A stretch of DNA of 64,000 bases from Candidatus Kuenenia stuttgartensis (lineage in GTDB: Bacteria > Planctomycetota > Planctomycetia > Pirellulales > UBA1268), in NCBI GenBank assembly GCA_945877135.1, contig CAMCQY010000004.1, positions 1,584-65,583 of the forward strand, read 5' to 3'. A model generated the notes under the pieces. The model had not been told where the DNA came from. It saw only the letters and a program-made list of their open reading frames with translations, and searched no databases. The position numbers were made by a program, and so were the translations under genes. Within the stretch, counting starts at the first letter, position 1; each line of letters starts with the position of its first letter. Positions 1 through 64,000 of this stretch are shown piece by piece.

Positions 1-1085
1 GGGGCATGAAGGTCATCGGCTACACCGACGTCATCCAAGTGGTGGTGCTGGCGCTGGGCGGTCTGGCAACCACGGTGCTGGCGCTCGACCTCGTGGCGAG
101 GCAGTTCGGTGAAAGCGGTGCCGTGGCCGGGTTTCTACTCCTGCAGCGGCAGGCCCCCAGCCATTTCCACATGATCCTTGACGAGTCGAACCCTTATTAC
201 CAAGACCTGCCGGGATTGGGAGCGGTGCTCGGGGGGATGTGGATCGCCAACATCAGCTACTGGGGCTGCAACCAGTACATCACCCAGCGGGCCCTGGGCG
301 CGAGTCTTACGACGGCCCGCGCCGGCATCCTCTTCGCGGCTGCGATCAAGGTGCTGATGCCGCTCATCGTAGTGCTGCCGGGGATCGCCGTGTACGTGCT
401 CCACCAGAACGGCCACTTCCAGTCAGAAATGCTCGATGCCACCGGCGCGGTGAAGCCCGACAAGAGCTATTCCGCCCTCATCAACCTTCTGCCCACCGGC
501 CTCAAGGGACTGTCGTTCGCCGCACTCACCGCCGCCATCGTCGCCTCGCTCGCCGGGAAGGCGAACAGCATCGCGACCATCTTCACGCTCGATCTCTATA
601 AGCGATACGTCGATCCGCTGGCCAGCGAGGAGACACTGATCCGCGTCGGACGCTACGCGATCTTGGTATCGTCGGGAATCGCGGTCCTCCTCGCACCCCA
701 ACTCGGCCGGTTCGACCAGGCGATCCAATACATCCAGGAGTACACCGGCTTCATCAGCCCAGGCGTGTGCGTAATCTTTCTACTCGGTTTCTTCTGGCCG
801 CGGGCCACGGGGGTGGCCGCCCTGGCGGTGACGCTCTCGACGATCCCGCTCTCGGCCGGCTTCAAATACCTCACGCCCGGGATGCCCTTCCTCAACCGCA
901 TGGGCTACGTGTCCGTGATCTTGACCGTGTTCATGGTGGTCATAAGCCTGGCGACGCCGCGGCCCGGCGACGAGGTTAAGGCAATGCGCTGGGACCGCGA
1001 CGATTTCCGGCCAGGGGGCGCGTTCGTCGCGGGATCGGTGCTCGTCATGGGCACGTTGGCCGCCTTGTACGCCGTCTATTGGTGA
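1..1085 (+). CDS. Sodium:solute symporter (SSF/SGLT-like), C-terminal part; the 5' end probably lies outside the window
   Basis: ORF 6..1085 is multi-pass hydrophobic and carries the SSF-type motif [14 protein letters not shown]. It sits directly upstream of galT-galE. At 359 aa it is short for the family, so it is probably truncated by the window edge. Confidence 0.75.
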
Positions 1086-1090
1086 CACGA

Positions 1091-2137
1091 ATGGACCATC
1101 CGCACCGCCGCTTCAATCGCCTGTCGAGAGACTGGGTGTTGGTTTCGCCCCACCGAGCGCAGCGGCCGTGGCAGGGAAAGGTTGAACCGGCCGCCTCCGC
1201 GAGACGCCCTCCGCACGATCCGCGATGCTACCTGTGCGCCGGAAACGAGCGAGCCAGCGGTGAACGAAACCCTCCTTACACGTCCACATACGTGTTCGCG
1301 AATGATTTCGCCGCACTCTTGCCCGGGAGCCCGCACGATGCGGTCCCCGACCCACTGGCCGAAGAGTCGCATCTGCTTCTGTGCCGGCCCGTCCGGGGCG
1401 AGTGCCGCGTGATCTGTTTTTCACCCCGTCACGACCTGACGCTTGCGCGGATGCCCGTCGAGGGGATCCGCGTTGTCGTCGAAACGTGGCTGCGTGAGAG
1501 CCGTGACCTCCGCTCTCGCTTCGCTTGGGTGCAGATCTTCGAGAACAAGGGGGAAATCATGGGCTGCTCGAACCCCCATCCCCACGGCCAGATCTGGGCC
1601 GGCGACTTCATTCCCAACGAGGCCGCGAAGGAAGACGCCGCCCAGAAACGCTGGAAGGAATCGCACGGCGGCGTGCTCCTTCTCGACTACGCCCGCACCG
1701 AGGCCGAGTGCGGCGACCGCGTGGTGGTGAAAAATAAGAGTTGGATCGCGGTTGTTCCCTGGTGGGCGGTGTGGCCGTACGAGATTCTGCTCATGCCCCG
1801 CTCACGTCACGTTCCGAGCCTCAGCGACCTCGCCGCCGACGAGCAGGACGATCTCGCGGATATTCTCAAGCGGCTCTTGACGCGGTACGACAACCTCTTC
1901 GAGACGGATTTTCCCTATTCGATGGGCTGGCATGAATCGCCCAGCGCTGCTGGCCCGGAAGGCTGGTGGCAGTTGCACGCGCACTTCTACCCACCGCTCT
2001 TGCGTTCGGCCACCGTGAAGAAGTTCATGGTGGGCTACGAGATGCTCGGCGAAGCTCAGCGCGACATCACGCCGGAAATCGCCGCGGCCCGGCTACGCAA
2101 CTGTTCCGACCACTGTCTTCCGGGGGCCAAGGCATGA
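1091..2137 (+). CDS. galT: Galactose-1-phosphate uridylyltransferase
   Basis: Has the Zn-site-like CYLCAGNE motif and the active-site HPHGQIW (HxHxQ) motif. The ATG at 1091 is 5 nt after the symporter stop. The stop overlaps the galE start (ATGA at 2134-2137). Confidence 0.9.
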
Positions 2138-3114
2138 AACTTCTCGTCACGGGCGGAGCCGGCTACATCGGCAGCATCACCGTCGAGCAGCTCGTGGGAT
2201 GCGGGCACGACGTCGTCGTGTTCGATAACCTCTACCAGGGGCATCGCGAGGCGGTTCATCCTGACGCCGTGTTCGTCCAGGGCGACCTCGCCGACCGCGG
2301 TGCGATCGCCGCCGTGCTCGCGGAGCATGCGCCGGAGGCGGTGATGCATTTTGCCGCATATTCTCTCGTCGGCGAATCGATGCAGCGACCCTTCAAATAT
2401 CTCCACGAGAACGTGTCGAACGGCCTCAACTTGCTCGAGGCGATGGTCGAGGCCGGCGTGCGGAAGTTTATCCTCAGCTCCACGGCCAACCTGTTCGACG
2501 ACCCGGAAATCCTGCCGATCACGGAATCCGCGAGAATCGCTCCAGGGAGCCCCTATGGCGAAGGGAAGCAGTTCTTGGAACGCGTTCTCGGCTGGCTGGA
2601 GAAGACGCACGGACTGCGGTTCGCCTGCCTGCGATATTTCAACGCGGCGGGCGCCTCGGAGACCCGCGGCGAGGACCACAACCCCGAACTCCACCTCATC
2701 CCGCTGGTGCTGCAAGTGGCCCAGGGGAAACGTGAGTCCATCGCCGTCTTCGGCGACGATTACCCCACGCCGGACGGGACATGCATCCGCGACTACATCC
2801 ACGTGCTCGACCTCGCGCAGGCGCACATCCTCGCTCTCGAGGCGCTCGGTGCCGGCAGTCGCACCTACAACCTGGGCAACGGGTCGGGGTTCTCGGTGAA
2901 GGAAGTGATCGAGGTGGCGAGGGAGATCACCGGCCATCCGATCCCCGCCCGCGTGCAGGTACGCCGCGCCGGTGACCCCGCAATCCTCGTAGCCGGCAGC
3001 GACAGGATCAAGGCCGAACTCGGATGGAAACCCGCCCACCCCGGTCTCCACGAGATTATCGCCTCCGCCTGGAACTGGCATCGGCGTAATCCTGCCGGGT
3101 ATGTCACGCGATGA
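2134..3114 (+). CDS. galE: UDP-glucose 4-epimerase
   Basis: N-terminus is [14 protein letters not shown] (Rossmann GxxGxxG). Also has SPYGEGK (YxxxK region) and a typical SDR-extended length. I chose the internal ATG at 2134 within ORF 1966..3114. Confidence 0.9.
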
Positions 3115-3289
3115 AGCGGTAATGAGCGGCGGGAGACCGAGTTCCTGACGATGCCCCACGGCGTCTTCGACCCCTTTTCGACCGGCGACGCGAAAGCCGG
3201 CATCGATTTCATTGAGCTCGTTTACGAAACCTCGTTTTGTTGGATATAATCAGCGAAAACCGCTCACGACACGATGTTTTGGACGCCCA

Positions 3290-4462
3290 ATGAAGACTGA
3301 ACGCGCGGAGCCCGCCCTCCTGCGGCGAATCAACGAACGCAGGATTTTCGAGGCGATCCAGCGGAGCGGGCCGGCGTCGCGGGCAACCCTCGCCCGGCTG
3401 TCGGGTCTCACACCGCCCACGGTCTCGAAAGTCATCGATTCCCTTCTGACGCGGGGCCTTGTCGAGGAGTTCGACCAGCCCAGGCCACCGCTCGGGCGGC
3501 CCCACAAACTGATCACGATGGCGACCACGTCCGCCGCCGTGCTCGGTGTCGTCATCGATGCCGGAGCCTGCTGCGTGACCGAAACCGGCCTCGACGGCCG
3601 GGTCACTGAGGACAAGACGCTCCGTTTCCCTACACCCGACACCTACGAGAAACTGCTCGACGAGGTCGAGGCGCGGTGCCGTATGCTCCTCTCCCGCACC
3701 GCCGCGGCGGCCCACGGCGTGGGTGTGAGCGTTCCCGGCCTGATCAGCGAACGGCTGAATCAGGTCGTTTTCTGCCCGAATCTGCATCTGCTCGATCACC
3801 GGAATCCTGCCCAAGATCTGGAACAGCGGCTCGGAATCGAGTGCCTTCTCATGCACGAACTGCAGGCGCTCTGCCTGGCCGAGCGGATGTATGGCGGCGC
3901 CCGCGGCCTCGACAACTTCGCGATGCTCGACGTGACGCAGGGGTTGGGACTGGGCGTCGTCGTGGGCGGCGTAATCCTCGCGGGCCACAGCGGCATGGCA
4001 GGCGAGATCGGCCACATCACCGCAGATCCGACCGGCATCCGCTGCGGTTGCGGGAACCGCGGTTGTCTGGAGACGATGGCGACCGACGCGGCGCTTGTGC
4101 GGATGATGCGGGAACGGCTGAACAAACCTCTCTCGTTCGCGGCAGCTGCCTCCCTTCTGGAAGGGAGGGAAGCCGACTTCCAGACAGAGATTCTCGCGGT
4201 GGCGGAGTACCTGGCCATCGCGATCGCAGCGGTGATCAACACGTTCAATCCCACGACGGTGTTCGTGCACGGCAAACTCCTCGTCGAAAAGCAGGAACGG
4301 TTCGATCTGGTTCTCGCACGTGTCCGTGAGCGGACGCTCGAGCCGTTGCTGGCCGAATGCACTATCGTGGCCACCCGTTCGAGCAAGCGGCAGGGGGCGA
4401 TCGCTGGGATCATGCACTGGCTCACCGAAGGCCGTACACCGGGCCTCGGCCGTCGCCGCTAA
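3290..4462 (+). CDS. ROK family transcriptional regulator (NagC/XylR-like)
   Basis: N-terminal wHTH segment (RATLARLSGLTPPTVSKVIDSL) plus the ROK zinc motif GHITADPTGIRCGCGNRGCLE. Confidence 0.8.
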   Translation: MKTERAEPALLRRINERRIFEAIQRSGPASRATLARLSGLTPPTVSKVIDSLLTRGLVEEFDQPRPPLGRPHKLITMATTSAAVLGVVIDAGACCVTETGLDGRVTEDKTLRFPTPDTYEKLLDEVEARCRMLLSRTAAAAHGVGVSVPGLISERLNQVVFCPNLHLLDHRNPAQDLEQRLGIECLLMHELQALCLAERMYGGARGLDNFAMLDVTQGLGLGVVVGGVILAGHSGMAGEIGHITADPTGIRCGCGNRGCLETMATDAALVRMMRERLNKPLSFAAAASLLEGREADFQTEILAVAEYLAIAIAAVINTFNPTTVFVHGKLLVEKQERFDLVLARVRERTLEPLLAECTIVATRSSKRQGAIAGIMHWLTEGRTPGLGRRR

Positions 4463-4615
4463 CCGGCTGTGGACAACGTTCTCCACGGTTTTGTCCAGGC
4501 AGGCGAAACGCGCAAACACCCTGACATCGGGGGCCTGGTTGGCAGCCAGCTACTTCAGCCGCCGCTCGTCATTCGAGCCGCCAAAGCCGGGATTTTTTGC
4601 GATGGAGATGTGGGG

Positions 4616-4646
4616 CTTGACAAGATGCTAAACCTGCTTTCTATAC
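4616..4646 (+). promoter_or_regulatory. Sigma70-like promoter candidate upstream of the DUF1559 gene
   Basis: TTGACA at 4616-4621 and TATACT at 4641-4646. The 19-nt spacer is longer than optimal. The site is in a relatively AT-rich intergenic stretch. Confidence 0.3.
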
Positions 4647-4753
4647 TAGGGAAACTTTCGTGGATGAGCGATCGTTTGCGGATCAACCTAAGACGGTTGT
4701 TACCGCTGAGCGAGTGGCAGGGGCGGAGCAGATAAATTCCTGGAGAACAAACC

Positions 4754-5797
4754 ATGTCGATGCCAATGAGGAATGGTGTTCGAGGAGTCGCCCGAGGCTT
4801 TACTCTCGTCGAACTGTTGGTGGTGATCGCCATCATCGGCACGCTCGTCGGCCTGCTGCTGCCGGCCGTGCAGGCGGCCCGCGAGGCGGCCCGCCGCATG
4901 TCATGTAACAATAAATTGCGGCAAATGGGGCAGGCAGCGTTGAGCTACGAGTCTGCGCGTAAATGCTATCCGACTGGCGGCATCGTGCCTTTCAATTTTG
5001 GCTGGTGGAAGAACGGCATGGAGCTGGCCGATGTCTTCGGAACACCGTTCCTCAATCACTTCTTTCAGATGCTGCCCTACATGGAAGAAGACACCACGTA
5101 CAAGTTGCGGTTCAAGGCGTGGAGTGGCTACATGGACCTGACCACGGCAGGCCTGAGCGCCCAGTACGTTCCCACCTATAGCTGCCCGAGCCGGCCGATT
5201 CGATTCATTGCCGCGGCGGGTAATCCGATCCCTGCGCCGACTTTTCTTCAGGACTACGCCGCTTATGTGAGCACCGAAAATCCTGGTAAGCCTGCCTCTT
5301 GGAGTGGGTACAACCAGGCAGGCTGTGACGCCAACTGGGGTGGAATCATCTCAGCCGGCGGCTTCCCGAAAACAGCTCCGAGCGACCCATACCCGATCTC
5401 CCAATTCAGCCTTGGCAAGAAAATTACGACCGCGTCAATCACCGACGGCACTACCAACACGCTCTTATTCGCAGAAAAGGGGGTCAGCACCGATCGCTAC
5501 CTGAATCCCAAAGCGGGGTCACCCTCGTCGTGGTGGGAGGAAGCAACGCCGTGGGCAGTCTCGGACAGTTGTGGTCGCGGCGGAATTCGGTATTGGTATG
5601 GCCCACCGCGGCTCGATGGCCGGTCTTCGGGTACGAACCCCGACAGTGTTTTTGGGTCCGCACACCCCGGCGGCTTCAACGCCGTGATGGGCGACGGCAG
5701 TGTACTTACGGTCTCCTACGGAGTGCAGCAGAGCGTCTTCGAAGCCATCGGCAAGCGAGCTGACGGTGCCGGCCGGGTCGCTGAATTGCAGCCGTAG
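4754..5797 (+). CDS. DUF1559 / HX9DG protein with prepilin-type N-terminal cleavage/methylation domain
   Basis: N-terminus is [34 protein letters not shown]. The C-terminal segment [15 protein letters not shown] matches H-X9-DG. This family is a Planctomycetota hallmark. Confidence 0.85.
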
Positions 5798-5811
5798 TGT
5801 GTTTATGAAAT

Positions 5812-6342
5812 ATGTCTGCGATGCCCAATCGTTTCGGGAGGATATCCTCAATGCAGTGCCTGAGCCCCCGTACGACAGCCCTCCTTATCGGCATGGTCGT
5901 TGGAGTCATTGGCTGTGGCGGATGTGGGAGCAGCGACCCCAAGCCGGCCCTGAAGTCGGCCGTGCTCCGCGCCAACAGCACCAATAGCAAGCGACTGGCG
6001 ACGCTCTATAACCGATACCATTCACGATTCTTCTCCGGCCCTCGCGATGAGGCCACATTCAAAAAGTTTATCGCCAGCAGTCCCGCCGCGGAATTGGAGG
6101 AGATAGGTGCGTCGAGCGGAGATATTGATGCGCTATTCGTGTCGGAGCGAGACAAGCAGCCATTCTTCATCCGCTACGGACTACCATTAAACGATGCGCT
6201 CTTTCGGGCGATGGTGCTGGAGACCCAGGGCCTGAACGGCGAAGCACTGGTCTTGTTCGGCGGACGGGGTGGCATCAAGGAGGCGGCTGTTCCGATCGCC
6301 GAACTCGAAGACTATCGAGCCGGCAAGAAGGATGAGCAATAG
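5812..6342 (+). CDS. Hypothetical lipoprotein, the usual small partner gene downstream of DUF1559 genes
   Basis: Signal peptide plus a lipobox-like segment LLIGMVVGVIGCGGCG. An alternative start (MQCL) lies at 5851. I recognised no catalytic motif. Confidence 0.5.
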   Translation: MSAMPNRFGRISSMQCLSPRTTALLIGMVVGVIGCGGCGSSDPKPALKSAVLRANSTNSKRLATLYNRYHSRFFSGPRDEATFKKFIASSPAAELEEIGASSGDIDALFVSERDKQPFFIRYGLPLNDALFRAMVLETQGLNGEALVLFGGRGGIKEAAVPIAELEDYRAGKKDEQ

Positions 6343-6344
6343 CC

Positions 6345-6596
6345 CGTTCAACGACGTGAATGTCGATTTCAGCAGGGGGAGAAAGCCCACGAAGGCGCGG
6401 TGGGCCTGCCCCCTTGAAACGAGGCCACTTCGTCCCGGAGACGGTCAAGAAGGGTGGCATGACGGAGCAGACCTACTAGCGATGGGGCAAGCGGCCGGTA
6501 GTTGCCAGTAACCGCCTCGTCATCCGACATCAGCAACCGTGCCGACCCAGTTCAGCATTGGTATCGACCTACATCGGCACACGTGCGGAACCGGTA
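6345..6596 (+). pseudogene. Scars of older IS3/IS407-type copies: an OrfB fragment, an IR-like end and a decayed OrfA
   Basis: NVDFSRGRKPT (~6358-6390) resembles the conserved OrfB motif [23 protein letters not shown] at 6401-6413 resembles the IS terminus. KRGHFVPE...GMTEQTY*RWGKR (~6416-6495) resembles the OrfA sequence KKHFTEEQ...ISEQTFYRWKKR and carries a stop and an internal deletion. Confidence 0.4.
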
Positions 6597-6676
6597 TGAC
6601 GTTCTCCCCATTTCTTGATCCATCCGGGATGTTAGGTTTTTAACCTTGGCATCACCAGAAAGGGTGGGTTTTTTGG

Positions 6677-6943
6677 ATGGGAAAGAAGCATTTCACAGAA
6701 GAGCAGATTGCGTTCGCATTGAGGCAAGCTGAGGCTGGCACTTCGGTGGCCGAGATCATTCGCAAGCTCGGGATCAGTGAGCAGACCTTCTATCGGTGGA
6801 AGAAGCGGTTCGCAGGGCTCGGCATCGCCGAACTGCGACAGCTTCGAATCATTGAGGAGGAGAACCGGAAGCTCAAGCAACTGGTGGCAGACCTGAGCCT
6901 CGATAAGAAGATGCTGCAGGACGTGCTCTCAAAAAAACTTTGA
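6677..6943 (+). CDS. IS3-family transposase OrfA (HTH)
   Basis: The protein MGKKHFTEEQIAFALRQAEAGTSVAEIIRKLGISEQTFYRWKKRF... is a typical IS3/IS407 OrfA with a leucine-zipper tail. It ends just after the AAAAAAA run at 6931-6937. Confidence 0.85.
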   Translation: MGKKHFTEEQIAFALRQAEAGTSVAEIIRKLGISEQTFYRWKKRFAGLGIAELRQLRIIEEENRKLKQLVADLSLDKKMLQDVLSKKL

Positions 6944-7790
6944 GGCCCGCGGTGCAGCGTGTTCTGGTGCGGGAGGTGCAGGTGGCGACGAGAGAGCCGA
7001 GCGTCGAGCCTGTCGAGTACTCGGGTTTTCCCGAACGACCAACCGTTACCGGAGCAGGCGGAATCCGCGGGCCGAGCTTCGCGTACGACTTCGAGACCTG
7101 GCGGCCAGTCGGGTGCAGTTCGGATATCCGCGGCTCTGGGTGCTCCTGCGTCGGGAAGGGTGGCTCGTGAACAAGAAACTTGTGTATCGGCTGTACTGCG
7201 AAGAAGGCCTGGGAATCCGGCGGCGAAAGCCACGTCGGCGGAAGAGCGTTCAGGTTCGCGAAGCTCGTTCGATAGCTCAGCGTGCCAATGACAGCTGGAG
7301 CATGGACTTCGTGTCCGAACAGCTGGTCGGCGGGCAGCGATTCCGGCTGCTGGAGTGAGTCGATAACCATAGCCGTGACAGCCTGGCCATCGAGGTTGGT
7401 CAGCGATTGACTGGAGACGATGTTGTGCGGGTCTTCGAGGGAGTGGCTTCACAGCGTGGCAAGCCCCAGACGATTCGAGTCGACAACGGACCAGAGTTCA
7501 TCTCGAGGAGCTTGGATCTATGGGCCTCCTTCAATGGCGTGAAGCTTGACTTCAGCAGGCCAGGAAAGCCCACAGATAATGCGTTCATCGAGTCGTTCAA
7601 TGGTCGGCTTCGCGACGAGTGCTTGAACCAGCACTGGTTCTTGTCGCTCGATGAAGCACGGGTCGTGACAGAAGCTTGGAGGGACGATTACCATTGGTCA
7701 CGTCCGCGCGGTGCTCTGGGCAACCGAACACCGTCGGAGTTCTTGCGGCCGGTAGCTGGGCATGCCCAGCTACCGGCCCTGCATGGCTAA
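6931..7790 (+). pseudogene. IS3-family transposase OrfB (DDE), inactivated
   Basis: After the -1 slip, the frame reads LRPAVQRVLVREVQ. Homology then continues in another frame from ~6987 (ERAERRACRVLGFSRTTNRY...FGYPRLWVLLRREGW), which implies an extra 1-nt indel near 6975-6990. There is an in-frame TGA at 7356-7358 ([16 protein letters not shown]). DDE-region motifs are present ([35 protein letters not shown]). Confidence 0.8.
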
Positions 7791-7825
7791 CAACTCGGCT
7801 GGTACCAAGTTGGGGGCAGCGTCAG

Positions 7826-8743
7826 ATGACGATCACAGAAGCTCTCCATTGGCCCGGGAACATGGTGCGGCGAACGTTGGCCCGATGGCGCTACCGTCGA
7901 GTGAGCACCGCGGTGCTTGAGCGGCGGCTGGCTGCGGCCGGGCTCGCATTTCCCGAGCAGACGCATCCCACCGTATCGGTGCTGATCGCCATGTACGGCC
8001 GGCCGGAGATCACCCTCGACGCGTTGGTTGCGTTGATGGCGAACGCCCGCGAGTCATCGATCGAGATCCTGCTCTGCGACGATCAAAGTCCCGACGGCAG
8101 CGGCCGGTTCTTCGAGAGCGTGCCAGGCCTGCGGCTGACGACGAATAAGGAAAACATGGGCTATCTGCGGAGCAACAACATGCTCGCAGCCGATGCCCGT
8201 GGTGAGTTCCTCCTGCTGCTCAATAGCGACGCGTTGATCCAGCCGGGGGCGATCGCCTTCCTCCTGGATGTCTTTCGCACGCAGGATGACGCTGGGCTCG
8301 TGGGGGGCCGGCTGCTCTATCCAGATGGCAGGCTTCAGGAGGCGGGGGCCGACGTGCTCCCCGACGGCCGGACCGTGCGACGCGGGTGGCGACAACGGGA
8401 ATCCCCGGTCCTGTACGACCGCATCGAGGAGGTCGACTATTGTTCCGCCGCATGCGTTCTCATTCCCCGCCGGTTGTTCCTTGACGTGGGCGGGTTCGAC
8501 GAACTCTACCTGCCCGCCTACTACGAGGATGTGGATCTCGCGTTCAAGGTGAGGGCGGCCGGGCAGCGTGTCTACTTTCAGCCTGCCGCCAGGGTGATTC
8601 ACGTCGAAAATGCGAGTTCTGACTTCGAACGAGCCAAGGCCCAGGTGGAAGTCAATCAACCAAAGTTTCGCGGCAAGTGGGCGGCGGTGCTCGACGCAGG
8701 TGACTATCCCAGTGCACAACACCATCCTCGCCGCGAAGGATGA
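7826..8743 (+). CDS. Glycosyltransferase family 2
   Basis: Has VSVLIAMYGRPE...ILLCDDQSPDGS (DxD-type) and YEDVDLAFK. The ATG at 7826 is 1 nt after the IS right end. The same frame stays open back into the IS to 7676. Confidence 0.8.
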   Translation: MTITEALHWPGNMVRRTLARWRYRRVSTAVLERRLAAAGLAFPEQTHPTVSVLIAMYGRPEITLDALVALMANARESSIEILLCDDQSPDGSGRFFESVPGLRLTTNKENMGYLRSNNMLAADARGEFLLLLNSDALIQPGAIAFLLDVFRTQDDAGLVGGRLLYPDGRLQEAGADVLPDGRTVRRGWRQRESPVLYDRIEEVDYCSAACVLIPRRLFLDVGGFDELYLPAYYEDVDLAFKVRAAGQRVYFQPAARVIHVENASSDFERAKAQVEVNQPKFRGKWAAVLDAGDYPSAQHHPRREG

Positions 8744-8779
8744 ACGGCGGCGTGAGCCAGACTGGGTCCTCGACTAGGA

Positions 8780-10075
8780 TCACTCAGGATCCAGGGCCCC
8801 CAGTTCCAGCAATCTCCGGCGCATCCGGTCTCCGGCCCGGCGGGCCGAAAATTCGTCCGCCATGAACGCAGCCGCCTTGCGGCCCAGTTCGCGGCCGGTC
8901 TCCGGCTGCCGCGCGAGCTGCCGCATCCATTCGGCCGCGTGGTCGAGATCAGGATCACCCCAGCGCTGCCACGCCTCGTAGGGGCCGACGTCCTTCCCCA
9001 CCGGCACGATTTTGCAGCTCACCGGGCAGGCATGCTCGGGGTGCACAAAGTCGGTGGTCGACGACCAATCGGTGGCAATGACGGGCTTGCCAATCGCCAA
9101 TGCCTCCGCCGGCCCAAGCCCAAATCCCTCGCTGCGGTGAAGTGACACGAAGCAATCGCAGGCCCGCATGAGCGCGGCGACCTGCAAGCGGTCGAGCGGC
9201 TGCTTGAGGAAACGGATGTTCGGCCAGTCGGCGGCGAGCTCTTCCAAAATGCGGACATTCTCCGGGCGGAAGTGCACGTTGTTGAGCTTGACGATGAGCG
9301 TGGCCGGGCTGTCGGGCCGAAATGCCCGCTGGAAGGCGTGGATGGCACCTTCGGGGTTTTTTCGCTCCTGGTAGCTGGCGACGTCGTACATGAAGAAAAA
9401 AACATACGCATCATCACGAATTCCCAGCTCGCTTCGTGGCATCGGCGAGCCGTCCGGCGCGGTGATGCCATGCGGCATGAGCACGACCTTGGCTGCTCCA
9501 GCGTCACGCAGCATTCGCTCGATGAAGCGGGACGGTGCCCAGAGCTCCTGCACGTCGCGGAGAAATGGCCGCCAGTCATCTGGCAGTACCGGCAGTTCCC
9601 AGTGCCAGACGCCGATGGTGATGCGGCCGCGGATGCCGCGACGACCGAGCATCTCACCCATGAACCGCATTTCGGGCGGATTCATGTGGAGGATGTTCGC
9701 GCGGTGAGCGGGGTAGGGAATCTCATGCGCTGCCGCCCTCAGGTCGCCATGGCGACAGTGGAGTGAAAACGGCATGTTCACGACGCCGAACGGCACGCCC
9801 GACTCGGCGAGCGCAGCAGCCGCGAGTCGGCACGACTCCCCGATGCCGTTCTCGGCCCGACTGCATCCAAGCAGGCTCGCGCCGGGAAGGAGACTGCCAG
9901 GACGACCGTCCGGCAACCGGCTAGCCTGCCGCCAGTACGACCACTCCGTGGCGACGTCGGTCTGCCGTAGCAGCACCCGCTTCACGGCGCGGCGCACGGC
10001 GAATCTACCGGCCCAGTGCACGAGCGGATCGAATTGTCCCTGCGGCGAGGCCGTCTTTGTGACAGTTTCAAGCAT
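8780..10075 (-). CDS. Glycosyltransferase family 4 (GT-B, group 1)
   Basis: C-terminal motif SLHRSEGFGLGPAEALAIGKPVIATDWSSTTDF (E-x7-E type). It lies downstream of the ACP gene on the same strand. Confidence 0.75.
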   Translation of the reverse strand: MLETVTKTASPQGQFDPLVHWAGRFAVRRAVKRVLLRQTDVATEWSYWRQASRLPDGRPGSLLPGASLLGCSRAENGIGESCRLAAAALAESGVPFGVVNMPFSLHCRHGDLRAAAHEIPYPAHRANILHMNPPEMRFMGEMLGRRGIRGRITIGVWHWELPVLPDDWRPFLRDVQELWAPSRFIERMLRDAGAAKVVLMPHGITAPDGSPMPRSELGIRDDAYVFFFMYDVASYQERKNPEGAIHAFQRAFRPDSPATLIVKLNNVHFRPENVRILEELAADWPNIRFLKQPLDRLQVAALMRACDCFVSLHRSEGFGLGPAEALAIGKPVIATDWSSTTDFVHPEHACPVSCKIVPVGKDVGPYEAWQRWGDPDLDHAAEWMRQLARQPETGRELGRKAAAFMADEFSARRAGDRMRRRLLELGALDPE

Positions 10076-10114
10076 CGCAACACGACTCTTGCGGCAGGAG
10101 CGGCCGACGCCGTG

Positions 10115-10381
10115 TCAGCCGTCGATCTGTCGGCCTTCAGCCGCCAGTTTGGCTGCGATCACCTCGACGAGGTGGCCGACATCCGGAAGGCCGGAGACCT
10201 CGGCGGTTGTGAAATGGACGCGGAACGCCTTCTCAATCGACACCATGAGGCGGATGTGGTTGAGGCTGTCCCATTCCGCGACATCCTTGGCAGTCATCGC
10301 GGGCGTGGGTACGAGGCTTTCGTCGTCGAAAATCTCTCGGAAAATACCAGCCAAACGGGTGTAGATATACTCGTGGGTCAT
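10115..10381 (-). CDS. Acyl carrier protein (DltC-like stand-alone carrier)
   Basis: 88 aa with the phosphopantetheine-site motif AEWDSLNHIRL (DSL). It is divergent from the FkbH-MBOAT pair, separated by a 59-bp intergenic region. Confidence 0.8.
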   Translation of the reverse strand: MTHEYIYTRLAGIFREIFDDESLVPTPAMTAKDVAEWDSLNHIRLMVSIEKAFRVHFTTAEVSGLPDVGHLVEVIAAKLAAEGRQIDG

Positions 10382-10440
10382 AGCGAAAAGTTACCCTGCG
10401 ATGGGACGATGGTCCAGCGACGATTGAAGCGATTTCCGAC

Positions 10441-12381
10441 ATGAACCCCACGGCTTTCGACAGCCTTCCTTGGTTGCCGTCGCCGCCCCAGGACTTCCGT
10501 TATCGGTGTCAGGGCGTTGGCGGCGATGCCCGCTCGGTAGCGAGGCAGCTTCGCGTTTTGGCGGGCCACGCCCTCGGCGACAGCGAGATGCGACAACTCG
10601 CCCGCACGGCGGGCGCTCTGAAAGCCCGCAGCGACGGCGGCAGGATCGCCGGCCTGCGCTCATACACCCTCGCGATTCTCTCCAACGGCACCACGTCGCT
10701 GCTCGCTCCGGCCCTTGTCGCCACAGCGCTGCGTTACGGGATCGACCTCCAGGTGATCGAGGGGAACTTCGACCAAGTGATTCACGTGGCGACCGCGCGG
10801 GACCCGCTCCTTCAGGCATCATCCCCAGACGGCATTCTCGTTGCCTTAGACCATCGGGGCATTCCTGGCCTGGATGGCGGCCTCACGGTCGACGAGGATG
10901 CAGCCGTGGCCGAAGCGATCGGGCATCTGGCGGGCATATGCCGCGGCCTGCGGTCGCAGACACCCGCGACGCTCTACGTGCAAAACGTCGCATGCCCGCC
11001 CTATCCGATGTTCGGGAGCCTCGATCGACGCGTGTCGGGCACACAGCGACGGCGGATCGAGCGGGTGGCCATTGGGGTGAACCACCTTTTAGACGAGTTG
11101 CCTGGCGTGCTCCTCGACGTGGACGGGATCGTCCGCACAGTGGGTTCCGAACACTGGTTCGACGAGCGGCAGTGGCACGTGGCCAAGCTGCCGTTCTCAC
11201 AGGAATTCGTTCCGTTGTACGCCGACCATCTGCTGCGTCTCATCGCTGCATCGACGGGGATGGCCCGCAAGTGCCTTGTGCTCGACCTCGACAACACGCT
11301 CTGGGGCGGAGTCGTGGGGGATGACGGCATGCACGGGCTCGTCCTGGGACAGGGCGATGCCGTCGGAGAGGCATTCCTTGCGGTACAGCGGGCCGCCGGC
11401 TGGCTCCATTCCCGGGGCGTGCTGCTTGCCGTCTGCTCGAAGAACGACGACGCCGTGGCCCGTGCGGCGTTTCGCGACCATCCGGACATGCTGCTGCGGC
11501 TCGAGGACATCGCCGTGTTCCAGGCCAACTGGCACGACAAGGCCACGAACCTGCGTGCCATCGCCGCCGCGCTCTCGATCGGCACCGACGCGCTGGTCTT
11601 GCTCGACGACAATCCCACGGAGAGGGCGCTCGTTCGGTCCGAACTGCCCGAGGTCGCAGTGCCGGAACTGCGAGCCGACCCCGCGGGCTACCCGGCCGTC
11701 CTGCTCGCCGCCGGCTATTTCGAGACACTCGGCTTCACCTCGGAAGATCGCGCGCGAGTTGGGCACTACCGGGCCGACGCCCAGCGGGCGGCACTGGCTA
11801 CGTCGTGCGTCGACATGGACGCCTACCTTGAGTCGCTCGAGATGACGATCCACTTCGCGCCCTTTGACGCGGTCGGCAGGGCCCGGATCGCTCAGCTCGC
11901 GAACCGCTCCAATCAGTTCAACCTCACGACCCGCCGCCACGACGAGGCCGCCATCTCGGCCCTCGAGTCGAGGGCCGATGTGTTCACGCTCCAGATTCGA
12001 CTGGCAGACCGCTTCGGCGACAATGGCATGATTGGCGTCGTCATCTGCACCGCTGCCGGAACGGACTGGGTGATCGACACGTGGCTGATGAGCTGCCGGG
12101 TGCTCAATCGTCGGGTCGAGGAGGCGGTGCTCGACGTGCTGGCCACCAGCGGCCGCGCCCGCGGCGTCACACGCCTCGTCGGACTCTACATCCCCACCGA
12201 TCGCAACGGCATGGTGCGGGATCACTACGCGAGGCTCGGCTTCGAGCCGGCGGGCACCGAGCACGGAGCGGATCGCTGGCATCTCGGTCTCGCCGACTAT
12301 GTGCCCCGGAAGCCGCCGATGCGGGTGGTGGTCGCCAGCGGCATCCACGCCTCGGAAACGCCAGGTGAGGCCGGCAGATGA
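10441..12381 (+). CDS. FkbH-like HAD-IIIC phosphatase/acyl-loading protein with a GNAT-like C-terminal domain
   Basis: HAD motif I LVLDLDNTLWGGVVGDDG, followed by LAVCSKN and VLLDDNP. The C-terminal segment is FGDNGMIGVVIC...WLMSCRVLNRRVEE. The stop overlaps the MBOAT start (12378-12381). Confidence 0.8.
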   Translation: MNPTAFDSLPWLPSPPQDFRYRCQGVGGDARSVARQLRVLAGHALGDSEMRQLARTAGALKARSDGGRIAGLRSYTLAILSNGTTSLLAPALVATALRYGIDLQVIEGNFDQVIHVATARDPLLQASSPDGILVALDHRGIPGLDGGLTVDEDAAVAEAIGHLAGICRGLRSQTPATLYVQNVACPPYPMFGSLDRRVSGTQRRRIERVAIGVNHLLDELPGVLLDVDGIVRTVGSEHWFDERQWHVAKLPFSQEFVPLYADHLLRLIAASTGMARKCLVLDLDNTLWGGVVGDDGMHGLVLGQGDAVGEAFLAVQRAAGWLHSRGVLLAVCSKNDDAVARAAFRDHPDMLLRLEDIAVFQANWHDKATNLRAIAAALSIGTDALVLLDDNPTERALVRSELPEVAVPELRADPAGYPAVLLAAGYFETLGFTSEDRARVGHYRADAQRAALATSCVDMDAYLESLEMTIHFAPFDAVGRARIAQLANRSNQFNLTTRRHDEAAISALESRADVFTLQIRLADRFGDNGMIGVVICTAAGTDWVIDTWLMSCRVLNRRVEEAVLDVLATSGRARGVTRLVGLYIPTDRNGMVRDHYARLGFEPAGTEHGADRWHLGLADYVPRKPPMRVVVASGIHASETPGEAGR

Positions 12382-13769
12382 CGATCAACTCGCTCGGCTT
12401 CCTGGGATTCGTCGCCGCGGCGGCCGCTGCCTTTCACCTTGCGCCCGGCCGATGGCGGGCCCGCGGAGTCTATCCGCTGACGACGCTCGCCTTCCTCGGG
12501 CTGACCGGCCCGTCATGGGCGGCCCTGCTTGCGGTGCTTGGTTTCATCGTCGTGCTCTGGCTCGCGACCCGCATCGTGGCACGCCAACCCGGCCGGGGCA
12601 CGCTGCAGCTCCTCATCGCCGCGATCCTCGTGATTTTCGGCTGGCTCAAGGGCTACACGATGCTTGCCTGGCTGCCGCTGGCAACGCAGGTCCCCGCCAC
12701 GATCGGGCTGTCGTACATGCTGATCCGCGGGCTCCAGTTGCTGGTCGACATGCGCGAAGATCCGGGCCTGCGGCCGGCGGCGATCGACGTGTTTTCGTTC
12801 CTCGCGTCGTGGCCGTGCCTCGTGTCGGGGCCGATCCAGCGATTTCAGGAGTTTCAGAAGCAGGCGGAAGGCATGCACTCGTTTCGGCTCGACGACGAGG
12901 TGCTCGTGGAGTCGCTCGGCCGCATGGCGCGGGGCTGGCTGCTCGTGCTCGTCTGCGGCGACTTCTTCCGCCATTTCTGGCAGGGACTGAAGGTGCTCGC
13001 CTGCGAGGACGTCTATCCGCTGGCCTTCGGCGGCGCGCAACTCGCCTTCCTGGCCTATCTCTTCTGCGACTTCGCCGGCTACACCGACATCGTCATCGGG
13101 GCGGGACGGCTCTGCGGCCTGCGGCTTCCGGAGAACTTCGACCGTCCGTACGAGTCGCGAAGTTTCCTCGAGTTCTGGAACCGGTGGCACATGACGATGT
13201 CGAACTGGTTCAAGACGTATGTCTTCAGTCCGCTGCTGATGGCCCTGACGTCCCGCTGGCCATCTCCCGCCGCTGCGAACGGCTTTGCGGCCATCGCCTT
13301 CTTCGTCACGTTTTTCCTGGTCGGCCTCTGGCACGGCACGACGAAGACATACATTCTCGCCGGACTGCTCGTTGGTCTTGGCGCCAGCGTAAACCAGTGG
13401 TACCGCGGGGTCGCACGCAGTCGGCTGGGCAAGCGTGCGTTCGATGCGCTGCCGCAGCACGTCGCCTACGGCATGGTGGCCAAGGGGCTGACGTTCGCCT
13501 ATCTTTGTGGAGCAATCGTGCCGCTATGGCTGCAGGGATCGGAGATTCGTTCGATCGCCGGCCGCTACGGTCTCGTGGGGCTGGCGATCTCGCAGGCCTT
13601 CGTCTTCGCGGTGGCAGCCCCGACGGCGGCCGTGTGGCTTCCCCGCATCGGGTGGCCGCGGTCGATGGCTCTGCGGTGCTTGCTGATCGCGGCTGCGATC
13701 GTGATGATCGAGCTGTACCTCTTTCTTTTTCCGCCGACCGCCGGCCGGTTCTTCTACCAACAGTATTGA
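12378..13769 (+). CDS. MBOAT family O-acyltransferase (DltB/AlgI-like)
   Basis: Polytopic membrane protein with the conserved-His region FWNRWHMTMSNWFKTYVFSPL. Confidence 0.85.
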   Translation: MTINSLGFLGFVAAAAAAFHLAPGRWRARGVYPLTTLAFLGLTGPSWAALLAVLGFIVVLWLATRIVARQPGRGTLQLLIAAILVIFGWLKGYTMLAWLPLATQVPATIGLSYMLIRGLQLLVDMREDPGLRPAAIDVFSFLASWPCLVSGPIQRFQEFQKQAEGMHSFRLDDEVLVESLGRMARGWLLVLVCGDFFRHFWQGLKVLACEDVYPLAFGGAQLAFLAYLFCDFAGYTDIVIGAGRLCGLRLPENFDRPYESRSFLEFWNRWHMTMSNWFKTYVFSPLLMALTSRWPSPAAANGFAAIAFFVTFFLVGLWHGTTKTYILAGLLVGLGASVNQWYRGVARSRLGKRAFDALPQHVAYGMVAKGLTFAYLCGAIVPLWLQGSEIRSIAGRYGLVGLAISQAFVFAVAAPTAAVWLPRIGWPRSMALRCLLIAAAIVMIELYLFLFPPTAGRFFYQQY

Positions 13770-13863
13770 TCACACCGCTTCTTCTCGCCGCTGGGATCGA
13801 GGCCGCGCGGCACAACCGGGCCGTTTCAGCACAAGGATTCGAGTCCCAGGATCTGCACTCATC

Positions 13864-14787
13864 TCAAGAAAGGTCGCGTCGTTCCACGATGAGGCCCATC
13901 GACCGGGGAATGAACCGGGCTTTGGGAAGAATACGACGGGGGCTCACCGACATGGTTTCCAGCACCCGCAACCCATACTTCTCGCACATGGCCACAAGTT
14001 CCGACTCGCGACGGAACTCGAAGATGTGATCCACCTGTGCTGCGGTCAGGGCACCCGTAAGGTAGGCGCGTGTCCCGGGCTTCAGCAGGTGAGCGATCAC
14101 CTCTACCAGTCGCTCGGGCTGTTCGAGGTGCTCGATGAGAAACGAGCAGATCACCGCGTCGGCTGACCCGTGGGCCATACCACCGAGATCCAACGCATCC
14201 TGCAGGGTGTAGGTGGCTCGGTCCGAGACCCCTGCCGCCCCGGCCACGAGGTTGGCGATGGCCATAGACGAAGGGCTGATGTCGAAGCCGTTCAGCCGTG
14301 CGTCCGGACGATTGCTCAGGGCCCACACTCCCCAGCCGCCGTGCCCCGGCGCGATCTCGATCATCTCCGGCGTCGAGGGCAGGCGTGCCAAGAACCGATC
14401 CCTGAAGAACAGGGACAACTCCATGTGGTGCGACCACAGAAAGTTGGTGAGGAACACACCCCACAGGTAGTCGTCCATCACCTCCCGCTGGGAGTAGACC
14501 GCGGCATTGCATTCATCGTAGCTGGAATTCTGGTAGTGCCCGGCGTCTTCATACCGTGCCTGGCACAGGATCACATCTGTCGAGAATCGTGCGAAGGCAT
14601 CGACGCAACGAGGTGCCCACCCTTCGTCTCCATGGATCCTGGCGGCCCACCCAAGAAACTGCTCGGCCATCGCATGCCACGCGGCGGGATTGACCTCCCG
14701 AGCCTCCTCAATCCCACGCAGGGACCGCGGATGATGGCTCCGAACGTATGAAAACAAGTCGTCGGCGTAGGACATGTTCGCTTCCAC
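13864..14787 (-). CDS. Class I SAM-dependent methyltransferase
   Basis: Motif I-like segment MIEIAPGHGGWGVWAL and an acidic loop NGFDISP. It is convergent with the MBOAT gene. Confidence 0.65.
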   Translation of the reverse strand: MEANMSYADDLFSYVRSHHPRSLRGIEEAREVNPAAWHAMAEQFLGWAARIHGDEGWAPRCVDAFARFSTDVILCQARYEDAGHYQNSSYDECNAAVYSQREVMDDYLWGVFLTNFLWSHHMELSLFFRDRFLARLPSTPEMIEIAPGHGGWGVWALSNRPDARLNGFDISPSSMAIANLVAGAAGVSDRATYTLQDALDLGGMAHGSADAVICSFLIEHLEQPERLVEVIAHLLKPGTRAYLTGALTAAQVDHIFEFRRESELVAMCEKYGLRVLETMSVSPRRILPKARFIPRSMGLIVERRDLS

Positions 14788-15059
14788 CAGCGGTCGACGA
14801 GATCCCGCACGAGAACCGCTTGGGCCAGGCCAGCCGTATCACCGGAGCGTAACCTGCGGCCGTGGTGCATTTCTATCGCCATCGGGGGGGGTGATACGCA
14901 CCGAGTGCCGAGGGAGTAGTCGCTGGCGACCGCGTGCCCCGCGATAGTCTGGCGGTACTTCCGGATTCGCGGCGCCGTCGTGATAATTTCCATCCGAGCA
15001 ACTCCCTATTTCCGTCTGTCTTCGACCGGTGCCTTCGCGAGCAGGATCGATCGGTATCG

Positions 15060-16205
15060 ATGAAACCCCTTCTCCTCATCGCCGGGTTCTATGCTGCGAT
15101 CAATGCCGTGGTCTTAGGGGCCATCGTTCTCTCAATAGGCTTCCCTATTGCCGGCCCCGTCGTTGCGCACCGCCCGGGGGGACTGCGCCAGACGAACGAA
15201 GAAATAGCGCTCGCGGCGTTGCTCGAGACGTCACAACTGGCCCGAGCCCATCAGCCTCAACTCATCGTACTTGGTGCTTCGGTCGCGGCTGGTGCCTATC
15301 CGCCGGCCTTGGTGCAGTCAAAGCTGCCTGGCTTCATGGCCAACAACCTCGCGATACCGGGAGCGACGATTACCGAGATCCTGCAAGTATTCGACGAGGT
15401 GCGTTGGGCCGCACCTACAGAGACCCTGCGGAAGTCCTTGCTCGTGCTGGGGGTGAGTTACACGTCGTTCTGCCCGGACATCGTCCGGTACTCCAGTATC
15501 GCGGGCTCTCGGCCTGTATGGCGGACGACACCTCAACCCATGACCTATGTCCGCAAGGCCGCTGACCGAAGCCCGCCGATTCTCGGCATCGAGCATCCCC
15601 TGCGTGCGGTGATTCCACGTTCGCTGGTGCTGGCCGCCAAGCAGCGGTTCCGCGTCTGGGGAAGGCTTTGGGAGTTCCTGCCCTTCCACCCCGGGGAATG
15701 GCTTTCACAGCGCGGGCGATGGCGGTTCCAGACGCTGGCCATGCGACGCGAACGGGAGCGGCACGAAGCCGTATTCCCCAAGCCGAAACCGATCCTGGAA
15801 TGGTTCCTCGGCTTGTCCGTCAAGGAGCAGACAAAGTGGCTCATCGACGAATGGGGAAAAACCGGCACTCTCCTCGACCAACGTCAGTTCGACGCGCTAT
15901 CACGGCTTCTCGATCGGGCTGTTTCAGCGGACATGACCGTCGTGTTCGTGGATCTCCCGCTTCACGGGGAACACCGCCTGCATACGCCAGTACTCGCGGA
16001 GTTCCAGGAACGTCTCGGCAAGGTGATCGCGGCCCATGCCGGTAGTGGGCGAGTGCACCTGCTCAACCTGACCACGGCGCTCCCTGATGAGGCATTCGGC
16101 GATCTCGCCCATGCCAATCCGAACTACGTCGAATCATGGGTCGATCTGCTGGTCGACCGTTTGCGGCCGCTGCTGCCGGATCAATCCACGGAGGACCGGG
16201 AATGA
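15060..16205 (+). CDS. Membrane-anchored SGNH/DltD-like esterase or acyltransferase (hypothetical)
   Basis: N-terminal TM segment (LLLIAGFYAAINAVVLGAIVL). Block I-like LIVLGASVAAG (Ser), block II-like NLAIPGATI, and block V-like FGDLAHANP (DxxH). I chose the ATG at 15060 within ORF 14934..16205. Confidence 0.5.
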   Translation: MKPLLLIAGFYAAINAVVLGAIVLSIGFPIAGPVVAHRPGGLRQTNEEIALAALLETSQLARAHQPQLIVLGASVAAGAYPPALVQSKLPGFMANNLAIPGATITEILQVFDEVRWAAPTETLRKSLLVLGVSYTSFCPDIVRYSSIAGSRPVWRTTPQPMTYVRKAADRSPPILGIEHPLRAVIPRSLVLAAKQRFRVWGRLWEFLPFHPGEWLSQRGRWRFQTLAMRRERERHEAVFPKPKPILEWFLGLSVKEQTKWLIDEWGKTGTLLDQRQFDALSRLLDRAVSADMTVVFVDLPLHGEHRLHTPVLAEFQERLGKVIAAHAGSGRVHLLNLTTALPDEAFGDLAHANPNYVESWVDLLVDRLRPLLPDQSTEDRE

Positions 16206-17476
16206 GCCTCCGCCGCCCGGGCCGCAGCGTCCGACGGTGACTCGATTCTTCTGGAAAACATGTCCCTTGTCGCGGTGTCCATGAACCTGCGCTCGAAGCA
16301 GAGATGGAAGACGTAGGCCAAGGTCAGGCTCAGCAGCGTGCCGACGATCATCATGGCTGCCCAGTGCAGCAAACGATGTGGCCAGAGGAATTGCGTCGCC
16401 CTTGCCATGAACACCAGTACGATGCCGTGCGTGAGGTAGAGGCTGTAGGAAAACAGGCCGAGCCCCTGAAGCCAACGTGACTCGAGCAGCCTGCGAATAC
16501 GTGACGCCGTGCCTCCGATCCGTTCGCCGCGTTCGCAGTCCTGGGTCAGCCAGACGATGAACGCCGCCGCCGCCACCGCCGCCAGCATGTCATAGATCCA
16601 CCGCACTCGCAGTGAAGTGACATAGTACGGCACCGGAATTCGCCCCCTCAGCGTATCGAGCGGCACGCTGGCATCCAGCAGCGCGATGCCCGTCACCATC
16701 ATCAGCCCCGTAGTCAGCGCGATCGTGCCCCATGGCCATCGTCGCATGACACGTGCCTGCGGACTCTGCCCATACGCAATGCTTGCACCAGTGGCGCCGA
16801 TGCCGAATATCGGGATCATCCATGGGAGGAAGTAGACGCACCACCCGCGGGCATAGCCCTCCGTGAGCGCGGCAGCCAGGGCGGTGCAGATGGCCAGTGT
16901 CACCCACACTCCAAACCGCCGCCAGATCGGCACGAGTGCGAATGCAAAGAGAAGGTAGATCTGCCACTCGCAGGCTATGGACCAGAGGATTGCATCCATG
17001 CCGCTGACCCAATCCACGCTCGTGTTTTGCACGAGGAGGAGGTGTGCCACGACGCTGGGCCAGCGGAAGCCGTTTGTCATCTGTTCCTGCACGTGCGTCC
17101 CAGGAGAACGGCCGAGTAAGGAAAAGAGCCAGGACATGCCCACAAAAAACAGCATGTCGAGCAGGTAGGCCGCGTAGTATGCGGGCAGAATCCGCAGCGA
17201 CCGGCGCCACATGAACCCGCTGATTCCGCCTCGCAGCGTGAGCCCATTCGTCACCACGGGCATGGAAAGAAGGAAGCCCGAGAGCACCAGGAACACGGGC
17301 ACCGCGAGGTAGCCGTGCAGGAGCGGCACGTTCAGCGTTCGGATGATCGGCCCCGCCGACTCGGGGCCTGTGTTGAGCGTGAGGTGAAACAGCACGATGG
17401 CGAGCGCGGCGAGGCCCCGCACGCCGTGCAGGAACTCCAGGCGTGGCCTGCCGGTGCGGAGTCCTTCAGAGGTCAT
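16181..17476 (-). CDS. Acyltransferase family 3 (OafA/YrhL-like O-acetyltransferase)
   Basis: Begins RLEFLHGVRGLAALAIVLFHL, followed by ~10 TM segments. The start at 17476 overlaps the upstream FkbM stop by 11 nt. The 3' end overlaps the convergent SGNH gene by 25 nt. Confidence 0.8.
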   Translation of the reverse strand: MTSEGLRTGRPRLEFLHGVRGLAALAIVLFHLTLNTGPESAGPIIRTLNVPLLHGYLAVPVFLVLSGFLLSMPVVTNGLTLRGGISGFMWRRSLRILPAYYAAYLLDMLFFVGMSWLFSLLGRSPGTHVQEQMTNGFRWPSVVAHLLLVQNTSVDWVSGMDAILWSIACEWQIYLLFAFALVPIWRRFGVWVTLAICTALAAALTEGYARGWCVYFLPWMIPIFGIGATGASIAYGQSPQARVMRRWPWGTIALTTGLMMVTGIALLDASVPLDTLRGRIPVPYYVTSLRVRWIYDMLAAVAAAAFIVWLTQDCERGERIGGTASRIRRLLESRWLQGLGLFSYSLYLTHGIVLVFMARATQFLWPHRLLHWAAMMIVGTLLSLTLAYVFHLCFERRFMDTATRDMFSRRIESPSDAAARAAEAHSRSSVD

Positions 17477-18308
17477 CGCGATACCCCGCGCTGGAGAATA
17501 TCGAAAACAGCCTCCGCAGCGGCCGCGTCCAACGCCATGAGCGGCTCGATCGGATCTGGGCGATGATGGCATCCCTGCCGCCGACCGCCGCGGCAACGAA
17601 CGGGCTCGACTCATCGATCTCGCATCCCCCCGCGAGGTCGTGGATGTTGACCGGTGTCGAGAGCGCCGCCTGGAGCTCTGGCCGCTCCTCGGCCACGTAG
17701 AATCGGTTCAAGCCGTCGAAAAGCGTGAAGCGGTAGCCCGCATCGAGCAGGAGCGGCTCCCAGGCATCGTGGGCCGGCTCCGTGGAACCGGGCCGCGTGG
17801 CCTCGATCAGCACGATCCAAGGACGCAGCGTTCGCGGATTCCAGCCGCGCAGCACCTTCTCCTCCATCCCCTCGACGTCGATCTTCATCCAGTGCACGTC
17901 CTGGCCGGCAAGTGAGGCACAGGCCTGCCCGAGCGTCGTCGTCTTCACGTCCCGCTCCTCGGCGACCTGCCCGGACTGCCTGTAGCCATCGGCGTACTCG
18001 ACTGCCCCAGTGCTCAGGCCGGATGCACTGGTCACGACAAAACGGAGGGTGCCCTCCGTGTCGGAGAGGGCGACCTCGTGCACGATCTCGTCGGGCCGGT
18101 CCTCCCTGATCCGTGTCGCGAACGCGGGATTGGGCTCGAAGTGCACGCCCCGCCAGCCCTGCTCATAGAAGCCCCTGCTCACCGACTCGCACCGCGGATC
18201 ATGTGCGCCGACGTCGATGTAGCAGCCTTGACGCACGTGCCCAAGGGTTCGCCAGAGGAGAATGTCCTCGAGGTTCTGGGCGTATGACCGGAATGTGATC
18301 GGCGACAC
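17466..18308 (-). CDS. FkbM family methyltransferase
   Basis: Has YIDVGAHD (SAM motif) and WMKIDVEGMEEKVLRG, typical of the FkbM family (sugar O-methyltransferases). Confidence 0.8.
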   Translation of the reverse strand: MSPITFRSYAQNLEDILLWRTLGHVRQGCYIDVGAHDPRCESVSRGFYEQGWRGVHFEPNPAFATRIREDRPDEIVHEVALSDTEGTLRFVVTSASGLSTGAVEYADGYRQSGQVAEERDVKTTTLGQACASLAGQDVHWMKIDVEGMEEKVLRGWNPRTLRPWIVLIEATRPGSTEPAHDAWEPLLLDAGYRFTLFDGLNRFYVAEERPELQAALSTPVNIHDLAGGCEIDESSPFVAAAVGGRDAIIAQIRSSRSWRWTRPLRRLFSIFSSAGYRDDL

Positions 18309-18332
18309 GAACAGACCCCGTGGATTGCGGCT

Positions 18333-20135
18333 TCAAATGATGCAAAGGAGATCGGTGTGAAACAACCGCTCGTCGGCGGTCGATGCGAGTACGGCAGCGT
18401 ACAACTCCTCGACCTGGGCCACTTCCAGCGGCTGCCGTCGCTGCCACTCAGGACGTCTCAGATCGTATATTGCCCGGCAGCGTCGCAGAAAACCAAACAC
18501 TCGCTCTCGGCCGCCGCACCGCTCGATGCCGTAGGGCCAGAACTCAATGACCACGAACGGCCGGCGCTCCCTGGCGAAGATCCCGTTGGCCCCGTCGAGC
18601 ACGTGCCCTTCGTGCCCCTGCGTGTCGATCCATATGAGGGCCGTGTCGTCGAATGTCGTACCGCAATCGGCCTCCAGAAGGTCGAGGGTAGTCGCCGTGA
18701 TGTCCCGCGTCTCGCGACCCGCTTCACCATAGGCGTCGGCGGTCCGTCCAGTGGCCGACCTCATGCGATGATCCCCGAGGTTGTCTCCCGACACCTCCAT
18801 GACGGCAGGGCCCGCGGTGTCGGACACCGCAACGTTGAACAGTCGCGTCCGGTCCTGGCAATGGTTGAGTGCGACGTTGCATGTGAGGAGCCTAAAGTTG
18901 TCCTGATCCATCTCAACCCCCACGCCACTGGGGAACGTGCCGTCGCGCAAGCCGCGCAGCAGGTGGCTGCCGATGTTGGCTCCGATGTCCACGAAGAACC
19001 TCGGGATGAAGCCGTGGCTCTTTCTCAGGAATCGCACGACGTCGACGACGAGCCCTTCCTCGAAGGAGCCTCGTTCTCGGAGCATGCGGCCGATCACGGC
19101 GTCGTGCTCGAACACGAGCATCGGCCCGTTGTCGGTGTCGGCCAACGCGACACGTCGATCACCCAACGCGGTGCCCACCCCGCCGAAGAGCGACTCCCGA
19201 GCCACGTTGCGGCTGATCGCGGGAATCTCTATCCCCGCGTCTACGGATTGAAAACTCGCCACGATGAGCCCGTCGCCGCTGAACGACTCCTCGACCGCGT
19301 GCTCGCAGAAGATCGTCGCGCCCAGGAGGGAGAGCTGCCGCAGGCAGTCCTGGTGCGTCGTGGGTGAACCGCTGATCGAGGCATGGTGCGTCGACACGAC
19401 GACAAACCGCAGCAGACCTTCCCCAACGGCTTGGCCGAGTGATTCGAGAAACGGCAACTCGGCCCCCTGGCAGTCGATATGCAGCATCTCGATCGGTCTC
19501 CTGCCCACGACGTCGAGCAGGCTGTCCATGGAGTGGCACGGCACGCACACCGTCACCCCGTCGGACTCTCGCCGCAGGGGCGTCGCCTCGGCATGGTCGC
19601 GTCCCACGCAGGCGTTCACCCAGGTGGCAGTCCTCCCGTTGATCGCGAGGTTCCGCTGCCCGCAAGCCATGTTGTCGGGGGCCGGCTCGACGCAGACGGC
19701 GGTCGAACCCGCGACGGCACCGAGGTACCAGTTCGTGTAGTAAGCCCAGAACGCACCCACTTCCACGATCGTCGTCCCCGGGCGGCAATGGCAGAGCAGG
19801 TGGTGAAAGACATACTCCTCCTGCGGTTCGTGGTGCCCTTTCAGGTCGCGGATGATCTCCGTCATCCAGTCACCGCAGTAGCCTCCGGCCACGACGAGTG
19901 TGCCGTCGTGCATGATCTGCAGCTTCATGCCATCACGCTTGATCACTTCTCCAGCCCGCGGCACCTTCGGCACCAAGTCCGTGTCGCGACACCGCACCGT
20001 CATCGCCACCCGACGGGCCGCCTCGGGGTCGACGACGCCCCGGCTTCCGGCGCGGCCGCGCGCCGCTGACGCTCGAAAGAGGTCGGCCCACCGTGTCAGC
20101 CGATCCACGAAGGTCATCTTTGGTCTCCAGACCAT
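18333..20135 (-). CDS. Tandem double FkbM-family methyltransferase
   Basis: Two FkbM-like halves are present. The first has IVEVGAFWAY...LHIDCQGAELPFLES and the second has FVDIGANIGSH...IWIDTQGHEGHVLDGA. Confidence 0.7.
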   Translation of the reverse strand: MVWRPKMTFVDRLTRWADLFRASAARGRAGSRGVVDPEAARRVAMTVRCRDTDLVPKVPRAGEVIKRDGMKLQIMHDGTLVVAGGYCGDWMTEIIRDLKGHHEPQEEYVFHHLLCHCRPGTTIVEVGAFWAYYTNWYLGAVAGSTAVCVEPAPDNMACGQRNLAINGRTATWVNACVGRDHAEATPLRRESDGVTVCVPCHSMDSLLDVVGRRPIEMLHIDCQGAELPFLESLGQAVGEGLLRFVVVSTHHASISGSPTTHQDCLRQLSLLGATIFCEHAVEESFSGDGLIVASFQSVDAGIEIPAISRNVARESLFGGVGTALGDRRVALADTDNGPMLVFEHDAVIGRMLRERGSFEEGLVVDVVRFLRKSHGFIPRFFVDIGANIGSHLLRGLRDGTFPSGVGVEMDQDNFRLLTCNVALNHCQDRTRLFNVAVSDTAGPAVMEVSGDNLGDHRMRSATGRTADAYGEAGRETRDITATTLDLLEADCGTTFDDTALIWIDTQGHEGHVLDGANGIFARERRPFVVIEFWPYGIERCGGRERVFGFLRRCRAIYDLRRPEWQRRQPLEVAQVEELYAAVLASTADERLFHTDLLCII

Positions 20136-21403
20136 GCCCCTGGCTGGGGCGAGTGCGCGGCACCCGCCGACGGCACCACGCTTGATGGGCGACGCTGCCC
20201 GGCAGCCGCGGCGAACGCATCGAGGTATTCGCGATACGCGTCGTGAGCAAAGTGCCGGCGAGCATATTCCTTGCCGCGTCGGCCCATGGCGTCGCGGGCC
20301 ACAGGATCGCCGAGGAGCGTCACGACGGCAGCAGCGATCGCGGCGGCACTGGGCTGCACGAGCAGCCCGCCGCCAGCCTCACCGATCGTCTCTTCGAGCG
20401 CCGGCTGTTCGATGGCCACCACAGGCTTTCCGTGGGCCCAAGCCTCGAAATAGACGAAGCCAAATGACTCGCCATCCGACGGCACGCACAGCAGGTCGCA
20501 GGCGGCCAGTGCATCGTGTTTCTCGGCCTCACTCGCGTCGTCGATATCGAGGACTTGATCTCCTCGGGGTATATGACACTTGCCGTCGGATGGTCCCATG
20601 AATACGACCGTCGCGTCCGAGACTCGGCGGCGAACGGCGGGCCAGGCATCCACCAGCCTCCGTACGCCCTTGGCCTCCGTCTTCCGGCCAAGAAAGAGCA
20701 CGAGCGGGCCGCGGATGCCATGCTTCACCCGGAACGCGGCCGCATCGCCGCCGTCGCGGAAGTTGCAACGGCAATGGATGCGATGAACTCGATCAGCAGC
20801 GACGCCCATCCGGCGGATGACCGCGGCCTCGCACTCGGAGTAGGCCAGCACGGCATCGGCCATACGGTAGAGCGCGGCGTCGATCCATCGGTCGCCCCAG
20901 CGGCCGATGTGAATTGCCGGCTCGATGGAAAATGTCGCCCCCGTCTCCCGCGCGGCAGTCTCGGCGGCGAAGCCAAGCATGTCGAGGCCCGTGCCGAGGT
21001 AGTGCACGGCATCGGCGCCCCGGCACTGCGCGGCGACCGCGGCACCCACCCCTCGCGCCTGGAGGCAACGGGCGAGCGGAAGCGTGGCAGGCGACTGCAT
21101 CGCCGCGTAGATTGCCGCACCCCCCAAGCCCGCGAACGGTAGCGGCGGCAAGATGCTCACGGGAATGCCGTCGCACTCGAAGTGTCGCTGCGTCTCTCGA
21201 CGCAGGAATCGACCGTGGAGTCCCGGACGGCTGGCGGCGAATCGCCCCACGATGCTCACATCATGACCATCGACACGAAGCTGCTGCGCCAGCCACAGGC
21301 AGATGTTTTCCAGGCCACCAACAAGCGGCGGCGTGAACGGTGAAACGAGGACGACTTTCACGGACTCAAGCCCAAAACGGTGCACCCGCCGGTTCCAGGA
21401 CAC
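20114..21403 (-). CDS. Glycosyltransferase family 4
   Basis: N-terminal segment VVLVSPFTPPLVGGLE and C-terminal segment CVPSDGESFGFVYFEAWAHGKPVVA. It is the first gene of a four-gene minus-strand operon and overlaps the next gene by 22 nt. Confidence 0.8.
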   Translation of the reverse strand: MSWNRRVHRFGLESVKVVLVSPFTPPLVGGLENICLWLAQQLRVDGHDVSIVGRFAASRPGLHGRFLRRETQRHFECDGIPVSILPPLPFAGLGGAAIYAAMQSPATLPLARCLQARGVGAAVAAQCRGADAVHYLGTGLDMLGFAAETAARETGATFSIEPAIHIGRWGDRWIDAALYRMADAVLAYSECEAAVIRRMGVAADRVHRIHCRCNFRDGGDAAAFRVKHGIRGPLVLFLGRKTEAKGVRRLVDAWPAVRRRVSDATVVFMGPSDGKCHIPRGDQVLDIDDASEAEKHDALAACDLLCVPSDGESFGFVYFEAWAHGKPVVAIEQPALEETIGEAGGGLLVQPSAAAIAAAVVTLLGDPVARDAMGRRGKEYARRHFAHDAYREYLDAFAAAAGQRRPSSVVPSAGAAHSPQPGAWSGDQR

Positions 21404-21786
21404 CGGCCCGATTCCAGAGTGTACCTAGCGGCCTGTCCTGCTCTCTTGGCCCCGGCCAGACTGGGCACTCATTTCCCTCGCAGCCCGGCGGAAAACAGGG
21501 CCTTTTTCCCGTGGGCCGGGGCCAGGTGCCATCGCAGCGAGGAATTCCCCGGGGTCGGATCCCCGTCGCGCTCACCCGCCGATGAATCGCAGCGGCTCAT
21601 CAAAGATGAAGAGATGGTCCTTCACGGACTCAACCGGCACGTGAAACTGCATTGCCGACAGTACGCGGGCAGGATCTCGTCCTCTTCGTCCATGCGATGT
21701 GGTACCACTTCCACGCGAGCGACATTCGTATGGCACTGGCCCGCCGGGCGTTCTGGTTGAGCAGAATCTACCCGGTTTGGGCTGAC

Positions 21787-22280
21787 TCGCTGAGCCTGTT
21801 CTGTATCGGCATCTACCGCTCCAATGCCGCCCTCTCCAAGCTTTGCGTGGATGGGCGTCATTGATCGGGCCTGCGTCCCTGCGGAACGACGCCTGGTGAT
21901 CACATTCGCCGTTGCCCGTGGCAGTCGACTGGAGCGGTTCCTGGACTTTGTCGTGTCCCCGTTCGATGTGGTCGGCCTGGCCCGGATCTCGAGCCAGCCG
22001 GAGCGGGACACTCTGCCAAACAAGGCTTCGAGCGGCTGATCGACGACGATCGGATGAAGATTTCCAAGGCAGGCCACAGTAGCTGGGCAGGGACAACTGT
22101 CATCGATGGGCTTCACGGACGGGTGTGAACCTGCGGACGTATTTGGAGCGGATCATCGGGAATGCCGGGCACACCCTATGGACGCGGCTCCCCCAGAACC
22201 TCCGGGCGTCGTGCTCGACGGACTGGGTTGAGAAGTATCCGTCCCACGTCGTTGCCAAGTGGCTGGGACACTCGCCGAAC
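21787..22280 (+). pseudogene. Tyrosine recombinase (phage-type integrase), frameshifted and 3'-truncated
   Basis: The best fragment is 22125-22280: NLRTYLERIIGNAGHTLWTRLPQNLRASCSTDWVEKYPSHVVAKWLGHSPN (box II R...H). It stops before the catalytic-Tyr segment. Upstream pieces sit in other frames (IGIYRSNAALSKL / AWMGVID box I-like; GTTVIDGLHGRV*). Confidence 0.55.
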
Positions 22281-22330
22281 CATGGATGGTCCTGCCGGGA
22301 GAGACTGCCCGCCTGGAGGGCGGGCCTACA

Positions 22331-22394
22331 AAGCAAGCAAGCCCGGGCCATGGATGGCCGGGCTTGCGTGAAATGGCGGGGACAGGAACCGAAC
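22331..22394 (-). repeat. Displaced partial copy of the tRNA-Met 3' end plus its terminator hairpin (att-like direct repeat, left copy)
   Basis: TGGCGGGGACAGGAACCGAAC at 22374-22394 matches TGGCGGGGACAGGATTCGAAC at 29392-29412 (19/21). The hairpin GCAAGCCCGGGCCATGGATGGCCGGGCTTGC at 22337-22367 parallels the one at 29351-29381. Confidence 0.6.
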
Positions 22395-23053
22395 AAACAC
22401 GGTTTCACTCGGGAAATCAGAGGGTCGAGTCCAAGTGCGACGCGAAATGCGACGCGATTTCGTCCGATCGCATCGAGTTGCTCGCCCGCGCGGTAGTCCT
22501 CGTGGCGGGCATGAGTATCCCGGAGGCAGCGAGGGAGGCAGTGTTGGTGCGGGTGATCGCCGATCTGACCAGTCCGACTATGCAGATTCCGGAATAGTCG
22601 AGCAGGGCAGGGCGACTGGAAATCATGCGCGAGTGTAGCGCCGACGAAGCCCGCGCGCTCCCCGTGATCGACATCCCCAGCCTCTGACGGCATTCCATGC
22701 CACGGTGCGGACGGCCCGCGAGAAGGGCGGTTTCAAGGCGGGCTCGAGCCGACGAGACAAATCCGGCCTTGAGCGTGGATAGGAAGCACCTCGGCGCCTC
22801 CACAATCGGGCCGCATCCAGCCCGATCAGCTCCGGCGGTTGCTCCTCATGATCCGCCCCGCTCGGCCGACGCTTGCCGAAGTGCCATTGGCCGACCTATC
22901 CCTAGGAACAACCGCCGCCGCATCGGTCAGTGGACGATTCCGCGGGCGATGGTTCGGAATCGGTGACAGTGACACGCGTCGTGTCGATGGACCTGTTGGT
23001 GTCCTGAATTATCGCTCGCGGCATCGTGGTGGCGGCGGTTCCACGGGGGAGTT

Positions 23054-26000
23054 ATGATGAATCCGGCCGCGGCAACGGAGCCGTCATTCATCCTTTCATC
23101 GGGACCGGTCCACCGGGCTACGCAGGAATTCTCGCTCGGCGCGGCTCTCGTCCCCCTGCCACGAACGACGAGCCACGTGCCCCCCCCGATTGCCGCCTCC
23201 ACATTTCGCTCCGTCCCCCTCCCGATCGACTGGTGGTGGCTCGACCGGAATGTCACCGAGGCCGACCGGCCGGCCCTTCTCGGCTCCGACGGCCAGATCC
23301 TGTCACGCGTGGAACTGGCGGCGGCCGTGCAGAACTGCGTGCAGTTCCTCGCGGAACACGGAATCCGCCAAGGTGATCGCCTAGCGCTTTCGATCGCACC
23401 AGGGCCCGCTCGTGCGGTAGCCCTCCTCGCGGGGATGGCCACGGCGACGGTCGCTCCGATCACGCAGACCGCGCCGCGAGAGATCGTTGAGGCAGACCTG
23501 GTCCGACTCCGGGTCACCAGAGTCGTGGTCGATGATCAGCCTGCTGCCGCCGTGGTGAAGGCTGCCGAAGCACTGCAACTGCCGCTTCTCTCCATGAATC
23601 CGTTCACGGTGCCAAGCCGCCAAGGCGTTCTGCCGCCGGCACCGGCCGCCGACGACGTGGCCCTCATGCTCCAGTCGTCCGGCACCACCTCGCGACCGAA
23701 GGTCGTGCCACTCACCCACGCCAACCTTCTCGCCGGCGCCCATGCCGTGGTCGAGACCCTCGCCCTGGATTCCGCGGATCGCGCGCTGGCCGCGATGCCG
23801 CTGTTCCACGTTCACGGCGTCGTGGCGACGCTGTTGGCTCCGTTGCTGGCTGGCGGCAGCGTGATCTGCTGCCGCGAACGCGCGGTCGAGGAACTCGTGG
23901 CGCACCTGACGAATCTGCGGCCCACCTGGTTCTCGGCATCCCCCCCGCTGCTCCTAGCCCTGCTCGAAGAGGTGCAGCGTGCCGGCGCGATTCCGCCCCC
24001 TCATCACCTTCGATTTATCCGCGCCGTCACCATGCCGCTCGGCTCCACCGCGAGACAGCGGCTCGAGTCGGTTTTTCAGGTGCCCGTCGTGGAGGTCTAC
24101 GGCATGACGGAGGCCTCGTCGCAGGTATGCAGCAGCCGTCTGCCCGGCCCCGGCGTGGTTCATCGTCCGGGTACCGTCGGCCTGCCGGCAGGCCCCGACG
24201 TCGCCGTACTCGCCGTCGACGGCGAGCATTGCCCTCCCGGCGTCGTCGGACAGGTTGTTATCCGCGGCCCCAGCGTCACGCCTGGCTACGAGGGGGAGGA
24301 GCACAGCGGCTGGCAACGCGACGCCCGCGGAGAGTCCTGGTTCATGACGGGCGACGAAGGGCAATTCGACGACCATGGCCACCTGACGCTGACGGGGCGG
24401 CTCAAGGAGATGATCAATCGGGGTGGGATGAAGGTGGTGCCCCTGCGAGTGGACGACGCGCTGAATCGCCACCCCGCCGTACGGGAGTCGGTCGCCTTCG
24501 CCATTCCTCATCCGACGCTCGGCGAGGATGTCGCGGCTGCGGTGGTGCTCCACGCGGGCGCCATGGCGGGCGAACAGGACCTGCGCGATCACCTGATCGC
24601 CGTGTTGTCCGCCCACGAGGTGCCGTCGAGGATCGTCTTCGTCGAGTCGCTGCCGCGCGGTCCCGGCGGGAAGCTGCAGCGAATCGGCCTGGCTAGTCGC
24701 CTCACCGACCACCTGCACCCGTCCGAATCACCTCCCTGTGGCCAGATGGAGCAGCTGGTCGCAGGCATATTCGCTTCGATCCTCGGCCTCGATCGCCCAG
24801 GCCGCGATGCCAATTTCTTTCAGCTGGGCGGTGATTCCCTTTCCAGCCTCGGTGCGATTCACCGTCTGGAACAGTCGCTCGGCATGGAGCTCAATGTTGG
24901 TCTCGTCTTTCTCAATCCGAGTGTCCGCGGGCTCGCGCACGCCCTCGACCTGCTGTTGGTGGATGCGGAATCGCGGGTACCAAACACCGCTCCGCTGTCG
25001 CCCGATGCGGAAAACGACCTGCCGCGTCGCATCGCCCGACTGCGGGAAGGTCTCGCCGCCCCTCCCGCGCTGGACATCCCCGTCGCGACCGCCCTGCCAG
25101 GCCCCCGGCCACCTGGCTGCGAGATCTATCCCGCCTCGTTTGGGCAGGCCCGCCTCTGGTTCCTGCACCAGTTGGAGCCGGGGCTCACCGCCTATCACAT
25201 GCCGGCACTGTGGCGACTGTGCGGAGCCCTCGATCGGTCGGCTCTGGAGCGGGCAGTGAATGCCCTGATCGACCGACATTCCACCCTGCGCACGTCGTTC
25301 CGCCTCCATGAGAACGTCGTGCAGCAGGTCATCCATCCCGCGTTCACGGTGCAGCTCGCTTCGGAAGGGCTCGAGGGTCGTGACGCAACTGCAGTGGCGA
25401 ACGAGTGGCTCCGGGAGGAGGGCTCCACGCCCTTCGACCTCGAATCGGCCGTGCAGCTGAGAGCACGTCTTCTGGAGGTCGGCCCCGACGAGCATCTCTT
25501 TCTGCTGAACCACCATCACATCGCCTCCGACGGCTGGTCCCGGAACGTGCTGTGCGAGGACCTGACCGCGCTCTACAACGCCGCACTGTCCGGCGAGCAG
25601 CCGAACCTCCCCGACCTTGGCGTGCGTTACCAGGACTACGCCGTCTGGCAACGCGGCCGTCTCCGCGGCGCCCGCACCACGAACCTTGTCGATTACTGGA
25701 TGCAACGCCTCGACGGAGTCGAGTCGCTCGCGTTGGCCGCGGATGCCAATCGCCCACCAGACGCCTGCCATGCGGGCGGATCAGTATCGTTTCGGATCGA
25801 ACGCTCGTTGCTTGCGCCGTTCGAGGAATTATGTCGGGCGGAGGGGGCCACGCTGCACATGGGGCTGCTCGCCGCCGTGGCGGTGGTGCTGCACCGTCAT
25901 ACGCAGCAGGAAGACTTCGCGATCGGGATTCCCATGTGGGGCCGCAACCATGCGCAGCTCGAGCACCTGATGGGGTTCTTCGTCAACACGCTGCCGATCC

Positions 26001-29000
26001 GCGTGCGTTTCGAGGGTCGGCAGAGCTTCCGGCAGCTGCTCGCGCAGGTCCGCGCGACCTCGATCGAAGCCTACGCCAATCAGGAGCTTCCCTTCGAGCA
26101 GATCGTCGCGTCGCAGAAGATCGCCCGAGACCCCGCCCGCAACCCGCTCGTGCAGGTGATGCTCCAGGTCGCCTCGATGCCACTGCCGTCGTTGCACGGC
26201 ATGCTGGGCCTGTCCGTGGAGCGACTGCCTGTTCCCCCGGGACGCGCGAGGTTCGACCTGGAGTTTTTCATCCGCCAGGACGAGGGACGGGGAATGCACG
26301 GCGAGTTGACCTACGATGCCGACCGGTTCGCCGGCGACGGCATCGAGCGGCTTGTCGGTCACCTGCTGACGCTGCTGACTTCGCTGCTCCGTGATCCCGA
26401 CGCCCCCACCTCCGGCCTGACTTTGCTCCCGGCCCCCGAGCGGCAACGGATCGCGGCTTGGCAATGCGGTGCAACCCGGGACGGCCCCCACGACGTCGTC
26501 CATCGGTTGTTCGAGCGGCAGGCCGCACGGACGCCCGACGCCGTGGCGTTGATCTGCGACGACCGGTCGCTCACCTACGCCGATCTCGATGCCCGGGCCA
26601 ACCGTCTCGCGCATCATCTCGTCGCGCATGGAGCAGGCTCCGACACACTGGTCGCGGTGTGCCTCGACCGCTCCGTTGAGCTGATGGTGTCGGTCCTGGC
26701 GATCCTCAAGTCGGGGGCGGCGTATCTGCCTCTCGACCCCGCTTGGCCCGCACTGCGCCGGCAGCGCGTGCTGGAGGCATCCGGCGCCGCGTTGCTGCTC
26801 ACCGACGAGGATCCCGCCGCCTTCTGCGGTGCGACGCACACCACGACCATCGATCCCACGAGGCTCGACTTGCGGTCGCACTCCGACGCCCCGCCCGTTC
26901 CCCAACGGGCATCCCCCGAGTCGCTGGCATACGTGCTCTATACGTCGGGCTCCACGGGGCGACCGAAGGGCGTCGCCATGCCGCACCGTCCGCTGGTCAA
27001 TCTGCTCGCCTGGCAGGCCACGCGTATGCCGGAAGCCGCCCGCACGCTCCAGTTCGCCAGCCTCGGATTCGACGTATCGTTCCAGGAGATCTTCTCGACC
27101 TGGCAATCCGGTGGAACGCTTGTGCTCGTCGCCGACAGGGTGCGGATCGATCCATCCGCCCTCCTGGCCATGATCGAACAGCGTGGCATCGAGCGGCTCT
27201 TCCTGCCGGTGGTGATGCTCGGGCATCTGGCGGATGCGGCGGAGGTGAGCGGGCGCGTTCCTGGTGGCCTGCGGCAGGTGATCGTCGCCGGCGAGCAGCT
27301 GAGGATCTCACCCTCCATCCGCCGATTCTTCGCCCGGCTCCCGGCCTGTCGGCTCTGGAATCACTATGGCCCGACCGAGACACACGTCGTCACGAGTTGC
27401 CTGCTGCCGCCCGACCCCACCGCCTGGCCAGAGCTCCCGCCGATCGGCCTGCCGATCGATAACACGCAGGTGTACGTGCTCGACCGGCACATGCAGCCAA
27501 TGCCGCAGGGCGTCGCCGGCGATCTTTGGATCGGCGGGGCTGCCGTGGCGCGGGGCTACTGGCGGCAGCCCGAACTGACCGCAGACCGGTTCATCCCAGA
27601 TCCGTTTCTCGACAGCCCGCACGCACTGCTCTATCGCACCGGGGATCGCGTCCGCTGGCGAGGCGACGGTCAACTCGATTTTCTCGGTCGCACCGACGAC
27701 CAAGTCAAGATTCGCGGCCAACGCGTTGAACTCGGCGAAGTCGAGGCCGTGCTTGTTACGCATCCCGGCGTGAGGAGCGCGGCTGTCGCGGTTTGTGGGG
27801 ATGCAGACACGCATCGAACGCTCGTCGCCTTCGTGACGTGCCTCCCGGGAGACGCTCCGCGGCCGGCCCACCTGCGGACGTGGCTGCGGTCGCTTCTTCC
27901 CGACGCGATGGTGCCCACGGACGTCCTGGTGCTTTCGGACCTCCCTCTTAATGCCAATGGCAAGATCGATCGCCGGGCGCTCGCGGATCTCGCCGCCCGA
28001 CGGCCGCGCATCATGGAGCCCATCGGTGTCGCCGGCGCGCCGCCCGATTCCACTGAACCGGACGAACTGCAGGACTCGACCAGATTGCCCACGCTTCTCG
28101 AGGCCGAAATCACTCAGATCTGGCAGCGGCTCTTCGAGTGTGATGCCATCGACCACACCGCCGACTTCTTCCAGTTGGGTGGAGACTCGCTGATGGCCGT
28201 GCAGATGGCGGTGGAACTGGAGCGGCTGCTGGGCCACCGCATCCCGATCGCCACCCTCTTCGAAGCCCCGACGATCCAATCGCTGGCACGAACGCTCGCC
28301 GATGAGTCCTGGATGCCTGGCTGGAAGTCTCTCGTGGCCCTCCACCCCGACGGTTCCCGACCGCCCCTCTTCGTCGTTCATGGCATGGGCGGCGACGTCT
28401 TCTACGCGTCGCGTCTGGCGAGGCTGCTCGGCCCGGACCAGCCGGTGTACGGTATACGCGCCGAGGAGACCGAAGGGGGTGAACTCCCAACCGGTGCCAT
28501 CGAGGCGCTGGCGAGCCGCTATGCCCGCGAGATCCGTGGTCTGCAGCCGGAAGGCCCGTACCATCTGGCGGGTTATTCGGCTGGTGGATGGTTCGCCTAT
28601 GCGGTCGCGACGCACCTTCAATGCCAGGGGCAGGCGGTGACCATTCTCATCTTCGACACGAATCCACACTGCGTGCTCCCCTGGCCCGCGAAAGCGTGGC
28701 AGATTCTGTACTTCGCCCTCCATTCGATCACCGGTCTCTCCTACCACACCCAGAAGATGTCCGACATGCGTGCAAGTGCATGGCCCGGGTACATCGTCTC
28801 CCGGGTCGAGCACGTCCTGCGCCGGAACCGAAACGAGCTTGTCGACACCGACGCGAGCGATCGTTTCACCCGCGGACTGGCCCGCTTCACTGCTCGCGTG
28901 ATCGATGCCCGCGTCGAGTTCTTCCAGGCGCGTGTCGCTTGGCTCCCAGGGCTTCAGGCGATTCCTCAGGCGAATGTCTGGCGTTCGCTGGTGCGCGGCC

Positions 29001-29104
29001 CCGTGAACGTCCATCCTCTTCGCTGCCGCCACTCCGAGATATTTTCTCAGGCGCACCTGCCGACCACGGCAGCGCTCGTGCGGCGCGTCCTGGGCGGGGC
29101 ATGA
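23054..29104 (+). CDS. Bimodular nonribosomal peptide synthetase: ANL-ligase(A)-T-C-A-T-TE
   Basis: Module 1: LQSSGTTSRPK (~23669), MPLFHVHGV, YGMTEAS, GDEG..GRLKEMINRGGMKV, and T domain FFQLGGDSL (~24828). C domain: HHHIASDGWS (~25511). Module 2: YTSGSTGRPKG (~26941), FDVSFQE, NHYGPTE, YRTGDRVRW..GRTDDQVKIRGQRVELGEVE, NGKIDR, and T domain FFQLGGDSL (~28178). TE domain: GYSAGG (~28571). Confidence 0.95.
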   Translation: MMNPAAATEPSFILSSGPVHRATQEFSLGAALVPLPRTTSHVPPPIAASTFRSVPLPIDWWWLDRNVTEADRPALLGSDGQILSRVELAAAVQNCVQFLAEHGIRQGDRLALSIAPGPARAVALLAGMATATVAPITQTAPREIVEADLVRLRVTRVVVDDQPAAAVVKAAEALQLPLLSMNPFTVPSRQGVLPPAPAADDVALMLQSSGTTSRPKVVPLTHANLLAGAHAVVETLALDSADRALAAMPLFHVHGVVATLLAPLLAGGSVICCRERAVEELVAHLTNLRPTWFSASPPLLLALLEEVQRAGAIPPPHHLRFIRAVTMPLGSTARQRLESVFQVPVVEVYGMTEASSQVCSSRLPGPGVVHRPGTVGLPAGPDVAVLAVDGEHCPPGVVGQVVIRGPSVTPGYEGEEHSGWQRDARGESWFMTGDEGQFDDHGHLTLTGRLKEMINRGGMKVVPLRVDDALNRHPAVRESVAFAIPHPTLGEDVAAAVVLHAGAMAGEQDLRDHLIAVLSAHEVPSRIVFVESLPRGPGGKLQRIGLASRLTDHLHPSESPPCGQMEQLVAGIFASILGLDRPGRDANFFQLGGDSLSSLGAIHRLEQSLGMELNVGLVFLNPSVRGLAHALDLLLVDAESRVPNTAPLSPDAENDLPRRIARLREGLAAPPALDIPVATALPGPRPPGCEIYPASFGQARLWFLHQLEPGLTAYHMPALWRLCGALDRSALERAVNALIDRHSTLRTSFRLHENVVQQVIHPAFTVQLASEGLEGRDATAVANEWLREEGSTPFDLESAVQLRARLLEVGPDEHLFLLNHHHIASDGWSRNVLCEDLTALYNAALSGEQPNLPDLGVRYQDYAVWQRGRLRGARTTNLVDYWMQRLDGVESLALAADANRPPDACHAGGSVSFRIERSLLAPFEELCRAEGATLHMGLLAAVAVVLHRHTQQEDFAIGIPMWGRNHAQLEHLMGFFVNTLPIRVRFEGRQSFRQLLAQVRATSIEAYANQELPFEQIVASQKIARDPARNPLVQVMLQVASMPLPSLHGMLGLSVERLPVPPGRARFDLEFFIRQDEGRGMHGELTYDADRFAGDGIERLVGHLLTLLTSLLRDPDAPTSGLTLLPAPERQRIAAWQCGATRDGPHDVVHRLFERQAARTPDAVALICDDRSLTYADLDARANRLAHHLVAHGAGSDTLVAVCLDRSVELMVSVLAILKSGAAYLPLDPAWPALRRQRVLEASGAALLLTDEDPAAFCGATHTTTIDPTRLDLRSHSDAPPVPQRASPESLAYVLYTSGSTGRPKGVAMPHRPLVNLLAWQATRMPEAARTLQFASLGFDVSFQEIFSTWQSGGTLVLVADRVRIDPSALLAMIEQRGIERLFLPVVMLGHLADAAEVSGRVPGGLRQVIVAGEQLRISPSIRRFFARLPACRLWNHYGPTETHVVTSCLLPPDPTAWPELPPIGLPIDNTQVYVLDRHMQPMPQGVAGDLWIGGAAVARGYWRQPELTADRFIPDPFLDSPHALLYRTGDRVRWRGDGQLDFLGRTDDQVKIRGQRVELGEVEAVLVTHPGVRSAAVAVCGDADTHRTLVAFVTCLPGDAPRPAHLRTWLRSLLPDAMVPTDVLVLSDLPLNANGKIDRRALADLAARRPRIMEPIGVAGAPPDSTEPDELQDSTRLPTLLEAEITQIWQRLFECDAIDHTADFFQLGGDSLMAVQMAVELERLLGHRIPIATLFEAPTIQSLARTLADESWMPGWKSLVALHPDGSRPPLFVVHGMGGDVFYASRLARLLGPDQPVYGIRAEETEGGELPTGAIEALASRYAREIRGLQPEGPYHLAGYSAGGWFAYAVATHLQCQGQAVTILIFDTNPHCVLPWPAKAWQILYFALHSITGLSYHTQKMSDMRASAWPGYIVSRVEHVLRRNRNELVDTDASDRFTRGLARFTARVIDARVEFFQARVAWLPGLQAIPQANVWRSLVRGPVNVHPLRCRHSEIFSQAHLPTTAALVRRVLGGA

Positions 29105-29149
29105 CCAGGGGCGGGGCACGTCACTCACGCTGCAAGACGCGTTGATGAT

Positions 29150-29222
29150 TGACCTGCCCCCATGAATGACGCCAGTTTTTAAGTTAGGGTTTTGCCCTCT
29201 GACGCTGCCACCGCTGAGGTTG
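29150..29222 (+). repeat. Two IS407-type terminal-repeat-like sequences (solo IS ends)
   Basis: TGACCTGCCCCCATGAATGACGCC at 29150 and TGACGCTGCCACCGCTGAGG at 29200 resemble the IS termini at 6597 and 7824 (TGACGCTGCCCCCA). No transposase gene is adjacent. Confidence 0.3.
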
Positions 29223-29341
29223 CGGCGGGTTCATCGGGAATTGCTTCAGTTACTGAAACTGGCCCGCGGCAGGATGCCGCGCAGAAAAGCCTGCAGGAGC
29301 CATAGATGGCCCTGCGGGCGTAACGCGGCACGACGCCGCGC

Positions 29342-29381
29342 AAAAAAACAGCCCGCCGGGGCCATGGATGGCCCGGCGGGC
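29342..29381 (-). terminator. Rho-independent terminator of tRNA-Met
   Basis: On the minus strand, a GC-rich hairpin (GCCCGCCGGGCCAT / ATGGCCCCGGCGGGC) is followed by TGTTTTTTT (plus-strand A7 at 29342-29348). A second similar hairpin plus T4 lies at 29289-29319. Confidence 0.7.
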
Positions 29382-29391
29382 GTGAAGAAAG

Positions 29392-29465
<74 letters not shown>

Positions 29466-29637
29466 ACATGTTTTTACGTGATCAGGCTCGGGGGGCGTGT
29501 CCGGAACAGACGATGACTTGTGCCAGCGGTCTGTTTCGGGATGTCTCTCCGACGTCTGAATCGGAATAATACCAACTCGGCACCAGGAAATGAAGCCCAG
29601 GTGCGAATGAATCGATCGTGCGGGCAGGTTTCTCCCC

Positions 29638-31335
29638 ATGAAACAGCAGGATTTCAGGCTGTCTTCGCCACAGTGGCCACTTGGTCCAGCGGGTGCGTCT
29701 GGATCGAAGGCCTTGGTTGGGGGCTTTCCATGGACCTGCGATGCGGGTGGACAGGAATCACGCGACGCTCGTGCGGACGTCGACGCTGAGGCCCCGAAAC
29801 CGGCGGGATCGGTCGCCGGTCTGCCGCGGGTATTCGAGCCGACTGCGTCAAGGGGCTCGGGAGTAGCTGGTGATCTTTCCGCGGGTGGAGGGCTTGGCGA
29901 GCGGCTCACGGAGTTCATTCGCAAGAGCCCAGCCTTCTCGGTGAGCCTCTCGCTCCACTGCCTGCTTCTGCTTCTGCTCGCGCTCTGGGTGGTGCGGGAG
30001 ATACCACTGCGAAAACTTCGACTCAGCCTGGCGTTTGGACCGGCGAGCATCCAGACGACGGAGGCCGGCATCGACATCGTGCCAACGAAGGAGCCGACGA
30101 AGGAGCCCGAGGAGGAGATGACACAGGTCGCCAAGACGGATCTGTCGCCGGTAGAGACTCCACAGTCGGCTCCGGTCGCCAACCGGGAACTGCCCGACGT
30201 CGAGGACGGGACTGATGCCGTGGACGAACCCATGGTCGCCCCCGCTGTCGGCATGCTGCTCACCGGCCGCGAGGCTGGCCGTAAGGAGGTGCTGCTGGCC
30301 GCGGCAGGTGGCAGTGAGGAGACCGAGCTCGCCGTGACGCTCGCGCTCGACTGGCTCAAGAAACAACAGAGTCAGAAGGACGGGCTCTGGAGCCTGACTG
30401 GACCATATGACGACGGCGGCTCACAGGAGAACCAGCTCGCGGCGACGTCCATGGCGCTCCTGGCCTTTCAGGGAGCCGGCAACACGCTGACTGTGGGACC
30501 GCACCGCGCGGTGGTGGCCCGCGCGTGGCGGAGCCTCCTCAAGCAGCAGCAGGAGGATGGCTCGTTTGACGTGGGCCCAGTGCCGATGCTGCATACCCTC
30601 TATTCCCACGCACAGGCCACGATGGCGCTCTGCGAACTCTACGGCATGAGCCGCGATCCGAAGCTTGCGGAGCCGGCTGCCAGGGCCGTCGCCTATTGTG
30701 TTGCGGCCCAGGGGCCCAACGGCGGATGGCGGTATGCGCCGGGCCAGGCTGGCGACATGTCGGTTACAGGCTGGTACATGATGGCGCTGAAGACCGCCGA
30801 GATGGCCGGGATAGGTGTGCCGGTGGCCACGTTCGAGGGGATCGGCGAATTCCTCGATACCGTGGCCATCGGCAACGGAGCCCGTTACGGCTACCGTCGC
30901 GACAGTGCGCTCAAACCGGCCGGCGCGGTGACGGCGGCGGTGACGGCGGAGGGGCTGCTCTGCCGTCAGTATCTCGGCTGGCCGCAGCAGGACCCTCGGC
31001 TTCTGGAGGGGTTTGAGCTGCTCATGGCGCAGAAGATTTTCGACTTCAACGGCGATAGCAAGGACGTCTACGCGTGGTACTACATCACTCAGGTCGCCCA
31101 TAACCTCGAGGGGGAGGCGTGGCAGCGGTGGAACGACCGGCTTCGCGAGGTGCTGCCGCGCGAGCAAGTGGTGAAGGGCACGCAGCGGGGCAGTTGGGAC
31201 CCATCGCTCGACAAATGGGGCACGAGCGGCGGCCGGCTGTTCGTGACAAGTTTCTGCGTCTACATGCTCGAGACGTATTACCGGCATCTGCCGCTCTACG
31301 CGGCGCAGCAGGCGGAAGCTCCGGAGGGGCGGTGA
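29638..31335 (+). CDS. Prenyltransferase/squalene-oxidase repeat (alpha-alpha toroid) protein with an N-terminal TM anchor
   Basis: TM segment SLSLHCLLLLLLALWVV and repeats such as DGLWSL, QQEDGSFD, GPNGGWRYAPGQAGDMSVTGWYMMALK and RGSWDP. The start codon is uncertain. Confidence 0.6.
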   Translation: MKQQDFRLSSPQWPLGPAGASGSKALVGGFPWTCDAGGQESRDARADVDAEAPKPAGSVAGLPRVFEPTASRGSGVAGDLSAGGGLGERLTEFIRKSPAFSVSLSLHCLLLLLLALWVVREIPLRKLRLSLAFGPASIQTTEAGIDIVPTKEPTKEPEEEMTQVAKTDLSPVETPQSAPVANRELPDVEDGTDAVDEPMVAPAVGMLLTGREAGRKEVLLAAAGGSEETELAVTLALDWLKKQQSQKDGLWSLTGPYDDGGSQENQLAATSMALLAFQGAGNTLTVGPHRAVVARAWRSLLKQQQEDGSFDVGPVPMLHTLYSHAQATMALCELYGMSRDPKLAEPAARAVAYCVAAQGPNGGWRYAPGQAGDMSVTGWYMMALKTAEMAGIGVPVATFEGIGEFLDTVAIGNGARYGYRRDSALKPAGAVTAAVTAEGLLCRQYLGWPQQDPRLLEGFELLMAQKIFDFNGDSKDVYAWYYITQVAHNLEGEAWQRWNDRLREVLPREQVVKGTQRGSWDPSLDKWGTSGGRLFVTSFCVYMLETYYRHLPLYAAQQAEAPEGR

Positions 31336-31336
31336 C

Positions 31337-31816
31337 TCAGACGCTGCCGCCCCACTGACGGATCGCCTCGTAGGCGACGATCGCGGCGCAGTTGGAGAGA
31401 TTGAGGCTCCGCACCTGCGGCCGGGCTGGGATCGCGAGCATGCGGTCGGCGTGGGCGGCCTGAAGCGACTCTGGTAGGCCCCGCGACTCGCTGCCAAACA
31501 CGAGCACGTCGCCCCGCTGGTAGGCCACCTCGGTGTAGCTCCGCGTGGCCTGCGTCTCGAAGAGCCAGGTCGGCTGGCGGCCCACCGCGGCAAGCGCCGC
31601 CAACAGGTGGTCCCAGGAGTCGACCACCTCCCACTCGAGGTTGTCCCAATAGTCGAGACCCGCACGGCGAAGGTAGTAGTCGTCGAGCTTGAAGCCGATC
31701 GGCTTCACCAGCCACATCTTGGCGCCGATGGCCACGCAGGTCCGCCCCACGTTGCCGGCGTTGGGTGGAATCTCGGGCTCGTGAAGGACGATATGGAGAG
31801 TGGGGTCGTAGCGCAT
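31337..31816 (-). CDS. trmL: tRNA (cytidine/uridine-2'-O-)-methyltransferase TrmL (SpoU family)
   Basis: The sequence HIVLHEPEIPPNAGNVGRTCVAIGAKMWLVKPIGFKLDD..LRRAGLDYW and the 159-aa length are typical of TrmL. Confidence 0.85.
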   Translation of the reverse strand: MRYDPTLHIVLHEPEIPPNAGNVGRTCVAIGAKMWLVKPIGFKLDDYYLRRAGLDYWDNLEWEVVDSWDHLLAALAAVGRQPTWLFETQATRSYTEVAYQRGDVLVFGSESRGLPESLQAAHADRMLAIPARPQVRSLNLSNCAAIVAYEAIRQWGGSV

Positions 31817-31920
31817 GAGGGGCCGGAAGGGCGGGTTCGCCGCGGGACGGGCGTCTGCTATGGTTTAGAGTGTCGGAACGTGGGAAACCAGCCGGAAACA
31901 GTGTCGCCTGAGAGGTTGTC

Positions 31921-33060
31921 GTGGTCGAGCTAAAGCGAAATCCAACGCGCGCCGTGCGGATCGGGAGCATCACGATCGGTGCCGGCCATCCCATCGCCGC
32001 CCAGAGCATGACGGCAACGCACACGACAGACGTGGCGGCAACGGTCGCACAGGCCAACGCCCTGCATGCCGCCGGGGCCGGCGTCGTGCGGATCGCCGTC
32101 GATAGCAGGTCGGACGCCGCGGCCCTGCCCGCCATTCGGGCCGGCACACAGGCCAACCTCGCCATCGACCTCCAGGAAAACTACCGCCTCGCCGTCGACG
32201 TGGCCCCGCATGTCGACAAGCTGCGATACAACCCCGGCCATCTCTACCACCACGAGCCGACGAAGCCCTGGCAGGACAAGGTGCGGTTCATCGCCGACGT
32301 GGCCGCCAAGAACGATTGTGCCATGCGGGTGGGCGTGAACTGCGGCAGCGTCGACCCCGCCAAGAAGGAGAAGTTCGCCGAGGACGATTCGATCGGGCCA
32401 ATGCTGGCCAGCGCTCTGGAGCACTGCGAACTGCTCGACTCGATCGGCTTCACGCGGTATGCCGTCTCGCTCAAGGACTCCGACCCCAAAAAGGTGATCG
32501 AGGTGAACCGGCGGTTTGCAGAGGTCCGGCCCGATGTGCCGCTGCACCTCGGCGTGACCGAGGCGGGCATGCCGCCCGACGGCATCATCAAGACGCGGAT
32601 CGCCTTCGAACAGCTGATCAGCCGCGGCATCGGCGACACTGTTCGCGTGTCGCTCACGGTGCCCAACGCCGACAAGCCCGAGGAGATCGCCGCCGCGCAG
32701 GCTATTTTGAGCGACATCGCGGCGGGGAGAGTGCGGAGCGTCGTTGACTACGGCCTCAGCTCCCTCAACATCATCAGCTGCCCGAGCTGCTCCCGCGTGG
32801 AGAACGAGGCCTTTATCGAGCTGGCCAAGCAGGTCAAGGAGATGACGGCCTACGCGAAGGATCATGCCATCACGATTGCCGTGATGGGCTGCCGTGTGAA
32901 CGGCCCCGGCGAGACTGACGACGCCGATCTCGGTCTCTGGTGCGGTCCGACCCATGTGAACCTCAAGAAGCGTTCGGCCGAACTTGGTGCCTTCCCCTAC
33001 GATGCGATCCTGCCGAAGCTCCGCGAGGAACTCGACAAGCTGATCGGCGGGCAGGCCTGA
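31921..33060 (+). CDS. ispG: 4-hydroxy-3-methylbut-2-en-1-yl diphosphate synthase (flavodoxin)
   Basis: Has [31 protein letters not shown], and the Fe-S cysteines ISCPSCSR...[10 protein letters not shown]. Confidence 0.9.
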
Positions 33061-33061
33061 T

Positions 33062-34525
33062 ATGACGCACCCTTCATCCCTGCCGATCGTCGATTCGGCC
33101 GCCGGCGGCGATGCCTGCGGCAGCGGCACGGCCGTGATGGCGGCCGCCCTGCCGGTCGATCCGGCCACCTGCCGCGGCACGTTTTCGATGGTCAGCCTCG
33201 GCTGCCCGAAGAACCTCGTCGATAGCGAGCGGATGCTCGGCCTGCTTCGTGAAGACGGCTGGCAGCTCGTCGGCGAGCCGCAGGGCTCCGACATCGTGGT
33301 CGTGAACACCTGCGCCTTCATCGACGCCTCCCGCCAGGAATCGTATGCCGCGATCAACGAGATGCTCGACCTGAAGCGATCTGGCGGCACGCGGGGCGTG
33401 ATCGTGGCCGGCTGCCTGGCCGAGCGTCAGAAGGAGTCGCTGCTCACCGAACTGCCGGGGGTCGATGCCGTGATCGGCGTCTTCTCGCGGGACGAGATCG
33501 CCCGCGCGGCCGAACGGCTCATCGGCGGCCTCGGCGACCAGCGGAGCATCTTTCGCCCCGCGCCCGCCCGCGCCCTCGACGACTCGGGCCGCATGCGGGT
33601 CACGCCTCGGCACATGGCCTACCTCAAGATCTCGGAGGGCTGCGACCGGACCTGCACCTTCTGCGCGATTCCCAAGATGCGGGGCAAGCACGCCACCAAG
33701 CCGATCGAGGAGGTGATTCGCGAGGCCCGTGAACTCGCCGCCGACGGCGTGAAGGAACTGGTGGTCGTAGCCCAGGACACGACCTACTACGGCATGGATC
33801 TCTACGGCGAGCCCCGACTCGTGGAACTGCTCGAAGAACTCGAGAAGGTTGACGGGATCCAGTGGATCCGGCTGATGTATCTCTACCCGATCCACTTCAC
33901 CGATCGGCTGATCGACAAGATCGCCACCAGCTCGAAGATCATCCCCTACCTCGACATGCCGCTGCAGCACGCCAGCGACCCGGTGCTCAAGCGGATGCAA
34001 CGGCGTGTGGCGCGAGGGCCGACGGAGGAACTGCTCGCGAAACTGCGGAGCCGAATCCCCGGCCTCGTGCTGCGGACGACGTTCATCACCGGCTTCCCCG
34101 GCGAGACCCGCGAACAGTTCGAGGAGATGGTCGCCTTCGCGAAGCAGTGGAAGTTCGAGCGGGTGGGTGTGTTCACCTATTCGCTCGAGCCCGACACGCC
34201 GGCGGCGCGGCTCGACGGTCACATGCCCGACGAGGAGAAATCGGCGCGGCGAGATGAGCTGATGGAGGTGCAGCAGGCGATCGCGCATGAGCACACGCGG
34301 CGGCAGATCGGCAAGACGCTCGACGTGATCATCGACCGGCAGAGCGAGGAGCGGGAGGACGTTTGGATCGGACGGACACAGGCCGACGCGCCCGACATCG
34401 ACTGCGTGGTCTACGTGACCGCCCCGGGGAGTTCGGCTGCACGGCCACTCACGGGCCGGATCCTGCCGGTGGAGATCGTGGCGTCGAGCGGCTACGACCT
34501 CGCGGGCGTGCCCGGTGAGGGCTAA
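33062..34525 (+). CDS. rimO: Ribosomal protein S12 methylthiotransferase RimO
   Basis: Has VSLGCPKNLVDSERMLG, the radical-SAM motif CDRTCTFCAIP, and a C-terminal TRAM-like segment. It starts 1 nt after the ispG stop. Confidence 0.85.
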   Translation: MTHPSSLPIVDSAAGGDACGSGTAVMAAALPVDPATCRGTFSMVSLGCPKNLVDSERMLGLLREDGWQLVGEPQGSDIVVVNTCAFIDASRQESYAAINEMLDLKRSGGTRGVIVAGCLAERQKESLLTELPGVDAVIGVFSRDEIARAAERLIGGLGDQRSIFRPAPARALDDSGRMRVTPRHMAYLKISEGCDRTCTFCAIPKMRGKHATKPIEEVIREARELAADGVKELVVVAQDTTYYGMDLYGEPRLVELLEELEKVDGIQWIRLMYLYPIHFTDRLIDKIATSSKIIPYLDMPLQHASDPVLKRMQRRVARGPTEELLAKLRSRIPGLVLRTTFITGFPGETREQFEEMVAFAKQWKFERVGVFTYSLEPDTPAARLDGHMPDEEKSARRDELMEVQQAIAHEHTRRQIGKTLDVIIDRQSEEREDVWIGRTQADAPDIDCVVYVTAPGSSAARPLTGRILPVEIVASSGYDLAGVPGEG

Positions 34526-34554
34526 AAAAGGGGATGCAGTCAGCAGTGTTCGGC

Positions 34555-34640
34555 GCATACGGATTCCCTCGCTCGCGCGTCGGGCTTGCATGGGAAACCC
34601 TCTCCATCCAAGCCCGCAGCGCAAGCAAGGGAATACGGGA
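34555..34640. repeat. REP-like palindromic element (two inverted modules)
   Basis: GGATTCCCTCGCTCGCGCGTCGGGCTTGC (34561-34589) and CCAAGCCCGCAGCGCAAGCAAGGGAATAC (34608-34636) are imperfect reverse complements. Related modules are at 46545-46573, 60269-60297, 63916-63943 and 63977-64000. Confidence 0.7.
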
Positions 34641-34671
34641 CGTGTCGAACGCCACTTCGACGTAACGTATC

Positions 34672-35286
34672 GTGACCATGCAGCACCCTGATTCCTTGAA
34701 CCGTGTCTGGACCGTGCCGAACATGCTGTCGGCGGCGCGGCTCATCCTCGCGATCGTGCTGTTTGGCGTGATCGAACAGGAACGGTATGCCGCGGCGACG
34801 GTGCTCTTTCTGATCGCGGCCTCCACCGACTGGGTCGATGGCTGGTGGGCGCGGCGGTTTCACCAGGTGAGCCGGCTGGGGAGAATCTTCGATCCGCTCG
34901 TTGACAAGGTGATCGTCTGCGGCGGGTTTATTCTGCTGGCGGCCCGGGGCGGCGGGTCGGCGATCCTGCCGTGGATGGCGGTGGTGGTCGTCGTCAGGGA
35001 ACTGGTGGTGACCGCCGTCCGCGCGGAGATGGAACGCACCGGGCATGACTTCTCGGCGGCCTTCTCCGGCAAGCTGAAGATGGTGCTGCAGTGCGCCGCG
35101 ATCGCGCTTGAGCTTGTGGCGCGGGCCGCGCCTGAGTGGTCGTTTGGCGGCATGGGCGTGCGAACACTCGCCGTCGGGGCGGCCTGGGCGGCGGTGGCCT
35201 CGACGGTCTGGTCGGGCGTGGAATACCTGGTGGCCGCCCGGGGCATGCTCACGAAAGCGGAGCCCGGAGATGGAGATCGAGGCTGA
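34672..35286 (+). CDS. pgsA: CDP-diacylglycerol--glycerol-3-phosphate 3-phosphatidyltransferase
   Basis: CDP-alcohol phosphatidyltransferase motif DWVDGWWARRFHQVSRLGRIFDPLVDK. GTG start at 34672, with an alternative ATG at 34678. Confidence 0.85.
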   Translation: MTMQHPDSLNRVWTVPNMLSAARLILAIVLFGVIEQERYAAATVLFLIAASTDWVDGWWARRFHQVSRLGRIFDPLVDKVIVCGGFILLAARGGGSAILPWMAVVVVVRELVVTAVRAEMERTGHDFSAAFSGKLKMVLQCAAIALELVARAAPEWSFGGMGVRTLAVGAAWAAVASTVWSGVEYLVAARGMLTKAEPGDGDRG

Positions 35287-36155
35287 TGCAGATCGAGATT
35301 CCTGACGTGGCTCCCGGAGCGTCCTCCGATCAGGAGACGATGGCCACGCTCGTGCTGGCCGCCTGCGGGTTTGCGATCAGCCTGGCCGTGGCGTGGCTGA
35401 TCGCCCAGCGGGCCCGGCACGGGCTGCCGGCAGTGGACAGGAGGCCGCAAGGGCCGGTGCCGTGGAATGGTGCCGACGTCGCGGCCGCTGTGCTGTCGTT
35501 TCTCGGGTTTCAGGTGCTCGCGGCGGAGTGTATGCCGGCCGAGGCGTCGTTGCAGCTGAGACTGGCCGCCGGCAGCACCGCCATGCTCGCTGCCACGGCT
35601 GTGACCGCAGCACACCTGCGACTACGGGGCGCGGGGTGGCCGACGCTCGGGTTCGGCCTGGGACACCTCCGCGACGATGCGTGGCTGGCGATCGCCGGCC
35701 TGGGGCTCCTGCTCGCACCACTCTTGGCCCTGGCCGCGGTGCTCGACCGGTTTGTTCCCTATCGCCACGCGATCGTCGATTTTCTCAATGCCCATCGTGA
35801 TCCGCTTTCAATCGGTTTGGTCGTCTTCGCGGCCGTGGTCGCCGCCCCCGTCACCGAGGAGTTTTTGTTCCGACGGGTTCTGCAGGGGTGGCTCGAGCGG
35901 TCGTTTGAGCGAGAGGGGCCGAGGTGGGGTGGGGTGACGGCCATCGTGCTCTCGTCGCTGGCCTTCGCAGCGGCCCACGTGGGGCAGGGGATAGCCTGGG
36001 TGCCGCTCTTTTTCTTTGGTCTGGTCGTCGGCTACCTGGCCAAGCAGACCGGATCAATCGTGCCTGGGATCATCCTGCACGGCCTGTTCAATGGTTTCAG
36101 CGTGGCGATGGTGCTCATGCAGGTGGGGGCTCCCGAGATGGCCGGAGGCGGCTGA
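35286..36155 (+). CDS. CPBP family intramembrane glutamic endopeptidase (CAAX protease-like)
   Basis: Has VTEEFLFRRVLQGWL (EExxxR) and FAAAHV with downstream LHGLFN. The ATG overlaps the pgsA stop (TGATG). Confidence 0.75.
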   Translation: MQIEIPDVAPGASSDQETMATLVLAACGFAISLAVAWLIAQRARHGLPAVDRRPQGPVPWNGADVAAAVLSFLGFQVLAAECMPAEASLQLRLAAGSTAMLAATAVTAAHLRLRGAGWPTLGFGLGHLRDDAWLAIAGLGLLLAPLLALAAVLDRFVPYRHAIVDFLNAHRDPLSIGLVVFAAVVAAPVTEEFLFRRVLQGWLERSFEREGPRWGGVTAIVLSSLAFAAAHVGQGIAWVPLFFFGLVVGYLAKQTGSIVPGIILHGLFNGFSVAMVLMQVGAPEMAGGG

Positions 36156-36275
36156 GCGGGGGGGGGAAGGCTGAAAAGCCACCCCAGTGTGAAGGCCGGT
36201 GAATCCTGGCCGGGTCTGGAACCGATCTGGTTGAACGGGCCGGCGTTCGCGAGAATTTCGGCATGCGGTGCAGGG

Positions 36276-37241
36276 ATGCGCCGCCGAGAAGTCAGGGACG
36301 TGCTGCCGATGCCCCGTTCGCTCACCACGCAGTGTGTCGATTGGATCGCCTACGTGGCGGTTCGCGTGGCCATCTGCGTGGTGCAGTCGCTGCCGCGGAG
36401 TTCCTGTGAGCGGTTCGCCCGCGGGGCGTCCAGCTTCCTCGCCAACCGGGTGAAGATCCGGCGGCAGGTGGTCCGCGAGAATCTTCAGCAGGCGTTTCCC
36501 GAGTGGACCCCGGAGCAGGCCCGCGAGGCGGCTCGCGGCATGTGGGAGCACCTCCTCCTGATGGTGATCGAGATCGCTCATTCCGAGCGGGTGATTCGCA
36601 AGACCACCTGGCGGCGGCATCTGCGGATTCATGGCATGGAACGATTTCTGCGAGAACTCTGGGCCGACCGTCCGAAGGTGATCCTGTCGGGCCACTACGG
36701 CAACTTCGAGATGTCGGCCTTCGTCTTCGGCCTGTTCGGCTTTCGCATCTATTCCGTGGCCCGCGAACTCGACAACCCGCTGCTCGACCGGTTCGTGACG
36801 AAGTTTCGCGAGGCCCGCGGCCAGATCATCCTGCCCAAGAAAGGGAGCGCGCCCGACGTGGCGGTCGTGCTCGAGAACAATGGCGTGATTGGCCTGCTGG
36901 GCGATCAGGCAGCCGGGCCCAAGGGTTGCTGGGTCGAGTTCTTCGGCCGGCCGGCGAGCGTGCACAAGGCGATCGGCGTGTTCGCCCTCTCCTCCTCGGC
37001 ACCGATGCTCGTCTGCTCGGCGACGCGGCGACGCCACCTGTTCGACTACGACCTCCGGCTGGAGGGGGTGGCAGACCCGGCCGAGGGAGGCCCTGAGTCG
37101 GCCGACCTGAAGGCGATTTCGCAGTGGTATACGTCGCTGCTCGAAAAGGTGATTCGCCGCGCTCCCTCGCAATACTGGTGGGTGCACCGCCGATGGCGGG
37201 GAGGCCCTCCAAAGACTACAGTGACGCGTGCCGCCGCGTGA
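36276..37241 (+). CDS. Lysophospholipid/lipid A acyltransferase family protein (LpxL/HtrB-like)
   Basis: ILSGHYGNFEM (HX4E-type motif of the LpxL/LPLAT family) and IGLLGDQ. The start is uncertain because the ORF is open from 36189. Confidence 0.65.
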   Translation: MRRREVRDVLPMPRSLTTQCVDWIAYVAVRVAICVVQSLPRSSCERFARGASSFLANRVKIRRQVVRENLQQAFPEWTPEQAREAARGMWEHLLLMVIEIAHSERVIRKTTWRRHLRIHGMERFLRELWADRPKVILSGHYGNFEMSAFVFGLFGFRIYSVARELDNPLLDRFVTKFREARGQIILPKKGSAPDVAVVLENNGVIGLLGDQAAGPKGCWVEFFGRPASVHKAIGVFALSSSAPMLVCSATRRRHLFDYDLRLEGVADPAEGGPESADLKAISQWYTSLLEKVIRRAPSQYWWVHRRWRGGPPKTTVTRAAA

Positions 37242-37298
37242 CTCTCTCTCCCTGCCGTTTCCCCGCCTTGATCTTCGTTTGGATCGATCCTCTTTGAC

Positions 37299-37637
37299 AT
37301 GAGCGACTGGATCCTGATCGCCGACGCCACAGAATGTCCGCCCGGTGCGAGCATCGAGCGGTTGGCGGGCGGCCGTATGGTGGCGATCGCTAATGTCGAA
37401 GGCACGTTTCACGCGATCGACGGCCTCTGCCCGCATCAGGGCGGTCCACTCGGCACGGGAGCCCTCTGCGGTAAGGTCCTGACCTGCCCGTGGCATGGCT
37501 GGCAGTTCGACGTGACCACCGGCCGGCACCGTCTCAGCGCCACCATGCGGCAGACGGTGCACGAGATTCGCGAGGAGGCGGGGCGGCTCTACGTTCGGCT
37601 CGCCGGTGACGGCTCCGCAGCGGGGTCGCCCGCGTGA
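37299..37637 (+). CDS. Rieske (2Fe-2S) domain protein
   Basis: CPHQGGPL ... CPWHGWQF (CxH...CxxH), 112 aa. Confidence 0.8.
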   Translation: MSDWILIADATECPPGASIERLAGGRMVAIANVEGTFHAIDGLCPHQGGPLGTGALCGKVLTCPWHGWQFDVTTGRHRLSATMRQTVHEIREEAGRLYVRLAGDGSAAGSPA

Positions 37638-38593
37638 TCGAATTCCGCTGCTTCCGCAACGACGATCCGCCGAAGCTGGCCGACATCTGGAGGTCGGCCG
37701 ACCTGGGACCGTCGGCGATGCAGCCGATGACCTCCGCGCTGCTCGAGGCCTGTGTCTTCTCGAAACCCTATTTTGACAGGGAAGGGCTTATCGTCGCCGT
37801 TGATGACGGCCGCACCGTCGGCTTTGCCCATGCCGCCTTTGGGCCGAACGCCGATCACTCGGCCATCGACACAGCCGCCGGCACGACCCTGCTCGTAGTC
37901 GTGGTGCCCCATGCCGACCAGGAGCAGATCGGCGCCGGCCTGCTTAAGCAGTGCGAGGATTTTCTCAGGCGCCGCGGCGCGACGACGCTGCTGGGCGGCG
38001 GTTCGGCCGAGATGAGGAGCTTCTATCTCGGGCTCTACGGCGGTGCCGACCTGCCCGGCATTCTTGACTCGACGCCTGGCATGCAGGAAGTCTTCCGTCG
38101 GGCAGGATATGTCGACGCGGAGCGGATCGGCGTGCTGCGGCGGACGCTGGCCGGTTTTCGCCCCCCGGTCAACCGACTGCAGTTGGCGATCCGGAGGGCG
38201 ACGACGATGCGCGTGATTGACGAGCCGGCGCGGAGGACATGGTGGGAGGCGGCCACGACCACGGGAGTCTCGCTGCGACGCTACGAGTTGCGTGGGACTG
38301 GCGACGATCTGCTCGGCACGGCGTCGTTCTGGGACATGCAGCCGTTGGCGGCTGCGTGGGGGGTGTCGGCGGCAGGACTGATGCACGTCGGCATCGAGGG
38401 GGCCAGACGCCGACAGGGCCTTGCCCACTACCTTGTAGCCGAAGCGCTGCACGATCTGGCCCAGGAGGGGGTGACGCTAGCCGAAGCGCATGTCACGCTG
38501 GCAAACGAGCCGGCACTCCACCTCTTCACAAAGCTGGGGTTCGAGACCACCGAGTGCGGCACACTCTTTCGCAAGCGGTCAGACGAGAAATAA
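37634..38593 (+). CDS. GNAT family N-acetyltransferase (two-lobed)
   Basis: The C-terminal half contains VGIEGARRRQGLAHYLVAEAL (R/Q-x-x-G-x-A type acetyl-CoA motif). The assignment is tentative. Confidence 0.5.
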   Translation: MIEFRCFRNDDPPKLADIWRSADLGPSAMQPMTSALLEACVFSKPYFDREGLIVAVDDGRTVGFAHAAFGPNADHSAIDTAAGTTLLVVVVPHADQEQIGAGLLKQCEDFLRRRGATTLLGGGSAEMRSFYLGLYGGADLPGILDSTPGMQEVFRRAGYVDAERIGVLRRTLAGFRPPVNRLQLAIRRATTMRVIDEPARRTWWEAATTTGVSLRRYELRGTGDDLLGTASFWDMQPLAAAWGVSAAGLMHVGIEGARRRQGLAHYLVAEALHDLAQEGVTLAEAHVTLANEPALHLFTKLGFETTECGTLFRKRSDEK

Positions 38594-38754
38594 AAGCCCC
38601 CTGCGGAAGCCGGGGGACACCGGGCATGAACATCGTCCCGAGTGCGATGTGAATCCGGGCTTGCTGATCCGGGGGAAGCCCAACGAGCCGTTGTCCCCGG
38701 ACTTCCGTCCGGGGCTTTCTGTCAAACATGCCAACCACGGGCCGGGCCGGCCGG

Positions 38755-39612
38755 TCACTTCGGCGGCGGTGTGAGCGATTCGAGGTGCGCTCGGAGCGTG
38801 GCGGCGAGGTCGGTGCCGAGGCCCTCGGTGTGCCGCAGCCGCGCGGAGAGGGGGGCCGTCTGACCGTCGCGGCGGACGTCAGTGAGGTAATCCTGCAGCA
38901 GCCTGCGCCGCTGCGGCGTGGTGTTGAGCAGCCAGTGCGTCCAGCACCAGGCCTCGGCGTAGTGGTCCTGCGACAGTTCGCCCGCCGAGGCAAGGGCCTC
39001 CATCCTGTCGAGGTCGGGTCGCCATGTGCCCTCCAACAGTCGACCCGAGAGATACGCCACGTGCGCCGCGTGGACGCCATGCTCGCTGCGCGGCAACTCG
39101 AAATACTCGGCAATCCCCTCGTCGAGCCAGAGGGGAATCATCGGCACCACGGCATGCACATAGCCGTGAGTCGTCTCGTGCCGCAGGTCTTCCGCGATGC
39201 GGTCCTGCCAGACCGCGAAAACGGAGAGAGTGGTATCGGTCTCGACAAAGAAGGCCCGCCGCGATGGAAAACCAGGAAACTGGCGGGCCGCGAAGTCGTC
39301 GTATCGCTGCTTGTTCTCGAACAGGTAGAGGTGCACCGGCTCGTCGGAGATCGGCAGGCCGAGCTGCTGGCTGACATCGGCTCGGAGGCTCTCCAACTCC
39401 CGAACGATCCTGTGCTGCTCGGCCAGCGGAAAGTCGGCGTGGATCACGAGTTGACCGGCGACGATCTCCGCGCGAGATGGCAGGCCATCCGCAGCCGACC
39501 ATGGGAGCGGCACCTTGTGCAGAGCAGCCGCGTTCCAGTCCGGTGCGGCGGCCAGGTGCGCGCAACCGGCGGCTGCGGAGCAGAGGATCAAACAGACAAC
39601 AAGCGGCGTCAT
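38755..39612 (-). CDS. DUF1570 domain protein (putative secreted metallopeptidase-like lipoprotein)
   Basis: Lipoprotein-like N-terminus MTPLVVCLILCSAAAGC and the core ETTHGYVHAVVPMIPLWLDEGIAEYFE. I chose the ATG at 39612 within ORF 38755..39897. Confidence 0.6.
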   Translation of the reverse strand: MTPLVVCLILCSAAAGCAHLAAAPDWNAAALHKVPLPWSAADGLPSRAEIVAGQLVIHADFPLAEQHRIVRELESLRADVSQQLGLPISDEPVHLYLFENKQRYDDFAARQFPGFPSRRAFFVETDTTLSVFAVWQDRIAEDLRHETTHGYVHAVVPMIPLWLDEGIAEYFELPRSEHGVHAAHVAYLSGRLLEGTWRPDLDRMEALASAGELSQDHYAEAWCWTHWLLNTTPQRRRLLQDYLTDVRRDGQTAPLSARLRHTEGLGTDLAATLRAHLESLTPPPK

Positions 39613-39722
39613 CAGAGATGATGCCGGACGCGGCGTCGGCTGTGCTCGGTGGCTGTTCAAGGCGGGGATGCTAGCGGTGGCCGTCATCCCCGCCAAGGCC
39701 GGCATGGCCCGGTTTTCGTCGG

Positions 39723-40628
39723 TTAGCCCGGCCGCCGCGAGAGAAGCGTGCCGACGAGCGCCTCCAGGCAGACCGGCCGGCCCAGGACGGCGGCAGCCCC
39801 GGCCTGAATCGCCGCGGCCACCGTGTCGCCGCGTGGAAAACTCTCGAGCAGCACGATGAACAGCCCCGGACTGTTGGCCGCAAGCAGCCGCAGCCACTCA
39901 CGTTCGCCAGCTGCGAGGTCCGCGACATCCCAGACAAGCGAGCCTGCGGCTTCGTCGACGCGCGGCCGGCCGAGCTGCCGGTTGACCACGCGATGGCCTG
40001 CGATTGCAAGCAGGTCGCAGAGGCCCTCCAGGTCATCGGCCCGGGCGGCGGCTACCGAGATATCTGTCGAAGCCAGCATCGCCGGAACCTGCAGCCCACG
40101 AGCGGTTCTCCCGGTGCGGCTGCCGATGCCGCCGATCGATTCGAGCAGCCGTTCCTCGCGGCGGGCGGTTGCGGGCAATCCGAGACTGGTCGGAAGGCCA
40201 GCCTCGAACGCCGCCAGCCACCAGCCGCACCGCCCGGGCAGATCGTGCCAGGGCACCTCATCGATGCCAGGCAGTGGCGGTCCGCTGCGCCGTCGGCCGT
40301 CAACCAGGCTCGATGCCACCGAAACGATCGGCATCAGCGGCCAGGCCTGCGAGAGAATCAACGTATCGGCGACGGTGAACCGTCCCGGCCTGTCGGCGGC
40401 CAGCACGGCGAGCGTCGGCGTGCCCTGCCCATCCATGACGGCCGCAGCGGCAACTGCGGCCTGCGGACTCTCAGCGTCGGTCACGTCGGCGAGTGCTGCG
40501 AGCCCGGCGCGGGCCATGCCGAGTTCCACTCCATCGACGGAGCCGATCCAGAGTAGGCGCCGGCGAACGGTCTTGTCAGAACAACTGACGATCGCGGGAA
40601 GGTGTGGAGAGGTAGCCATCTTCTCCAT
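39723..40628 (-). CDS. Hypothetical protein (receiver-like alpha/beta halves, no recognisable catalytic motif)
   Basis: A 301-aa ORF with normal coding bias for this genome. I recognised no confident motif. Confidence 0.4.
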   Translation of the reverse strand: MEKMATSPHLPAIVSCSDKTVRRRLLWIGSVDGVELGMARAGLAALADVTDAESPQAAVAAAAVMDGQGTPTLAVLAADRPGRFTVADTLILSQAWPLMPIVSVASSLVDGRRRSGPPLPGIDEVPWHDLPGRCGWWLAAFEAGLPTSLGLPATARREERLLESIGGIGSRTGRTARGLQVPAMLASTDISVAAARADDLEGLCDLLAIAGHRVVNRQLGRPRVDEAAGSLVWDVADLAAGEREWLRLLAANSPGLFIVLLESFPRGDTVAAAIQAGAAAVLGRPVCLEALVGTLLSRRPG

Positions 40629-40794
40629 CGTCCCGCGCCGGCTGTCATGCCGGCAAGCTGGGAAGGCTGCGGGGGCGTGTTTTGGGCGGTAGGAAGCCGA
40701 CCTTGACCCATCTGGAGCCCCACGGACAATTTGCCGCGATCACGTTCAAGGACGAACGTGGCACTGTTTTCACAAGCCCACGCGACCGGGCCTC

Positions 40795-42447
40795 ATGCAC
40801 GGTCTTTGTGGCACCAGGCAGGAGGCCGGCATGCGTGACGATAGGCTCCGCGATCACGGCGGGGAGGGCGATGGTTCGCGTCCACGGCGAACCCGTGGCG
40901 TCAAGGCCGGAGGTCGCGGCATCAAACTGTCGAAGGTGCTGCCAGATGCCACCTTTTTCGCCTGCGACGACATCATCGCGACGGGCTGCTCCGATGATCC
41001 CGACACATGCCGGCCGGGGGACGTGTTCGTCGCCCGTCTCACCGCTGAGGGAGACGGCCACGACGATGTGGAAAGGGCCCTGGCCCGAGGCGTGGCTGGC
41101 GTGGTTGCGGAACGCATCATTCCCACTTTCGGCACGCCGTTGTGCATCGTGTCTGAGAGCAGTTGGGCGATGGCCCGCATGACGCACGCCTTTGCCGGCG
41201 ATCCGGGCCGGACTCTGAAGGTGATTGCCATCACTGGCACCAGCGGCAAAACGACCACGGCCTGGCTCACAGCGTCTGTCCTCGCCGAGGCGGGACTGCG
41301 AGTGGGAGTGCTTTCCGATCTCGGCTGCCTGGCTGCCGATGACGCCGAGCCGGTGGCGGCCGACCTTTCCCGCCCGGAGGTGCTCGCCGACTGGCTGCGG
41401 CGGCTTCGCGAGGACGGCTGCACGCATGCAGTGGTGGAAGTGTCGAGCCACATGCTCGCGGCTCACTCTCTGGCGGGCATTGCCTGCGACACGGTTGCCG
41501 TCACGAATCTGGGTTTGGCCCATCTCGACATGCACGGCACAGCCGCGGCCTACCATGCCGTCAAATCGCGGATCCTCGACTGCCTCGGACCGGCAGGCTG
41601 TCTCGTCGCCACCGCCGATGACGACCGCGTCGGTCGTCTGATCGAACGGCGGGCCGTCACTGCCGGGAAGGCTGGCGTGATCACTGCCGGACTCACCAGC
41701 CCAGCAGATGTGACCGCCACTCCCGTTGAGCGATCGCTCTTCGGTCAGACATTCCTTGTGCAGGCGGGCGGCCATGCGATGCCGGTGGCAGTGTCCACGC
41801 CGGTGGCCTCGTTCGTCCGTGACAGCCTGTTGGCGGTTGCCATCGGGCTCCGCTACCGCGTTCCGTTGGAGCGGATAGCCAGAGGCATCGAGGCCTGCGG
41901 CAGCGTGTCGGGCCGCCTCGAGCGGATCGACCGGGGGCAGGACCATGCCGCCTTCGTCGATCATCCCACCAGCGGCCATGCGCTGGCGTCCACCCTCTCC
42001 GGGCTGCGGCGACTGACCCGTGGGCGTCTCGTCGTGCTCGCTGAAACAGCCTGCGCGGAGCGGCTCGTGGCTGATGCCTGCGCGACAAACATGGCCAGAC
42101 GGGAGTTCGGCGGGCATGAGGATGAGGGGAAGGTGGGCGACGGTCGTGTCGCCGCCACCTTCAACCGCCGAACGATGCGGTGGGCAGACGACTGTCTTGT
42201 GGTTTCCCGCACGCTCATGGACGAGGTTGGCAAGGCCGCGGACGTGATGGCGTATGCCCGGATCGACCGGCTGCTGTGTTCGCTGGGCGAGCAGGATTGC
42301 CTGCTTGTGCTCGGCGACGTGGACAGTCGCAGCCAGAACCCCATCGATCCCGACGGTGACCCGCTCCCGTTGGCGGCGGTGGTTGACGGCTGGCTGCAAC
42401 TGGCCCACGTTCCGCAGCCGTTTGCGTCGGAGCGGCGGGCCGCGTGA
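40795..42447 (+). CDS. murE: UDP-N-acetylmuramoyl-L-alanyl-D-glutamate--2,6-diaminopimelate ligase (Mur ligase)
   Basis: P-loop VIAITGTSGKTTTAWL and N-terminal PGDVFVA...GDGHDDVERALARGVAGVVAE. The C-terminal domain is divergent. The start is uncertain (alternative at 40831). Confidence 0.75.
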   Translation: MHGLCGTRQEAGMRDDRLRDHGGEGDGSRPRRTRGVKAGGRGIKLSKVLPDATFFACDDIIATGCSDDPDTCRPGDVFVARLTAEGDGHDDVERALARGVAGVVAERIIPTFGTPLCIVSESSWAMARMTHAFAGDPGRTLKVIAITGTSGKTTTAWLTASVLAEAGLRVGVLSDLGCLAADDAEPVAADLSRPEVLADWLRRLREDGCTHAVVEVSSHMLAAHSLAGIACDTVAVTNLGLAHLDMHGTAAAYHAVKSRILDCLGPAGCLVATADDDRVGRLIERRAVTAGKAGVITAGLTSPADVTATPVERSLFGQTFLVQAGGHAMPVAVSTPVASFVRDSLLAVAIGLRYRVPLERIARGIEACGSVSGRLERIDRGQDHAAFVDHPTSGHALASTLSGLRRLTRGRLVVLAETACAERLVADACATNMARREFGGHEDEGKVGDGRVAATFNRRTMRWADDCLVVSRTLMDEVGKAADVMAYARIDRLLCSLGEQDCLLVLGDVDSRSQNPIDPDGDPLPLAAVVDGWLQLAHVPQPFASERRAA

Positions 42448-42554
42448 GGGGCCCGGCCCCGGCCGGATGGACGCCACCGAGCCGCTTGGGGCACAATACC
42501 TCCGCTGGGCCCGGTCAGGAGCCCGTGCCCAATGCCTTTCTTCAGGTGCTTGTC

Positions 42555-43493
42555 ATGAAGTCTCGACACAATGGAACGGCAGTTGATCCGCTGCCCTCGG
42601 CCGCTCACCCTGAAGGCACGCCGTTCGACGACCTGGGGCTGGCGGTATCCTGCCGCGAGCCGCTCTCGCACCACACCTGGCTGGGGATCGGGGGCGAGGC
42701 GGGATATTTCTGCGAGCCGGTGGACGTCGACGCTCTCGCGCGGCTCGTAGCGCGATGCCATCAAGAGCGGGTGCCGCTCCATGTGATCGGCGGTGGCTCG
42801 AATATCCTCGTGCCGTCGGCCGGTTTTCCCGGCATGGTCGTGCGGCTCTCGGCACCGGTATTCTGCGGCATCACGGTAGAGCGGCCGATGCTCCGCGCGG
42901 GCGCCGGCGCGAAGCTCGTGCACGTTGTCTCCGCGGCCGTGCAGGCTGGGCTCTCCGGACTGGAGACGCTTGTGGGCATTCCGGGCACGGTCGGCGGGGC
43001 GCTGATCGGCAATGCCGGCGGACATGGTGGCGACATCGGCGAATGCGTCCGTGAGGTGACCGTGATGCTGCCAGACGGCACGGTCGAGACCCGCACGGGT
43101 GACACGCTCGCCTTCGAGTCGCGGTGGAGCAACCTCGATGATTGCATCGTCATCAGCTGCCGGCTTGAACTCGACGAGGAAGACCCGGAGCGGCTCACCA
43201 AGCGGATGCAGAAGCAGTGGATCGTGGCACGGGCCGAGCAGCCGTCCGGCACGCGGGCGGTGGCCATGATGTTCAAGGATCCCCACGGCAGCTCCGCCGA
43301 GGCGCTCGTGGTGCAGGCCGGTGGCCGCGACCTGCGGGTCGGCGAGGCCGCGGTCTTCGCGGCCCATGCCAACTATGTGGTCGCGTCGCCCAACTGCCCG
43401 AGCGACGACGTGCGGGCGTTGATCGAACTTGTGCGGGCCAAGGTTCGTGAGCGGCTGGGTGTGGAACTGACGCCGCAGATCGAAGTCTGGTGA
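42555..43493 (+). CDS. murB: UDP-N-acetylenolpyruvoylglucosamine reductase
   Basis: Has HTWLGIGGEAGYFCEP, HVIGGGSNILV, and GIPGTVGGALIGNAGGHGG (FAD-binding PCMH type). Confidence 0.85.
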   Translation: MKSRHNGTAVDPLPSAAHPEGTPFDDLGLAVSCREPLSHHTWLGIGGEAGYFCEPVDVDALARLVARCHQERVPLHVIGGGSNILVPSAGFPGMVVRLSAPVFCGITVERPMLRAGAGAKLVHVVSAAVQAGLSGLETLVGIPGTVGGALIGNAGGHGGDIGECVREVTVMLPDGTVETRTGDTLAFESRWSNLDDCIVISCRLELDEEDPERLTKRMQKQWIVARAEQPSGTRAVAMMFKDPHGSSAEALVVQAGGRDLRVGEAAVFAAHANYVVASPNCPSDDVRALIELVRAKVRERLGVELTPQIEVW

Positions 43494-43506
43494 AAGGGGC
43501 GATTGT

Positions 43507-44403
43507 ATGGTTGCCTCTCCACGCCGCGGCCGGCCGTTGCCTATTGAAGAGCCGGAGAGCGGTGGACTTGCTCCGTTTCTGGCCGAGCATCGGGCGGGCA
43601 TTGGTGCTGTCGCGGTGATCGCCGCCGCAGCGGTCGTCGGCTGGGTGATCTGGTCGCGGGTGTCGGACTCGGCCCGCGTGCATGCCGATACGATCCTGAT
43701 GCCCGAAGCGGTCGAATTGAAGGGCGTGGCCCCCTGGGTGCGGTGCGACCTCAAGGGGGAGGCGCTCCGCAACGCGAGCCTCGATGGCGGGCTGCCGCTG
43801 GACGATCCGCAGCTCTCGCGCCGGCTGGCGCGGGCCTTCGAAATGCATCCGTGGGTGAAGCTGGTCGTGAACGTGAGCCCCCGGCATCCCGCTGCGGCCA
43901 CGGTGGAGGTGCTCTGTCGTGAACCGGTGGCGATGGTGGGTGTGAAGGGCGGACTGCTGGCCGTCGATGCCGAGGGTGTGGTGCTACCGAGCGGCGATTT
44001 CACGGCTGAATCAGCGTCGCTCTATCCGCGGATCTCGGGCGTCGAGTCGAGCCCGCAGGGCCCGGAGGGCTCCGCCTGGGGCGATCCTGTCGTGGAGGAG
44101 GGAGCGGCGCTGGCGCTTGCCGTCGGGCCCGAATGGAAGCAGCTAGGGCTGGCGGAATGTCGGCCCGTGGGAAGACCTGGACTCCGGCGGTGGGAACTCG
44201 TTGGTCCGCCACCGCGGACAATCCTGTTTGGTTCGGCACCGGGTCGTGAGACTCCGGGCGAACCACTGGCAGCGGCGAAGATCGCCAGGCTGCGGGCGCT
44301 CGAGGCCGATCCTGCAGCGGCCGAAGCGAACGGTCCGCTCGATCTCACGCAGGACACCGGCGACGCCGCCGCATCGCCGATCCCATCGATTCCGTCGCCG
44401 TGA
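43507..44403 (+). CDS. FtsQ/DivIB-like POTRA domain protein
   Basis: One N-terminal TM segment (IGAVAVIAAAAVVGWVIW) followed by a POTRA-like segment (PWVKLVVNVSPRHPAAATVEVLCREPVAMV..LLAVDAEGVVLP). Its position after murB is dcw-like. Confidence 0.5.
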   Translation: MVASPRRGRPLPIEEPESGGLAPFLAEHRAGIGAVAVIAAAAVVGWVIWSRVSDSARVHADTILMPEAVELKGVAPWVRCDLKGEALRNASLDGGLPLDDPQLSRRLARAFEMHPWVKLVVNVSPRHPAAATVEVLCREPVAMVGVKGGLLAVDAEGVVLPSGDFTAESASLYPRISGVESSPQGPEGSAWGDPVVEEGAALALAVGPEWKQLGLAECRPVGRPGLRRWELVGPPPRTILFGSAPGRETPGEPLAAAKIARLRALEADPAAAEANGPLDLTQDTGDAAASPIPSIPSP

Positions 44404-44961
44404 TTAAGACCGTTCTGAAGCCCGGTCGGAGAGCACGAGCTTGCGGACGGCCTGAAACTGCGGATGCTCAGCCGAGCGGCACCATTCGAAGAGGGAGGCC
44501 TCGGTGGTGGTGAGCAGTGCGCCGGAGGATTCCAGGCGTCGGAGGGCAATCTCATGGTCGAGCGGGTGCCGGGAGCCGACGGCATCGACGGCGATGAAGA
44601 CGGTCAGCCCGCGGGCGAGTAGGTCGAGGGCCGTCTGCTGAATGCAGACGTGGGTCTCGAGGCCGCAGAGCAGGACCGACTCGATGTCATCGGCGATGGT
44701 CGCCGTGAAAGCTTCGCTGCCGCAGCAGCTGAAGGCCATTTTCGTGACCGCAGACGGTAGCTTCGCGGCGAGATCGGGATGCGTGGGCCCGAGCCCTTTC
44801 GGATACTGTTCGGTGAGCACGCTGCGCACGCCGAGCAGCTTTGCGGCTTCAGCGAGCCGGCCAGCCATGGCGACCACCTGCGGGCCAGCGGGGATCGCAG
44901 GGAGCAGGCGTTCTTGGATGTCGACGACGCAGAGCAGGGAGGTAGCGGTGTGGAGTCGCAT
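44404..44961 (-). CDS. Isochorismatase family hydrolase
   Basis: Has LLCVVDIQERLLPAI and VLLCGLETHVCIQQTALDLL. I chose the ATG at 44961 within ORF 44404..45186. Confidence 0.75.
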   Translation of the reverse strand: MRLHTATSLLCVVDIQERLLPAIPAGPQVVAMAGRLAEAAKLLGVRSVLTEQYPKGLGPTHPDLAAKLPSAVTKMAFSCCGSEAFTATIADDIESVLLCGLETHVCIQQTALDLLARGLTVFIAVDAVGSRHPLDHEIALRRLESSGALLTTTEASLFEWCRSAEHPQFQAVRKLVLSDRASERS

Positions 44962-45041
44962 GGGAGCCTCGCGCAGGGGTTCGCGTGAAAAGCATAGCCG
45001 GTTTGGAGGATTGCCGGGGAGGCCCGCTCGTCGTTCGTGGC

Positions 45042-45551
45042 TCACAAGGAGGCGAGCGTGAAGCCGCCACGCGGCGTGAAACTCAATGTGCGGGAGGTTT
45101 CGGAATCGATGCTGATCGTGATGTCGAGCCGGTCGGCAGGCAGGGCCTTTCGTGCTCGCGATGGCCATTCGACGAACACCCAGCACCGTCCGGCGGTCGC
45201 ATCCTCCCAGCCGATCTCTGCAAGGTCGCCGGCGCCGGCGAGCCGATAGAGATCGGCATGCACGAGCCGCTCGGGCACGTTTATCGCCGGTTGATTTTGG
45301 GCGGCGAGCACGTCGTGAACGTGGATCAGTCCGAAGGTCGGGCTCACCACGTCAGTCGGGTCGATGCCCAAGGCTGCGGCGACCGCCTTCACGAAGGTCG
45401 TCTTGCCGGCGCCGAGATCCCCTTCGATCGCGACAAACGCCCGCGCGGGCATTGCCGCCGCCAGTCGCCGGGCGAGCAACGCGAGGGCGGCCTCGTCTGG
45501 CACCGCCACGGTCAGCGTCGGCGGCACGTCGCCGTCAGCCCTTGAAGGCAT
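45042..45551 (-). CDS. tsaE: tRNA threonylcarbamoyladenosine biosynthesis protein TsaE
   Basis: P-loop IEGDLGAGKTTFVK, SPTF, and LVHADLYRL. Confidence 0.8.
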   Translation of the reverse strand: MPSRADGDVPPTLTVAVPDEAALALLARRLAAAMPARAFVAIEGDLGAGKTTFVKAVAAALGIDPTDVVSPTFGLIHVHDVLAAQNQPAINVPERLVHADLYRLAGAGDLAEIGWEDATAGRCWVFVEWPSRARKALPADRLDITISIDSETSRTLSFTPRGGFTLASL

Positions 45552-46485
45552 GAACGTAGCCCCGTGGTACGAGTGGCGTGCGCGTGCCGTGCCCATCGTC
45601 GGCGACGAGGCCAGGTTCGGCTGTCACCTCACCGATGATCGTGATCGGCAGATCAAGCGGTGCCTGGCCCGCTGCCGCCACGAGGGCATGCGCCGCGTCG
45701 GGCGGCATGGCGAGAATCAGCTCAAAATCTTCGCCATCGGAGAGCGCATGGTCGAGGGGCGATTTTGCGTCTCCGGGCATGAGGCTCATCCGGTGGGCAT
45801 CGGCGTGGATCGGCACAGAAGCCAGCCGCACGACGGCGCCGGCCGCGCTTGCCTGCATCATCCGTGAGAGGTCGAGCGAAAGGCCGTCGCTGACGTCGAT
45901 CGCCGCATGCACCTCGAATCGGCTATCAATAAACACCGCTTCTTGGCATCGCGGTCGCACGGCGAGATGGCGGCCCAGCAGGCTGCCCCCGCAGGCCCCC
46001 GTGACGACGAGCAGGTCGCCGGGCTTCGCGCCGTCGCGCCGCCAGGCCCGGCCCGGCGGCACGCTGCCGATCGCCGTCACGCTCACGACGAGCGGGCCGT
46101 CCCAGGAGTTTGTATCGCCTCCAGCCAGCGTGCAGCCATGCTCGGCCGTGATCGACTGGATGCCTTCAAGCAAGCCGTGGGCGATCGCGTCGCCGCCGGT
46201 CTGCGGCAGGCAGACGGCTACAAATACCGCCTCGGGCCGCGAGCCCATCGCCGCCAGATCGCTCAGGCTCACGGCGACGGCCTTGTGGCCGACTGCCCGC
46301 GGCGGACAGTCGGAGCCGAGGATGAAGTCCACCCCCTCGGTGAGCATGTCAACGGTGACGACCGTTCGCCGCATCGCGGGCGGTCGCAATACGGCGGCAT
46401 CATCGCCGGGGGGCACCTCCATCCGCGGGTCGGCGGGAATGCGGTCGAGCAGCCAGGTGACGAATTCGGTTTCCACGCGGGTCAT
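45535..46485 (-). CDS. thiL: Thiamine-monophosphate kinase
   Basis: Has GDDAAVL, VTVDMLTEGVDF, AVSLSDLAAMG, and LAGGDTN (AIR-synthase-related fold). I chose the ATG at 46485 within the longer ORF. Confidence 0.85.
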   Translation of the reverse strand: MTRVETEFVTWLLDRIPADPRMEVPPGDDAAVLRPPAMRRTVVTVDMLTEGVDFILGSDCPPRAVGHKAVAVSLSDLAAMGSRPEAVFVAVCLPQTGGDAIAHGLLEGIQSITAEHGCTLAGGDTNSWDGPLVVSVTAIGSVPPGRAWRRDGAKPGDLLVVTGACGGSLLGRHLAVRPRCQEAVFIDSRFEVHAAIDVSDGLSLDLSRMMQASAAGAVVRLASVPIHADAHRMSLMPGDAKSPLDHALSDGEDFELILAMPPDAAHALVAAAGQAPLDLPITIIGEVTAEPGLVADDGHGTRTPLVPRGYVHAFKG

Positions 46486-46544
46486 TCTATCGGGAGTCGG
46501 AAAAAGGCCATGGAGGGCTTTTACCGTCGATCGCCAGGCAACCC

Positions 46545-46573
46545 GCATTCCCTTGCTGGCGCTGCGGGCTTGG
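46545..46573. repeat. REP-like module (single copy)
   Basis: GCATTCCCTTGCTGGCGCTGCGGGCTTGG, followed by ATGATAC. It belongs to the same family as 34561-34589 and lies between the membrane-protein gene and thiL. Confidence 0.65.
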
Positions 46574-46586
46574 ATGATACACACCT

Positions 46587-47144
46587 TCAGATCGCCAGGC
46601 TGGCGTAGGCGAGTAGCGAGGCTGCCACGATGATCGCTGCTCGATAGGCGGAGTGGGCGGCAGGCGCGGCGTGTGCGACGCGGCGTCGGCTCCATGAGCC
46701 GGCCACGACCACGAGCGCGAGGATCGCGGCAGCGACCACGAACTCCACGGCGAGGACGCGGACGGTGGCCTGTTGCAGGATCCGGATGACCATGAATGTG
46801 GCGACGATTGCAACTCCACCGAGCGGCCCCAGCCACGCCGACTGCTGCGTTGCCTGGTGCGAATCTCGCAACGCCACACACGTCGCCAGATACATCGTGT
46901 AAGGAAAGAAGAGTTCACGATTCCCAGTGGCATGGGAGAGGGCGAGCCACGCGAGGCTGGGCATGACGAAGGCCAGCGACTCTGTGCGGAGACCACCGAG
47001 GGTCTGTGCGACGACGGCAATCGCCCCGATCACCGTCCACGGCGGGCCGCCGAAGAGGTGGGTCAACGCCAGGAAGAGCAGTTCGACGATGATGAAGATC
47101 ACGGACATCGTGTCGCCCGCCAACGGCAGATCCGGCTCACGCAC
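46587..47144 (-). CDS. Hypothetical polytopic membrane protein
   Basis: About five hydrophobic helices (e.g. IFIIVELLFLALTHLF, VAIVATFMVIRIL). It is upstream of thiL in the same orientation. I recognised no family. Confidence 0.45.
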   Translation of the reverse strand: MREPDLPLAGDTMSVIFIIVELLFLALTHLFGGPPWTVIGAIAVVAQTLGGLRTESLAFVMPSLAWLALSHATGNRELFFPYTMYLATCVALRDSHQATQQSAWLGPLGGVAIVATFMVIRILQQATVRVLAVEFVVAAAILALVVVAGSWSRRRVAHAAPAAHSAYRAAIIVAASLLAYASLAI

Positions 47145-47150
47145 TCGGTC

Positions 47151-47336
47151 CTACCCGCGGCCCAGAAGCCGCAGGATGTTGCGAGCTAGGCTGGCTCCGC
47201 CCACCGTACGACCGTCAGTGTAATCGTCGAGACCGAATCCACCTTTGGCGTTCTGCTCCGCCTGCTTCGCGATCGCGACGTGACAGAGCTTGATGACTTC
47301 TTCAAGCTTGTTCGACTCTTTACGGGCTGAAATCAT
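47151..47336 (-). CDS. Small hypothetical protein (61 aa)
   Basis: The ATG at 47336 is preceded by AGGAGG (plus-strand CCTCCT at 47342-47347) at about 5 nt spacing. The protein is MISARKESNKLEEVIKLCHVAIAKQAEQNAKGGFGLDDYTDGRTVGG... Confidence 0.4.
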   Translation of the reverse strand: MISARKESNKLEEVIKLCHVAIAKQAEQNAKGGFGLDDYTDGRTVGGASLARNILRLLGRG

Positions 47337-47543
47337 GACGGCCTCCTGGGATGGCGATGCCCGAGGTGTGGCTGGCCCCGACGAACGTTCGACAGTCTGG
47401 CGGCAGCAACCTCGCCCTGAATAGTAGTTCGGCGCAGAGTTCGAGCCAGTTTTGTCCAACTGCACGGCGAGTTGGCATAACGGGACGTGGCGGGCCACGT
47501 GGGCCGGGTGTTTGCCGCCGGCTTGATGACACCGCAGGGCCGC

Positions 47544-48869
47544 TCAGCGGCGGATCGTCTCGGACACGAGGTGCCCGAAGAGCGTCTCGCGGCCGCGGAG
47601 CACATAAAACTTGATCGGATTCAAGTGCTCGTCCTCGGCCTTGTCGAGGATGTAGGAGATGTTGTCGGGCACGATCGTCTCCCAGACATGCAGGCCGACG
47701 AGGATGTCGCCCTCGCGGATGCCCTGCTCGCTGGCCGGGCCGCCGTCGCGAACCTTGCTCACCAGCAGTCCCCCGCGATACCGCGACTGCAACCGCTGCA
47801 CCTTGGCAGCCGACATCGCCTCGACCCGCAGGCCGATGTCCCGCCAGCACCGCTCGTCTACGCTGAGGGCGTCGCGGCGGGCTGCCGCCAACGACAGGTC
47901 GAGTTTCTCCTCGCCGCCGGCCCGCATCACGGTGACCGACACGCTGTCGCCCGCCCGGTGGCCCAGCAGGCCGCGCTCGATGTCGAGCGGGCGGGCGATG
48001 GGGGTCTCGCCGATGTGCGTGATCACGTCGCCAGCCCTCACGCCCACGCTCTCTGCTGGACTCTGGCGGAGAACCGCCTCGACGATCACGCCGCGAGGTC
48101 CGTCGTTGCGTGCCACGATGCCGTGCCAGGTCCGGTCAACCCTTTCGACCGAGAGCAGCGAGGCGACCACGTCGAGCACCTTGTCCGCGGGGATCGCGAA
48201 GCCGATGCCTTGCGCTCCGGCGCGGACCGCCACGTTGATGCCGATCATCTCGCCATCGATGTTGAGAAGCGGGCCGCCGGAGTTGCCCGGATTGATGCTG
48301 GCGTCGGTCTGGATGAGGTCGTCATACCGTTGCGTGCGACTCACCTCCACGTCACGGTGGAGTGCCGACACGATGCCGCGGGTCACCGTGTGCTCGTAAC
48401 CGTAGGCGTTGCCGAGGGCGAGTACGGTCTCGCCGATCATCAGATCAGATGACGTGCCGATGGTGATCACGGGAAGCGGGCTGTCATGCTCGACTTTGAT
48501 CACCGCGAGATCGGTTCTCGGGTCGTGTGACACGAGCGAGGCAGATGTGGTTTTGCCGGAGGCGAGTGTCACCTCGATGCGGCGGACGCCCTCGACCACA
48601 TGGTAATTGGTGACGACGTAGCCCCGGGCGTCAACGACGACGCCGGTACCCATCCCGTTCACACGCTTCAGTTCGCCGCCCCCCTCGTCGTCAGCATTGG
48701 GCACGAGCTTCTGCCCGTGGATGTTGACGACGCTGTCGCGGGTCGATTCGATGGCCTTGACGATCGCAGTCCGGCGTCCTTCGACGGCATCGGCCGGCTC
48801 CGCGGAGGCAAACGCCACCAGCAGAGCGATGGCTGGAACAGCAGTCCACGGACGACGCATGAAGACCAC
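47544..48869 (-). CDS. HtrA/DegP-type periplasmic serine protease with two PDZ-like regions
   Basis: Signal peptide present. Catalytic-triad context is TNYHV, DLAVIK and GNSGGPLLNIDGEMIGIN. Confidence 0.85.
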   Translation of the reverse strand: MVFMRRPWTAVPAIALLVAFASAEPADAVEGRRTAIVKAIESTRDSVVNIHGQKLVPNADDEGGGELKRVNGMGTGVVVDARGYVVTNYHVVEGVRRIEVTLASGKTTSASLVSHDPRTDLAVIKVEHDSPLPVITIGTSSDLMIGETVLALGNAYGYEHTVTRGIVSALHRDVEVSRTQRYDDLIQTDASINPGNSGGPLLNIDGEMIGINVAVRAGAQGIGFAIPADKVLDVVASLLSVERVDRTWHGIVARNDGPRGVIVEAVLRQSPAESVGVRAGDVITHIGETPIARPLDIERGLLGHRAGDSVSVTVMRAGGEEKLDLSLAAARRDALSVDERCWRDIGLRVEAMSAAKVQRLQSRYRGGLLVSKVRDGGPASEQGIREGDILVGLHVWETIVPDNISYILDKAEDEHLNPIKFYVLRGRETLFGHLVSETIRR

Positions 48870-49106
48870 ACTCCCGAATCCCCCCTGATCGACGGCATTC
48901 GGACGCCGATCAGGCAGCGATGCGGCCCGCGCATCGACGGCCTCAAGCCGGCCATCGGGCCGCTTTACTCTGCCGTATCACTGAGAATCGGACGGGCCGG
49001 CCCCGTGGTTCACCGCCTTCGACGCGGGGCGGTACAGCTTTCCCAGACGAAGGCTGGTGGTGACGGCGACGGCTTTCAAGGGCCGTCGCTGACGGTTCGG
49101 CAAAAA

Positions 49107-50345
49107 TTATTCATGCCGCGGCCGGTCGCCAGAATTGCCCGCTCCGGGAGGGCGTGTGCCGGCCCCTATCAGGAGCGGCAGTACCTGGAGGGCGAGAAAC
49201 AGTCCGAGCGCCGCGAGCACCACCATGGGCCAGATGCCCGCGATCCGTTCGCCCCATTCCCAGCCGGCCTCGCGGGCAATGCCTCCCACAAGAGTCGCGA
49301 GAACGAGCAGCAGAAGCGTCATCAGCACCAGTCCACAGCCGAGCGAGGCCATGGTGCCTCGGAACGTGCCAAGCTCGGTGAATTCTTCCTGATGCAGATC
49401 GATCGCCCGGCCCTTCGCCAGACTACGCGGCACCGTCTCGGCCAGTTCGATGGTTCGGGCGGCATCAGACCAGGCTGCGGGGGCGATCGTTGTCAGCTCG
49501 CGTCGGCGATGCAGTTCGTCCAGCATCAACGCTCCGCGGTTGAACGCCTGTGTTTCGGAGCGATCACCCGTCCACGTCCACGGCGCGTCATCGTGATGAC
49601 CGGCTTCATCCAGCGATGCGTCCGGAGCGTCAACGGCATTCGTGCCCTCGGCGTGAACGAGCGTGATGCGCAGGCCCGGCTTCTCCCCTCGGACGACCTG
49701 CCACCGCACAGGCACCTGTGCCGGGCCGGTGAAGCCGACGGCCAGCGTGTTCCAGGCGGCATCGGCATCGGCTGTGCCGAGCGTGGAGAGCCGGGAGGGG
49801 TCACCTGCCAGCACTCGCACGAGATCGGCATCCACGGCCAGCGATCGGAGCACGGCCTCTCTCGACCGATCGACGAGCCTCCGCTCCATCGTGATCGTCT
49901 CGACGGGTCCCAGCGGGTCGGCTCCGGCGAGGCCGGCCTCGATCCGCTCCTGGAGGCGGCGGATGAACGGATGGAGCCGGTCGGGTAGAAACGGGATCAG
50001 CGTGGCCCCTGAGTCCCCGCGGATCATGTCGAGCTCGTAAGCCCAGAGCATCGATAGCGATAGCGGGTGGGAAAGCAGCAGGGTGCGGCCCGCCTGCACG
50101 AGCGCCCGCACGCCGGCAGCGCGGGCTTCGGTCCAGCCGTCACCGCCGACCAGCACGGCATCGCAGACCTGTGATTCAAGGAGCGGTTCCCAGGACGGGT
50201 CGCGGGGCACGTCGGCAGCCACCACGGCGGCCAGCGGGCCCACGGTGGGCAGGTCGCAGCCGATTGTGATCGTATCTCCGCGAGCGGCGGCGACCGCCAC
50301 CACCTCCGCGATCCGGGCGTCGATGCCAAGAAGTCCGAGTTTCAT
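49107..50345 (-). CDS. Hypothetical protein with a Gfo/Idh/MocA-like N-terminal half and two C-terminal TM helices
   Basis: N-terminus is MKLGLLGIDARIAEVVAVAAARGD. The C-terminal segments are LGCGLVLMTLLLLVLATLVGG and IWPMVVLAALGLFLALQVLPLL. I chose the ATG at 50345. Confidence 0.45.
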   Translation of the reverse strand: MKLGLLGIDARIAEVVAVAAARGDTITIGCDLPTVGPLAAVVAADVPRDPSWEPLLESQVCDAVLVGGDGWTEARAAGVRALVQAGRTLLLSHPLSLSMLWAYELDMIRGDSGATLIPFLPDRLHPFIRRLQERIEAGLAGADPLGPVETITMERRLVDRSREAVLRSLAVDADLVRVLAGDPSRLSTLGTADADAAWNTLAVGFTGPAQVPVRWQVVRGEKPGLRITLVHAEGTNAVDAPDASLDEAGHHDDAPWTWTGDRSETQAFNRGALMLDELHRRRELTTIAPAAWSDAARTIELAETVPRSLAKGRAIDLHQEEFTELGTFRGTMASLGCGLVLMTLLLLVLATLVGGIAREAGWEWGERIAGIWPMVVLAALGLFLALQVLPLLIGAGTRPPGAGNSGDRPRHE

Positions 50346-50426
50346 GCCGTCATTGTTCACCGGAGGCGTTGATCCGACCAGCCCGGGCCTGTGCAACAGG
50401 GGCCTGCGTGAGGTATACGAGGGGAT

Positions 50427-51707
50427 ATGCAAGCAGAAGTGATCGCCATCGGTGACGAACTCACCACCGGACAGCGGCTCGACACGAACAGCCAGTGGCT
50501 GTCGGCCGAACTCGGCCTACTCGGCATTCCGGTGCTCTTTCACACGACCGTCTGCGATACGCTCGAGGCGGGAGTCGAGGCCTTTCGCATCGCGGCCGCG
50601 CGGTGCGAACTGGTCGTGGCCACCGGCGGCCTGGGGCCCACGGCGGACGATCTCACCAGAGACGTGCTGGCGGCGGTCGCCGGCGAACCGCTCGAACTCT
50701 CGGCGGCGGCGCTCGAGGCGGTGGAGTCGCGGTTTGCCCGGCGGGCCGTGGCGATGCCCGAGAGCAACCGTCGGCAGGCGATGTTTCCCCGTGGCACTCG
50801 GATCATTCCCAATCCCAACGGCACCGCCCCAGGGATCGACCTCGATGTCCGGCGGCCTGATGGCGGCACGAGCCGGATCATCGCGTTGCCCGGTGTGCCC
50901 TCCGAGATGCGGGAGATGTGGCGGGGCACCGTCGAACCCGCACTCGCGGCAATGCTTCCCGAGGCGGGCGTCTTCGTGCATCGCCGCATCAAGTGCTTCG
51001 GGGCAGGAGAGAGTGCTGTCGAGGCAATGCTACCCGACCTGATCCATCGCGGCCGCGATCCGCTCGTCGGCATCACGGCGCACGAGGCAACGATTACACT
51101 GCGGATCGTGGCGCGGGGCCGCGATGAGCGTGAGTGCCGGGCGAAGATCGCTCCCACCGAGCGAACGATCCTGGAGTGCCTCGGGCCGCACGTCTACGGC
51201 GTTGAAGACGATGAAGTGGAGGATGCCGCGGTGCGGGCGCTGGTCAACGCCGGGCAGACGCTTGGCACGATCGAGATCGGCACCGAAGGCCGCGTGGCCG
51301 CCTGCCTGACGCAGGCCGAGGCACGACGACAGGCACAGCAGTCGTCGCTCCTGTCCGGCCAGGTCGGAACGCAGGCGCACGATCCACTTCTGGCGGTCTA
51401 CCGTGGGGGTATGGTGCTGCCAGCCCGGGCGATACCGGGTGTCGAGCATGAGTCCGCCGACAGCATGAAGCGCCTGGCCGAGCGGGCCCGGGCCGATTCT
51501 GGTGCCACTCTGGGTCTTGCGGTCGGGGCGGCCCGTCCGGGGCCTGAGGGCCGCAGCGTGGTGGTGATCGCGTTGTCTGACGGGCAGACTGTGGAACAGA
51601 TCGAGCATATGCTGGGGGGCGGCCCGACGCTGGCGTTGTCACGGGCGGCGAAGACCGCCATCGACCTGGTGCGGCGGACGCTCGAACCCAGGATTGCCGC
51701 TTCATGA
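50427..51707 (+). CDS. cinA: CinA family protein (MoCF-binding domain plus NMN deamidase-like domain)
   Basis: N-terminus is MQAEVIAIGDELTTGQRLDTNSQWLS, with GGLGPTADDLT further in. 426 aa. Confidence 0.85.
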   Translation: MQAEVIAIGDELTTGQRLDTNSQWLSAELGLLGIPVLFHTTVCDTLEAGVEAFRIAAARCELVVATGGLGPTADDLTRDVLAAVAGEPLELSAAALEAVESRFARRAVAMPESNRRQAMFPRGTRIIPNPNGTAPGIDLDVRRPDGGTSRIIALPGVPSEMREMWRGTVEPALAAMLPEAGVFVHRRIKCFGAGESAVEAMLPDLIHRGRDPLVGITAHEATITLRIVARGRDERECRAKIAPTERTILECLGPHVYGVEDDEVEDAAVRALVNAGQTLGTIEIGTEGRVAACLTQAEARRQAQQSSLLSGQVGTQAHDPLLAVYRGGMVLPARAIPGVEHESADSMKRLAERARADSGATLGLAVGAARPGPEGRSVVVIALSDGQTVEQIEHMLGGGPTLALSRAAKTAIDLVRRTLEPRIAAS

Positions 51708-52867
51708 GTCCGCAGATCCAGTCGAGTCAAGAATCGAGCCAGAAGCCCAGCCAGCCCGACGACGTGGGCCGGGCCGCCAACTGGCAGACGCTTCTCCTGT
51801 TTGCGGGATTCGTGACGCTCGTGGGGCTGATCGTCTGGCCGTCGCTGGCCGGACGGATCCAGTACGCAAAGACACGTGCCGAACTGTCGGCGATCCGCGA
51901 CGCGGCGGCTGGAGCTGAGCTGAAGTCGGTTGGGAAGCTGTTCACGACGCTGGCGCGGGTCATCGGCCCGGCGGTGGTGAACGTGACGGCGAAGAAGCGA
52001 GTGCACACGCTGGCCGATGAGATCGCCTCTCTGCGGGGTGAGACGCCAGCCGGAGCGACTGACGAATCGGTGGGCTCGGGCGTGATCGTCGAGTCTGACG
52101 GCGTGATCCTCACCAACTACCACGTCGTTGCCCAGAGCGACGAGATCGACGTGACAATCGCCGACGGCCGACGCTTCAAGGCGACGCTCGTGGGGGCCGA
52201 TGCCGCGACCGATCTGGCGGTGCTGCGGGTCGATGCGAAAGATCTGCCGAAGGCCGACTGGGCCGACAGCGACACCGCCGAGGTGGGCGAAATGGCCTGG
52301 GCGATCGGCAATCCGTTCGGTCTCGATCGGACGATCACCTACGGGATTGTCAGTGCCGTGGGTCGGCGGGGCGTGGTGGACAATCCATTCCAGGAGTTCC
52401 TGCAGACCGATGCCTCGATCAACCCGGGCAACTCCGGCGGCCCGCTCGTTGACGTGCACGGCCATGTGATGGGGATCACGACGGCGATTATCGGCAAGGG
52501 GTTCCGCGGTATTGGCTTCGCCATCCCGAGTAACACGGCCCGGCGGGTCTGCGACGAAATCCGTACGACCGGGCACGTGGAACGCGGCTATCTGGGCATG
52601 GCCTTGCGGGAACTGCCGGCGGGCCTCGCCGGCGGGCCGGGGGCCGCCGTGGTCGCCGTGGAGCCCAAGTCCCCGGCCGCGGAGGCTGGGGTGAAGCCGG
52701 GGGATGTGGTGCTCAGCTTCGATGGGGAGGAGATTGCCGAACCGGCAACGCTCGTGCTCCTGCTAACGCGGTCGCCCGTCGGGTCGGAGGTGCCTCTGGA
52801 GATCATCCGCGACGGCAAGCAGCAGACGATCACCGTGCGAGTCGGCCGCCGCCCCCACGACAAATAA
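51704..52867 (+). CDS. HtrA-family serine protease, membrane-anchored, one PDZ domain
   Basis: Has a TM anchor, then TNYHV, DLAVLR and GNSGGPLVDVHGHVMGIT. The start overlaps the cinA stop (ATGA). Confidence 0.85.
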   Translation: MSPQIQSSQESSQKPSQPDDVGRAANWQTLLLFAGFVTLVGLIVWPSLAGRIQYAKTRAELSAIRDAAAGAELKSVGKLFTTLARVIGPAVVNVTAKKRVHTLADEIASLRGETPAGATDESVGSGVIVESDGVILTNYHVVAQSDEIDVTIADGRRFKATLVGADAATDLAVLRVDAKDLPKADWADSDTAEVGEMAWAIGNPFGLDRTITYGIVSAVGRRGVVDNPFQEFLQTDASINPGNSGGPLVDVHGHVMGITTAIIGKGFRGIGFAIPSNTARRVCDEIRTTGHVERGYLGMALRELPAGLAGGPGAAVVAVEPKSPAAEAGVKPGDVVLSFDGEEIAEPATLVLLLTRSPVGSEVPLEIIRDGKQQTITVRVGRRPHDK

Positions 52868-52906
52868 AAGGTGCCAGCCACCAGCTGTGGGGAGTACAAG
52901 CAGAAA

Positions 52907-52938
52907 GGCCGGAGGGTGTCTTTCGATACCCTCCGGCC
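52907..52938 (-). terminator. Hairpin terminator between convergent genes (best fit for the RRM gene)
   Basis: Perfect 11-bp stem GGCCGGAGGGT/ACCCTCCGGCC with a 10-nt loop. On the minus strand it is followed by TTTCTGCTTG. Confidence 0.5.
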
Positions 52939-52964
52939 CTCGAATAGCGTTTCAATCGTGTGGC

Positions 52965-53279
52965 TTAGTAACGGCGACCGCCGCCGCCGCCACCGTAACC
53001 ACCGCGACCACCACCGCCACCGCCACCGCTCTCACGCGGCTTGGCCTCGTTGACGGTCAGAGCCCGGCCGCCAAAATCCTTCTCGTGCATGCCGCTGATC
53101 GCCCGCTGGGCAGCGTCGTCGGACTGCATCTCGACGAACCCGAAGCCCTTGCTGCGACCGGTGTCGCGATCCTGAATCACCTGAGCGCTGACCACGGTTC
53201 CGAATTCAAGGAACATCTGCTCCAGCGACTCGCTCGTCACACTGTACGAAAGGTTTCCGACATAAAGTTTCTTACCCAT
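52965..53279 (-). CDS. RNA-binding protein (RRM domain) with a Gly/Arg-rich tail
   Basis: RNP2 KLYVGNL, RNP1 KGFGFVEM, and a C-terminal GGGGGGGRGGYGGGGGGRRY tail. Confidence 0.9.
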   Translation of the reverse strand: MGKKLYVGNLSYSVTSESLEQMFLEFGTVVSAQVIQDRDTGRSKGFGFVEMQSDDAAQRAISGMHEKDFGGRALTVNEAKPRESGGGGGGGRGGYGGGGGGRRY

Positions 53280-53502
53280 GACACAAAAACTCCTACCAGT
53301 GACCCATTAATGCTTTCGGGGTCACGTCGAAAAGGCCAGAAAGTGGCAGCCCGCCAGAGGGTAAGGGCGAGCTGGAAAGCGGCTGGAGCGGCCGTTTGGC
53401 CGGTCTGCAACAGATAGCATCGTCTCAAACCTACCGTCGCACTCTAGGGCAGAACCGCACGAAACGCAACGTCGCTCCCGGACGAGGTTCGACTCGAAGC
53501 AC

Positions 53503-56500
53503 CTAGGGGGTAGCGTCGCCGGGGGGCGAGCCCTCGGCGGGCGGGTCGTCGAGGAATTTCGCGAAGTTGAACTCGTCGGCCCCGAAGCCGCCGCCGAGTT
53601 TGCCCGTGAAGCCGAAGTCGTCGCCTGGGGTAGCACCCGGCAGCGTCGATTGTGCGGGCGTGGCCGCTCCTCGCGGGGCGGCGAACGGTCGCTCCACCGG
53701 CGTGCCCTGAGGCCGGGCCCGCAACGTGGCCGAGACTCCTGCGAGCCACTCGCCCGATGGAAATGCATAGGGACGGAACTTCTCGAGCGTGCCCGTCTCC
53801 TCGTGGACAAACAGGGCCCGCTGCGGCCCCAGCTTCACGGCCGCGGGGCTGTCTACCAACTGGCTGGAATCGGAGCCGCTCATCTGGAAGAGCACGCGGA
53901 GTTCGAACTCCTTGAGCGCACCACGCTCGAACGTCCGCTGCAGGTTTGTCAGCGAGTCGCACCAGATGAGCACATGAACGCCCACCGGCGGTCCATCCTT
54001 GAGCAGGTTCACCAGATTCTGCGCGGGCGTCGCCTTCTGGTCGCCACCGAATGACGAATAGCCGAAGTCGGCCTCGTTCCGCCGCAGTTCTCGGAAGCGG
54101 GCCAGATCGCGGATGATGACGTAGACCGACTCGCCGTCGAGCACCTGCTCCTCGATCCGTCGCCGGACCTCGGTGGCGAGGCGTTCCACGGCGTCCCCCA
54201 CACTGAGTCGGCCCACCACTTCCGTCTCGTGCGGAAGCGCGGTGGCAAGCGTGGCCAACAGGATGTCGGGCTTCTCCTCGGCGATCGCCGGCTCGAAGAG
54301 CACGAATCGTCCGGCGCGGCCCAGGCCGCCGCCGGGATGGGGATCATGGGCCGCAGCCAGGCTGACCATCGACATCGCCAGCAGGCTCACGCCAAGATCC
54401 TCTCGCTGCCCCACGATGAGCAGATTCGCGCCTCCCTGGCGACGGAAGACAGCCGCCGTCGGATCCTTGATGGCGATCGCATCGCCCAGCCACGCCAGTG
54501 GGACCGGCTCGGGCTTGCCGGCCACCGTGCCTTTGTCGAGCAGTTCGGCAAGCAGGGGGTTTCCGGAGGGAGCGGCCGCCTCGTTGCCGTCGAACACGAT
54601 GCGGGGGAGTGCCGGGATGTCGGTCCGTCGGTCGGCCAGACGTCGCAGCGCGCCGAGATAGCGTTCCCGACGCTCGTCGTTGAGGAACACCACCTGAAAC
54701 GGATTGTTGCCGGCGACCATGCCGTTGGCGTCGTTGTAGATCGCCTCGCCGGGGCGGGTCAGCAGGCGGGCCGCGGTGTTGTCCTCGCTGAGAATGAGGC
54801 TCGAGTCGGCCTCGTTGCATTGCAGTGCGATGCGAACCGCCATCTGCCCCATCGTCGCACGAGGCAGGCTGTAGGAGCCTCCGAGAGTCTGGGAGCCGAG
54901 CAGTACGTGCATGCCAAAGGCTCGGCCCTGGCGGACGAGGCGGTCGAGAATCAGGGCGGCATCCTGGGCGATCTTGTCGTCTTCGACGAAGATTTCCTGA
55001 AACTCGTCGATGATCAGCAGGATTCGCGGCATCGGGTCGGGGTGGCCCGTCTGGCGGAAGCCGGCGACATCCTGCACGGCGCACTCGCGGAACAGATCAC
55101 CGCGATGCTTCAGCTCGCGGTCGAGCTGCTCGAGCACCGACAGCCCGAATTCCCGTTCGCTCTCGATGGCGATCACGCGGGCGTGCGGCAGCTTGTAGTG
55201 GTCGTAGAGCTTGAACTCGACGCCCTTCTTGAAGTCGATCAGGTAGAACTGGATCTCGCTGGGGCTGTAGTTGAGAGCGAGGCTTGTGATCAGCGCGTGC
55301 ATGAGCGTGGATTTGCCCGAACCCGTCTTGCCTGCGATCAAGGCATGCTGGCTCGTGCCCTTGCCAAGCTTGATGAACTGGAGCTTCTTGGCGCCGGCCG
55401 GGCCCAGCGGCGCGAGCACCTCGCTGGCGGTGCTCCCCGTCCACCACTCCTCCTCCTTCGGCGCCACGCGGTCGAAGGGCACCTCGACCCGCTTGGCCGC
55501 CTTGGCCGCCTTGCCGACCCGCTGGATGATCTTGGTGAACACCTCGTCCGACGGAGGCTGCTCGACTGCAAGGGGCCACTTGCAGAACTCCGCGTCGCTC
55601 GTCCAGGTGGTGACGCCGTCCTTGAGCGTGAGCACGGTGGCATGCTTCTCGAGGTCGGCGATGCTGAAGTTCGACGGCATGTGCTGCGATGTGTCGATCG
55701 AGACGATCGTGTAGACGCCGCAGCGAGCGCCGGAGGCGGCGATGCTGGCCAGACGCCGGGCGCTGTTCTCGGTGAAGTTGGCAGGAAAGTTTGCGACCAC
55801 GACGAAGCGATAGGGCTCAGGCACCTCGGCGTCGGCGTTGTAGGCGCCAATCGATTCGTATTCGTTTCGGAGGTATTTCTGGATCACAAGTTCGATCTGT
55901 TCGGTAATGTCGGCCAGGCATTGCTCGATCTGCGGCGGCTCTGTCCAGATTCGGCTGGTGACCAGAAGTTCGTCGTAATCGGCCAGATGCATGAAGCCGG
56001 CGAACTGCTTGCCCAGGCCGAGCGGATCGATGATCGTGAACCTGCTCTGGCCGGCCGGGATGCCGCTGGCGATCCGCAGCATGAACGCCTGCATCATGTC
56101 GGAGGCGGGTTCTTTCTGGTCGCCGGTGGCCCGGATCACCAGCGACGCGGCGGAGGGGAACGGCACGATTGCCGGCTGGGTCCAGGCGACCGGACCGAAG
56201 GTGTTCAGGTCGGGCTGCGACGACACGCCCCCCGGCACGTTTTCCAGCGAGAGAGCCAGTTGCCCGAACCGTAGGCCCGGCGGCGGCAGCGTCGGCAGCG
56301 GGCACTCCTCAGTGGACAGCTCACTCCAGGGATGGAAGGCAGCGGCATCGACGGCGGCGGCATCTTCGTAGATCGCGGCGGTCTCCGTGCGGGCCGTTCG
56401 CCAGGCTTCGGTCATCGCCTGCCAGCGTTCGGCCCGACGGCGGCCGGCAGCAGACAGCCGCTCGTCGCGAGCCCGCACCAGTTCTGCCACGGCCTGTCCA

Positions 56501-57882
56501 CGGCCGGCGGTCAACATCTCCAGCCGCGCCGGGTATTTCGCGTCTGCAGCCTCGCGGACCGTGGTGCGTTTCTTGTCGATGGCTTGAACGGCCGTCTCGT
56601 ACTTCGCCGCCAGGTCGGCAAGGAGCTTGTCGCGTTTCTCCGCAGCCCCGGCGATATCGGCCTCAGCCTTGAGCTTCCGCTGATTGGCTTCCTCCGCGAA
56701 CGTGGCATCGAGCTTCGCCAGCTGCGCGTCGTGGCGGGCCTTGACGTAGCGGCCGCTCGCCACGAGGCAGTGACGCGTGCGGGCAATGGAGCCGACGAGT
56801 TCATCCCGCGCTGCAACTGCCTGGGCGGAGGCTGTCTTTCGCATTCGGCCAATAAACCAGAATCCGATCCCGATCCCGGCCACCGCCACGGCGGCCAACG
56901 CCGCAATCGCTGCCGTAGCCCGGGTGTTCAGATCGGCAGCCAACGACTCCGGCACCTGCAGGAAGGTCGCCACGGCGGCCCCGATCCCCAGCAGCAGCGG
57001 CAGCATGATGGCTGCCGCCCGCGCGCCGCCAGAAAATGCCCGCGCTACCGACTTCATCCCCAGCACCGCCGCCGACTGGTTGGCCACGGTGGTGCGAAGC
57101 TGCTCGAGGTGCGTCAGCAGGGCGGCCCCGGTCGGCAGCGGCTCGGCAGCGGCCGGCGCCGGCGCGGCCGCTTGCGAGGGCGCGGCCGCTTGCGAGGGCG
57201 TGTCTGGGGCGGCGTCGTTCGAAGCGGCATCGGTTGCCCCAGCGGCGTCGGCAGCGGTGGGCGTGACTTCTGCGAGGGGTGCCGCCACTATCCGGCGATC
57301 GACGAGGAACTTCAGACTGCGGGTGTCGGAGTCGTCGAGCTGGGCGGTGATGTCGGCGAACTGCTTCTCAGCCCGCCGCAGGATCAACGCCGGCTCCTTC
57401 CGCTTCTCCTTGAAGACCTCCTTGGCCTGATTCTCCTCGAAACGCGAGTCTTCCTTGAGCTGCGCGTCCTGCTTTTCCCAGTTGCGTCTGTAGGTCGTGG
57501 CGTAGTTCTTCTGCTGTGCGTCCAGCTTGGTACGCTCGGCGGCAGCTTCTGCGTCGGCCTTCGCGATCACCTCCGCGTGCTCGCGCCGCGTGGCCTCTGA
57601 TTCGCGGGCGTGCTTCTTTTCGACGGCGGCGATCGCCGCGTCCGCCTCGCGTTTTGCCGCGGTGGTTTCGGTGTTGTGCTCGGCGGTGATCTCGCGTTCC
57701 AGCTGGCTCCGGGTGGAAGCAGCCTGGCGCAGGCGGGTGATCTGCTCTCGCAGCAGTTCGCGGTCGTAGGAGGTGTGGCTCACTGCGGCATGTCCATCTA
57801 CGGGTGTCTCACTTCTCGTGTCGGGAGTCGCGGTATCGGGCAACGGAGTGTCAGGAATCGTGGTGTCAGGAATCGTTGCCAT
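53503..57882 (-). CDS. EccC/EssC-like FtsK/SpoIIIE family ATPase (coiled coil, 2 TM, three P-loop domains)
   Basis: The canonical domain has ALIAGKTGSGKST (Walker A) and ILLIIDEFQ (Walker B). It is flanked by degenerate copies (IRATGDQKEPAS / RFVVVANF and LLIVGQREDLGVS / VYVIIRDLARF). TM pair: IMLPLLLGIGAAVATFL and AALAAVAVAGIGIGFWFIG. An SD sequence (GGGAGG) lies 6 nt before the ATG. Confidence 0.85.
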   Translation of the reverse strand: MATIPDTTIPDTPLPDTATPDTRSETPVDGHAAVSHTSYDRELLREQITRLRQAASTRSQLEREITAEHNTETTAAKREADAAIAAVEKKHARESEATRREHAEVIAKADAEAAAERTKLDAQQKNYATTYRRNWEKQDAQLKEDSRFEENQAKEVFKEKRKEPALILRRAEKQFADITAQLDDSDTRSLKFLVDRRIVAAPLAEVTPTAADAAGATDAASNDAAPDTPSQAAAPSQAAAPAPAAAEPLPTGAALLTHLEQLRTTVANQSAAVLGMKSVARAFSGGARAAAIMLPLLLGIGAAVATFLQVPESLAADLNTRATAAIAALAAVAVAGIGIGFWFIGRMRKTASAQAVAARDELVGSIARTRHCLVASGRYVKARHDAQLAKLDATFAEEANQRKLKAEADIAGAAEKRDKLLADLAAKYETAVQAIDKKRTTVREAADAKYPARLEMLTAGRGQAVAELVRARDERLSAAGRRRAERWQAMTEAWRTARTETAAIYEDAAAVDAAAFHPWSELSTEECPLPTLPPPGLRFGQLALSLENVPGGVSSQPDLNTFGPVAWTQPAIVPFPSAASLVIRATGDQKEPASDMMQAFMLRIASGIPAGQSRFTIIDPLGLGKQFAGFMHLADYDELLVTSRIWTEPPQIEQCLADITEQIELVIQKYLRNEYESIGAYNADAEVPEPYRFVVVANFPANFTENSARRLASIAASGARCGVYTIVSIDTSQHMPSNFSIADLEKHATVLTLKDGVTTWTSDAEFCKWPLAVEQPPSDEVFTKIIQRVGKAAKAAKRVEVPFDRVAPKEEEWWTGSTASEVLAPLGPAGAKKLQFIKLGKGTSQHALIAGKTGSGKSTLMHALITSLALNYSPSEIQFYLIDFKKGVEFKLYDHYKLPHARVIAIESEREFGLSVLEQLDRELKHRGDLFRECAVQDVAGFRQTGHPDPMPRILLIIDEFQEIFVEDDKIAQDAALILDRLVRQGRAFGMHVLLGSQTLGGSYSLPRATMGQMAVRIALQCNEADSSLILSEDNTAARLLTRPGEAIYNDANGMVAGNNPFQVVFLNDERRERYLGALRRLADRRTDIPALPRIVFDGNEAAAPSGNPLLAELLDKGTVAGKPEPVPLAWLGDAIAIKDPTAAVFRRQGGANLLIVGQREDLGVSLLAMSMVSLAAAHDPHPGGGLGRAGRFVLFEPAIAEEKPDILLATLATALPHETEVVGRLSVGDAVERLATEVRRRIEEQVLDGESVYVIIRDLARFRELRRNEADFGYSSFGGDQKATPAQNLVNLLKDGPPVGVHVLIWCDSLTNLQRTFERGALKEFELRVLFQMSGSDSSQLVDSPAAVKLGPQRALFVHEETGTLEKFRPYAFPSGEWLAGVSATLRARPQGTPVERPFAAPRGAATPAQSTLPGATPGDDFGFTGKLGGGFGADEFNFAKFLDDPPAEGSPPGDATP

Positions 57883-58099
57883 CGCTCACCTCCCGGCTGG
57901 CGCGAGACAATACCTCGGCAAGCCTGCCGATGGCCTCGAGGGTTTCCTTCACCCGTGGAGAAAGCGGCTCGATGTGCTCCTTGTGGAACGCTCTGCTCGT
58001 GCCGTCGTCCCAGGTTTCCCGGGCCGATTCCCACTTCAGGTGGAGGTGCTTGAGCGCCAGCGCCATCTTCGACGCCCCGCTGGAAAGATCGGCGTTCAT
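57866..58099 (-). CDS. Small helical WXG100-like protein (77 aa)
   Basis: Predicted helix-turn-helix with a central ETWDDGTSRAF. The start overlaps the upstream stop (ATGA at 58096-58099). The 3' end overlaps the ATPase start by 17 nt. GGGGGAG lies upstream. Confidence 0.55.
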   Translation of the reverse strand: MNADLSSGASKMALALKHLHLKWESARETWDDGTSRAFHKEHIEPLSPRVKETLEAIGRLAEVLSRASREVSDGNDS

Positions 58100-58743
58100 G
58101 CCCCGTCTCCCCCGCGACCGGCCGGAGGTGCTGACGGGGCCTGCCCGCCGCCGGTGCTGTGGTTTGCAGCCGGTGCCACGGCGGACGACGGCTCATCCAC
58201 GGGCCGCGCGACCGATGCCGTCGTGTTGTCCGCCGCTCCGCCAGCTGCGCTGCGAGGCGCCGACGTATGGACATAGTGGTCGAGTGAGACGAGCATCCGT
58301 TCCAGCCTCGCCACGGCCTTTGGGCAGTCAACGTCGATCACCTCTCGGAATCGCGTCATGCGGACGCCCGTCTCCTGAAACTGCTGCCGCACCACGGGGG
58401 CCCACCGACGCACGGCCTCCGCCTTCTCTTCGGCGCGTGCCAGCTTCTTTCTGGCCTTCTCGAGCGCTTTCTTCTCCTCGATGCAGGAGGGCTCGTTGTT
58501 GCCCACCTTCTTGAACGTCCGGCAGTGCTGCAGGTCCTTCATCGCCTGGTTGACGCCATCGGCAGCCCGGCGGACCTCCGTCTTCCAATAGGCGGCCTGT
58601 TCGATGCAGATCCAATCCACAATTCGTTGGGCCTGCATTTCGACCTCGGCAAGCGATTGGCCCGTTTCATGGCCAAACGCCACCATTGCCGCCTTCACGA
58701 AGGCGAGCGTATCGATCGAGTTGACTTCCGCTTGTGTGGACAT
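58096..58743 (-). CDS. Helical hypothetical protein (215 aa) with an Ala/Pro/Gly-rich tail
   Basis: Sits between the two WXG-like genes. The ATG at 58743 is 18 nt after the upstream stop. It has a coiled-coil segment KKALEKARKKLARAEEKAEAVRRW. I recognised no family. Confidence 0.5.
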   Translation of the reverse strand: MSTQAEVNSIDTLAFVKAAMVAFGHETGQSLAEVEMQAQRIVDWICIEQAAYWKTEVRRAADGVNQAMKDLQHCRTFKKVGNNEPSCIEEKKALEKARKKLARAEEKAEAVRRWAPVVRQQFQETGVRMTRFREVIDVDCPKAVARLERMLVSLDHYVHTSAPRSAAGGAADNTTASVARPVDEPSSAVAPAANHSTGGGQAPSAPPAGRGGDGA

Positions 58744-58760
58744 GGCTGGCGTGGTGGTTG

Positions 58761-59033
58761 TCAGCGTTGCTGCTGGTATTGCTCGACCCGCTCGGCCTTG
58801 CGAACCAGATAGGGAACGTAATCCTCCGTCGCCTCGACGAAGCGGGCGAAGGTGCTGAGCTGTTGTTCGAACTCCTCGGTGAATTTCTGCTGTTCCGCAT
58901 CCCGCCACGTGGAGCTGAGTGCCGCCAGCTGCCTTTGCACGCCGTGCATCTGCGACATCACTTCGGTGCTGAAGAAGCGGAGTCGGGCCGCGAACCGACG
59001 CAGTTCCTCAGGATCGACGATGACCTGTCCCAT
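58761..59033 (-). CDS. WXG100-like (ESAT-6-like) small protein (90 aa)
   Basis: N-terminus is MGQVIVDPEELRRFAARL. The central turn STWRDAEQQKFTEEF follows the W-x-G/A..F pattern with D in place of G. The fold prediction is two long helices. AGGAG lies 9 nt before the ATG. Confidence 0.65.
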   Translation of the reverse strand: MGQVIVDPEELRRFAARLRFFSTEVMSQMHGVQRQLAALSSTWRDAEQQKFTEEFEQQLSTFARFVEATEDYVPYLVRKAERVEQYQQQR

Positions 59034-59300
59034 GATGTCGGTTCTCCTTCAGGTTGGACGGCCGCATCTCACGAGCGGTCCGCTGTTGGTCATCGTATCG
59101 CTTTCACCGCAAAGACGCACACCCCGAGGGGACTGCGGCGACCACCGGAACGGCTGGGAAAGAGAGCGGGTTGTCCGCCGCGCCGCTGTGCGATTGAACG
59201 CCCCGGGCGTACACTGTCGCGGATCGTCCAAGCGACCCACGGTTTTCCCCGAGGTTCTCGTTCAGCCCGTCATCTGCACCCCGTGAGGAGATATCGACCG

Positions 59301-60215
59301 ATGGAGCCCACCGCCCCCCACGCCCCAGCGGCGGCCGCCGGACGCCCGGCTGCTGCCCATCCCGGCCAGCACCCCGGCCAGCACGCAGCCCAGCAGCCCA
59401 GCAGCGAGGTGTCTACGTCGCCGGCTCAGGGCTGGCATGTGAGTCACCTCTTTTATCGGTTTGACAGGGCCCGGCTGGCCTTGCTCTCGCCGGAGGTGCG
59501 TGCCGAGGGGATCAGGCTCTTCTGCGAGGCGCTCGATCCGGCTGGCCCACTGGCGCCCACCCGCCTGCAGACCTGGCTCGTGCCCGGCCACAAAGCCGAC
59601 TTCGGCGTGATGGCGATGGACCCTTCGCCGCTCAAGGTGGACGACGTGCATCAGCGGTTGTTGGCCAGCCCGCTCGGGCAGGCGCTCGAGGCGACCTATT
59701 CCTTCGTGGGCCTCACGGAGGTGAGCGAATACGTGCCGACTGTCGAGCAGTTCGGCGAGCGGCTGATCGTGGAAGGAGAGACCCGCGACAGTCCGACCTG
59801 GAAGGCGAAGGTGCAGGGCTACGCAGGCCGCGAAGACCACATGCGGCGGGCGCGGTTGGAGCCCGAACTGCCACCGTGGCCCAACGCCTGCTTCTATCCG
59901 ATGAACAAGAAGCGGAAGGTGGGGGAGAACTGGTTTTCACTCCCCTTCGCCGAGCGCAGTCGGCTGATGGCCGAGCATGGCCGGACAGGGATGACGTTCG
60001 GCGGCCGCGTGACGCAGCTGATCACGGTGAGTGTGGGTCTCGACGACTGGGAGTGGGGCGTGACGCTCTGGGCCCGTCGGCCCGAGTTTCTCAAGGAGAT
60101 CGTCTACACGATGCGATTCGACGAGGCGAGCGCGCGATATGCGGAGTTCGGCCCGTTCTACACAGGCTACATCAGCACGCCGGCCGAGGTCCTGGCTCAT
60201 TGCCATGTTGCGTAG
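59301..60215 (+). CDS. Chlorite dismutase family protein (HemQ/ChdC-like coproheme decarboxylase)
   Basis: Has FYPMNKKR..ENWFSLPFAERSRLMAEHG and GLDDWEWGVTLWARRPEFLKEIVYTMRFDEASA. There is a low-complexity ~45-aa N-terminal extension. GAGGAG lies before the ATG at 59301. Confidence 0.8.
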   Translation: MEPTAPHAPAAAAGRPAAAHPGQHPGQHAAQQPSSEVSTSPAQGWHVSHLFYRFDRARLALLSPEVRAEGIRLFCEALDPAGPLAPTRLQTWLVPGHKADFGVMAMDPSPLKVDDVHQRLLASPLGQALEATYSFVGLTEVSEYVPTVEQFGERLIVEGETRDSPTWKAKVQGYAGREDHMRRARLEPELPPWPNACFYPMNKKRKVGENWFSLPFAERSRLMAEHGRTGMTFGGRVTQLITVSVGLDDWEWGVTLWARRPEFLKEIVYTMRFDEASARYAEFGPFYTGYISTPAEVLAHCHVA

Positions 60216-60268
60216 GCGAAAACGCGTTTCGGAAGATTCGTGTTCGGCACGTGACGCGCGGGCTTCCC

Positions 60269-60297
60269 GTGTCCCCTTGCTTGCGTTGCGGGCTTGG
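60269..60297. repeat. REP-like module (single copy)
   Basis: GTGTCCCCTTGCTTGCGTTGCGGGCTTGG followed by ATGAAAC. It sits between convergent gene ends. Confidence 0.65.
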
Positions 60298-60342
60298 ATG
60301 AAACGGAAATCCCGCGACAGGCCGCCCTCGGGACGGAACGGC

Positions 60343-61101
60343 TCACTTCTCCTGAGCCGCCGCCGAAAGGATCATCTCGACACTGGTGCCTCTGGGCGGC
60401 ACGCGGCCCTCGAAGGCGTCGAAGAGGAGCGCCTGGTTGGACTGTGAACTCTCGATCGGCAGGTCGAGCATGGCGGTCGGAAAGTTCGACAGGCAGACGA
60501 GGTCGCCGCCATCGGCCTGGTAATAGTCCTTGCCGTCGGAGGGATCGGTCCAGAACGCGCTGCCGGCGAACACCCACTGTTCCTGCATCGGTTTCCCGGT
60601 ACGGTTGTCGCGGATCCAATCCTGCGCCGGCAGCTCGTGGACGGTGCCATCCTCGTCCTTCCACCGCATCGTGACGCGGACCACCGGCCCGGTGGCGGCC
60701 ACGTAGTCGGGATCGAATGAGACCGGCTTCCCAGGCACGAGGCCGAGGGCCAGCAACGCGGCATGCACGAGCCGGGCGGTCGATCGCGTGGCCACGATCG
60801 ACTCATGTTCCTTGGTGCCCTGCGGGCAGGCGAAATATTCGATCGGCCCCTTATCGATCGCGATCTCGCCCCCCACGACCACCCGCTTTCCCTGGGCGTC
60901 GATCCAGACCTCCTCTGTCGGGGAGAGCCGTTTCCACTCCGGATGGCGATCGGGGGCCGGCTCCGCCGCGGGGTCGGCTCCACGGGCCGCGGGCGTCAGC
61001 ACGAGGAATGCCAGCACCGCAGCGGTCGTGATGGCCACGACGCCGCCGATCCGCAGCGGTCTGCGCTTCAGCGGCCGATTTCGACGCAATGACGGCCACA
61101 T
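60343..61101 (-). CDS. YdjY-like secreted protein (hypothetical)
   Basis: Has a signal/TM segment and the core PIEYFACPQGTKEHESIV...VHAALLALG. The family assignment is from memory only. Confidence 0.5.
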   Translation of the reverse strand: MWPSLRRNRPLKRRPLRIGGVVAITTAAVLAFLVLTPAARGADPAAEPAPDRHPEWKRLSPTEEVWIDAQGKRVVVGGEIAIDKGPIEYFACPQGTKEHESIVATRSTARLVHAALLALGLVPGKPVSFDPDYVAATGPVVRVTMRWKDEDGTVHELPAQDWIRDNRTGKPMQEQWVFAGSAFWTDPSDGKDYYQADGGDLVCLSNFPTAMLDLPIESSQSNQALLFDAFEGRVPPRGTSVEMILSAAAQEK

Positions 61102-61226
61102 GAGCGATGCGCCTGAGTGGTGGTGGGGTCGTGGATGCCGGGGCACCCGTCGAGTACGATACCGAACCTTCCCGGCCGGTGCGAATCCGAGCTAGGGCTG
61201 CACGATCCCCAGGCACGGATGGACCC

Positions 61227-63155
61227 ATGGTCACGAACACGTCACAGACCCGCAACGGCAAGCCCAAGCAATCGGAGAAGCAATCTGGAAGGCAATCAGG
61301 GAAGCGGGGGAAGGCTGCCGCCGACGCCATGCCAGAGGCCGCGCCGGCAGAGGCGTATGCACCGCCGGGCGATGCCGACGTGGGCGAAACCGGGGCCTCG
61401 GCTGCCGGCACGACTGCTGGGAGATCGAATGTGGCCCGGGTGCCGGCCAAGGTGGGGGCCGGGGCGGCGAGCCGAAAGATTCTTGCGATCGCCGACGTGA
61501 GCGAGTCGCTCGACGTCCGTCGCCGCCTGCGACGGCTTGCCAAGCAGATAGAACGTCGCTCGCACGACATGCAACACATGACGCTCATCGAGGGCGCGAT
61601 CAGCGATTGCCTCGACGACGCTGCCGCGACGACGGCCGACCGCGAACGGTGGCTCATGTGTGAGGCGGCCACCTGGGGGCTGGCCTGGATGGCGCGGACG
61701 CGTCGGGCTGGAGGGTCGGCCGGTGGCCTGCTCGAACGGCTCGTGAAGTCCGCCCGGTCGGCGCAGGCTCCGCTCGCGGCGGGCGACACGCGTTCGGCCC
61801 GATTCGTGCTGGCGTTGTCACGTCTGTTCTGCGACGTCGAAGCCTGCCGCTGCCTCGACCGCGATGCCGTCGCAGCCCTCGGCGATGAGATCCGCCGGCT
61901 GGTCTCGGCCGAGGGAACCGTCAGCCTGCAGGGTTCGGCGGCGATGGTCGAGCGGGTGGTGCGGTGGAGTGCGGTGCGGGACGTCGGGCTGGCGACCGGT
62001 TCTCTGCCGTGGAGCGAGCCCACCGAGAAACTCTTCGCGCAGTCGGTGGCCACGACGCTCCGCCTGCTTGGCGGCCAGGGGCGAATGCTGAAGGGGGCGG
62101 GGCGGATGCCGGCGGCGTTCGCCGATCCGGTGCTGGCCGTGGCGGCGGAATCTCGCCGCAAGCGGGTGCGACACACCGCCGAAGCGATGCAGGGGCCGGG
62201 GCAGTCCCGTGCTGCTGGAGGTCGAAAGAAGAAGGACGAGAAGCACGAGCGGCTGCTGTCGCGTGATCTGCACGATGCGACGGCGGCGATCGCGATCCTC
62301 CGGTCAGGATGGGAGCGGAACGCGATCCGCGTGCTGATTGAATACCGCGACGCCGTGCCGCATCTGGAGATCGCGGTTGGCGACCGATTGCTCGTCGATG
62401 GCCCGTGGCATTGGCAGGCCTCGAAGGGAGGACGACCGCTCGAGATGGAAGGGCCGTGGAGCGTCTCCTGCTGGGAATCGGACAAGAAAGCGACCTATCT
62501 GGAGATCATCGCGCCGCTCGCCGGCGGCATGCAGATCGACCGGCAGATCGTCCTCGTCCCACGTGACCGCATCGTGCTGCTGGCCGACGCCATCACGCTC
62601 CAGACCGGGGAACGGGCTGAAGATCAGGGCGGCGACGCTCGTCCCGAACTGCTGTGGAGCCATGCCCACGGCGGGCTGCGGGTGGAGTCGGTGGTGCCGC
62701 TGGCCGCCTCACTCGAGGGCGTGCAGGCCGAAGAAACCCGCGAGGTCGTCGTCTCCGACACAAAGCCGCGGCTCATGGCGCTGCCGCTGGCGCTGCCAGA
62801 GTGGAAGACCGCCGGCCGTGGCAGTTTTGCGATCACTTCTGATGGGCTTGCGCTCGATCATCAGACTGCCGGCAGCCGCTGCTACTCGCCGCTCTGGCTC
62901 GACCTCGAGCCGGCGCGGCAGGGGCGGCCACTCACCTGGCGGCAGCTCACGGTGGCCGACACCCGGCAGAATCTTCCGCCTCATCAGGCCGCCGGATTCC
63001 GCGTGCAAGAAGGGCTGGAACAGTGGCTCGTGTACCGCACGCTCGACGAGCCGCGGAATCGCACGGTGATTGGCTGCAATATCGCATGTGGATTTCTCAT
63101 AGGCCGTATCAAAGAGACGGGCGTCGTCGATCGGGACATCGAGATTCACGAGTAG
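61227..63155 (+). CDS. Large hypothetical protein, possibly heparinase II/III-like
   Basis: Lys/Ser/Gln-rich N-terminus followed by a helical region. The C-terminal segment (ILRSGWERNAIRVLIEYRD..HLEIAVGDRLLVDGP) is reminiscent of heparinase II/III C-domains. This is weak. Confidence 0.35.
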   Translation: MVTNTSQTRNGKPKQSEKQSGRQSGKRGKAAADAMPEAAPAEAYAPPGDADVGETGASAAGTTAGRSNVARVPAKVGAGAASRKILAIADVSESLDVRRRLRRLAKQIERRSHDMQHMTLIEGAISDCLDDAAATTADRERWLMCEAATWGLAWMARTRRAGGSAGGLLERLVKSARSAQAPLAAGDTRSARFVLALSRLFCDVEACRCLDRDAVAALGDEIRRLVSAEGTVSLQGSAAMVERVVRWSAVRDVGLATGSLPWSEPTEKLFAQSVATTLRLLGGQGRMLKGAGRMPAAFADPVLAVAAESRRKRVRHTAEAMQGPGQSRAAGGRKKKDEKHERLLSRDLHDATAAIAILRSGWERNAIRVLIEYRDAVPHLEIAVGDRLLVDGPWHWQASKGGRPLEMEGPWSVSCWESDKKATYLEIIAPLAGGMQIDRQIVLVPRDRIVLLADAITLQTGERAEDQGGDARPELLWSHAHGGLRVESVVPLAASLEGVQAEETREVVVSDTKPRLMALPLALPEWKTAGRGSFAITSDGLALDHQTAGSRCYSPLWLDLEPARQGRPLTWRQLTVADTRQNLPPHQAAGFRVQEGLEQWLVYRTLDEPRNRTVIGCNIACGFLIGRIKETGVVDRDIEIHE

Positions 63156-63175
63156 CTGCTGGCTTGGGAGGCGTC

Positions 63176-63907
63176 ATGGCCGCCGCTGACGATCCCGCCG
63201 ACCGGTGCCGCCAGAACCTGGCGCAGGTTCGCGATCGCATGGCCGAGGCCTGCCGAGTGGCCGGCCGCAATCCCGGCGACGTGCGGCTGATCGGCGTGAC
63301 GAAATACGTTTCAGCAGATTCGACCCGCATGCTTCTCGAGGCTGGCTGCCCCGACCTCGGGGAGAGCAGGCCGCAGGCGCTCTGGGCGAAGGCGGCGGCC
63401 TTGGCTGATCATGAGGCGGCGGTGCGGTGGCATCTGATCGGTCACCTGCAGCGAAACAAGCTCCGTCGGACGCTGCCGCTTGTGTCGCTGTTGCATTCGC
63501 TCGACAGCCTGCGGCTTGTTGATGCGATCGAGGCCGAGGCGGCGGAAGCGGGGATCGTCTGCGAGACGCTCGTCGAAGTGAATCTGGCCGGCGATCCGGG
63601 CCGTACCGGTATCATGGAGGGAGATCTGGCCGCTGTCCTCGAGGCCGCGTCCCGCAGTCCGCATCTGCGGGTCCTGGGGCTGATGGGCATGGCGGCCGTG
63701 CCGGATGGAGAGAGCGGTGGCGCGGCAGCGCGGCGGCAGTTTGCCCGGCTTCGCGAACTGCGTGACACACTCGTGGGCCGCGTGCCGACGGTGACGGGGC
63801 TTCACGAACTGTCGATGGGGATGAGCGGCGACTTCGTCGAGGCGATTCTGGAAGGATCGACGCTGGTGCGGGTCGGCTCGGCGCTTTGGGAGGGGATCGA
63901 GGGGTGA
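63176..63907 (+). CDS. yggS: YggS family pyridoxal-phosphate homeostasis protein
   Basis: Has LIGVTKY (PLP Lys), WHLIGHLQRNK, and LSMGMSGDFVEAILEGSTLVRVGSALW. GGGAGG lies before the ATG at 63176. Confidence 0.85.
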   Translation: MAAADDPADRCRQNLAQVRDRMAEACRVAGRNPGDVRLIGVTKYVSADSTRMLLEAGCPDLGESRPQALWAKAAALADHEAAVRWHLIGHLQRNKLRRTLPLVSLLHSLDSLRLVDAIEAEAAEAGIVCETLVEVNLAGDPGRTGIMEGDLAAVLEAASRSPHLRVLGLMGMAAVPDGESGGAAARRQFARLRELRDTLVGRVPTVTGLHELSMGMSGDFVEAILEGSTLVRVGSALWEGIEG

Positions 63908-63915
63908 GCGTTCGT

Positions 63916-64000
63916 CCAAGCCCGCAACGCAAGCACGGGCATTCGGCCGGCTGCATCCCACGGGCTGCAAAGCGCCGATTCCCTCGCTCGCGCGTCGGGC
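63916..64000. repeat. REP-like element (two inverted modules, cut by the window end)
   Basis: CCAAGCCCGCAACGCAAGCACGGGCATT is at 63916-63943. GATTCCCTCGCTCGCGCGTCGGGC at 63977-64000 is identical (24/24) to 34562-34585. Confidence 0.7.

Follow-up and report, generated by a model that had tools for sequence, protein, structure and literature searches.

The segment from 10115 to 16205 of the window, as we call the whole 64-kb stretch of DNA analysed, encodes a stand-alone acyl carrier protein (ACP), a 646-aa FkbH-type enzyme, an MBOAT, a SAM methyltransferase and a membrane-anchored SGNH-fold protein. This locus probably specifies an MBOAT/SGNH-type pathway that acylates a polymer across the membrane and is fed by an FkbH-made acyl-ACP. 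The donor would then be an acyl-ACP made without ATP, and in our judgment it is probably neither acyl-CoA nor an adenylate-derived D-alanyl-DltC. Most likely, a small acid derived from glycolysis is placed on the carrier protein and passed across the membrane to a surface polysaccharide. The initial annotation had described the locus as a four-part module. All four parts are present where they had been placed, as seen from profile, PDB and structure matches, but the methyltransferase inside the module had been missed. The reported lack of a DltA ligase holds, as a check of 20 ORFs from 6 to 22.7 kb turned up no adenylating enzyme.

The FkbH-like protein (10441–12381, plus strand) scores 283 bits against the TIGR01686 FkbH model, whose cut-off is 147, and also matches TIGR01681 (HAD-IIIC) and PF21211 (FkbH_N). 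It is composed of an FkbH_N domain (residues ~1–270), a HAD-IIIC phosphatase domain (residues 275–410) with the motif DLDNTLWGG, and a C-terminal domain (residues ~460–620). Foldseek with the AlphaFold model (pLDDT 85.9) retrieves PDB 3SLR and GNAT acetyltransferases, which bears out the GNAT fold, a pantetheine-binding fold, that had been suggested for the C-terminal domain. The match to 3SLR (B. fragilis BF1531) has an E-value of 2e-54, and the N-terminal domain of about 270 aa is shared with this protein. The HAD residues Asp282, Asp284, Thr286, Ser333, Lys367, Asp389 and Asp390 are kept and, like Cys552 in the LMSCRV motif of the GNAT domain (codon 12094–12096), are invariant in 27 homologues (alignment A3).

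ZmaN, which belongs to the zwittermicin cluster and is homologous to FkbH, has glyceryl-loading activity. At 26% identity, the DxDxT aspartates of the module protein align with DLDCT of ZmaN and Cys552 with LMSCRV, while Ser333 lies inside a conserved SKN; the Asp and Cys residues needed for ACP loading are thus in place. In one homologue (P0060), an FkbH-like part is fused to a PP-binding domain and a thioesterase. The HAD-IIIC DxDxT motif, the LMSCRV cysteine and an adjacent stand-alone ACP are features in common with FkbH, OzmB, ZmaN and the Tmn16/Mad7-type tetronate loaders. Unlike in those systems, the acyl-ACP is here linked to a membrane acyltransferase pair instead of a PKS, a FabH-like condensing enzyme or dehydrogenases, and the oxidation enzymes of the methoxymalonyl pathway are missing. 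Because the identity to ZmaN is only 26% and the BF1531-type N-terminal domain is absent from ZmaN, the substrate could differ between the two proteins.

The ACP (88 aa; 10115–10381, minus strand) has its phosphopantetheine site at Ser39 in EWDSL (codon 10265–10267). Profile searches, which had been proposed as a check, gave a mixed outcome, with no match to Pfam PP-binding and a weak one (26 bits) to the NCBIfam ACP models. Its identity as a carrier protein is supported by a match to PDB 2LML, a putative ACP (E 5e-15), and by linkage, since 70 of 80 other loci have an ACP homologue with the motif [EG]WDS[LMI] beside their FkbH-like gene. In the window the ACP gene diverges from the FkbH-like gene and is co-oriented with the GT4 gene (8780–10075).

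The MBOAT (463 aa; 12378–13769, plus strand) matches PF03062 with 67 bits, and the PDB structures of DltB (8jem, 6bug) with an E-value of 1e-32. Its catalytic residue is His319 in GLWHG (13332–13334). The start codon overlaps the stop codon of the FkbH-like gene in an ATGA at 12378–12381, in agreement with the translational coupling noted earlier. The C-terminus is about 60 residues longer than that of DltB and ends in F458-F-Y460-Q-Q-Y463 (FFYQQY, 13749–13766; Tyr460 at 13755–13757). This sequence fits the FxYxxF acyl-shuttle tyrosine motif of DltX and PatA, which has been proven by experiment to carry the acyl group (PMC12148441). The MBOAT had been taken for a DltB/AlgI-like protein in a module mirroring Dlt; the DltB likeness stands, but the protein is not a plain DltB analog, as it has a fused shuttle of the PatA/AlgI type. 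Since the MBOAT ends in FFYQQY, the system appears to be fed by a carrier protein as in Dlt and to have its shuttle fused as in PatA and AlgI.

Of the 58 MBOATs from FkbH-like loci, 53 have the shuttle motif as their C-terminal end. Among the five exceptions, three (L005, L008 and L052) are MBOATs of 400–404 aa, each accompanied by a separate micro-ORF of 38–73 aa that ends in the motif (IFAYQNF, MVYKAF, IIAYQQF) and that is a putative equivalent of DltX. No such micro-ORF is found at the other two, L004 and L045; the L004 MBOAT appears to be frameshifted, and an alternative ORF there ends in FFYQQY. In Bradyrhizobium, the shuttle resides on a separate 40-aa DltX-like peptide. With this peptide, the Bradyrhizobium version reproduces DltB, DltX, DltD and DltC, and an FkbH-like protein, KASIII, a dehydratase and a reductase are found where DltA would stand.

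A fused shuttle is also the hallmark of the MBOATs described so far that use acetyl-CoA. PatA/PatB, AlgI/AlgJ/AlgX, WssH/WssI and PatA1/PatB1 resemble the module in the extra C-terminal MBOAT helices ending in a shuttle hexapeptide, in a separate membrane-anchored SGNH partner and in an extracytoplasmic polymer target, and AlgX-type SGNH partners occur in some related loci. These systems are described as using acetyl-CoA without any carrier protein, and a 2025 mechanistic paper presents the non-Dlt MBOAT/SGNH pathways as free of carrier proteins. In the loci analysed here, by contrast, the MBOAT stands in tight linkage with an ACP and the putative enzyme for loading it, and does so across phyla.

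The linkage was counted in 51 species-representative FkbH-like loci flanked by 5 kb or more on each side. An ACP is present in 48 of them, an MBOAT in 41, a recognisable SGNH-like neighbour in 33 and all four in 32, so that the co-occurrence expected from the initial annotation is found in many phyla. The four-gene loci belong to Acidobacteriota, to Alpha-, Beta- and Gammaproteobacteria and to other phyla, and include Sinorhizobium meliloti pSymB and Bradyrhizobium; Sphingomonadaceae are the source of many FkbH-like/MBOAT loci.

These counts bear on the reading in which the MBOAT and the SGNH-like protein are an ordinary acetyl-CoA-dependent O-acetyltransferase pair (as PatA/PatB or AlgI/AlgJ), and the ACP and the FkbH-like protein work in a separate cytoplasmic step, for example to acylate a nucleotide sugar or lipid, and merely lie in the same glycan cluster. 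Two features of the window count against the proposed pathway and are compatible with this reading, namely the fused-shuttle architecture, so far tied to acetyl-CoA donors, and the position of the ACP on the strand opposite the FkbH-like and MBOAT genes. Furthermore, 10 of the 51 loci have no MBOAT nearby, which indicates that FkbH-like/ACP pairs can serve other acceptors. In the remaining 41, from several phyla, an MBOAT is nevertheless retained no more than 5 kb away, in many cases adjoining or overlapping; some members combine a 400-aa DltB-type MBOAT with a DltX-like peptide, the carrier-dependent architecture of Dlt; and the loci hold no other conserved candidate acceptor enzyme for the acyl-ACP. 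For acetylation, the window already contains an AT3 O-acyltransferase of its own. On balance, we regard an acetyl-CoA pair as improbable and favor the ACP-fed pathway.

The class I SAM-dependent methyltransferase (307 aa; 13864–14787, minus strand; alternative start ATG 14775) matches Pfam Methyltransf_11, 12, 23 and 25. Homologues with 25–33% identity adjoin FkbH-like genes in 18 other loci; the gene is found in 12 of the 51 well-flanked loci and kept in the close relatives L086, L088 and L089. A methyltransferase is carried by the sphingomonad loci, too. As part of the module, the protein is a candidate accessory for acyl editing, and the glyceryl unit may therefore be transferred in a methylated or otherwise edited form. 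Sugars instead of the acyl group could also fit as its substrate.

The machinery could also act as proposed, from ACP through MBOAT, Tyr shuttle and SGNH-fold protein to the glycan, with an acyl group other than glycerate, either from another phosphorylated acyl donor or by prior conversion of every glyceryl unit (for example to lactyl by way of a dehydratase and a reductase, or to a methyl ether or other methylated form). In polyketide loading modules, such as those of bryostatin and FR901464, FkbH together with a dehydratase and a ketoreductase yields lactyl-ACP. The low identity to ZmaN, the extra N-terminal domain and the methyltransferase inside the module are in line with this, as are the variable partners of the other loci, which include the methyltransferase, a MaoC dehydratase (12/51), an SDR reductase (8/51) and the KASIII of Bradyrhizobium. 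Relative L086 carries a MaoC dehydratase that is absent from the window, which indicates that even near relatives differ in the acyl group. On the other hand, the invariant HAD motifs and cysteine imply the same phosphatase and thioester chemistry and hence a doubly activated phospho-acyl-phosphate, for which 1,3-bisphosphoglycerate is the obvious cellular donor, and no dehydratase, reductase or ketosynthase homologues are found across the full 64 kb. We therefore consider a non-glycerate group unlikely, though the strongest alternative to glycerate loading.

The SGNH-fold protein (381 aa; 15060–16205, plus strand) contains a TM helix at residues 2–26 and a helical insertion at about residues 140–265. 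Homologues begin at ATG 15060 and not at the upstream GTG 14934. The candidate triad consists of Ser74 (15279–15281), Asp348 and His351 (16110–16112), together with Asn96; in an alignment of 62 diverse homologues Gly72, Ser74 and His351 are invariant and Asp348 nearly so. The sole sequence match is a sub-threshold one to GDSL_2 (20 bits), and a sensitive search yields 389 family representatives. The AlphaFold model (pLDDT 80.7) confirms the expected SGNH fold: Foldseek ranks the DltD structures 6pfx, 3bma, 6o93 and 7dxm first (E 4e-5 to 1e-3), although with low TM-scores of 0.36–0.39, followed by small SGNH hydrolases (TM 0.6–0.69 on target) and PatB. As there is no match to Pfam DltD, the DltD architecture claimed earlier is retained for the anchor and the predicted fold, and the protein appears DltD-like in these respects only.

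Compared with Dlt as a whole, the module shares a dedicated carrier protein, a conserved-His MBOAT best matched by the DltB model and structures, an FxYxxF-type tyrosine shuttle and an N-terminally anchored SGNH-fold transferase closest in structure to DltD, to which Bradyrhizobium-type relatives add the separate DltX-like micropeptide. It differs in the FkbH-type HAD/GNAT loading, presumably from an acyl phosphate and without ATP, in place of a DltA-type ligase, in the fusion of the shuttle to the MBOAT, in an MBOAT score (177 bits) below the DltB equivalog cut-off of TIGR04091 (375), in the missing Pfam DltD match, and in its Gram-negative-type planctomycete host, glycan-cluster context and an acyl group that is probably not an amino acid.

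All genes of the cluster from 7.6 to 21.4 kb could be assigned. By Pfam and NCBIfam, the module is flanked by a GT2 (7676–8743, plus) and the GT4 glycosyltransferase (8780–10075, minus) on one side and, all on the minus strand, by the AT3 O-acyltransferase (16181–17614), two FkbM-family methyltransferases (17466–18308 and 18333–20135) and a further GT4 (20114–21403) on the other, as the initial annotation had outlined. The block 16181–21403 is kept in L086 at 93% nucleotide identity. An acceptor elsewhere, such as peptidoglycan, a lipid-linked polymer comparable to lipoteichoic acid, or a protein, would be in keeping with the glycerol-phosphate polymer acylated by Dlt and the peptidoglycan acylated by PatAB, with the loci of S. 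meliloti and others that are not obviously inside a glycosyltransferase cluster, and with a heterogeneous neighbour census, in which epimerases, GT1, GT2, Wzy_C, CpsB and AlgX are the commonest families. However, in the window and four relatives (L086–L089) glycan-type genes lie on both sides of the module (glycosyltransferases, sugar-nucleotide enzymes, methyltransferases, an AT3 acyltransferase or an ABC polysaccharide exporter), and the number of SGNH-like copies, one to three, varies together with the other parts of the glycan cluster. Such an acceptor is thus very unlikely, and a surface polysaccharide is preferred. L-glycerate esters on gellan and welan (Kuo et al. 1986, as cited) are a chemical precedent, as they show that extracellular polysaccharides of bacteria can bear glyceryl esters; no genetic link to these sphingans was found in the loci analysed here.

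As homology to ZmaN, OzmB and FkbH suggests, the FkbH-like protein would take 1,3-bisphosphoglycerate and strip its 3-phosphate with the HAD domain, and the glyceryl group would be held on Cys552 of the GNAT-fold domain and then loaded onto the ACP through the phosphopantetheine arm at Ser39. The adjoining methyltransferase may methylate the ACP-bound unit, as its conserved synteny suggests. The acyl-ACP would be bound by the MBOAT at the cytoplasmic face, and His319 would catalyse transfer to Tyr460 of the MBOAT's own FFYQQY shuttle at the outer face, by analogy with the Dlt and PatA mechanisms. Finally, Ser74 of the SGNH-fold protein may take over the acyl group and esterify a hydroxyl of the polysaccharide, the presumed product of the surrounding glycosyltransferase/methyltransferase cluster.

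We found no description in the literature of a class of MBOAT/SGNH systems that is loaded by FkbH and fed by a carrier protein. The initial annotation had named this chemistry as one not known to be described for Planctomycetota; the module is not special to that phylum. The FkbH-loaded module would be a so-far-undescribed version of a known acylation machine, yet one that is widespread among bacterial phyla.

The module lies in a compact glycan-decoration cluster at about 7.6–21.4 kb, delineated by ORF listing, translation, and Pfam and NCBIfam scans. The forward strand carries a GT2 glycosyltransferase (7676–8743), the FkbH-like gene (10441–12381), the MBOAT gene (12378–13769), and the gene of the membrane-anchored, SGNH-fold 381-aa protein (15060–16205; hereafter the fourth protein). 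A GT4 glycosyltransferase (8780–10075), the ACP (10115–10381), the SAM methyltransferase (13864–14787), an AT3 acyltransferase (16181–17614), two FkbM methyltransferases (17466–18308 and 18333–20135), and a second GT4 glycosyltransferase (20114–21403) are encoded on the reverse strand. Every gene of the cluster was assigned to some family other than AMP-binding. The initial annotation had proposed a Dlt-like acylation module with an FkbH-type loader replacing DltA. In agreement with this, no DltA-type adenylating (AMP-binding) ligase, an element of Dlt systems, was found by Pfam and NCBIfam among the 20 ORFs scanned at 6–22.7 kb. A DUF1559 (SBP_bac_10) protein with a prepilin-type N-terminal methylation motif, from a family massively expanded in Planctomycetota and so in keeping with a planctomycete source, is encoded at 4754–5797, and a very long ORF (2016 aa, forward strand, 23054–29104) is located just downstream of the glycan cluster.

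The MBOAT domain is recognized by Pfam with 67 bits. The only NCBIfam match of the protein is the DltB equivalog TIGR04091, with 177 bits, short of the cut-off of 375. DltB structures in the PDB match the protein with an E value of 1e-32, and the catalytic histidine is conserved (His319, in GLWHG). The MBOAT start codon overlaps the stop codon of the FkbH-like gene (ATGA), in line with the translational coupling annotated initially. The C-terminus extends for about 144 residues past the histidine, about 60 more than in DltB, and ends in ...GRFFYQQY. These last residues (F458-F-Y460-Q-Q-Y463) fit the FxYxxF motif, with Tyr instead of Phe in the final position.

The FxYxxF "acyl shuttle" hexapeptide was described by Anderson, Schultz, Walker, Clarke et al. 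(JBC 2025, PMC12148441). Its tyrosine ferries the acyl group from the MBOAT histidine to the serine of the SGNH partner; in the Dlt system the motif is the C-terminus of the micropeptide DltX, and in PatA, AlgI, and WssH-type MBOATs it is fused at the C-terminus on two extra helices (PMC12148441). No separate DltX-type small ORF with the motif is present at 9–17 kb of the window, where, in contrast to Dlt, the shuttle is fused to the MBOAT. Non-Dlt MBOAT/SGNH pathways are said to lack a carrier protein, since acyl-CoA is used (PMC12148441). With a fused shuttle together with a dedicated carrier protein and loader, the window therefore fits neither described category.

As in the Dlt system, a small carrier protein with a Ser site is present (88 aa, EWDSL). 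It matches ACP models weakly and PDB 2LML with an E value of 5e-15; it is an ACP of generic type rather than an orthologue of DltC. The 646-aa FkbH-like protein scores 283 bits against the FkbH family model TIGR01686 (cut-off 146.65), covering model positions 2–320 of 323, and is also matched by HAD-IIIC and FkbH_N in Pfam/NCBIfam. The crystal structure 3SLR (B. fragilis BF1531) matches residues 1–434 (E 2e-54), and the AlphaFold model (pLDDT 85.9) superposes on it with a TM score of 0.86 on the target. Foldseek matches the C-terminal domain of this model to many GNAT acetyltransferases; the GNAT-like C-domain had thus been read correctly. In 27 FkbH-like homologues of 50–79% identity, the HAD residues D282, D284, T286, S333, K367, D389, and D390 are invariant, as is Cys552 (LMSCRV). 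The catalytic Asp and Cys residues for ACP loading are thus present, and score, HAD motifs, and C-terminal Cys are all shared with the FkbH family.

The Cys of the C-terminal domain in the FkbH family is reportedly, from the OzmB literature, the acyl-S-enzyme site, which we take Cys552 to be. Both ZmaN and OzmB make glyceryl-S-ACP from 1,3-bisphosphoglycerate. By tblastn against plasmids, the FkbH homologue of the zwittermicin cluster was found on B. thuringiensis pBMB400; lying between exporter and NRPS genes, it can be recognized as ZmaN. ZmaN is 26% identical to residues 277–609 of the FkbH-like protein, with DxDxT, SKN (including S333), and LMSCRV all conserved. It lacks the N-domain of about 270 aa found in the window's protein, and the substrate identity of the latter is therefore something we infer. 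Formation of glyceryl-S-ACP from 1,3-bisphosphoglycerate by FkbH-type enzymes has been summarized for tetronate and methoxymalonyl pathways (PMC7489565). A metagenomic homologue of 1031 aa, P0060, is 54% identical to the window's FkbH-like protein over its first ~630 aa and continues with PP-binding and thioesterase domains, a fusion that supports carrier-protein loading as the function of the FkbH-like family.

Sequence methods are nearly blind to the fourth protein: a PDB sequence search returned nothing meaningful, PF04914 (Pfam DltD) gives no match at E ≤ 1, and GDSL_2 matches below threshold only. The fold therefore had to be predicted. The AlphaFold model (pLDDT 80.7) shows an alpha/beta core with a helical insertion, and a TM helix at the N-terminus. 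In a Foldseek search of the PDB, the top matches are DltD of E. faecium, S. pneumoniae, and E. faecalis (E 4e-5 to 1e-4; TM 0.36–0.39), ahead of PAF acetylhydrolase, Bacteroides GDSL acylhydrolases, TesA, and PatB (TM 0.53–0.69 on target). A word search yielded 25 close homologues, the nearest including a record named "Planctomycetes bacterium", and a profile search of 1.8 billion representatives yielded 389 family members at E ≤ 1e-3. Over 62 diverse members, no substitution occurs at G72, S74, or H351, and N96 and D348 are almost invariant. The predicted structure supports the SGNH fold that had been annotated, together with a DltD-like architecture: the protein resembles the anchored, SGNH-like DltD in topology and predicted fold, and S74, D348, and H351 are conserved. 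The annotated likeness to DltD is supported at this level; membership of the Pfam DltD family is not.

The FkbH-like family comprises more than 7,900 proteins at E ≤ 1e-10; Bradyrhizobium, Magnetospirillum, Myxococcales, and Baltobacteraceae all have homologues of about 50% identity. When one genome per species was scanned, with the 27 FkbH-like homologues as seed because the fourth-protein set is too divergent for this purpose, at least 594 relatives emerged. We analysed 80 of these loci, from Acidobacteriaceae, Bradyrhizobium, Acetobacteraceae, Sphingomonadaceae, Caulobacterales, Burkholderiales, Gemmatimonadota, Elusimicrobia, and others. ORFs were called and searched with the window proteins and family HMMs, and counts refer to the 51 loci flanked by at least 5 kb on either side. 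An ACP is found near the FkbH-like gene in 48 of the 51, an MBOAT within 5 kb in 41, and a recognizable SGNH-like neighbour in 33. All four genes occur together in 32/51 loci, and the association noted in the window thus recurs in other genomes. A methyltransferase (12/51), a MaoC dehydratase (12/51), or an SDR reductase (8/51) is also found near the FkbH-like gene.

The N-terminally anchored proteins of 340–450 aa adjacent to the MBOATs form several divergent families. By hhalign against the fourth-protein family, the acidobacterial type reaches a probability of 92% and the sphingomonad type 96%; one acidobacterial member passes the Pfam GDSL_2 cut-off, and AlgX-type partners are in place at some loci. 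Among 118 randomly chosen neighbouring ORFs classified with Pfam, the commonest families are sugar epimerases/dehydratases, GT1, GT2, Wzy_C, CpsB, AlgX, GDSL, and AT3, and AMP-binding is absent from the 25 most frequent. The best species-representative match (66% identity) is locus L004, from a MAG labelled Cyanobium sp. (JBIKKX010000004.1). Its gene order is of the planctomycete type (ACP on the reverse strand, FkbH-like, MaoC on the reverse strand, methyltransferase, MBOAT, SGNH-like) despite its cyanobacterial binning, and mis-binning or lateral transfer is possible.

The shuttle motif forms the end of 53 of the 58 linked MBOATs (IVYKAF, FVYRAF, FIYFNF, FLYWQF, and similar). Three of the five exceptions, the 400–404-aa MBOATs of loci L005, L008, and L052, are each accompanied by a distinct micro-ORF with the motif at its end. 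Neither L004 nor L045, the remaining exceptions, has one; an alternative ORF of L004 ends in FFYQQY, and its MBOAT looks frameshifted. Long MBOAT or ACP "fusions" (ORF calls of 600–830 aa) were rejected as upstream-extension artefacts with no extra domain.

Uncalled micro-ORFs of 38–73 aa adjoin MBOATs without a fused tail at L003 (4170–4292), L005 (6149–6271), L008 (14599–14820), and L052 (11837–11953). In each product a hydrophobic helix is combined with the C-terminal sequence ...AYQNF, ...VYKAF, or ...AYQQF. In Bradyrhizobium a 40-aa peptide (...KLAIFAYQNF) is located between the MBOAT and the SGNH-like gene, at one acidobacterial locus a 73-aa two-helix peptide (...MVYKAF) lies immediately 3' of the MBOAT, and one Rhodospirillales locus has a 38-aa peptide (...IIAYQQF). 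On sequence grounds, these micro-ORFs are putative DltX-like acyl-shuttle peptides in Gram-negative bacteria.

The Bradyrhizobium operon reproduces DltB, DltX, DltD, and DltC, and its KASIII, MaoC, SDR, and FkbH-like genes stand in for DltA. In Bradyrhizobium sp. B124 (L003, 5422–7993), a KASIII-like gene, a MaoC dehydratase, and an SDR lie beside the FkbH-like gene and ACP, a set that recalls the tetronate "glycerate utilisation" cassette (PMC7489565), yet is tied to an MBOAT/SGNH pair. The 371-aa protein of Bradyrhizobium has an hhalign probability of 1% against the fourth-protein profile, and scores E 1e-26 with an HMM built from the 62 fourth-protein homologues, a set that itself contains it. 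On S. meliloti pSymB (CP140921.1; locus L084, 5841–10875), adjoining AI-2 (lsr/ait) transporter genes, the order is MBOAT (ending PPFLYQGF), a 409-aa TM protein, ACP, and FkbH-like. GGS and DPGH blocks occur in the 409-aa protein, whose hhalign probability is 34%; by these motifs only, it would be an SGNH protein, and its "TonB-dependent receptor" label looks like a mis-annotation.

Among close relatives, the metagenomic locus L086 has flanks 90–93% identical to the window in DNA, with the order FkbH-like, MBOAT, SGNH-like, MaoC (reverse strand), methyltransferase (forward strand), AT3, FkbM, FkbM, and GT4. The segment between MBOAT and AT3 differs (window 13770–16210, L086 11222–13740): in the window the methyltransferase is inverted and precedes the SGNH-like gene, no MaoC gene lies anywhere in the 64 kb, and the SGNH-like gene shows only 66% DNA identity. 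This difference suggests that the acyl-editing and transferase part was swapped as a cassette. The ACP gene of L086 (7571–7832) matches in two pieces in different frames, an apparent frameshift (either an assembly error or a pseudogene) due to which the FkbH-like gene is called with a 62-aa N-terminal extension. Two or three tandem SGNH-like paralogues follow a single MBOAT at L088 (7312–9747) and L089 (7500–12445), suggesting several acceptor sites for one donor system, and a further relative, L087, lies in an ABC-transporter-type glycan cluster with dTDP-sugar genes. The variable segments thus define the loader and MBOAT as the conserved core, and the acyl-editing enzymes and SGNH transferases as the variable part, as expected if the latter set acyl identity and acceptor site.

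Given the domain content, catalytic residues, folds, shuttle motif, and gene linkage established here, a route for the window's module can be envisaged. The FkbH-like protein would use 1,3-bisphosphoglycerate to form glyceryl-S-Cys552 and then glyceryl-S-ACP, and the module's methyltransferase may methylate the glyceryl unit. His319 would move the acyl group to Tyr460, from which it would pass to Ser74 and then to a glycan hydroxyl. In the main rival explanation, the MBOAT and its SGNH partner would be a conventional acetyltransferase supplied by acetyl-CoA, and the ACP and FkbH-like protein would have their role elsewhere. Systems of the PatA/AlgI type use acetyl-CoA without a carrier protein, and the window MBOAT shares their conserved histidine and C-terminal shuttle on extra helices, with the fourth protein as the counterpart of their separate extracytoplasmic SGNH partner. 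The conserved ACP/FkbH-like linkage speaks against such a donor for the module, as do the linkage of FkbH-like and MBOAT genes across phyla and the DltB-plus-DltX-type variants among the loci.

Within the carrier-dependent route, the acyl group may differ between loci. In polyketide loading modules, FkbH with dehydratase and ketoreductase gives lactyl-ACP, and by analogy lactyl-ACP would be expected at loci with both MaoC and SDR. A homology search of the entire 64-kb window found none of the MaoC, SDR, and KASIII partners of other loci; a lactyl or chain-extended product was therefore dropped for its module. Gellan and welan bear L-glycerate esters, a natural example of a glyceryl-type substituent.

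We tentatively propose, as a reading that is possible but not quite probable, a third, widespread, and undescribed class of bacterial transmembrane polymer acylation. An FkbH-type enzyme would place a unit derived from 1,3-bisphosphoglycerate, an intermediate of glycolysis, on a dedicated ACP without ATP, with optional editing by methyltransferase, dehydratase, reductase, or ketosynthase. Glyceryl, lactyl, or related hydroxyacyl esters would then be added to extracytoplasmic glycans by an MBOAT, whose Tyr shuttle is either fused or separate, and by one to three SGNH-fold transferases. Full-text searches of the literature found no description of an MBOAT/SGNH system fed by an FkbH-like protein and ACP, though an earlier mention is possible. 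In these searches FkbH and MBOAT are co-mentioned only in cyanobacterial aeruginosin and suomilide natural-product papers, and a sanxan paper lists an MBOAT among acyltransferases and mentions neither an FkbH-like gene nor an ACP. The parts and the transmembrane chemistry are already known; the novelty is in how the donor is supplied, in the pairing of this supply with a fused shuttle, and in the product, which is probably hydroxyacyl. The class of system was rightly recognized in the initial annotation. The window is an ordinary member of a widespread family, and the interest rests in the class.

MBOAT/SGNH systems are the main bacterial route for acylating envelope polymers outside the cytoplasm, and such acylations govern antimicrobial resistance, immune recognition, biofilm properties, and the rheology of industrial gums. 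The present picture holds two donors, D-alanyl-DltC, or acetyl-CoA without a carrier protein (PMC12148441). Together with several hundred relatives from soil, plant-associated, and aquatic bacteria, the module points to a further donor type, an ACP charged by an FkbH-like enzyme, whose acyl group is probably diversified by accessory enzymes from locus to locus. With both shuttle formats, fused and DltX-like, the module bridges the two known classes. Since copies exist on S. meliloti pSymB and in Bradyrhizobium, the hypothesis is directly accessible to genetics and to glycan NMR/MS. The module is a candidate explanation for glycerate and similar esters of exopolysaccharides. If true, the proposal would provide a genetic basis for non-acetyl hydroxyacyl esters, such as the L-glycerate of gellan-type sphingans, and would extend carrier-protein-dependent MBOAT chemistry beyond the D-alanylation of teichoic acids.

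Follow-up and report, generated by a model that had tools for sequence, protein, structure and literature searches.

Introduction

To our knowledge, research on type VII secretion systems (T7SS) has been confined to the Actinomycetota and Bacillota, and every characterised pairing of a WXG100 protein with an EccC or EssC ATPase is an export system. In T7SSa (ESX, Actinomycetota), the substrates are WXG100 proteins (EsxA/EsxB) and the ATPase is the transmembrane (TM)-anchored EccC, in which a degenerate domain is followed by the essential D1 and by further FtsK-like domains. D2 and D3 of EccC bind ATP, and D3 docks the tail of EsxB. In T7SSb (Ess/Yuk, Bacillota), the proteins are EssC/YukB(YueA) and EsxA/YukE, and the EsxA-type core substrates are highly conserved. 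Variants designated T7SSc-j have also been described (PMC11217815).

For diderm bacteria, planctomycetes among them, Zhang, de Souza, Anantharaman, Iyer & Aravind 2012 (Biol Direct 7:18, Table 1 footnote 6; PMC3482391) listed systems composed of a "distinct YueA-like ATPase + solo WXG." These systems received one sentence and were termed "mobile" (PMC3482391). Further reports on diderm systems, Sutcliffe 2011 and Unnikrishnan et al. 2017, appear among the works cited in a 2023 review, which describes export as unconfirmed for every diderm WXG100/FtsK system (PMC10765036). A WXG100-like protein is also found in Helicobacter pylori: HP0062 (PDB 2GTS, 3FX7) has a WRD turn, is encoded near an FtsK/SpoIIIE gene, and was reported as a homodimer.

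The cassette analyzed here is a system of the same kind as those of Zhang et al. 2012, not a new kind. The preliminary description of this DNA had left room for an earlier listing in comparative surveys, and the system is indeed listed there for planctomycetes (PMC3482391; also PMC10765036). Two properties tie the cassette to that listing: a stand-alone WXG protein (g1, 90 aa) in one of the listed lineages, and an ATPase (g4) with three HerA/FtsK domains of which the middle one alone is active, an arrangement that independently matches the published account. The cassette differs from that account in comprising four conserved genes, including a second, divergent WXG100 protein and a helical protein not described there. 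It also differs in being vertically inherited and syntenic within its clade, in its presence in at least three lineages, and in the kinase fusions found in Gemmataceae.

Results

A tightly coupled four-gene cassette

The window, a stretch of 64,000 nucleotides, comes from a freshwater planctomycete and carries a four-gene cassette on the minus strand at 53503-59033. An ORF check found all four genes where they had first been placed:

58761-59033, minus strand: g1, 90 aa, WXG100 protein
58096-58743, minus strand: g2, 215 aa from its ATG, helical protein with a conserved N-domain of ~160 aa
57866-58099, minus strand: g3, 77 aa, hairpin protein, divergent WXG100
53503-57882, minus strand: g4, 1459 aa, membrane ATPase of the FtsK/SpoIIIE class, EccC/EssC/YueA-like

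The mechanical ORF of g2 extends further upstream, to a GTG. Both reported overlaps, the ATGA shared by g2 and g3 (58096-58099) and the 17 nt shared by g3 and g4 (57866-57882), are correct in the sequence; the gap after g1, given as 18 nt, measures 17 nt. Three of the four starts have Shine-Dalgarno (SD) sequences, as had been stated (g1, GAAGGAG; g3, GGGGAG; g4, GGGAGGTG), and g2 has no SD-like sequence. The genes g1-g4 are translationally coupled, and the coupling is visible in the sequence.

The GC content of the cassette is that of its surroundings. No integrase, transposase, or tRNA-flanked island adjoins the cassette in the window, where an Rfam scan found a single distant tRNA only, and genes for toxins, immunity proteins, or variable effectors are missing nearby. 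The window holds no extra paralogues of g1, g2, or g3. The reported absence of other T7SS components was borne out, with none in the gene calls at 44.4-64 kb and none among 20 large ORFs at 0-43.5 kb. The Pfam families of EccB, EccD, EccE, and MycP were missing from the window and from four other cassette loci, EsaA, EssA, EssB, and EsaB were missing from the window and every locus examined, and no outer-membrane component was linked to the cassette at the loci examined. The host had been called a diderm-type planctomycete; it is a planctomycete, and a lipid A acyltransferase gene is present in the window.

Upstream of g1, a 12-locus alignment with a mean column identity of just 46% contains two conserved motifs:

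59207-59215, minus strand: AGTGTACGC, in the intergenic region between g1 and a Cld-like gene; columns invariant or nearly so
59092-59100, minus strand: CGATAC[GC]AT, ~60 nt before the g1 start; columns C201-T209 invariant

The first is a candidate operator or promoter element. The second includes TAnnAT, a -10-like hexamer, and may likewise be a promoter element; a consensus sigma-70 scan found nothing at this motif, and a consensus promoter and terminator scan gave matches no commoner than in shuffled sequence.

g1 and g3 belong to the WXG100 family

Judged by its profile score, 41.7 bits against PF06013 (gathering score, 27.3), g1 is a bona fide WXG100 protein, as the preliminary description had proposed from its size and layout, and is made up of the WXG100 domain alone with no toxin fusion. 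Profile searches related it to HP0062 (best PDB match; E 5.5e-8, 84 residues), then to B. anthracis EsxB, and also to EsxA structures. HP0062 shares with g1 an SWRDA..KF turn, a similar C-terminal helix, and a diderm host, although the identity is only about 30%. The turn of g1 reads WRD (W43-R44-D45), and its C-terminal helix is near-invariant (Y72-VPYL-RKAER-E-Y86). Mean column identity of g1 across the clade is 87%, and the protein is kept in Gemmataceae and Phycisphaerae. We found no signal peptide or TM helix in g1, no signal peptides on g2 or g3, and no visible YxxxD/E signal in g1, g2, or g3.

The second small protein, g3, is a predicted hairpin with its turn at W30-D31-D32 and is start-stop coupled to g2 through the ATGA. 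The window copy falls below the threshold of all WXG100 models (TIGR03930, E 0.048), so this copy alone would not place the 77-aa product in the family. Its orthologues do: PF06013 is matched by 21 of 24 (best E 1.8e-5), and TIGR03930 by 19 of 24 (best 8e-5). Because these orthologues match, g3 is classed from sequence profiles as a divergent WXG100 protein. Its Trp turn lies in register with that of g1 in a profile alignment. Against the narrow g1 profile, the Trp turn alone aligned, and the match was not significant (E 0.018, probability 2.5%).

g2 is a helical protein with a conserved N-domain

The preliminary description had called g2 helical, and its AlphaFold 2 (AF2) model agrees, with four helices and a pLDDT that reaches 96 in the central hairpin. 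The conserved N-domain comprises helices 4-26, 31-78, 88-138, and 142-161 and is followed by a variable, disordered tail. Homologous copies in other classes range from 179 to 351 aa, varying at the C-terminus and conserving the N-domain. This layout, a constant N-domain with a variable C-terminus, is typical of T7SS cargo. No relatives were found in Pfam, NCBIfam, or PDB sequences or by Foldseek, and each of the 601 homologue clusters is named "hypothetical protein." Profile searches of the PDB with g2 and g3 gave nothing meaningful. Foldseek with the g2 model returned generic long helical hairpins only (BAR domains, HlyD, chemoreceptors; best E 0.12).

We considered g2 as a relative of PPE, LXG, or EspB proteins, and no such relation was demonstrable by Foldseek. 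A general disulfide or metal site formed by Cys74 and Cys87 was also rejected, as the pair is missing in Gemmataceae and Phycisphaerae.

g4 is a membrane ATPase with one intact motor domain

g4 matches PF01580 (E 3e-29), and the NCBIfam models that it fits best are EccCa, EccCb, and EssC (E 1e-31 to 1e-29). Its scores of 109, 105, and 102 bits compare with cut-offs of 509, 347, and 778 for TIGR03924, TIGR03925, and TIGR03928, and the best-scoring EccC/EssC model match is carried by a single P-loop domain. g4 is thus not an EccC or EssC proper, that is, a full-length protein with Walker A motifs in D1, D2, and D3. The best PDB match by sequence is EccC 4nh0. The same multi-domain structure led the Foldseek ranking (E 1e-18 over 883 columns); EccC/EssC D2-D3 came next, and all of these ranked ahead of single-domain FtsK and TcpA. 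The AF2 model behind this ranking covers aa 521-1459, was built from a shallow MSA, and has a mean pLDDT of 47; it was used for the secondary-structure pattern and the Foldseek ranking only, and the domain assignments below rest on hhalign. All features of g4 lie on the minus strand:

57028-57882, minus strand: N-terminal domain, aa 1-285; begins with a variable PDT-rich stretch and continues as a helical region rich in Ala, Glu, Lys, and Arg
56851-57015, minus strand: TM hairpin, aa 290-308 and 326-344; short acidic loop; Kyte-Doolittle peaks 2.25 and 2.34
56323-56838, minus strand: helical stalk, aa 349-520; Ala- and Arg-rich, 1% Pro
55453-56265, minus strand: domain A, aa 540-810; pseudo-ATPase that has an FtsK-like fold but no Walker motifs
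54658-55452, minus strand: domain B, aa 811-1075; sole catalytic FtsK/SpoIIIE domain by motifs
53728-54585, minus strand: domain C, aa 1100-1385; pseudo-ATPase
53545-53619, minus strand: C-terminal tail motif GDDFGFTGKLGGGFGADEFNFAKFLDD, after a Pro/Gly-rich linker; G1424-D1445 invariant in the clade

Overall, the EccC/EssC plan that had been proposed for g4 (a cytoplasmic N-domain, two TM helices, a helical stalk, and tandem FtsK-like domains) stands, as do EccC and EssC as its best sequence and fold matches. The N-terminal domain contains at most 2% each of Pro and Gly and has no Pfam match; in the family, the first TM helix lies at a median residue of 222. Because basic residues flank both cytoplasmic ends of the TM helices, the predicted topology is N-in/C-in, with the N-domain and the ATPase region in the cytoplasm and the hairpin in the cytoplasmic membrane. 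From its composition, the stalk may be a coiled coil.

Domain B contains a Walker A motif (GKTGSGKS; aa 851-858, 55309-55332) and a Walker B motif (ILLIIDE; aa 954-960), which are canonical in 147 and 146 of 147 family representatives, respectively. Domain C aligned with domain B by hhalign (probability 97%, E 5e-11, 216 columns), placing GQREDLGVS over GKTGSGKST, and none of the 147 representatives has canonical Walker motifs in this domain. Domain A aligned with domain C (probability 96%, E 4e-9); its Walker A is canonical in 1 of 147 representatives and its Walker B in none. The direct alignment of domains A and B was not significant (E 0.17), and their homology is transitive, as both match domain C. 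The preliminary description had counted three P-loop domains of the FtsK/SpoIIIE type. By profile all three are FtsK-like, but only one has Walker A and B motifs and the two flanking it are degenerate, suggesting that g4 combines one active with two pseudo-ATPase domains and that only domain B can bind or hydrolyse nucleotide. After EccC D3, domain C is a candidate substrate-docking domain. The tail motif GDDFGFTGKLGGGFGADEFNFAKFLDD occurs in just 2 of 147 family representatives.

A D1 profile gave 97-103 bits with EssC-like D1 domains, 73-84 with EccC D1, and 65-72 with FtsK, a modest margin over true FtsK motors. Pfam searches found no PF17854, PF09397, PF13491, or FHA domain in g4; genuine FtsK matches carry PF17854 and PF09397.

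Comparison with T7SSa and T7SSb

In the broad sense of a T7SS, the cassette has a WXG100 protein of about 100 aa beside the ATPase (g1, and g3 by its orthologues) and an FtsK/SpoIIIE ATPase that is anchored in the membrane and has ATPase-fold domains in tandem. It resembles T7SSa in its TM-anchored ATPase with a degenerate domain ahead of the motor, in the best matches of g4, which are EccC structures (4nh0, 7np7), and in its WXG100 proteins. It differs from T7SSa in lacking EccB, EccD, EccE, MycP, EspG, and PE/PPE, in having three ATPase-like domains, one of them active, where EccC has four, in the long cytoplasmic N-domain that precedes the TM hairpin, and in the lack of a YxxxD/E motif in g1-g3. 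The host envelope is an LPS-type diderm envelope and not a mycomembrane.

On the T7SSb side, EssC-like proteins with FHA domains gave the highest scores with the D1 profile, in their first ATPase domain, and g1 resembles the homodimeric EsxA/EsxB type. The two also share a phosphorylation theme, with FHA domains in T7SSb and kinase fusions in relatives of the cassette. In contrast to T7SSb, g4 carries no FHA domain, the cassette lacks EsaA, EssA, EssB, EsaB, LXG toxins, and immunity genes, and the outer domains of g4 have lost the nucleotide-binding motifs that D2 and D3 of EssC keep.

The cassette is conserved and vertically inherited

Gene order was identical in all 62 related loci with enough upstream DNA, which is far beyond chance. 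The cassette occurs in at least three planctomycete lineages, including Gemmataceae and Phycisphaerae, and every carrier with a name in the top 150 representatives belongs to the Planctomycetota. In four further lineages, the same cassette sits among unrelated neighbours, and no neighbour is conserved beyond the four genes. In Gemmataceae, a Ser/Thr kinase domain is fused to the N-terminal region of g4, and a second kinase gene lies upstream of the cassette. The cultured carrier Urbifossiella limnaea (CP036273.1) has such a kinase-ATPase fusion.

Within the clade, the flanks are syntenic across 55-97% ATPase identity, and ATPase divergence tracks that of flanking housekeeping genes (Spearman rho 0.66-0.92), which together argue for vertical inheritance. 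There is no sign of horizontal spread within the clade; GC content matches and mobility genes are absent. These comparisons indicate that the cassette is one conserved, vertically inherited unit across Planctomycetota. Strict vertical inheritance beside housekeeping genes is as compatible with a cell-biological role as with secretion.

Discussion

We lean, by a little, toward reading the cassette as a four-protein, T7SS-like export module in its planctomycetal form. By analogy, it would most likely serve as a minimal exporter in the inner membrane that moves helical-hairpin proteins to the periplasm, which in planctomycetes is large; the periplasm is the most likely destination because the module has no outer-membrane component. 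As in EccC and EssC, g4 would form a hexamer around a channel lined by its 12 TM helices, with the middle domain B as the only motor. Domain A would correspond to the degenerate "DUF" domain of EccC and couple the motor to the membrane part, and domain C would dock substrates as EccC D3 does, with the near-invariant C-terminal helix of g1 as a likely docking signal. Folded helical bundles would be pushed through the inner membrane to the periplasm, probably a g1 homodimer resembling HP0062 and a pair formed by the translationally coupled g2 and g3, much as LXG pairs with Lap or PPE with PE. The preliminary description had expected a g1-g3 heterodimer, whereas HP0062, the closest relative of g1 with a solved structure, is reported to be homodimeric. 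In Gemmataceae, the g4-fused kinase and the second kinase upstream suggest that the machine is controlled by Ser/Thr phosphorylation.

Several observations count against an export reading. T7SSa and T7SSb scaffold proteins are not linked to the cassette, and g4 scores far under the full-length EccC/EssC cut-offs. In addition, two of the three g4 domains are dead, YxxxD/E is absent, and no toxin, immunity, or effector genes lie nearby.

Some of these absences would suit a non-secretory housekeeping machine, in which the membrane ATPase acts in membrane or envelope remodelling, budding division, or the assembly or disassembly of complexes, and the WXG100-type proteins and g2 are cytoplasmic adaptors or regulators. 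We regard this account as somewhat unlikely. It would explain phylum-wide, vertical inheritance beside housekeeping genes, the lack of linked effector, toxin, and immunity genes and of an outer-membrane component, and the long cytoplasmic helical domains on either side of the g4 TM hairpin; the conservation of g1 is unlike that of fast-evolving secreted effectors, and the kinase fusions suggest signalling integration. However, conservation is also compatible with export, since EsxA-type T7SSb substrates are conserved too, all characterised WXG100 and EccC/EssC pairs known to us export, and nothing positive points to any particular alternative process. For HP0062, a chaperone or adaptor role has been raised as a possibility (PMC3397514), which would agree with a housekeeping role. 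Zhang et al. suggested instead a mobile T7SS variant that spreads horizontally and delivers polymorphic toxins. Beyond the published survey statement (PMC3482391), this would accommodate the differing neighbourhoods among planctomycete lineages and the variable C-terminus of g2. The synteny of the clade flanks, the divergence that tracks flanking housekeeping genes, the GC content, the lack of adjacent integrase, transposase, tRNA-flanked island, or toxin/immunity genes, and the restriction of the named carriers in the top 150 representatives to Planctomycetota make it improbable.

Two further alternatives take the ATPase out of protein transport. Relatives of g4 are annotated at source as "DNA segregation ATPase FtsK/SpoIIIE," and FtsK motors do score 65-72 bits with the D1 profile, as would be expected of an FtsK/SpoIIIE- or TraB-like DNA translocase for segregation or conjugation whose WXG100 linkage is coincidental. 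Yet g4 has neither the alpha and gamma (winged-helix DNA-binding) domains nor the 4TM N-domain of FtsK, true FtsK matches carry PF17854 and PF09397 and align at the P-loop only, tandem pseudo-ATPase domains are an EccC-type feature, and the WXG100 linkage is invariant across the phylum, so we consider this reading highly improbable. An anti-phage defence system around a HerA/FtsK-type ATPase is brought to mind by domain-level PADLOC matches to the SspH, mads_8, and HerA models, but the single P-loop domain alone produces them. Neither g1, g2, nor g3 has a PADLOC match, the partner genes of SspH, mads_8, and HerA systems are absent, and a core-genome, vertical distribution is atypical of defence islands; a defence role seems extremely improbable.

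An extension of the export reading, which we offer tentatively as a possibility, is that the four genes suffice by themselves for a minimal type VII-type translocon, either an ancestor of the Ecc and Ess machines or a reduced sister to them. It would work in an LPS-type diderm with no EccB/D/E or EsaA/EssA/B scaffold, as a vertically inherited housekeeping exporter that delivers helical-bundle proteins to a periplasm of unusually large size and is under Ser/Thr-kinase control in Gemmataceae.

The Planctomycetota system is a conserved four-gene module in several lineages rather than a sporadic mobile curiosity. Its pseudo-ATPase/active/pseudo-ATPase plan amounts to a natural experiment on what the accessory ATPase domains do in EccC and EssC, and the cultured carrier U. 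limnaea makes testable both the question of minimal type VII-type transport machinery and that of its role in a cell with an outer membrane. If the cassette is a minimal translocon, it would define the irreducible T7SS core as a TM hairpin and WXG100 partners together with one active and two pseudo-ATPase domains, and it would reveal a phylum-specific piece of envelope biology.

Organization and genomic setting of the cassette

The four minus-strand ORFs of the preliminary description are present in the window, and an independent gene caller returned identical calls on a metagenome contig carrying the same DNA (L001).

58761-59033, minus strand: g1, WXG100 protein (90-aa ORF)
58096-58743, minus strand: g2, helical protein (215-aa ORF)
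57866-58099, minus strand: g3, divergent WXG100-like protein (77-aa ORF)
53503-57882, minus strand: g4, FtsK/SpoIIIE-class membrane ATPase (1459-aa ORF)

Both overlaps described earlier, ATGA between g2 and g3 and 17 nt between g3 and g4, are correct in the sequence, whereas the gap between g1 and g2 measures 17 nt rather than the 18 nt reported. SD-like sequences precede g1, g3, and g4 and none precedes g2, in line with the earlier count of three in four starts. The cassette has the same GC content as its surroundings (65-68%). The g4 family was seen in at least 119 species-level genomes, 100% Planctomycetota MAGs, labeled mostly as Pirellulales, Planctomycetia, or Planctomycetaceae, with the nearest 95-97% identical. 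Genes for a lipid A acyltransferase, MurB, and a Mur ligase also lie within the window, consistent with a diderm envelope with LPS and peptidoglycan.

Upstream of g1, the motifs AGTGTACGC (59207-59215, minus strand) and CGATAC[GC]AT (59092-59100, minus strand) are invariant or nearly invariant in 12 loci, and a conserved AAAGAGG Shine-Dalgarno sequence comes after them; the rest of this intergenic region is poorly conserved across the same loci. These motifs may be a promoter or operator of the operon or of the divergent Cld-like gene. On the same strand, 223 nt downstream of g4, lies a gene for a 104-aa RRM-type RNA-binding protein with a Gly/Arg-rich tail (52965-53279). We rejected it as a cassette member because only the closest relatives (loci L002 and L047) carry it.

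Elsewhere, the plus strand encodes a 2016-aa non-ribosomal peptide synthetase (23054-29104) with two AMP-binding stretches, a condensation domain, carrier-protein domains, and a thioesterase; a tRNA gene (29392-29465, minus strand) lies just 3' of it. A polysaccharide-modifying cluster (8780-20135) comprising a GT4 glycosyltransferase, an FkbH-like protein, an MBOAT O-acyltransferase, methyltransferases (including an FkbM type), and an Acyl_transf_3 protein is likely to assemble a surface glycan or to decorate lipopolysaccharide.

Conservation and inheritance in Planctomycetota

The four genes are inherited together: all 62 related loci that had sufficient upstream DNA showed the order g1, g2, g3, g4. 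Flanks are syntenic, with a Cld-like gene and YdjY upstream and HtrA and CinA downstream, and g4 divergence tracks that of flanking housekeeping genes (Spearman rho 0.66-0.92). Divergent lineages carry the same four genes, all homologous by HMM comparison, in unrelated neighborhoods. Four-gene cassettes occur in the divergent locus L084 (identity of 59% for g1, 37% for g2, 52% for g3, and 49% for g4), in the divergent locus L090, on a Phycisphaerae-type contig (L088), and in the complete genome of the cultured Urbifossiella limnaea (L087, CP036273.1). No fifth conserved gene adjoins the cassette among the loci compared. More than 150 clusters (50% identity) match g4 near full length at E <1e-249, and named carriers among the top 150 g4 representatives are 100% Planctomycetota. 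Several GTDB genome titles of L006, L044, L048, L053, L055, L059, and L073-L075 read "Candidatus Kuenenia" or "Chitinophagaceae"; these loci are 60-78% identical to, and syntenic with, Pirellulales loci, and the records have probably been given the wrong taxon.

The Gemmataceae form of g4 bears an N-terminally fused Ser/Thr kinase domain (variants of 1573-1594 aa), and a second kinase gene is located upstream, which suggests that this version of the cassette is under phospho-regulation. Such control would recall the FHA domains found on EssC (T7SSb). In the U. limnaea locus (L087, 3958-12722), a stand-alone kinase gene encoding 965 aa immediately precedes the WXG100 gene.

The ATPase has one catalytic domain between two degenerate ones

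Consistent with the EccC/EssC-like assignment made earlier, the best NCBIfam matches of g4 were EccCa, EccCb, and EssC, at scores far under the full-length cut-offs, and its best PDB matches were EccC structures. Foldseek with a low-confidence model (pLDDT 47) placed multi-domain EccC 4nh0 on top (E 1e-18), followed by EccC/EssC D2-D3, with TcpA and FtsK behind. A profile of the catalytic domain scored 97-103 bits against EssC-like D1, 73-84 against EccC D1, and 65-72 against FtsK motors, a real but modest preference.

Hydropathy and composition agree with the N-domain, TM helices, and stalk proposed earlier: two helices (aa 290-308 and 326-344), flanked by basic residues on their cytoplasmic sides, anchor g4 in the membrane. 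A ~285-aa domain rich in Ala, Glu, Lys, and Arg lies before them, and a helical stalk of ~170 aa comes after. The protein contains a single Walker A (aa 851-858) and a single Walker B (aa 954-960) motif. An exhaustive HMMER search supplied 146 diverse representatives, which we aligned with g4 before comparing its blocks by profile-profile alignment. Catalytic block B shares homology with block C (aa 1100-1385; probability 97%, E 5e-11, 216 columns), with GQREDLGVS of C overlying GKTGSGKST of B, and block C in turn with block A (aa 540-810; probability 96%, E 4e-9). The N-domain, run as a control, gave no homology signal.

Canonical Walker motifs in the family alignment of 147 g4 proteins
Domain A (outer): Walker A 1/147, Walker B 0/147
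Domain B (middle): Walker A 147/147, Walker B 146/147
Domain C (outer): Walker A 0/147, Walker B 0/147

The three FtsK/SpoIIIE domains described earlier are thus mutually related, but only the middle one is a P-loop domain by its motifs.

Three further features concern g4 sequences. After a Pro/Gly-rich linker, the C-terminal peptide GDDFGFTGKLGGGFGADEFNFAKFLDD (aa 1422-1446; 53545-53619) is strictly conserved in the window's clade yet kept in only 2/147 family representatives, making it a putative clade-specific docking motif. The PDT-rich low-complexity start TIPDTTIPDTPLPDTATPDT (aa 1-33; 57783-57882) is not conserved; orthologues align from about aa 30-39, where a GTG (V34) is a possible alternative start, and the annotated ATG is preceded by a strong SD, GGGAGGTG. 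In a long-read assembly (L082, 10405-12717), the ATPase gene is broken into short calls (363 and 212 aa) and adjoining genes are fragmented too, which looks like assembly frameshift errors rather than real pseudogenization.

Two WXG100 proteins and a conserved helical protein

The two WXG100-like products proposed earlier were recovered by different routes. g1 scores 41.7 bits on the Pfam WXG100 model, above its gathering threshold of 27.3. H. pylori HP0062 is its best solved relative (E 5.5e-8) and has the same SWRDA..KF turn; B. anthracis EsxB, streptococcal homologues, and S. aureus EsxA come next. HP0062 has been likened to the ESAT-6 family from its structure and was reported as a homodimer (PMC3397514). 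g1 homologues are already named by the NCBI annotation pipeline. g1 is the best-conserved cassette gene (87% mean column identity), and its WRD turn and C-terminal helix Y-[VI]-P-[YF]-L-x-R-K-A-[ED]-R-x-E-x-Y are kept even in Gemmataceae and Phycisphaerae. The window copy of g3 falls under every threshold (TIGR03930 E 0.048). Because PF06013 matches 21 of 24 g3 orthologues (best E 1.8e-5), TIGR03930 matches 19 of 24 (best E 8e-5), and the W-x-D turn lines up in register with the g1 turn, g3 is, on sequence evidence, a divergent WXG100 protein with a shorter first helix.

The helical protein of the preliminary description has a four-helix AF2 model in which the central hairpin is long and confidently predicted (pLDDT up to 96) and the tail is disordered from residue 162 onward. 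No g2 relatives were found in Pfam, NCBIfam, or PDB, and Foldseek returned generic helical hairpins only. The ~160-aa N-domain is conserved across classes; the C-terminus is variable, and total length ranges from 179 to 351 aa. g1, g2, and g3 carry no Sec/Tat signals, as scans found no hydrophobic signal sequence or TM segment in any.

At the tip of the g2 hairpin, a C-x12-C pair (Cys74/Cys87; 58483-58524) is invariant in Pirellulales-type loci, including divergent L084, and absent from the Gemmataceae (L087) and Phycisphaerae (L088) copies. A clade-specific SV[AT]RQxDE motif lies in the disordered tail. The 351-aa Phycisphaerae-type homologue (L088, 5688-6743) joins the conserved N-domain to ~190 further C-terminal residues that have no recorded family assignment, a layout like the conserved head and variable tail typical of T7SS cargo proteins.

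Proposed function and alternatives

The best-supported reading, towards which we lean slightly, is that the cassette encodes a minimal T7SS-like inner-membrane exporter. By analogy with EccC/EssC, g4 would form a hexamer with a channel lined by its TM hairpins. Domain A would be the counterpart of the EccC DUF domain, and domain C may dock the near-invariant C-terminal helix of g1. Folded helical bundles would be exported to the periplasm. g1 may act as a homodimer, as reported for HP0062, its closest solved relative. The ATGA coupling and the conserved N-domain and variable C-terminus of g2 point to g2 and g3 as a putative pair, in a layout resembling the logic of LXG-Lap and PPE-PE pairs.

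The main rival, a non-secretory housekeeping machine, is unlikely in our estimate; it draws on the strict vertical inheritance of the cassette, the extremely high conservation of g1, and the absence of both effectors and an outer-membrane partner. Inheritance also bears on a mobile toxin-delivery system, which is disfavored because g4 diverges in step with its syntenic flanking genes. A DNA translocase is disfavored by the absence of FtsK alpha and gamma domains from g4, and a defense system by a PADLOC search in which g4 matched through its P-loop domain only and g1, g2, and g3 had no hit.

This kind of system has been noted in comparative surveys and is experimentally untouched. Zhang et al. 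(2012; PMC3482391) listed planctomycetes among the carriers and described an ATPase with three HerA/FtsK domains of which the middle one is active, an architecture at which our analysis arrived independently; beyond survey mentions, we found no paper on T7SS in Planctomycetota among those searched. A 2023 review (PMC10765036) describes secretion by Gram-negative WXG100/FtsK systems as unconfirmed. As far as homology and architecture go, the earlier, hedged type VII-like reading is supported. Our results define a four-gene module that includes a second, divergent WXG100 protein and a conserved helical protein, provide evidence of vertical rather than mobile inheritance in Planctomycetota, quantify the pseudo-ATPase/ATPase/pseudo-ATPase plan family-wide, and identify Gemmataceae kinase fusions and a cultured carrier.
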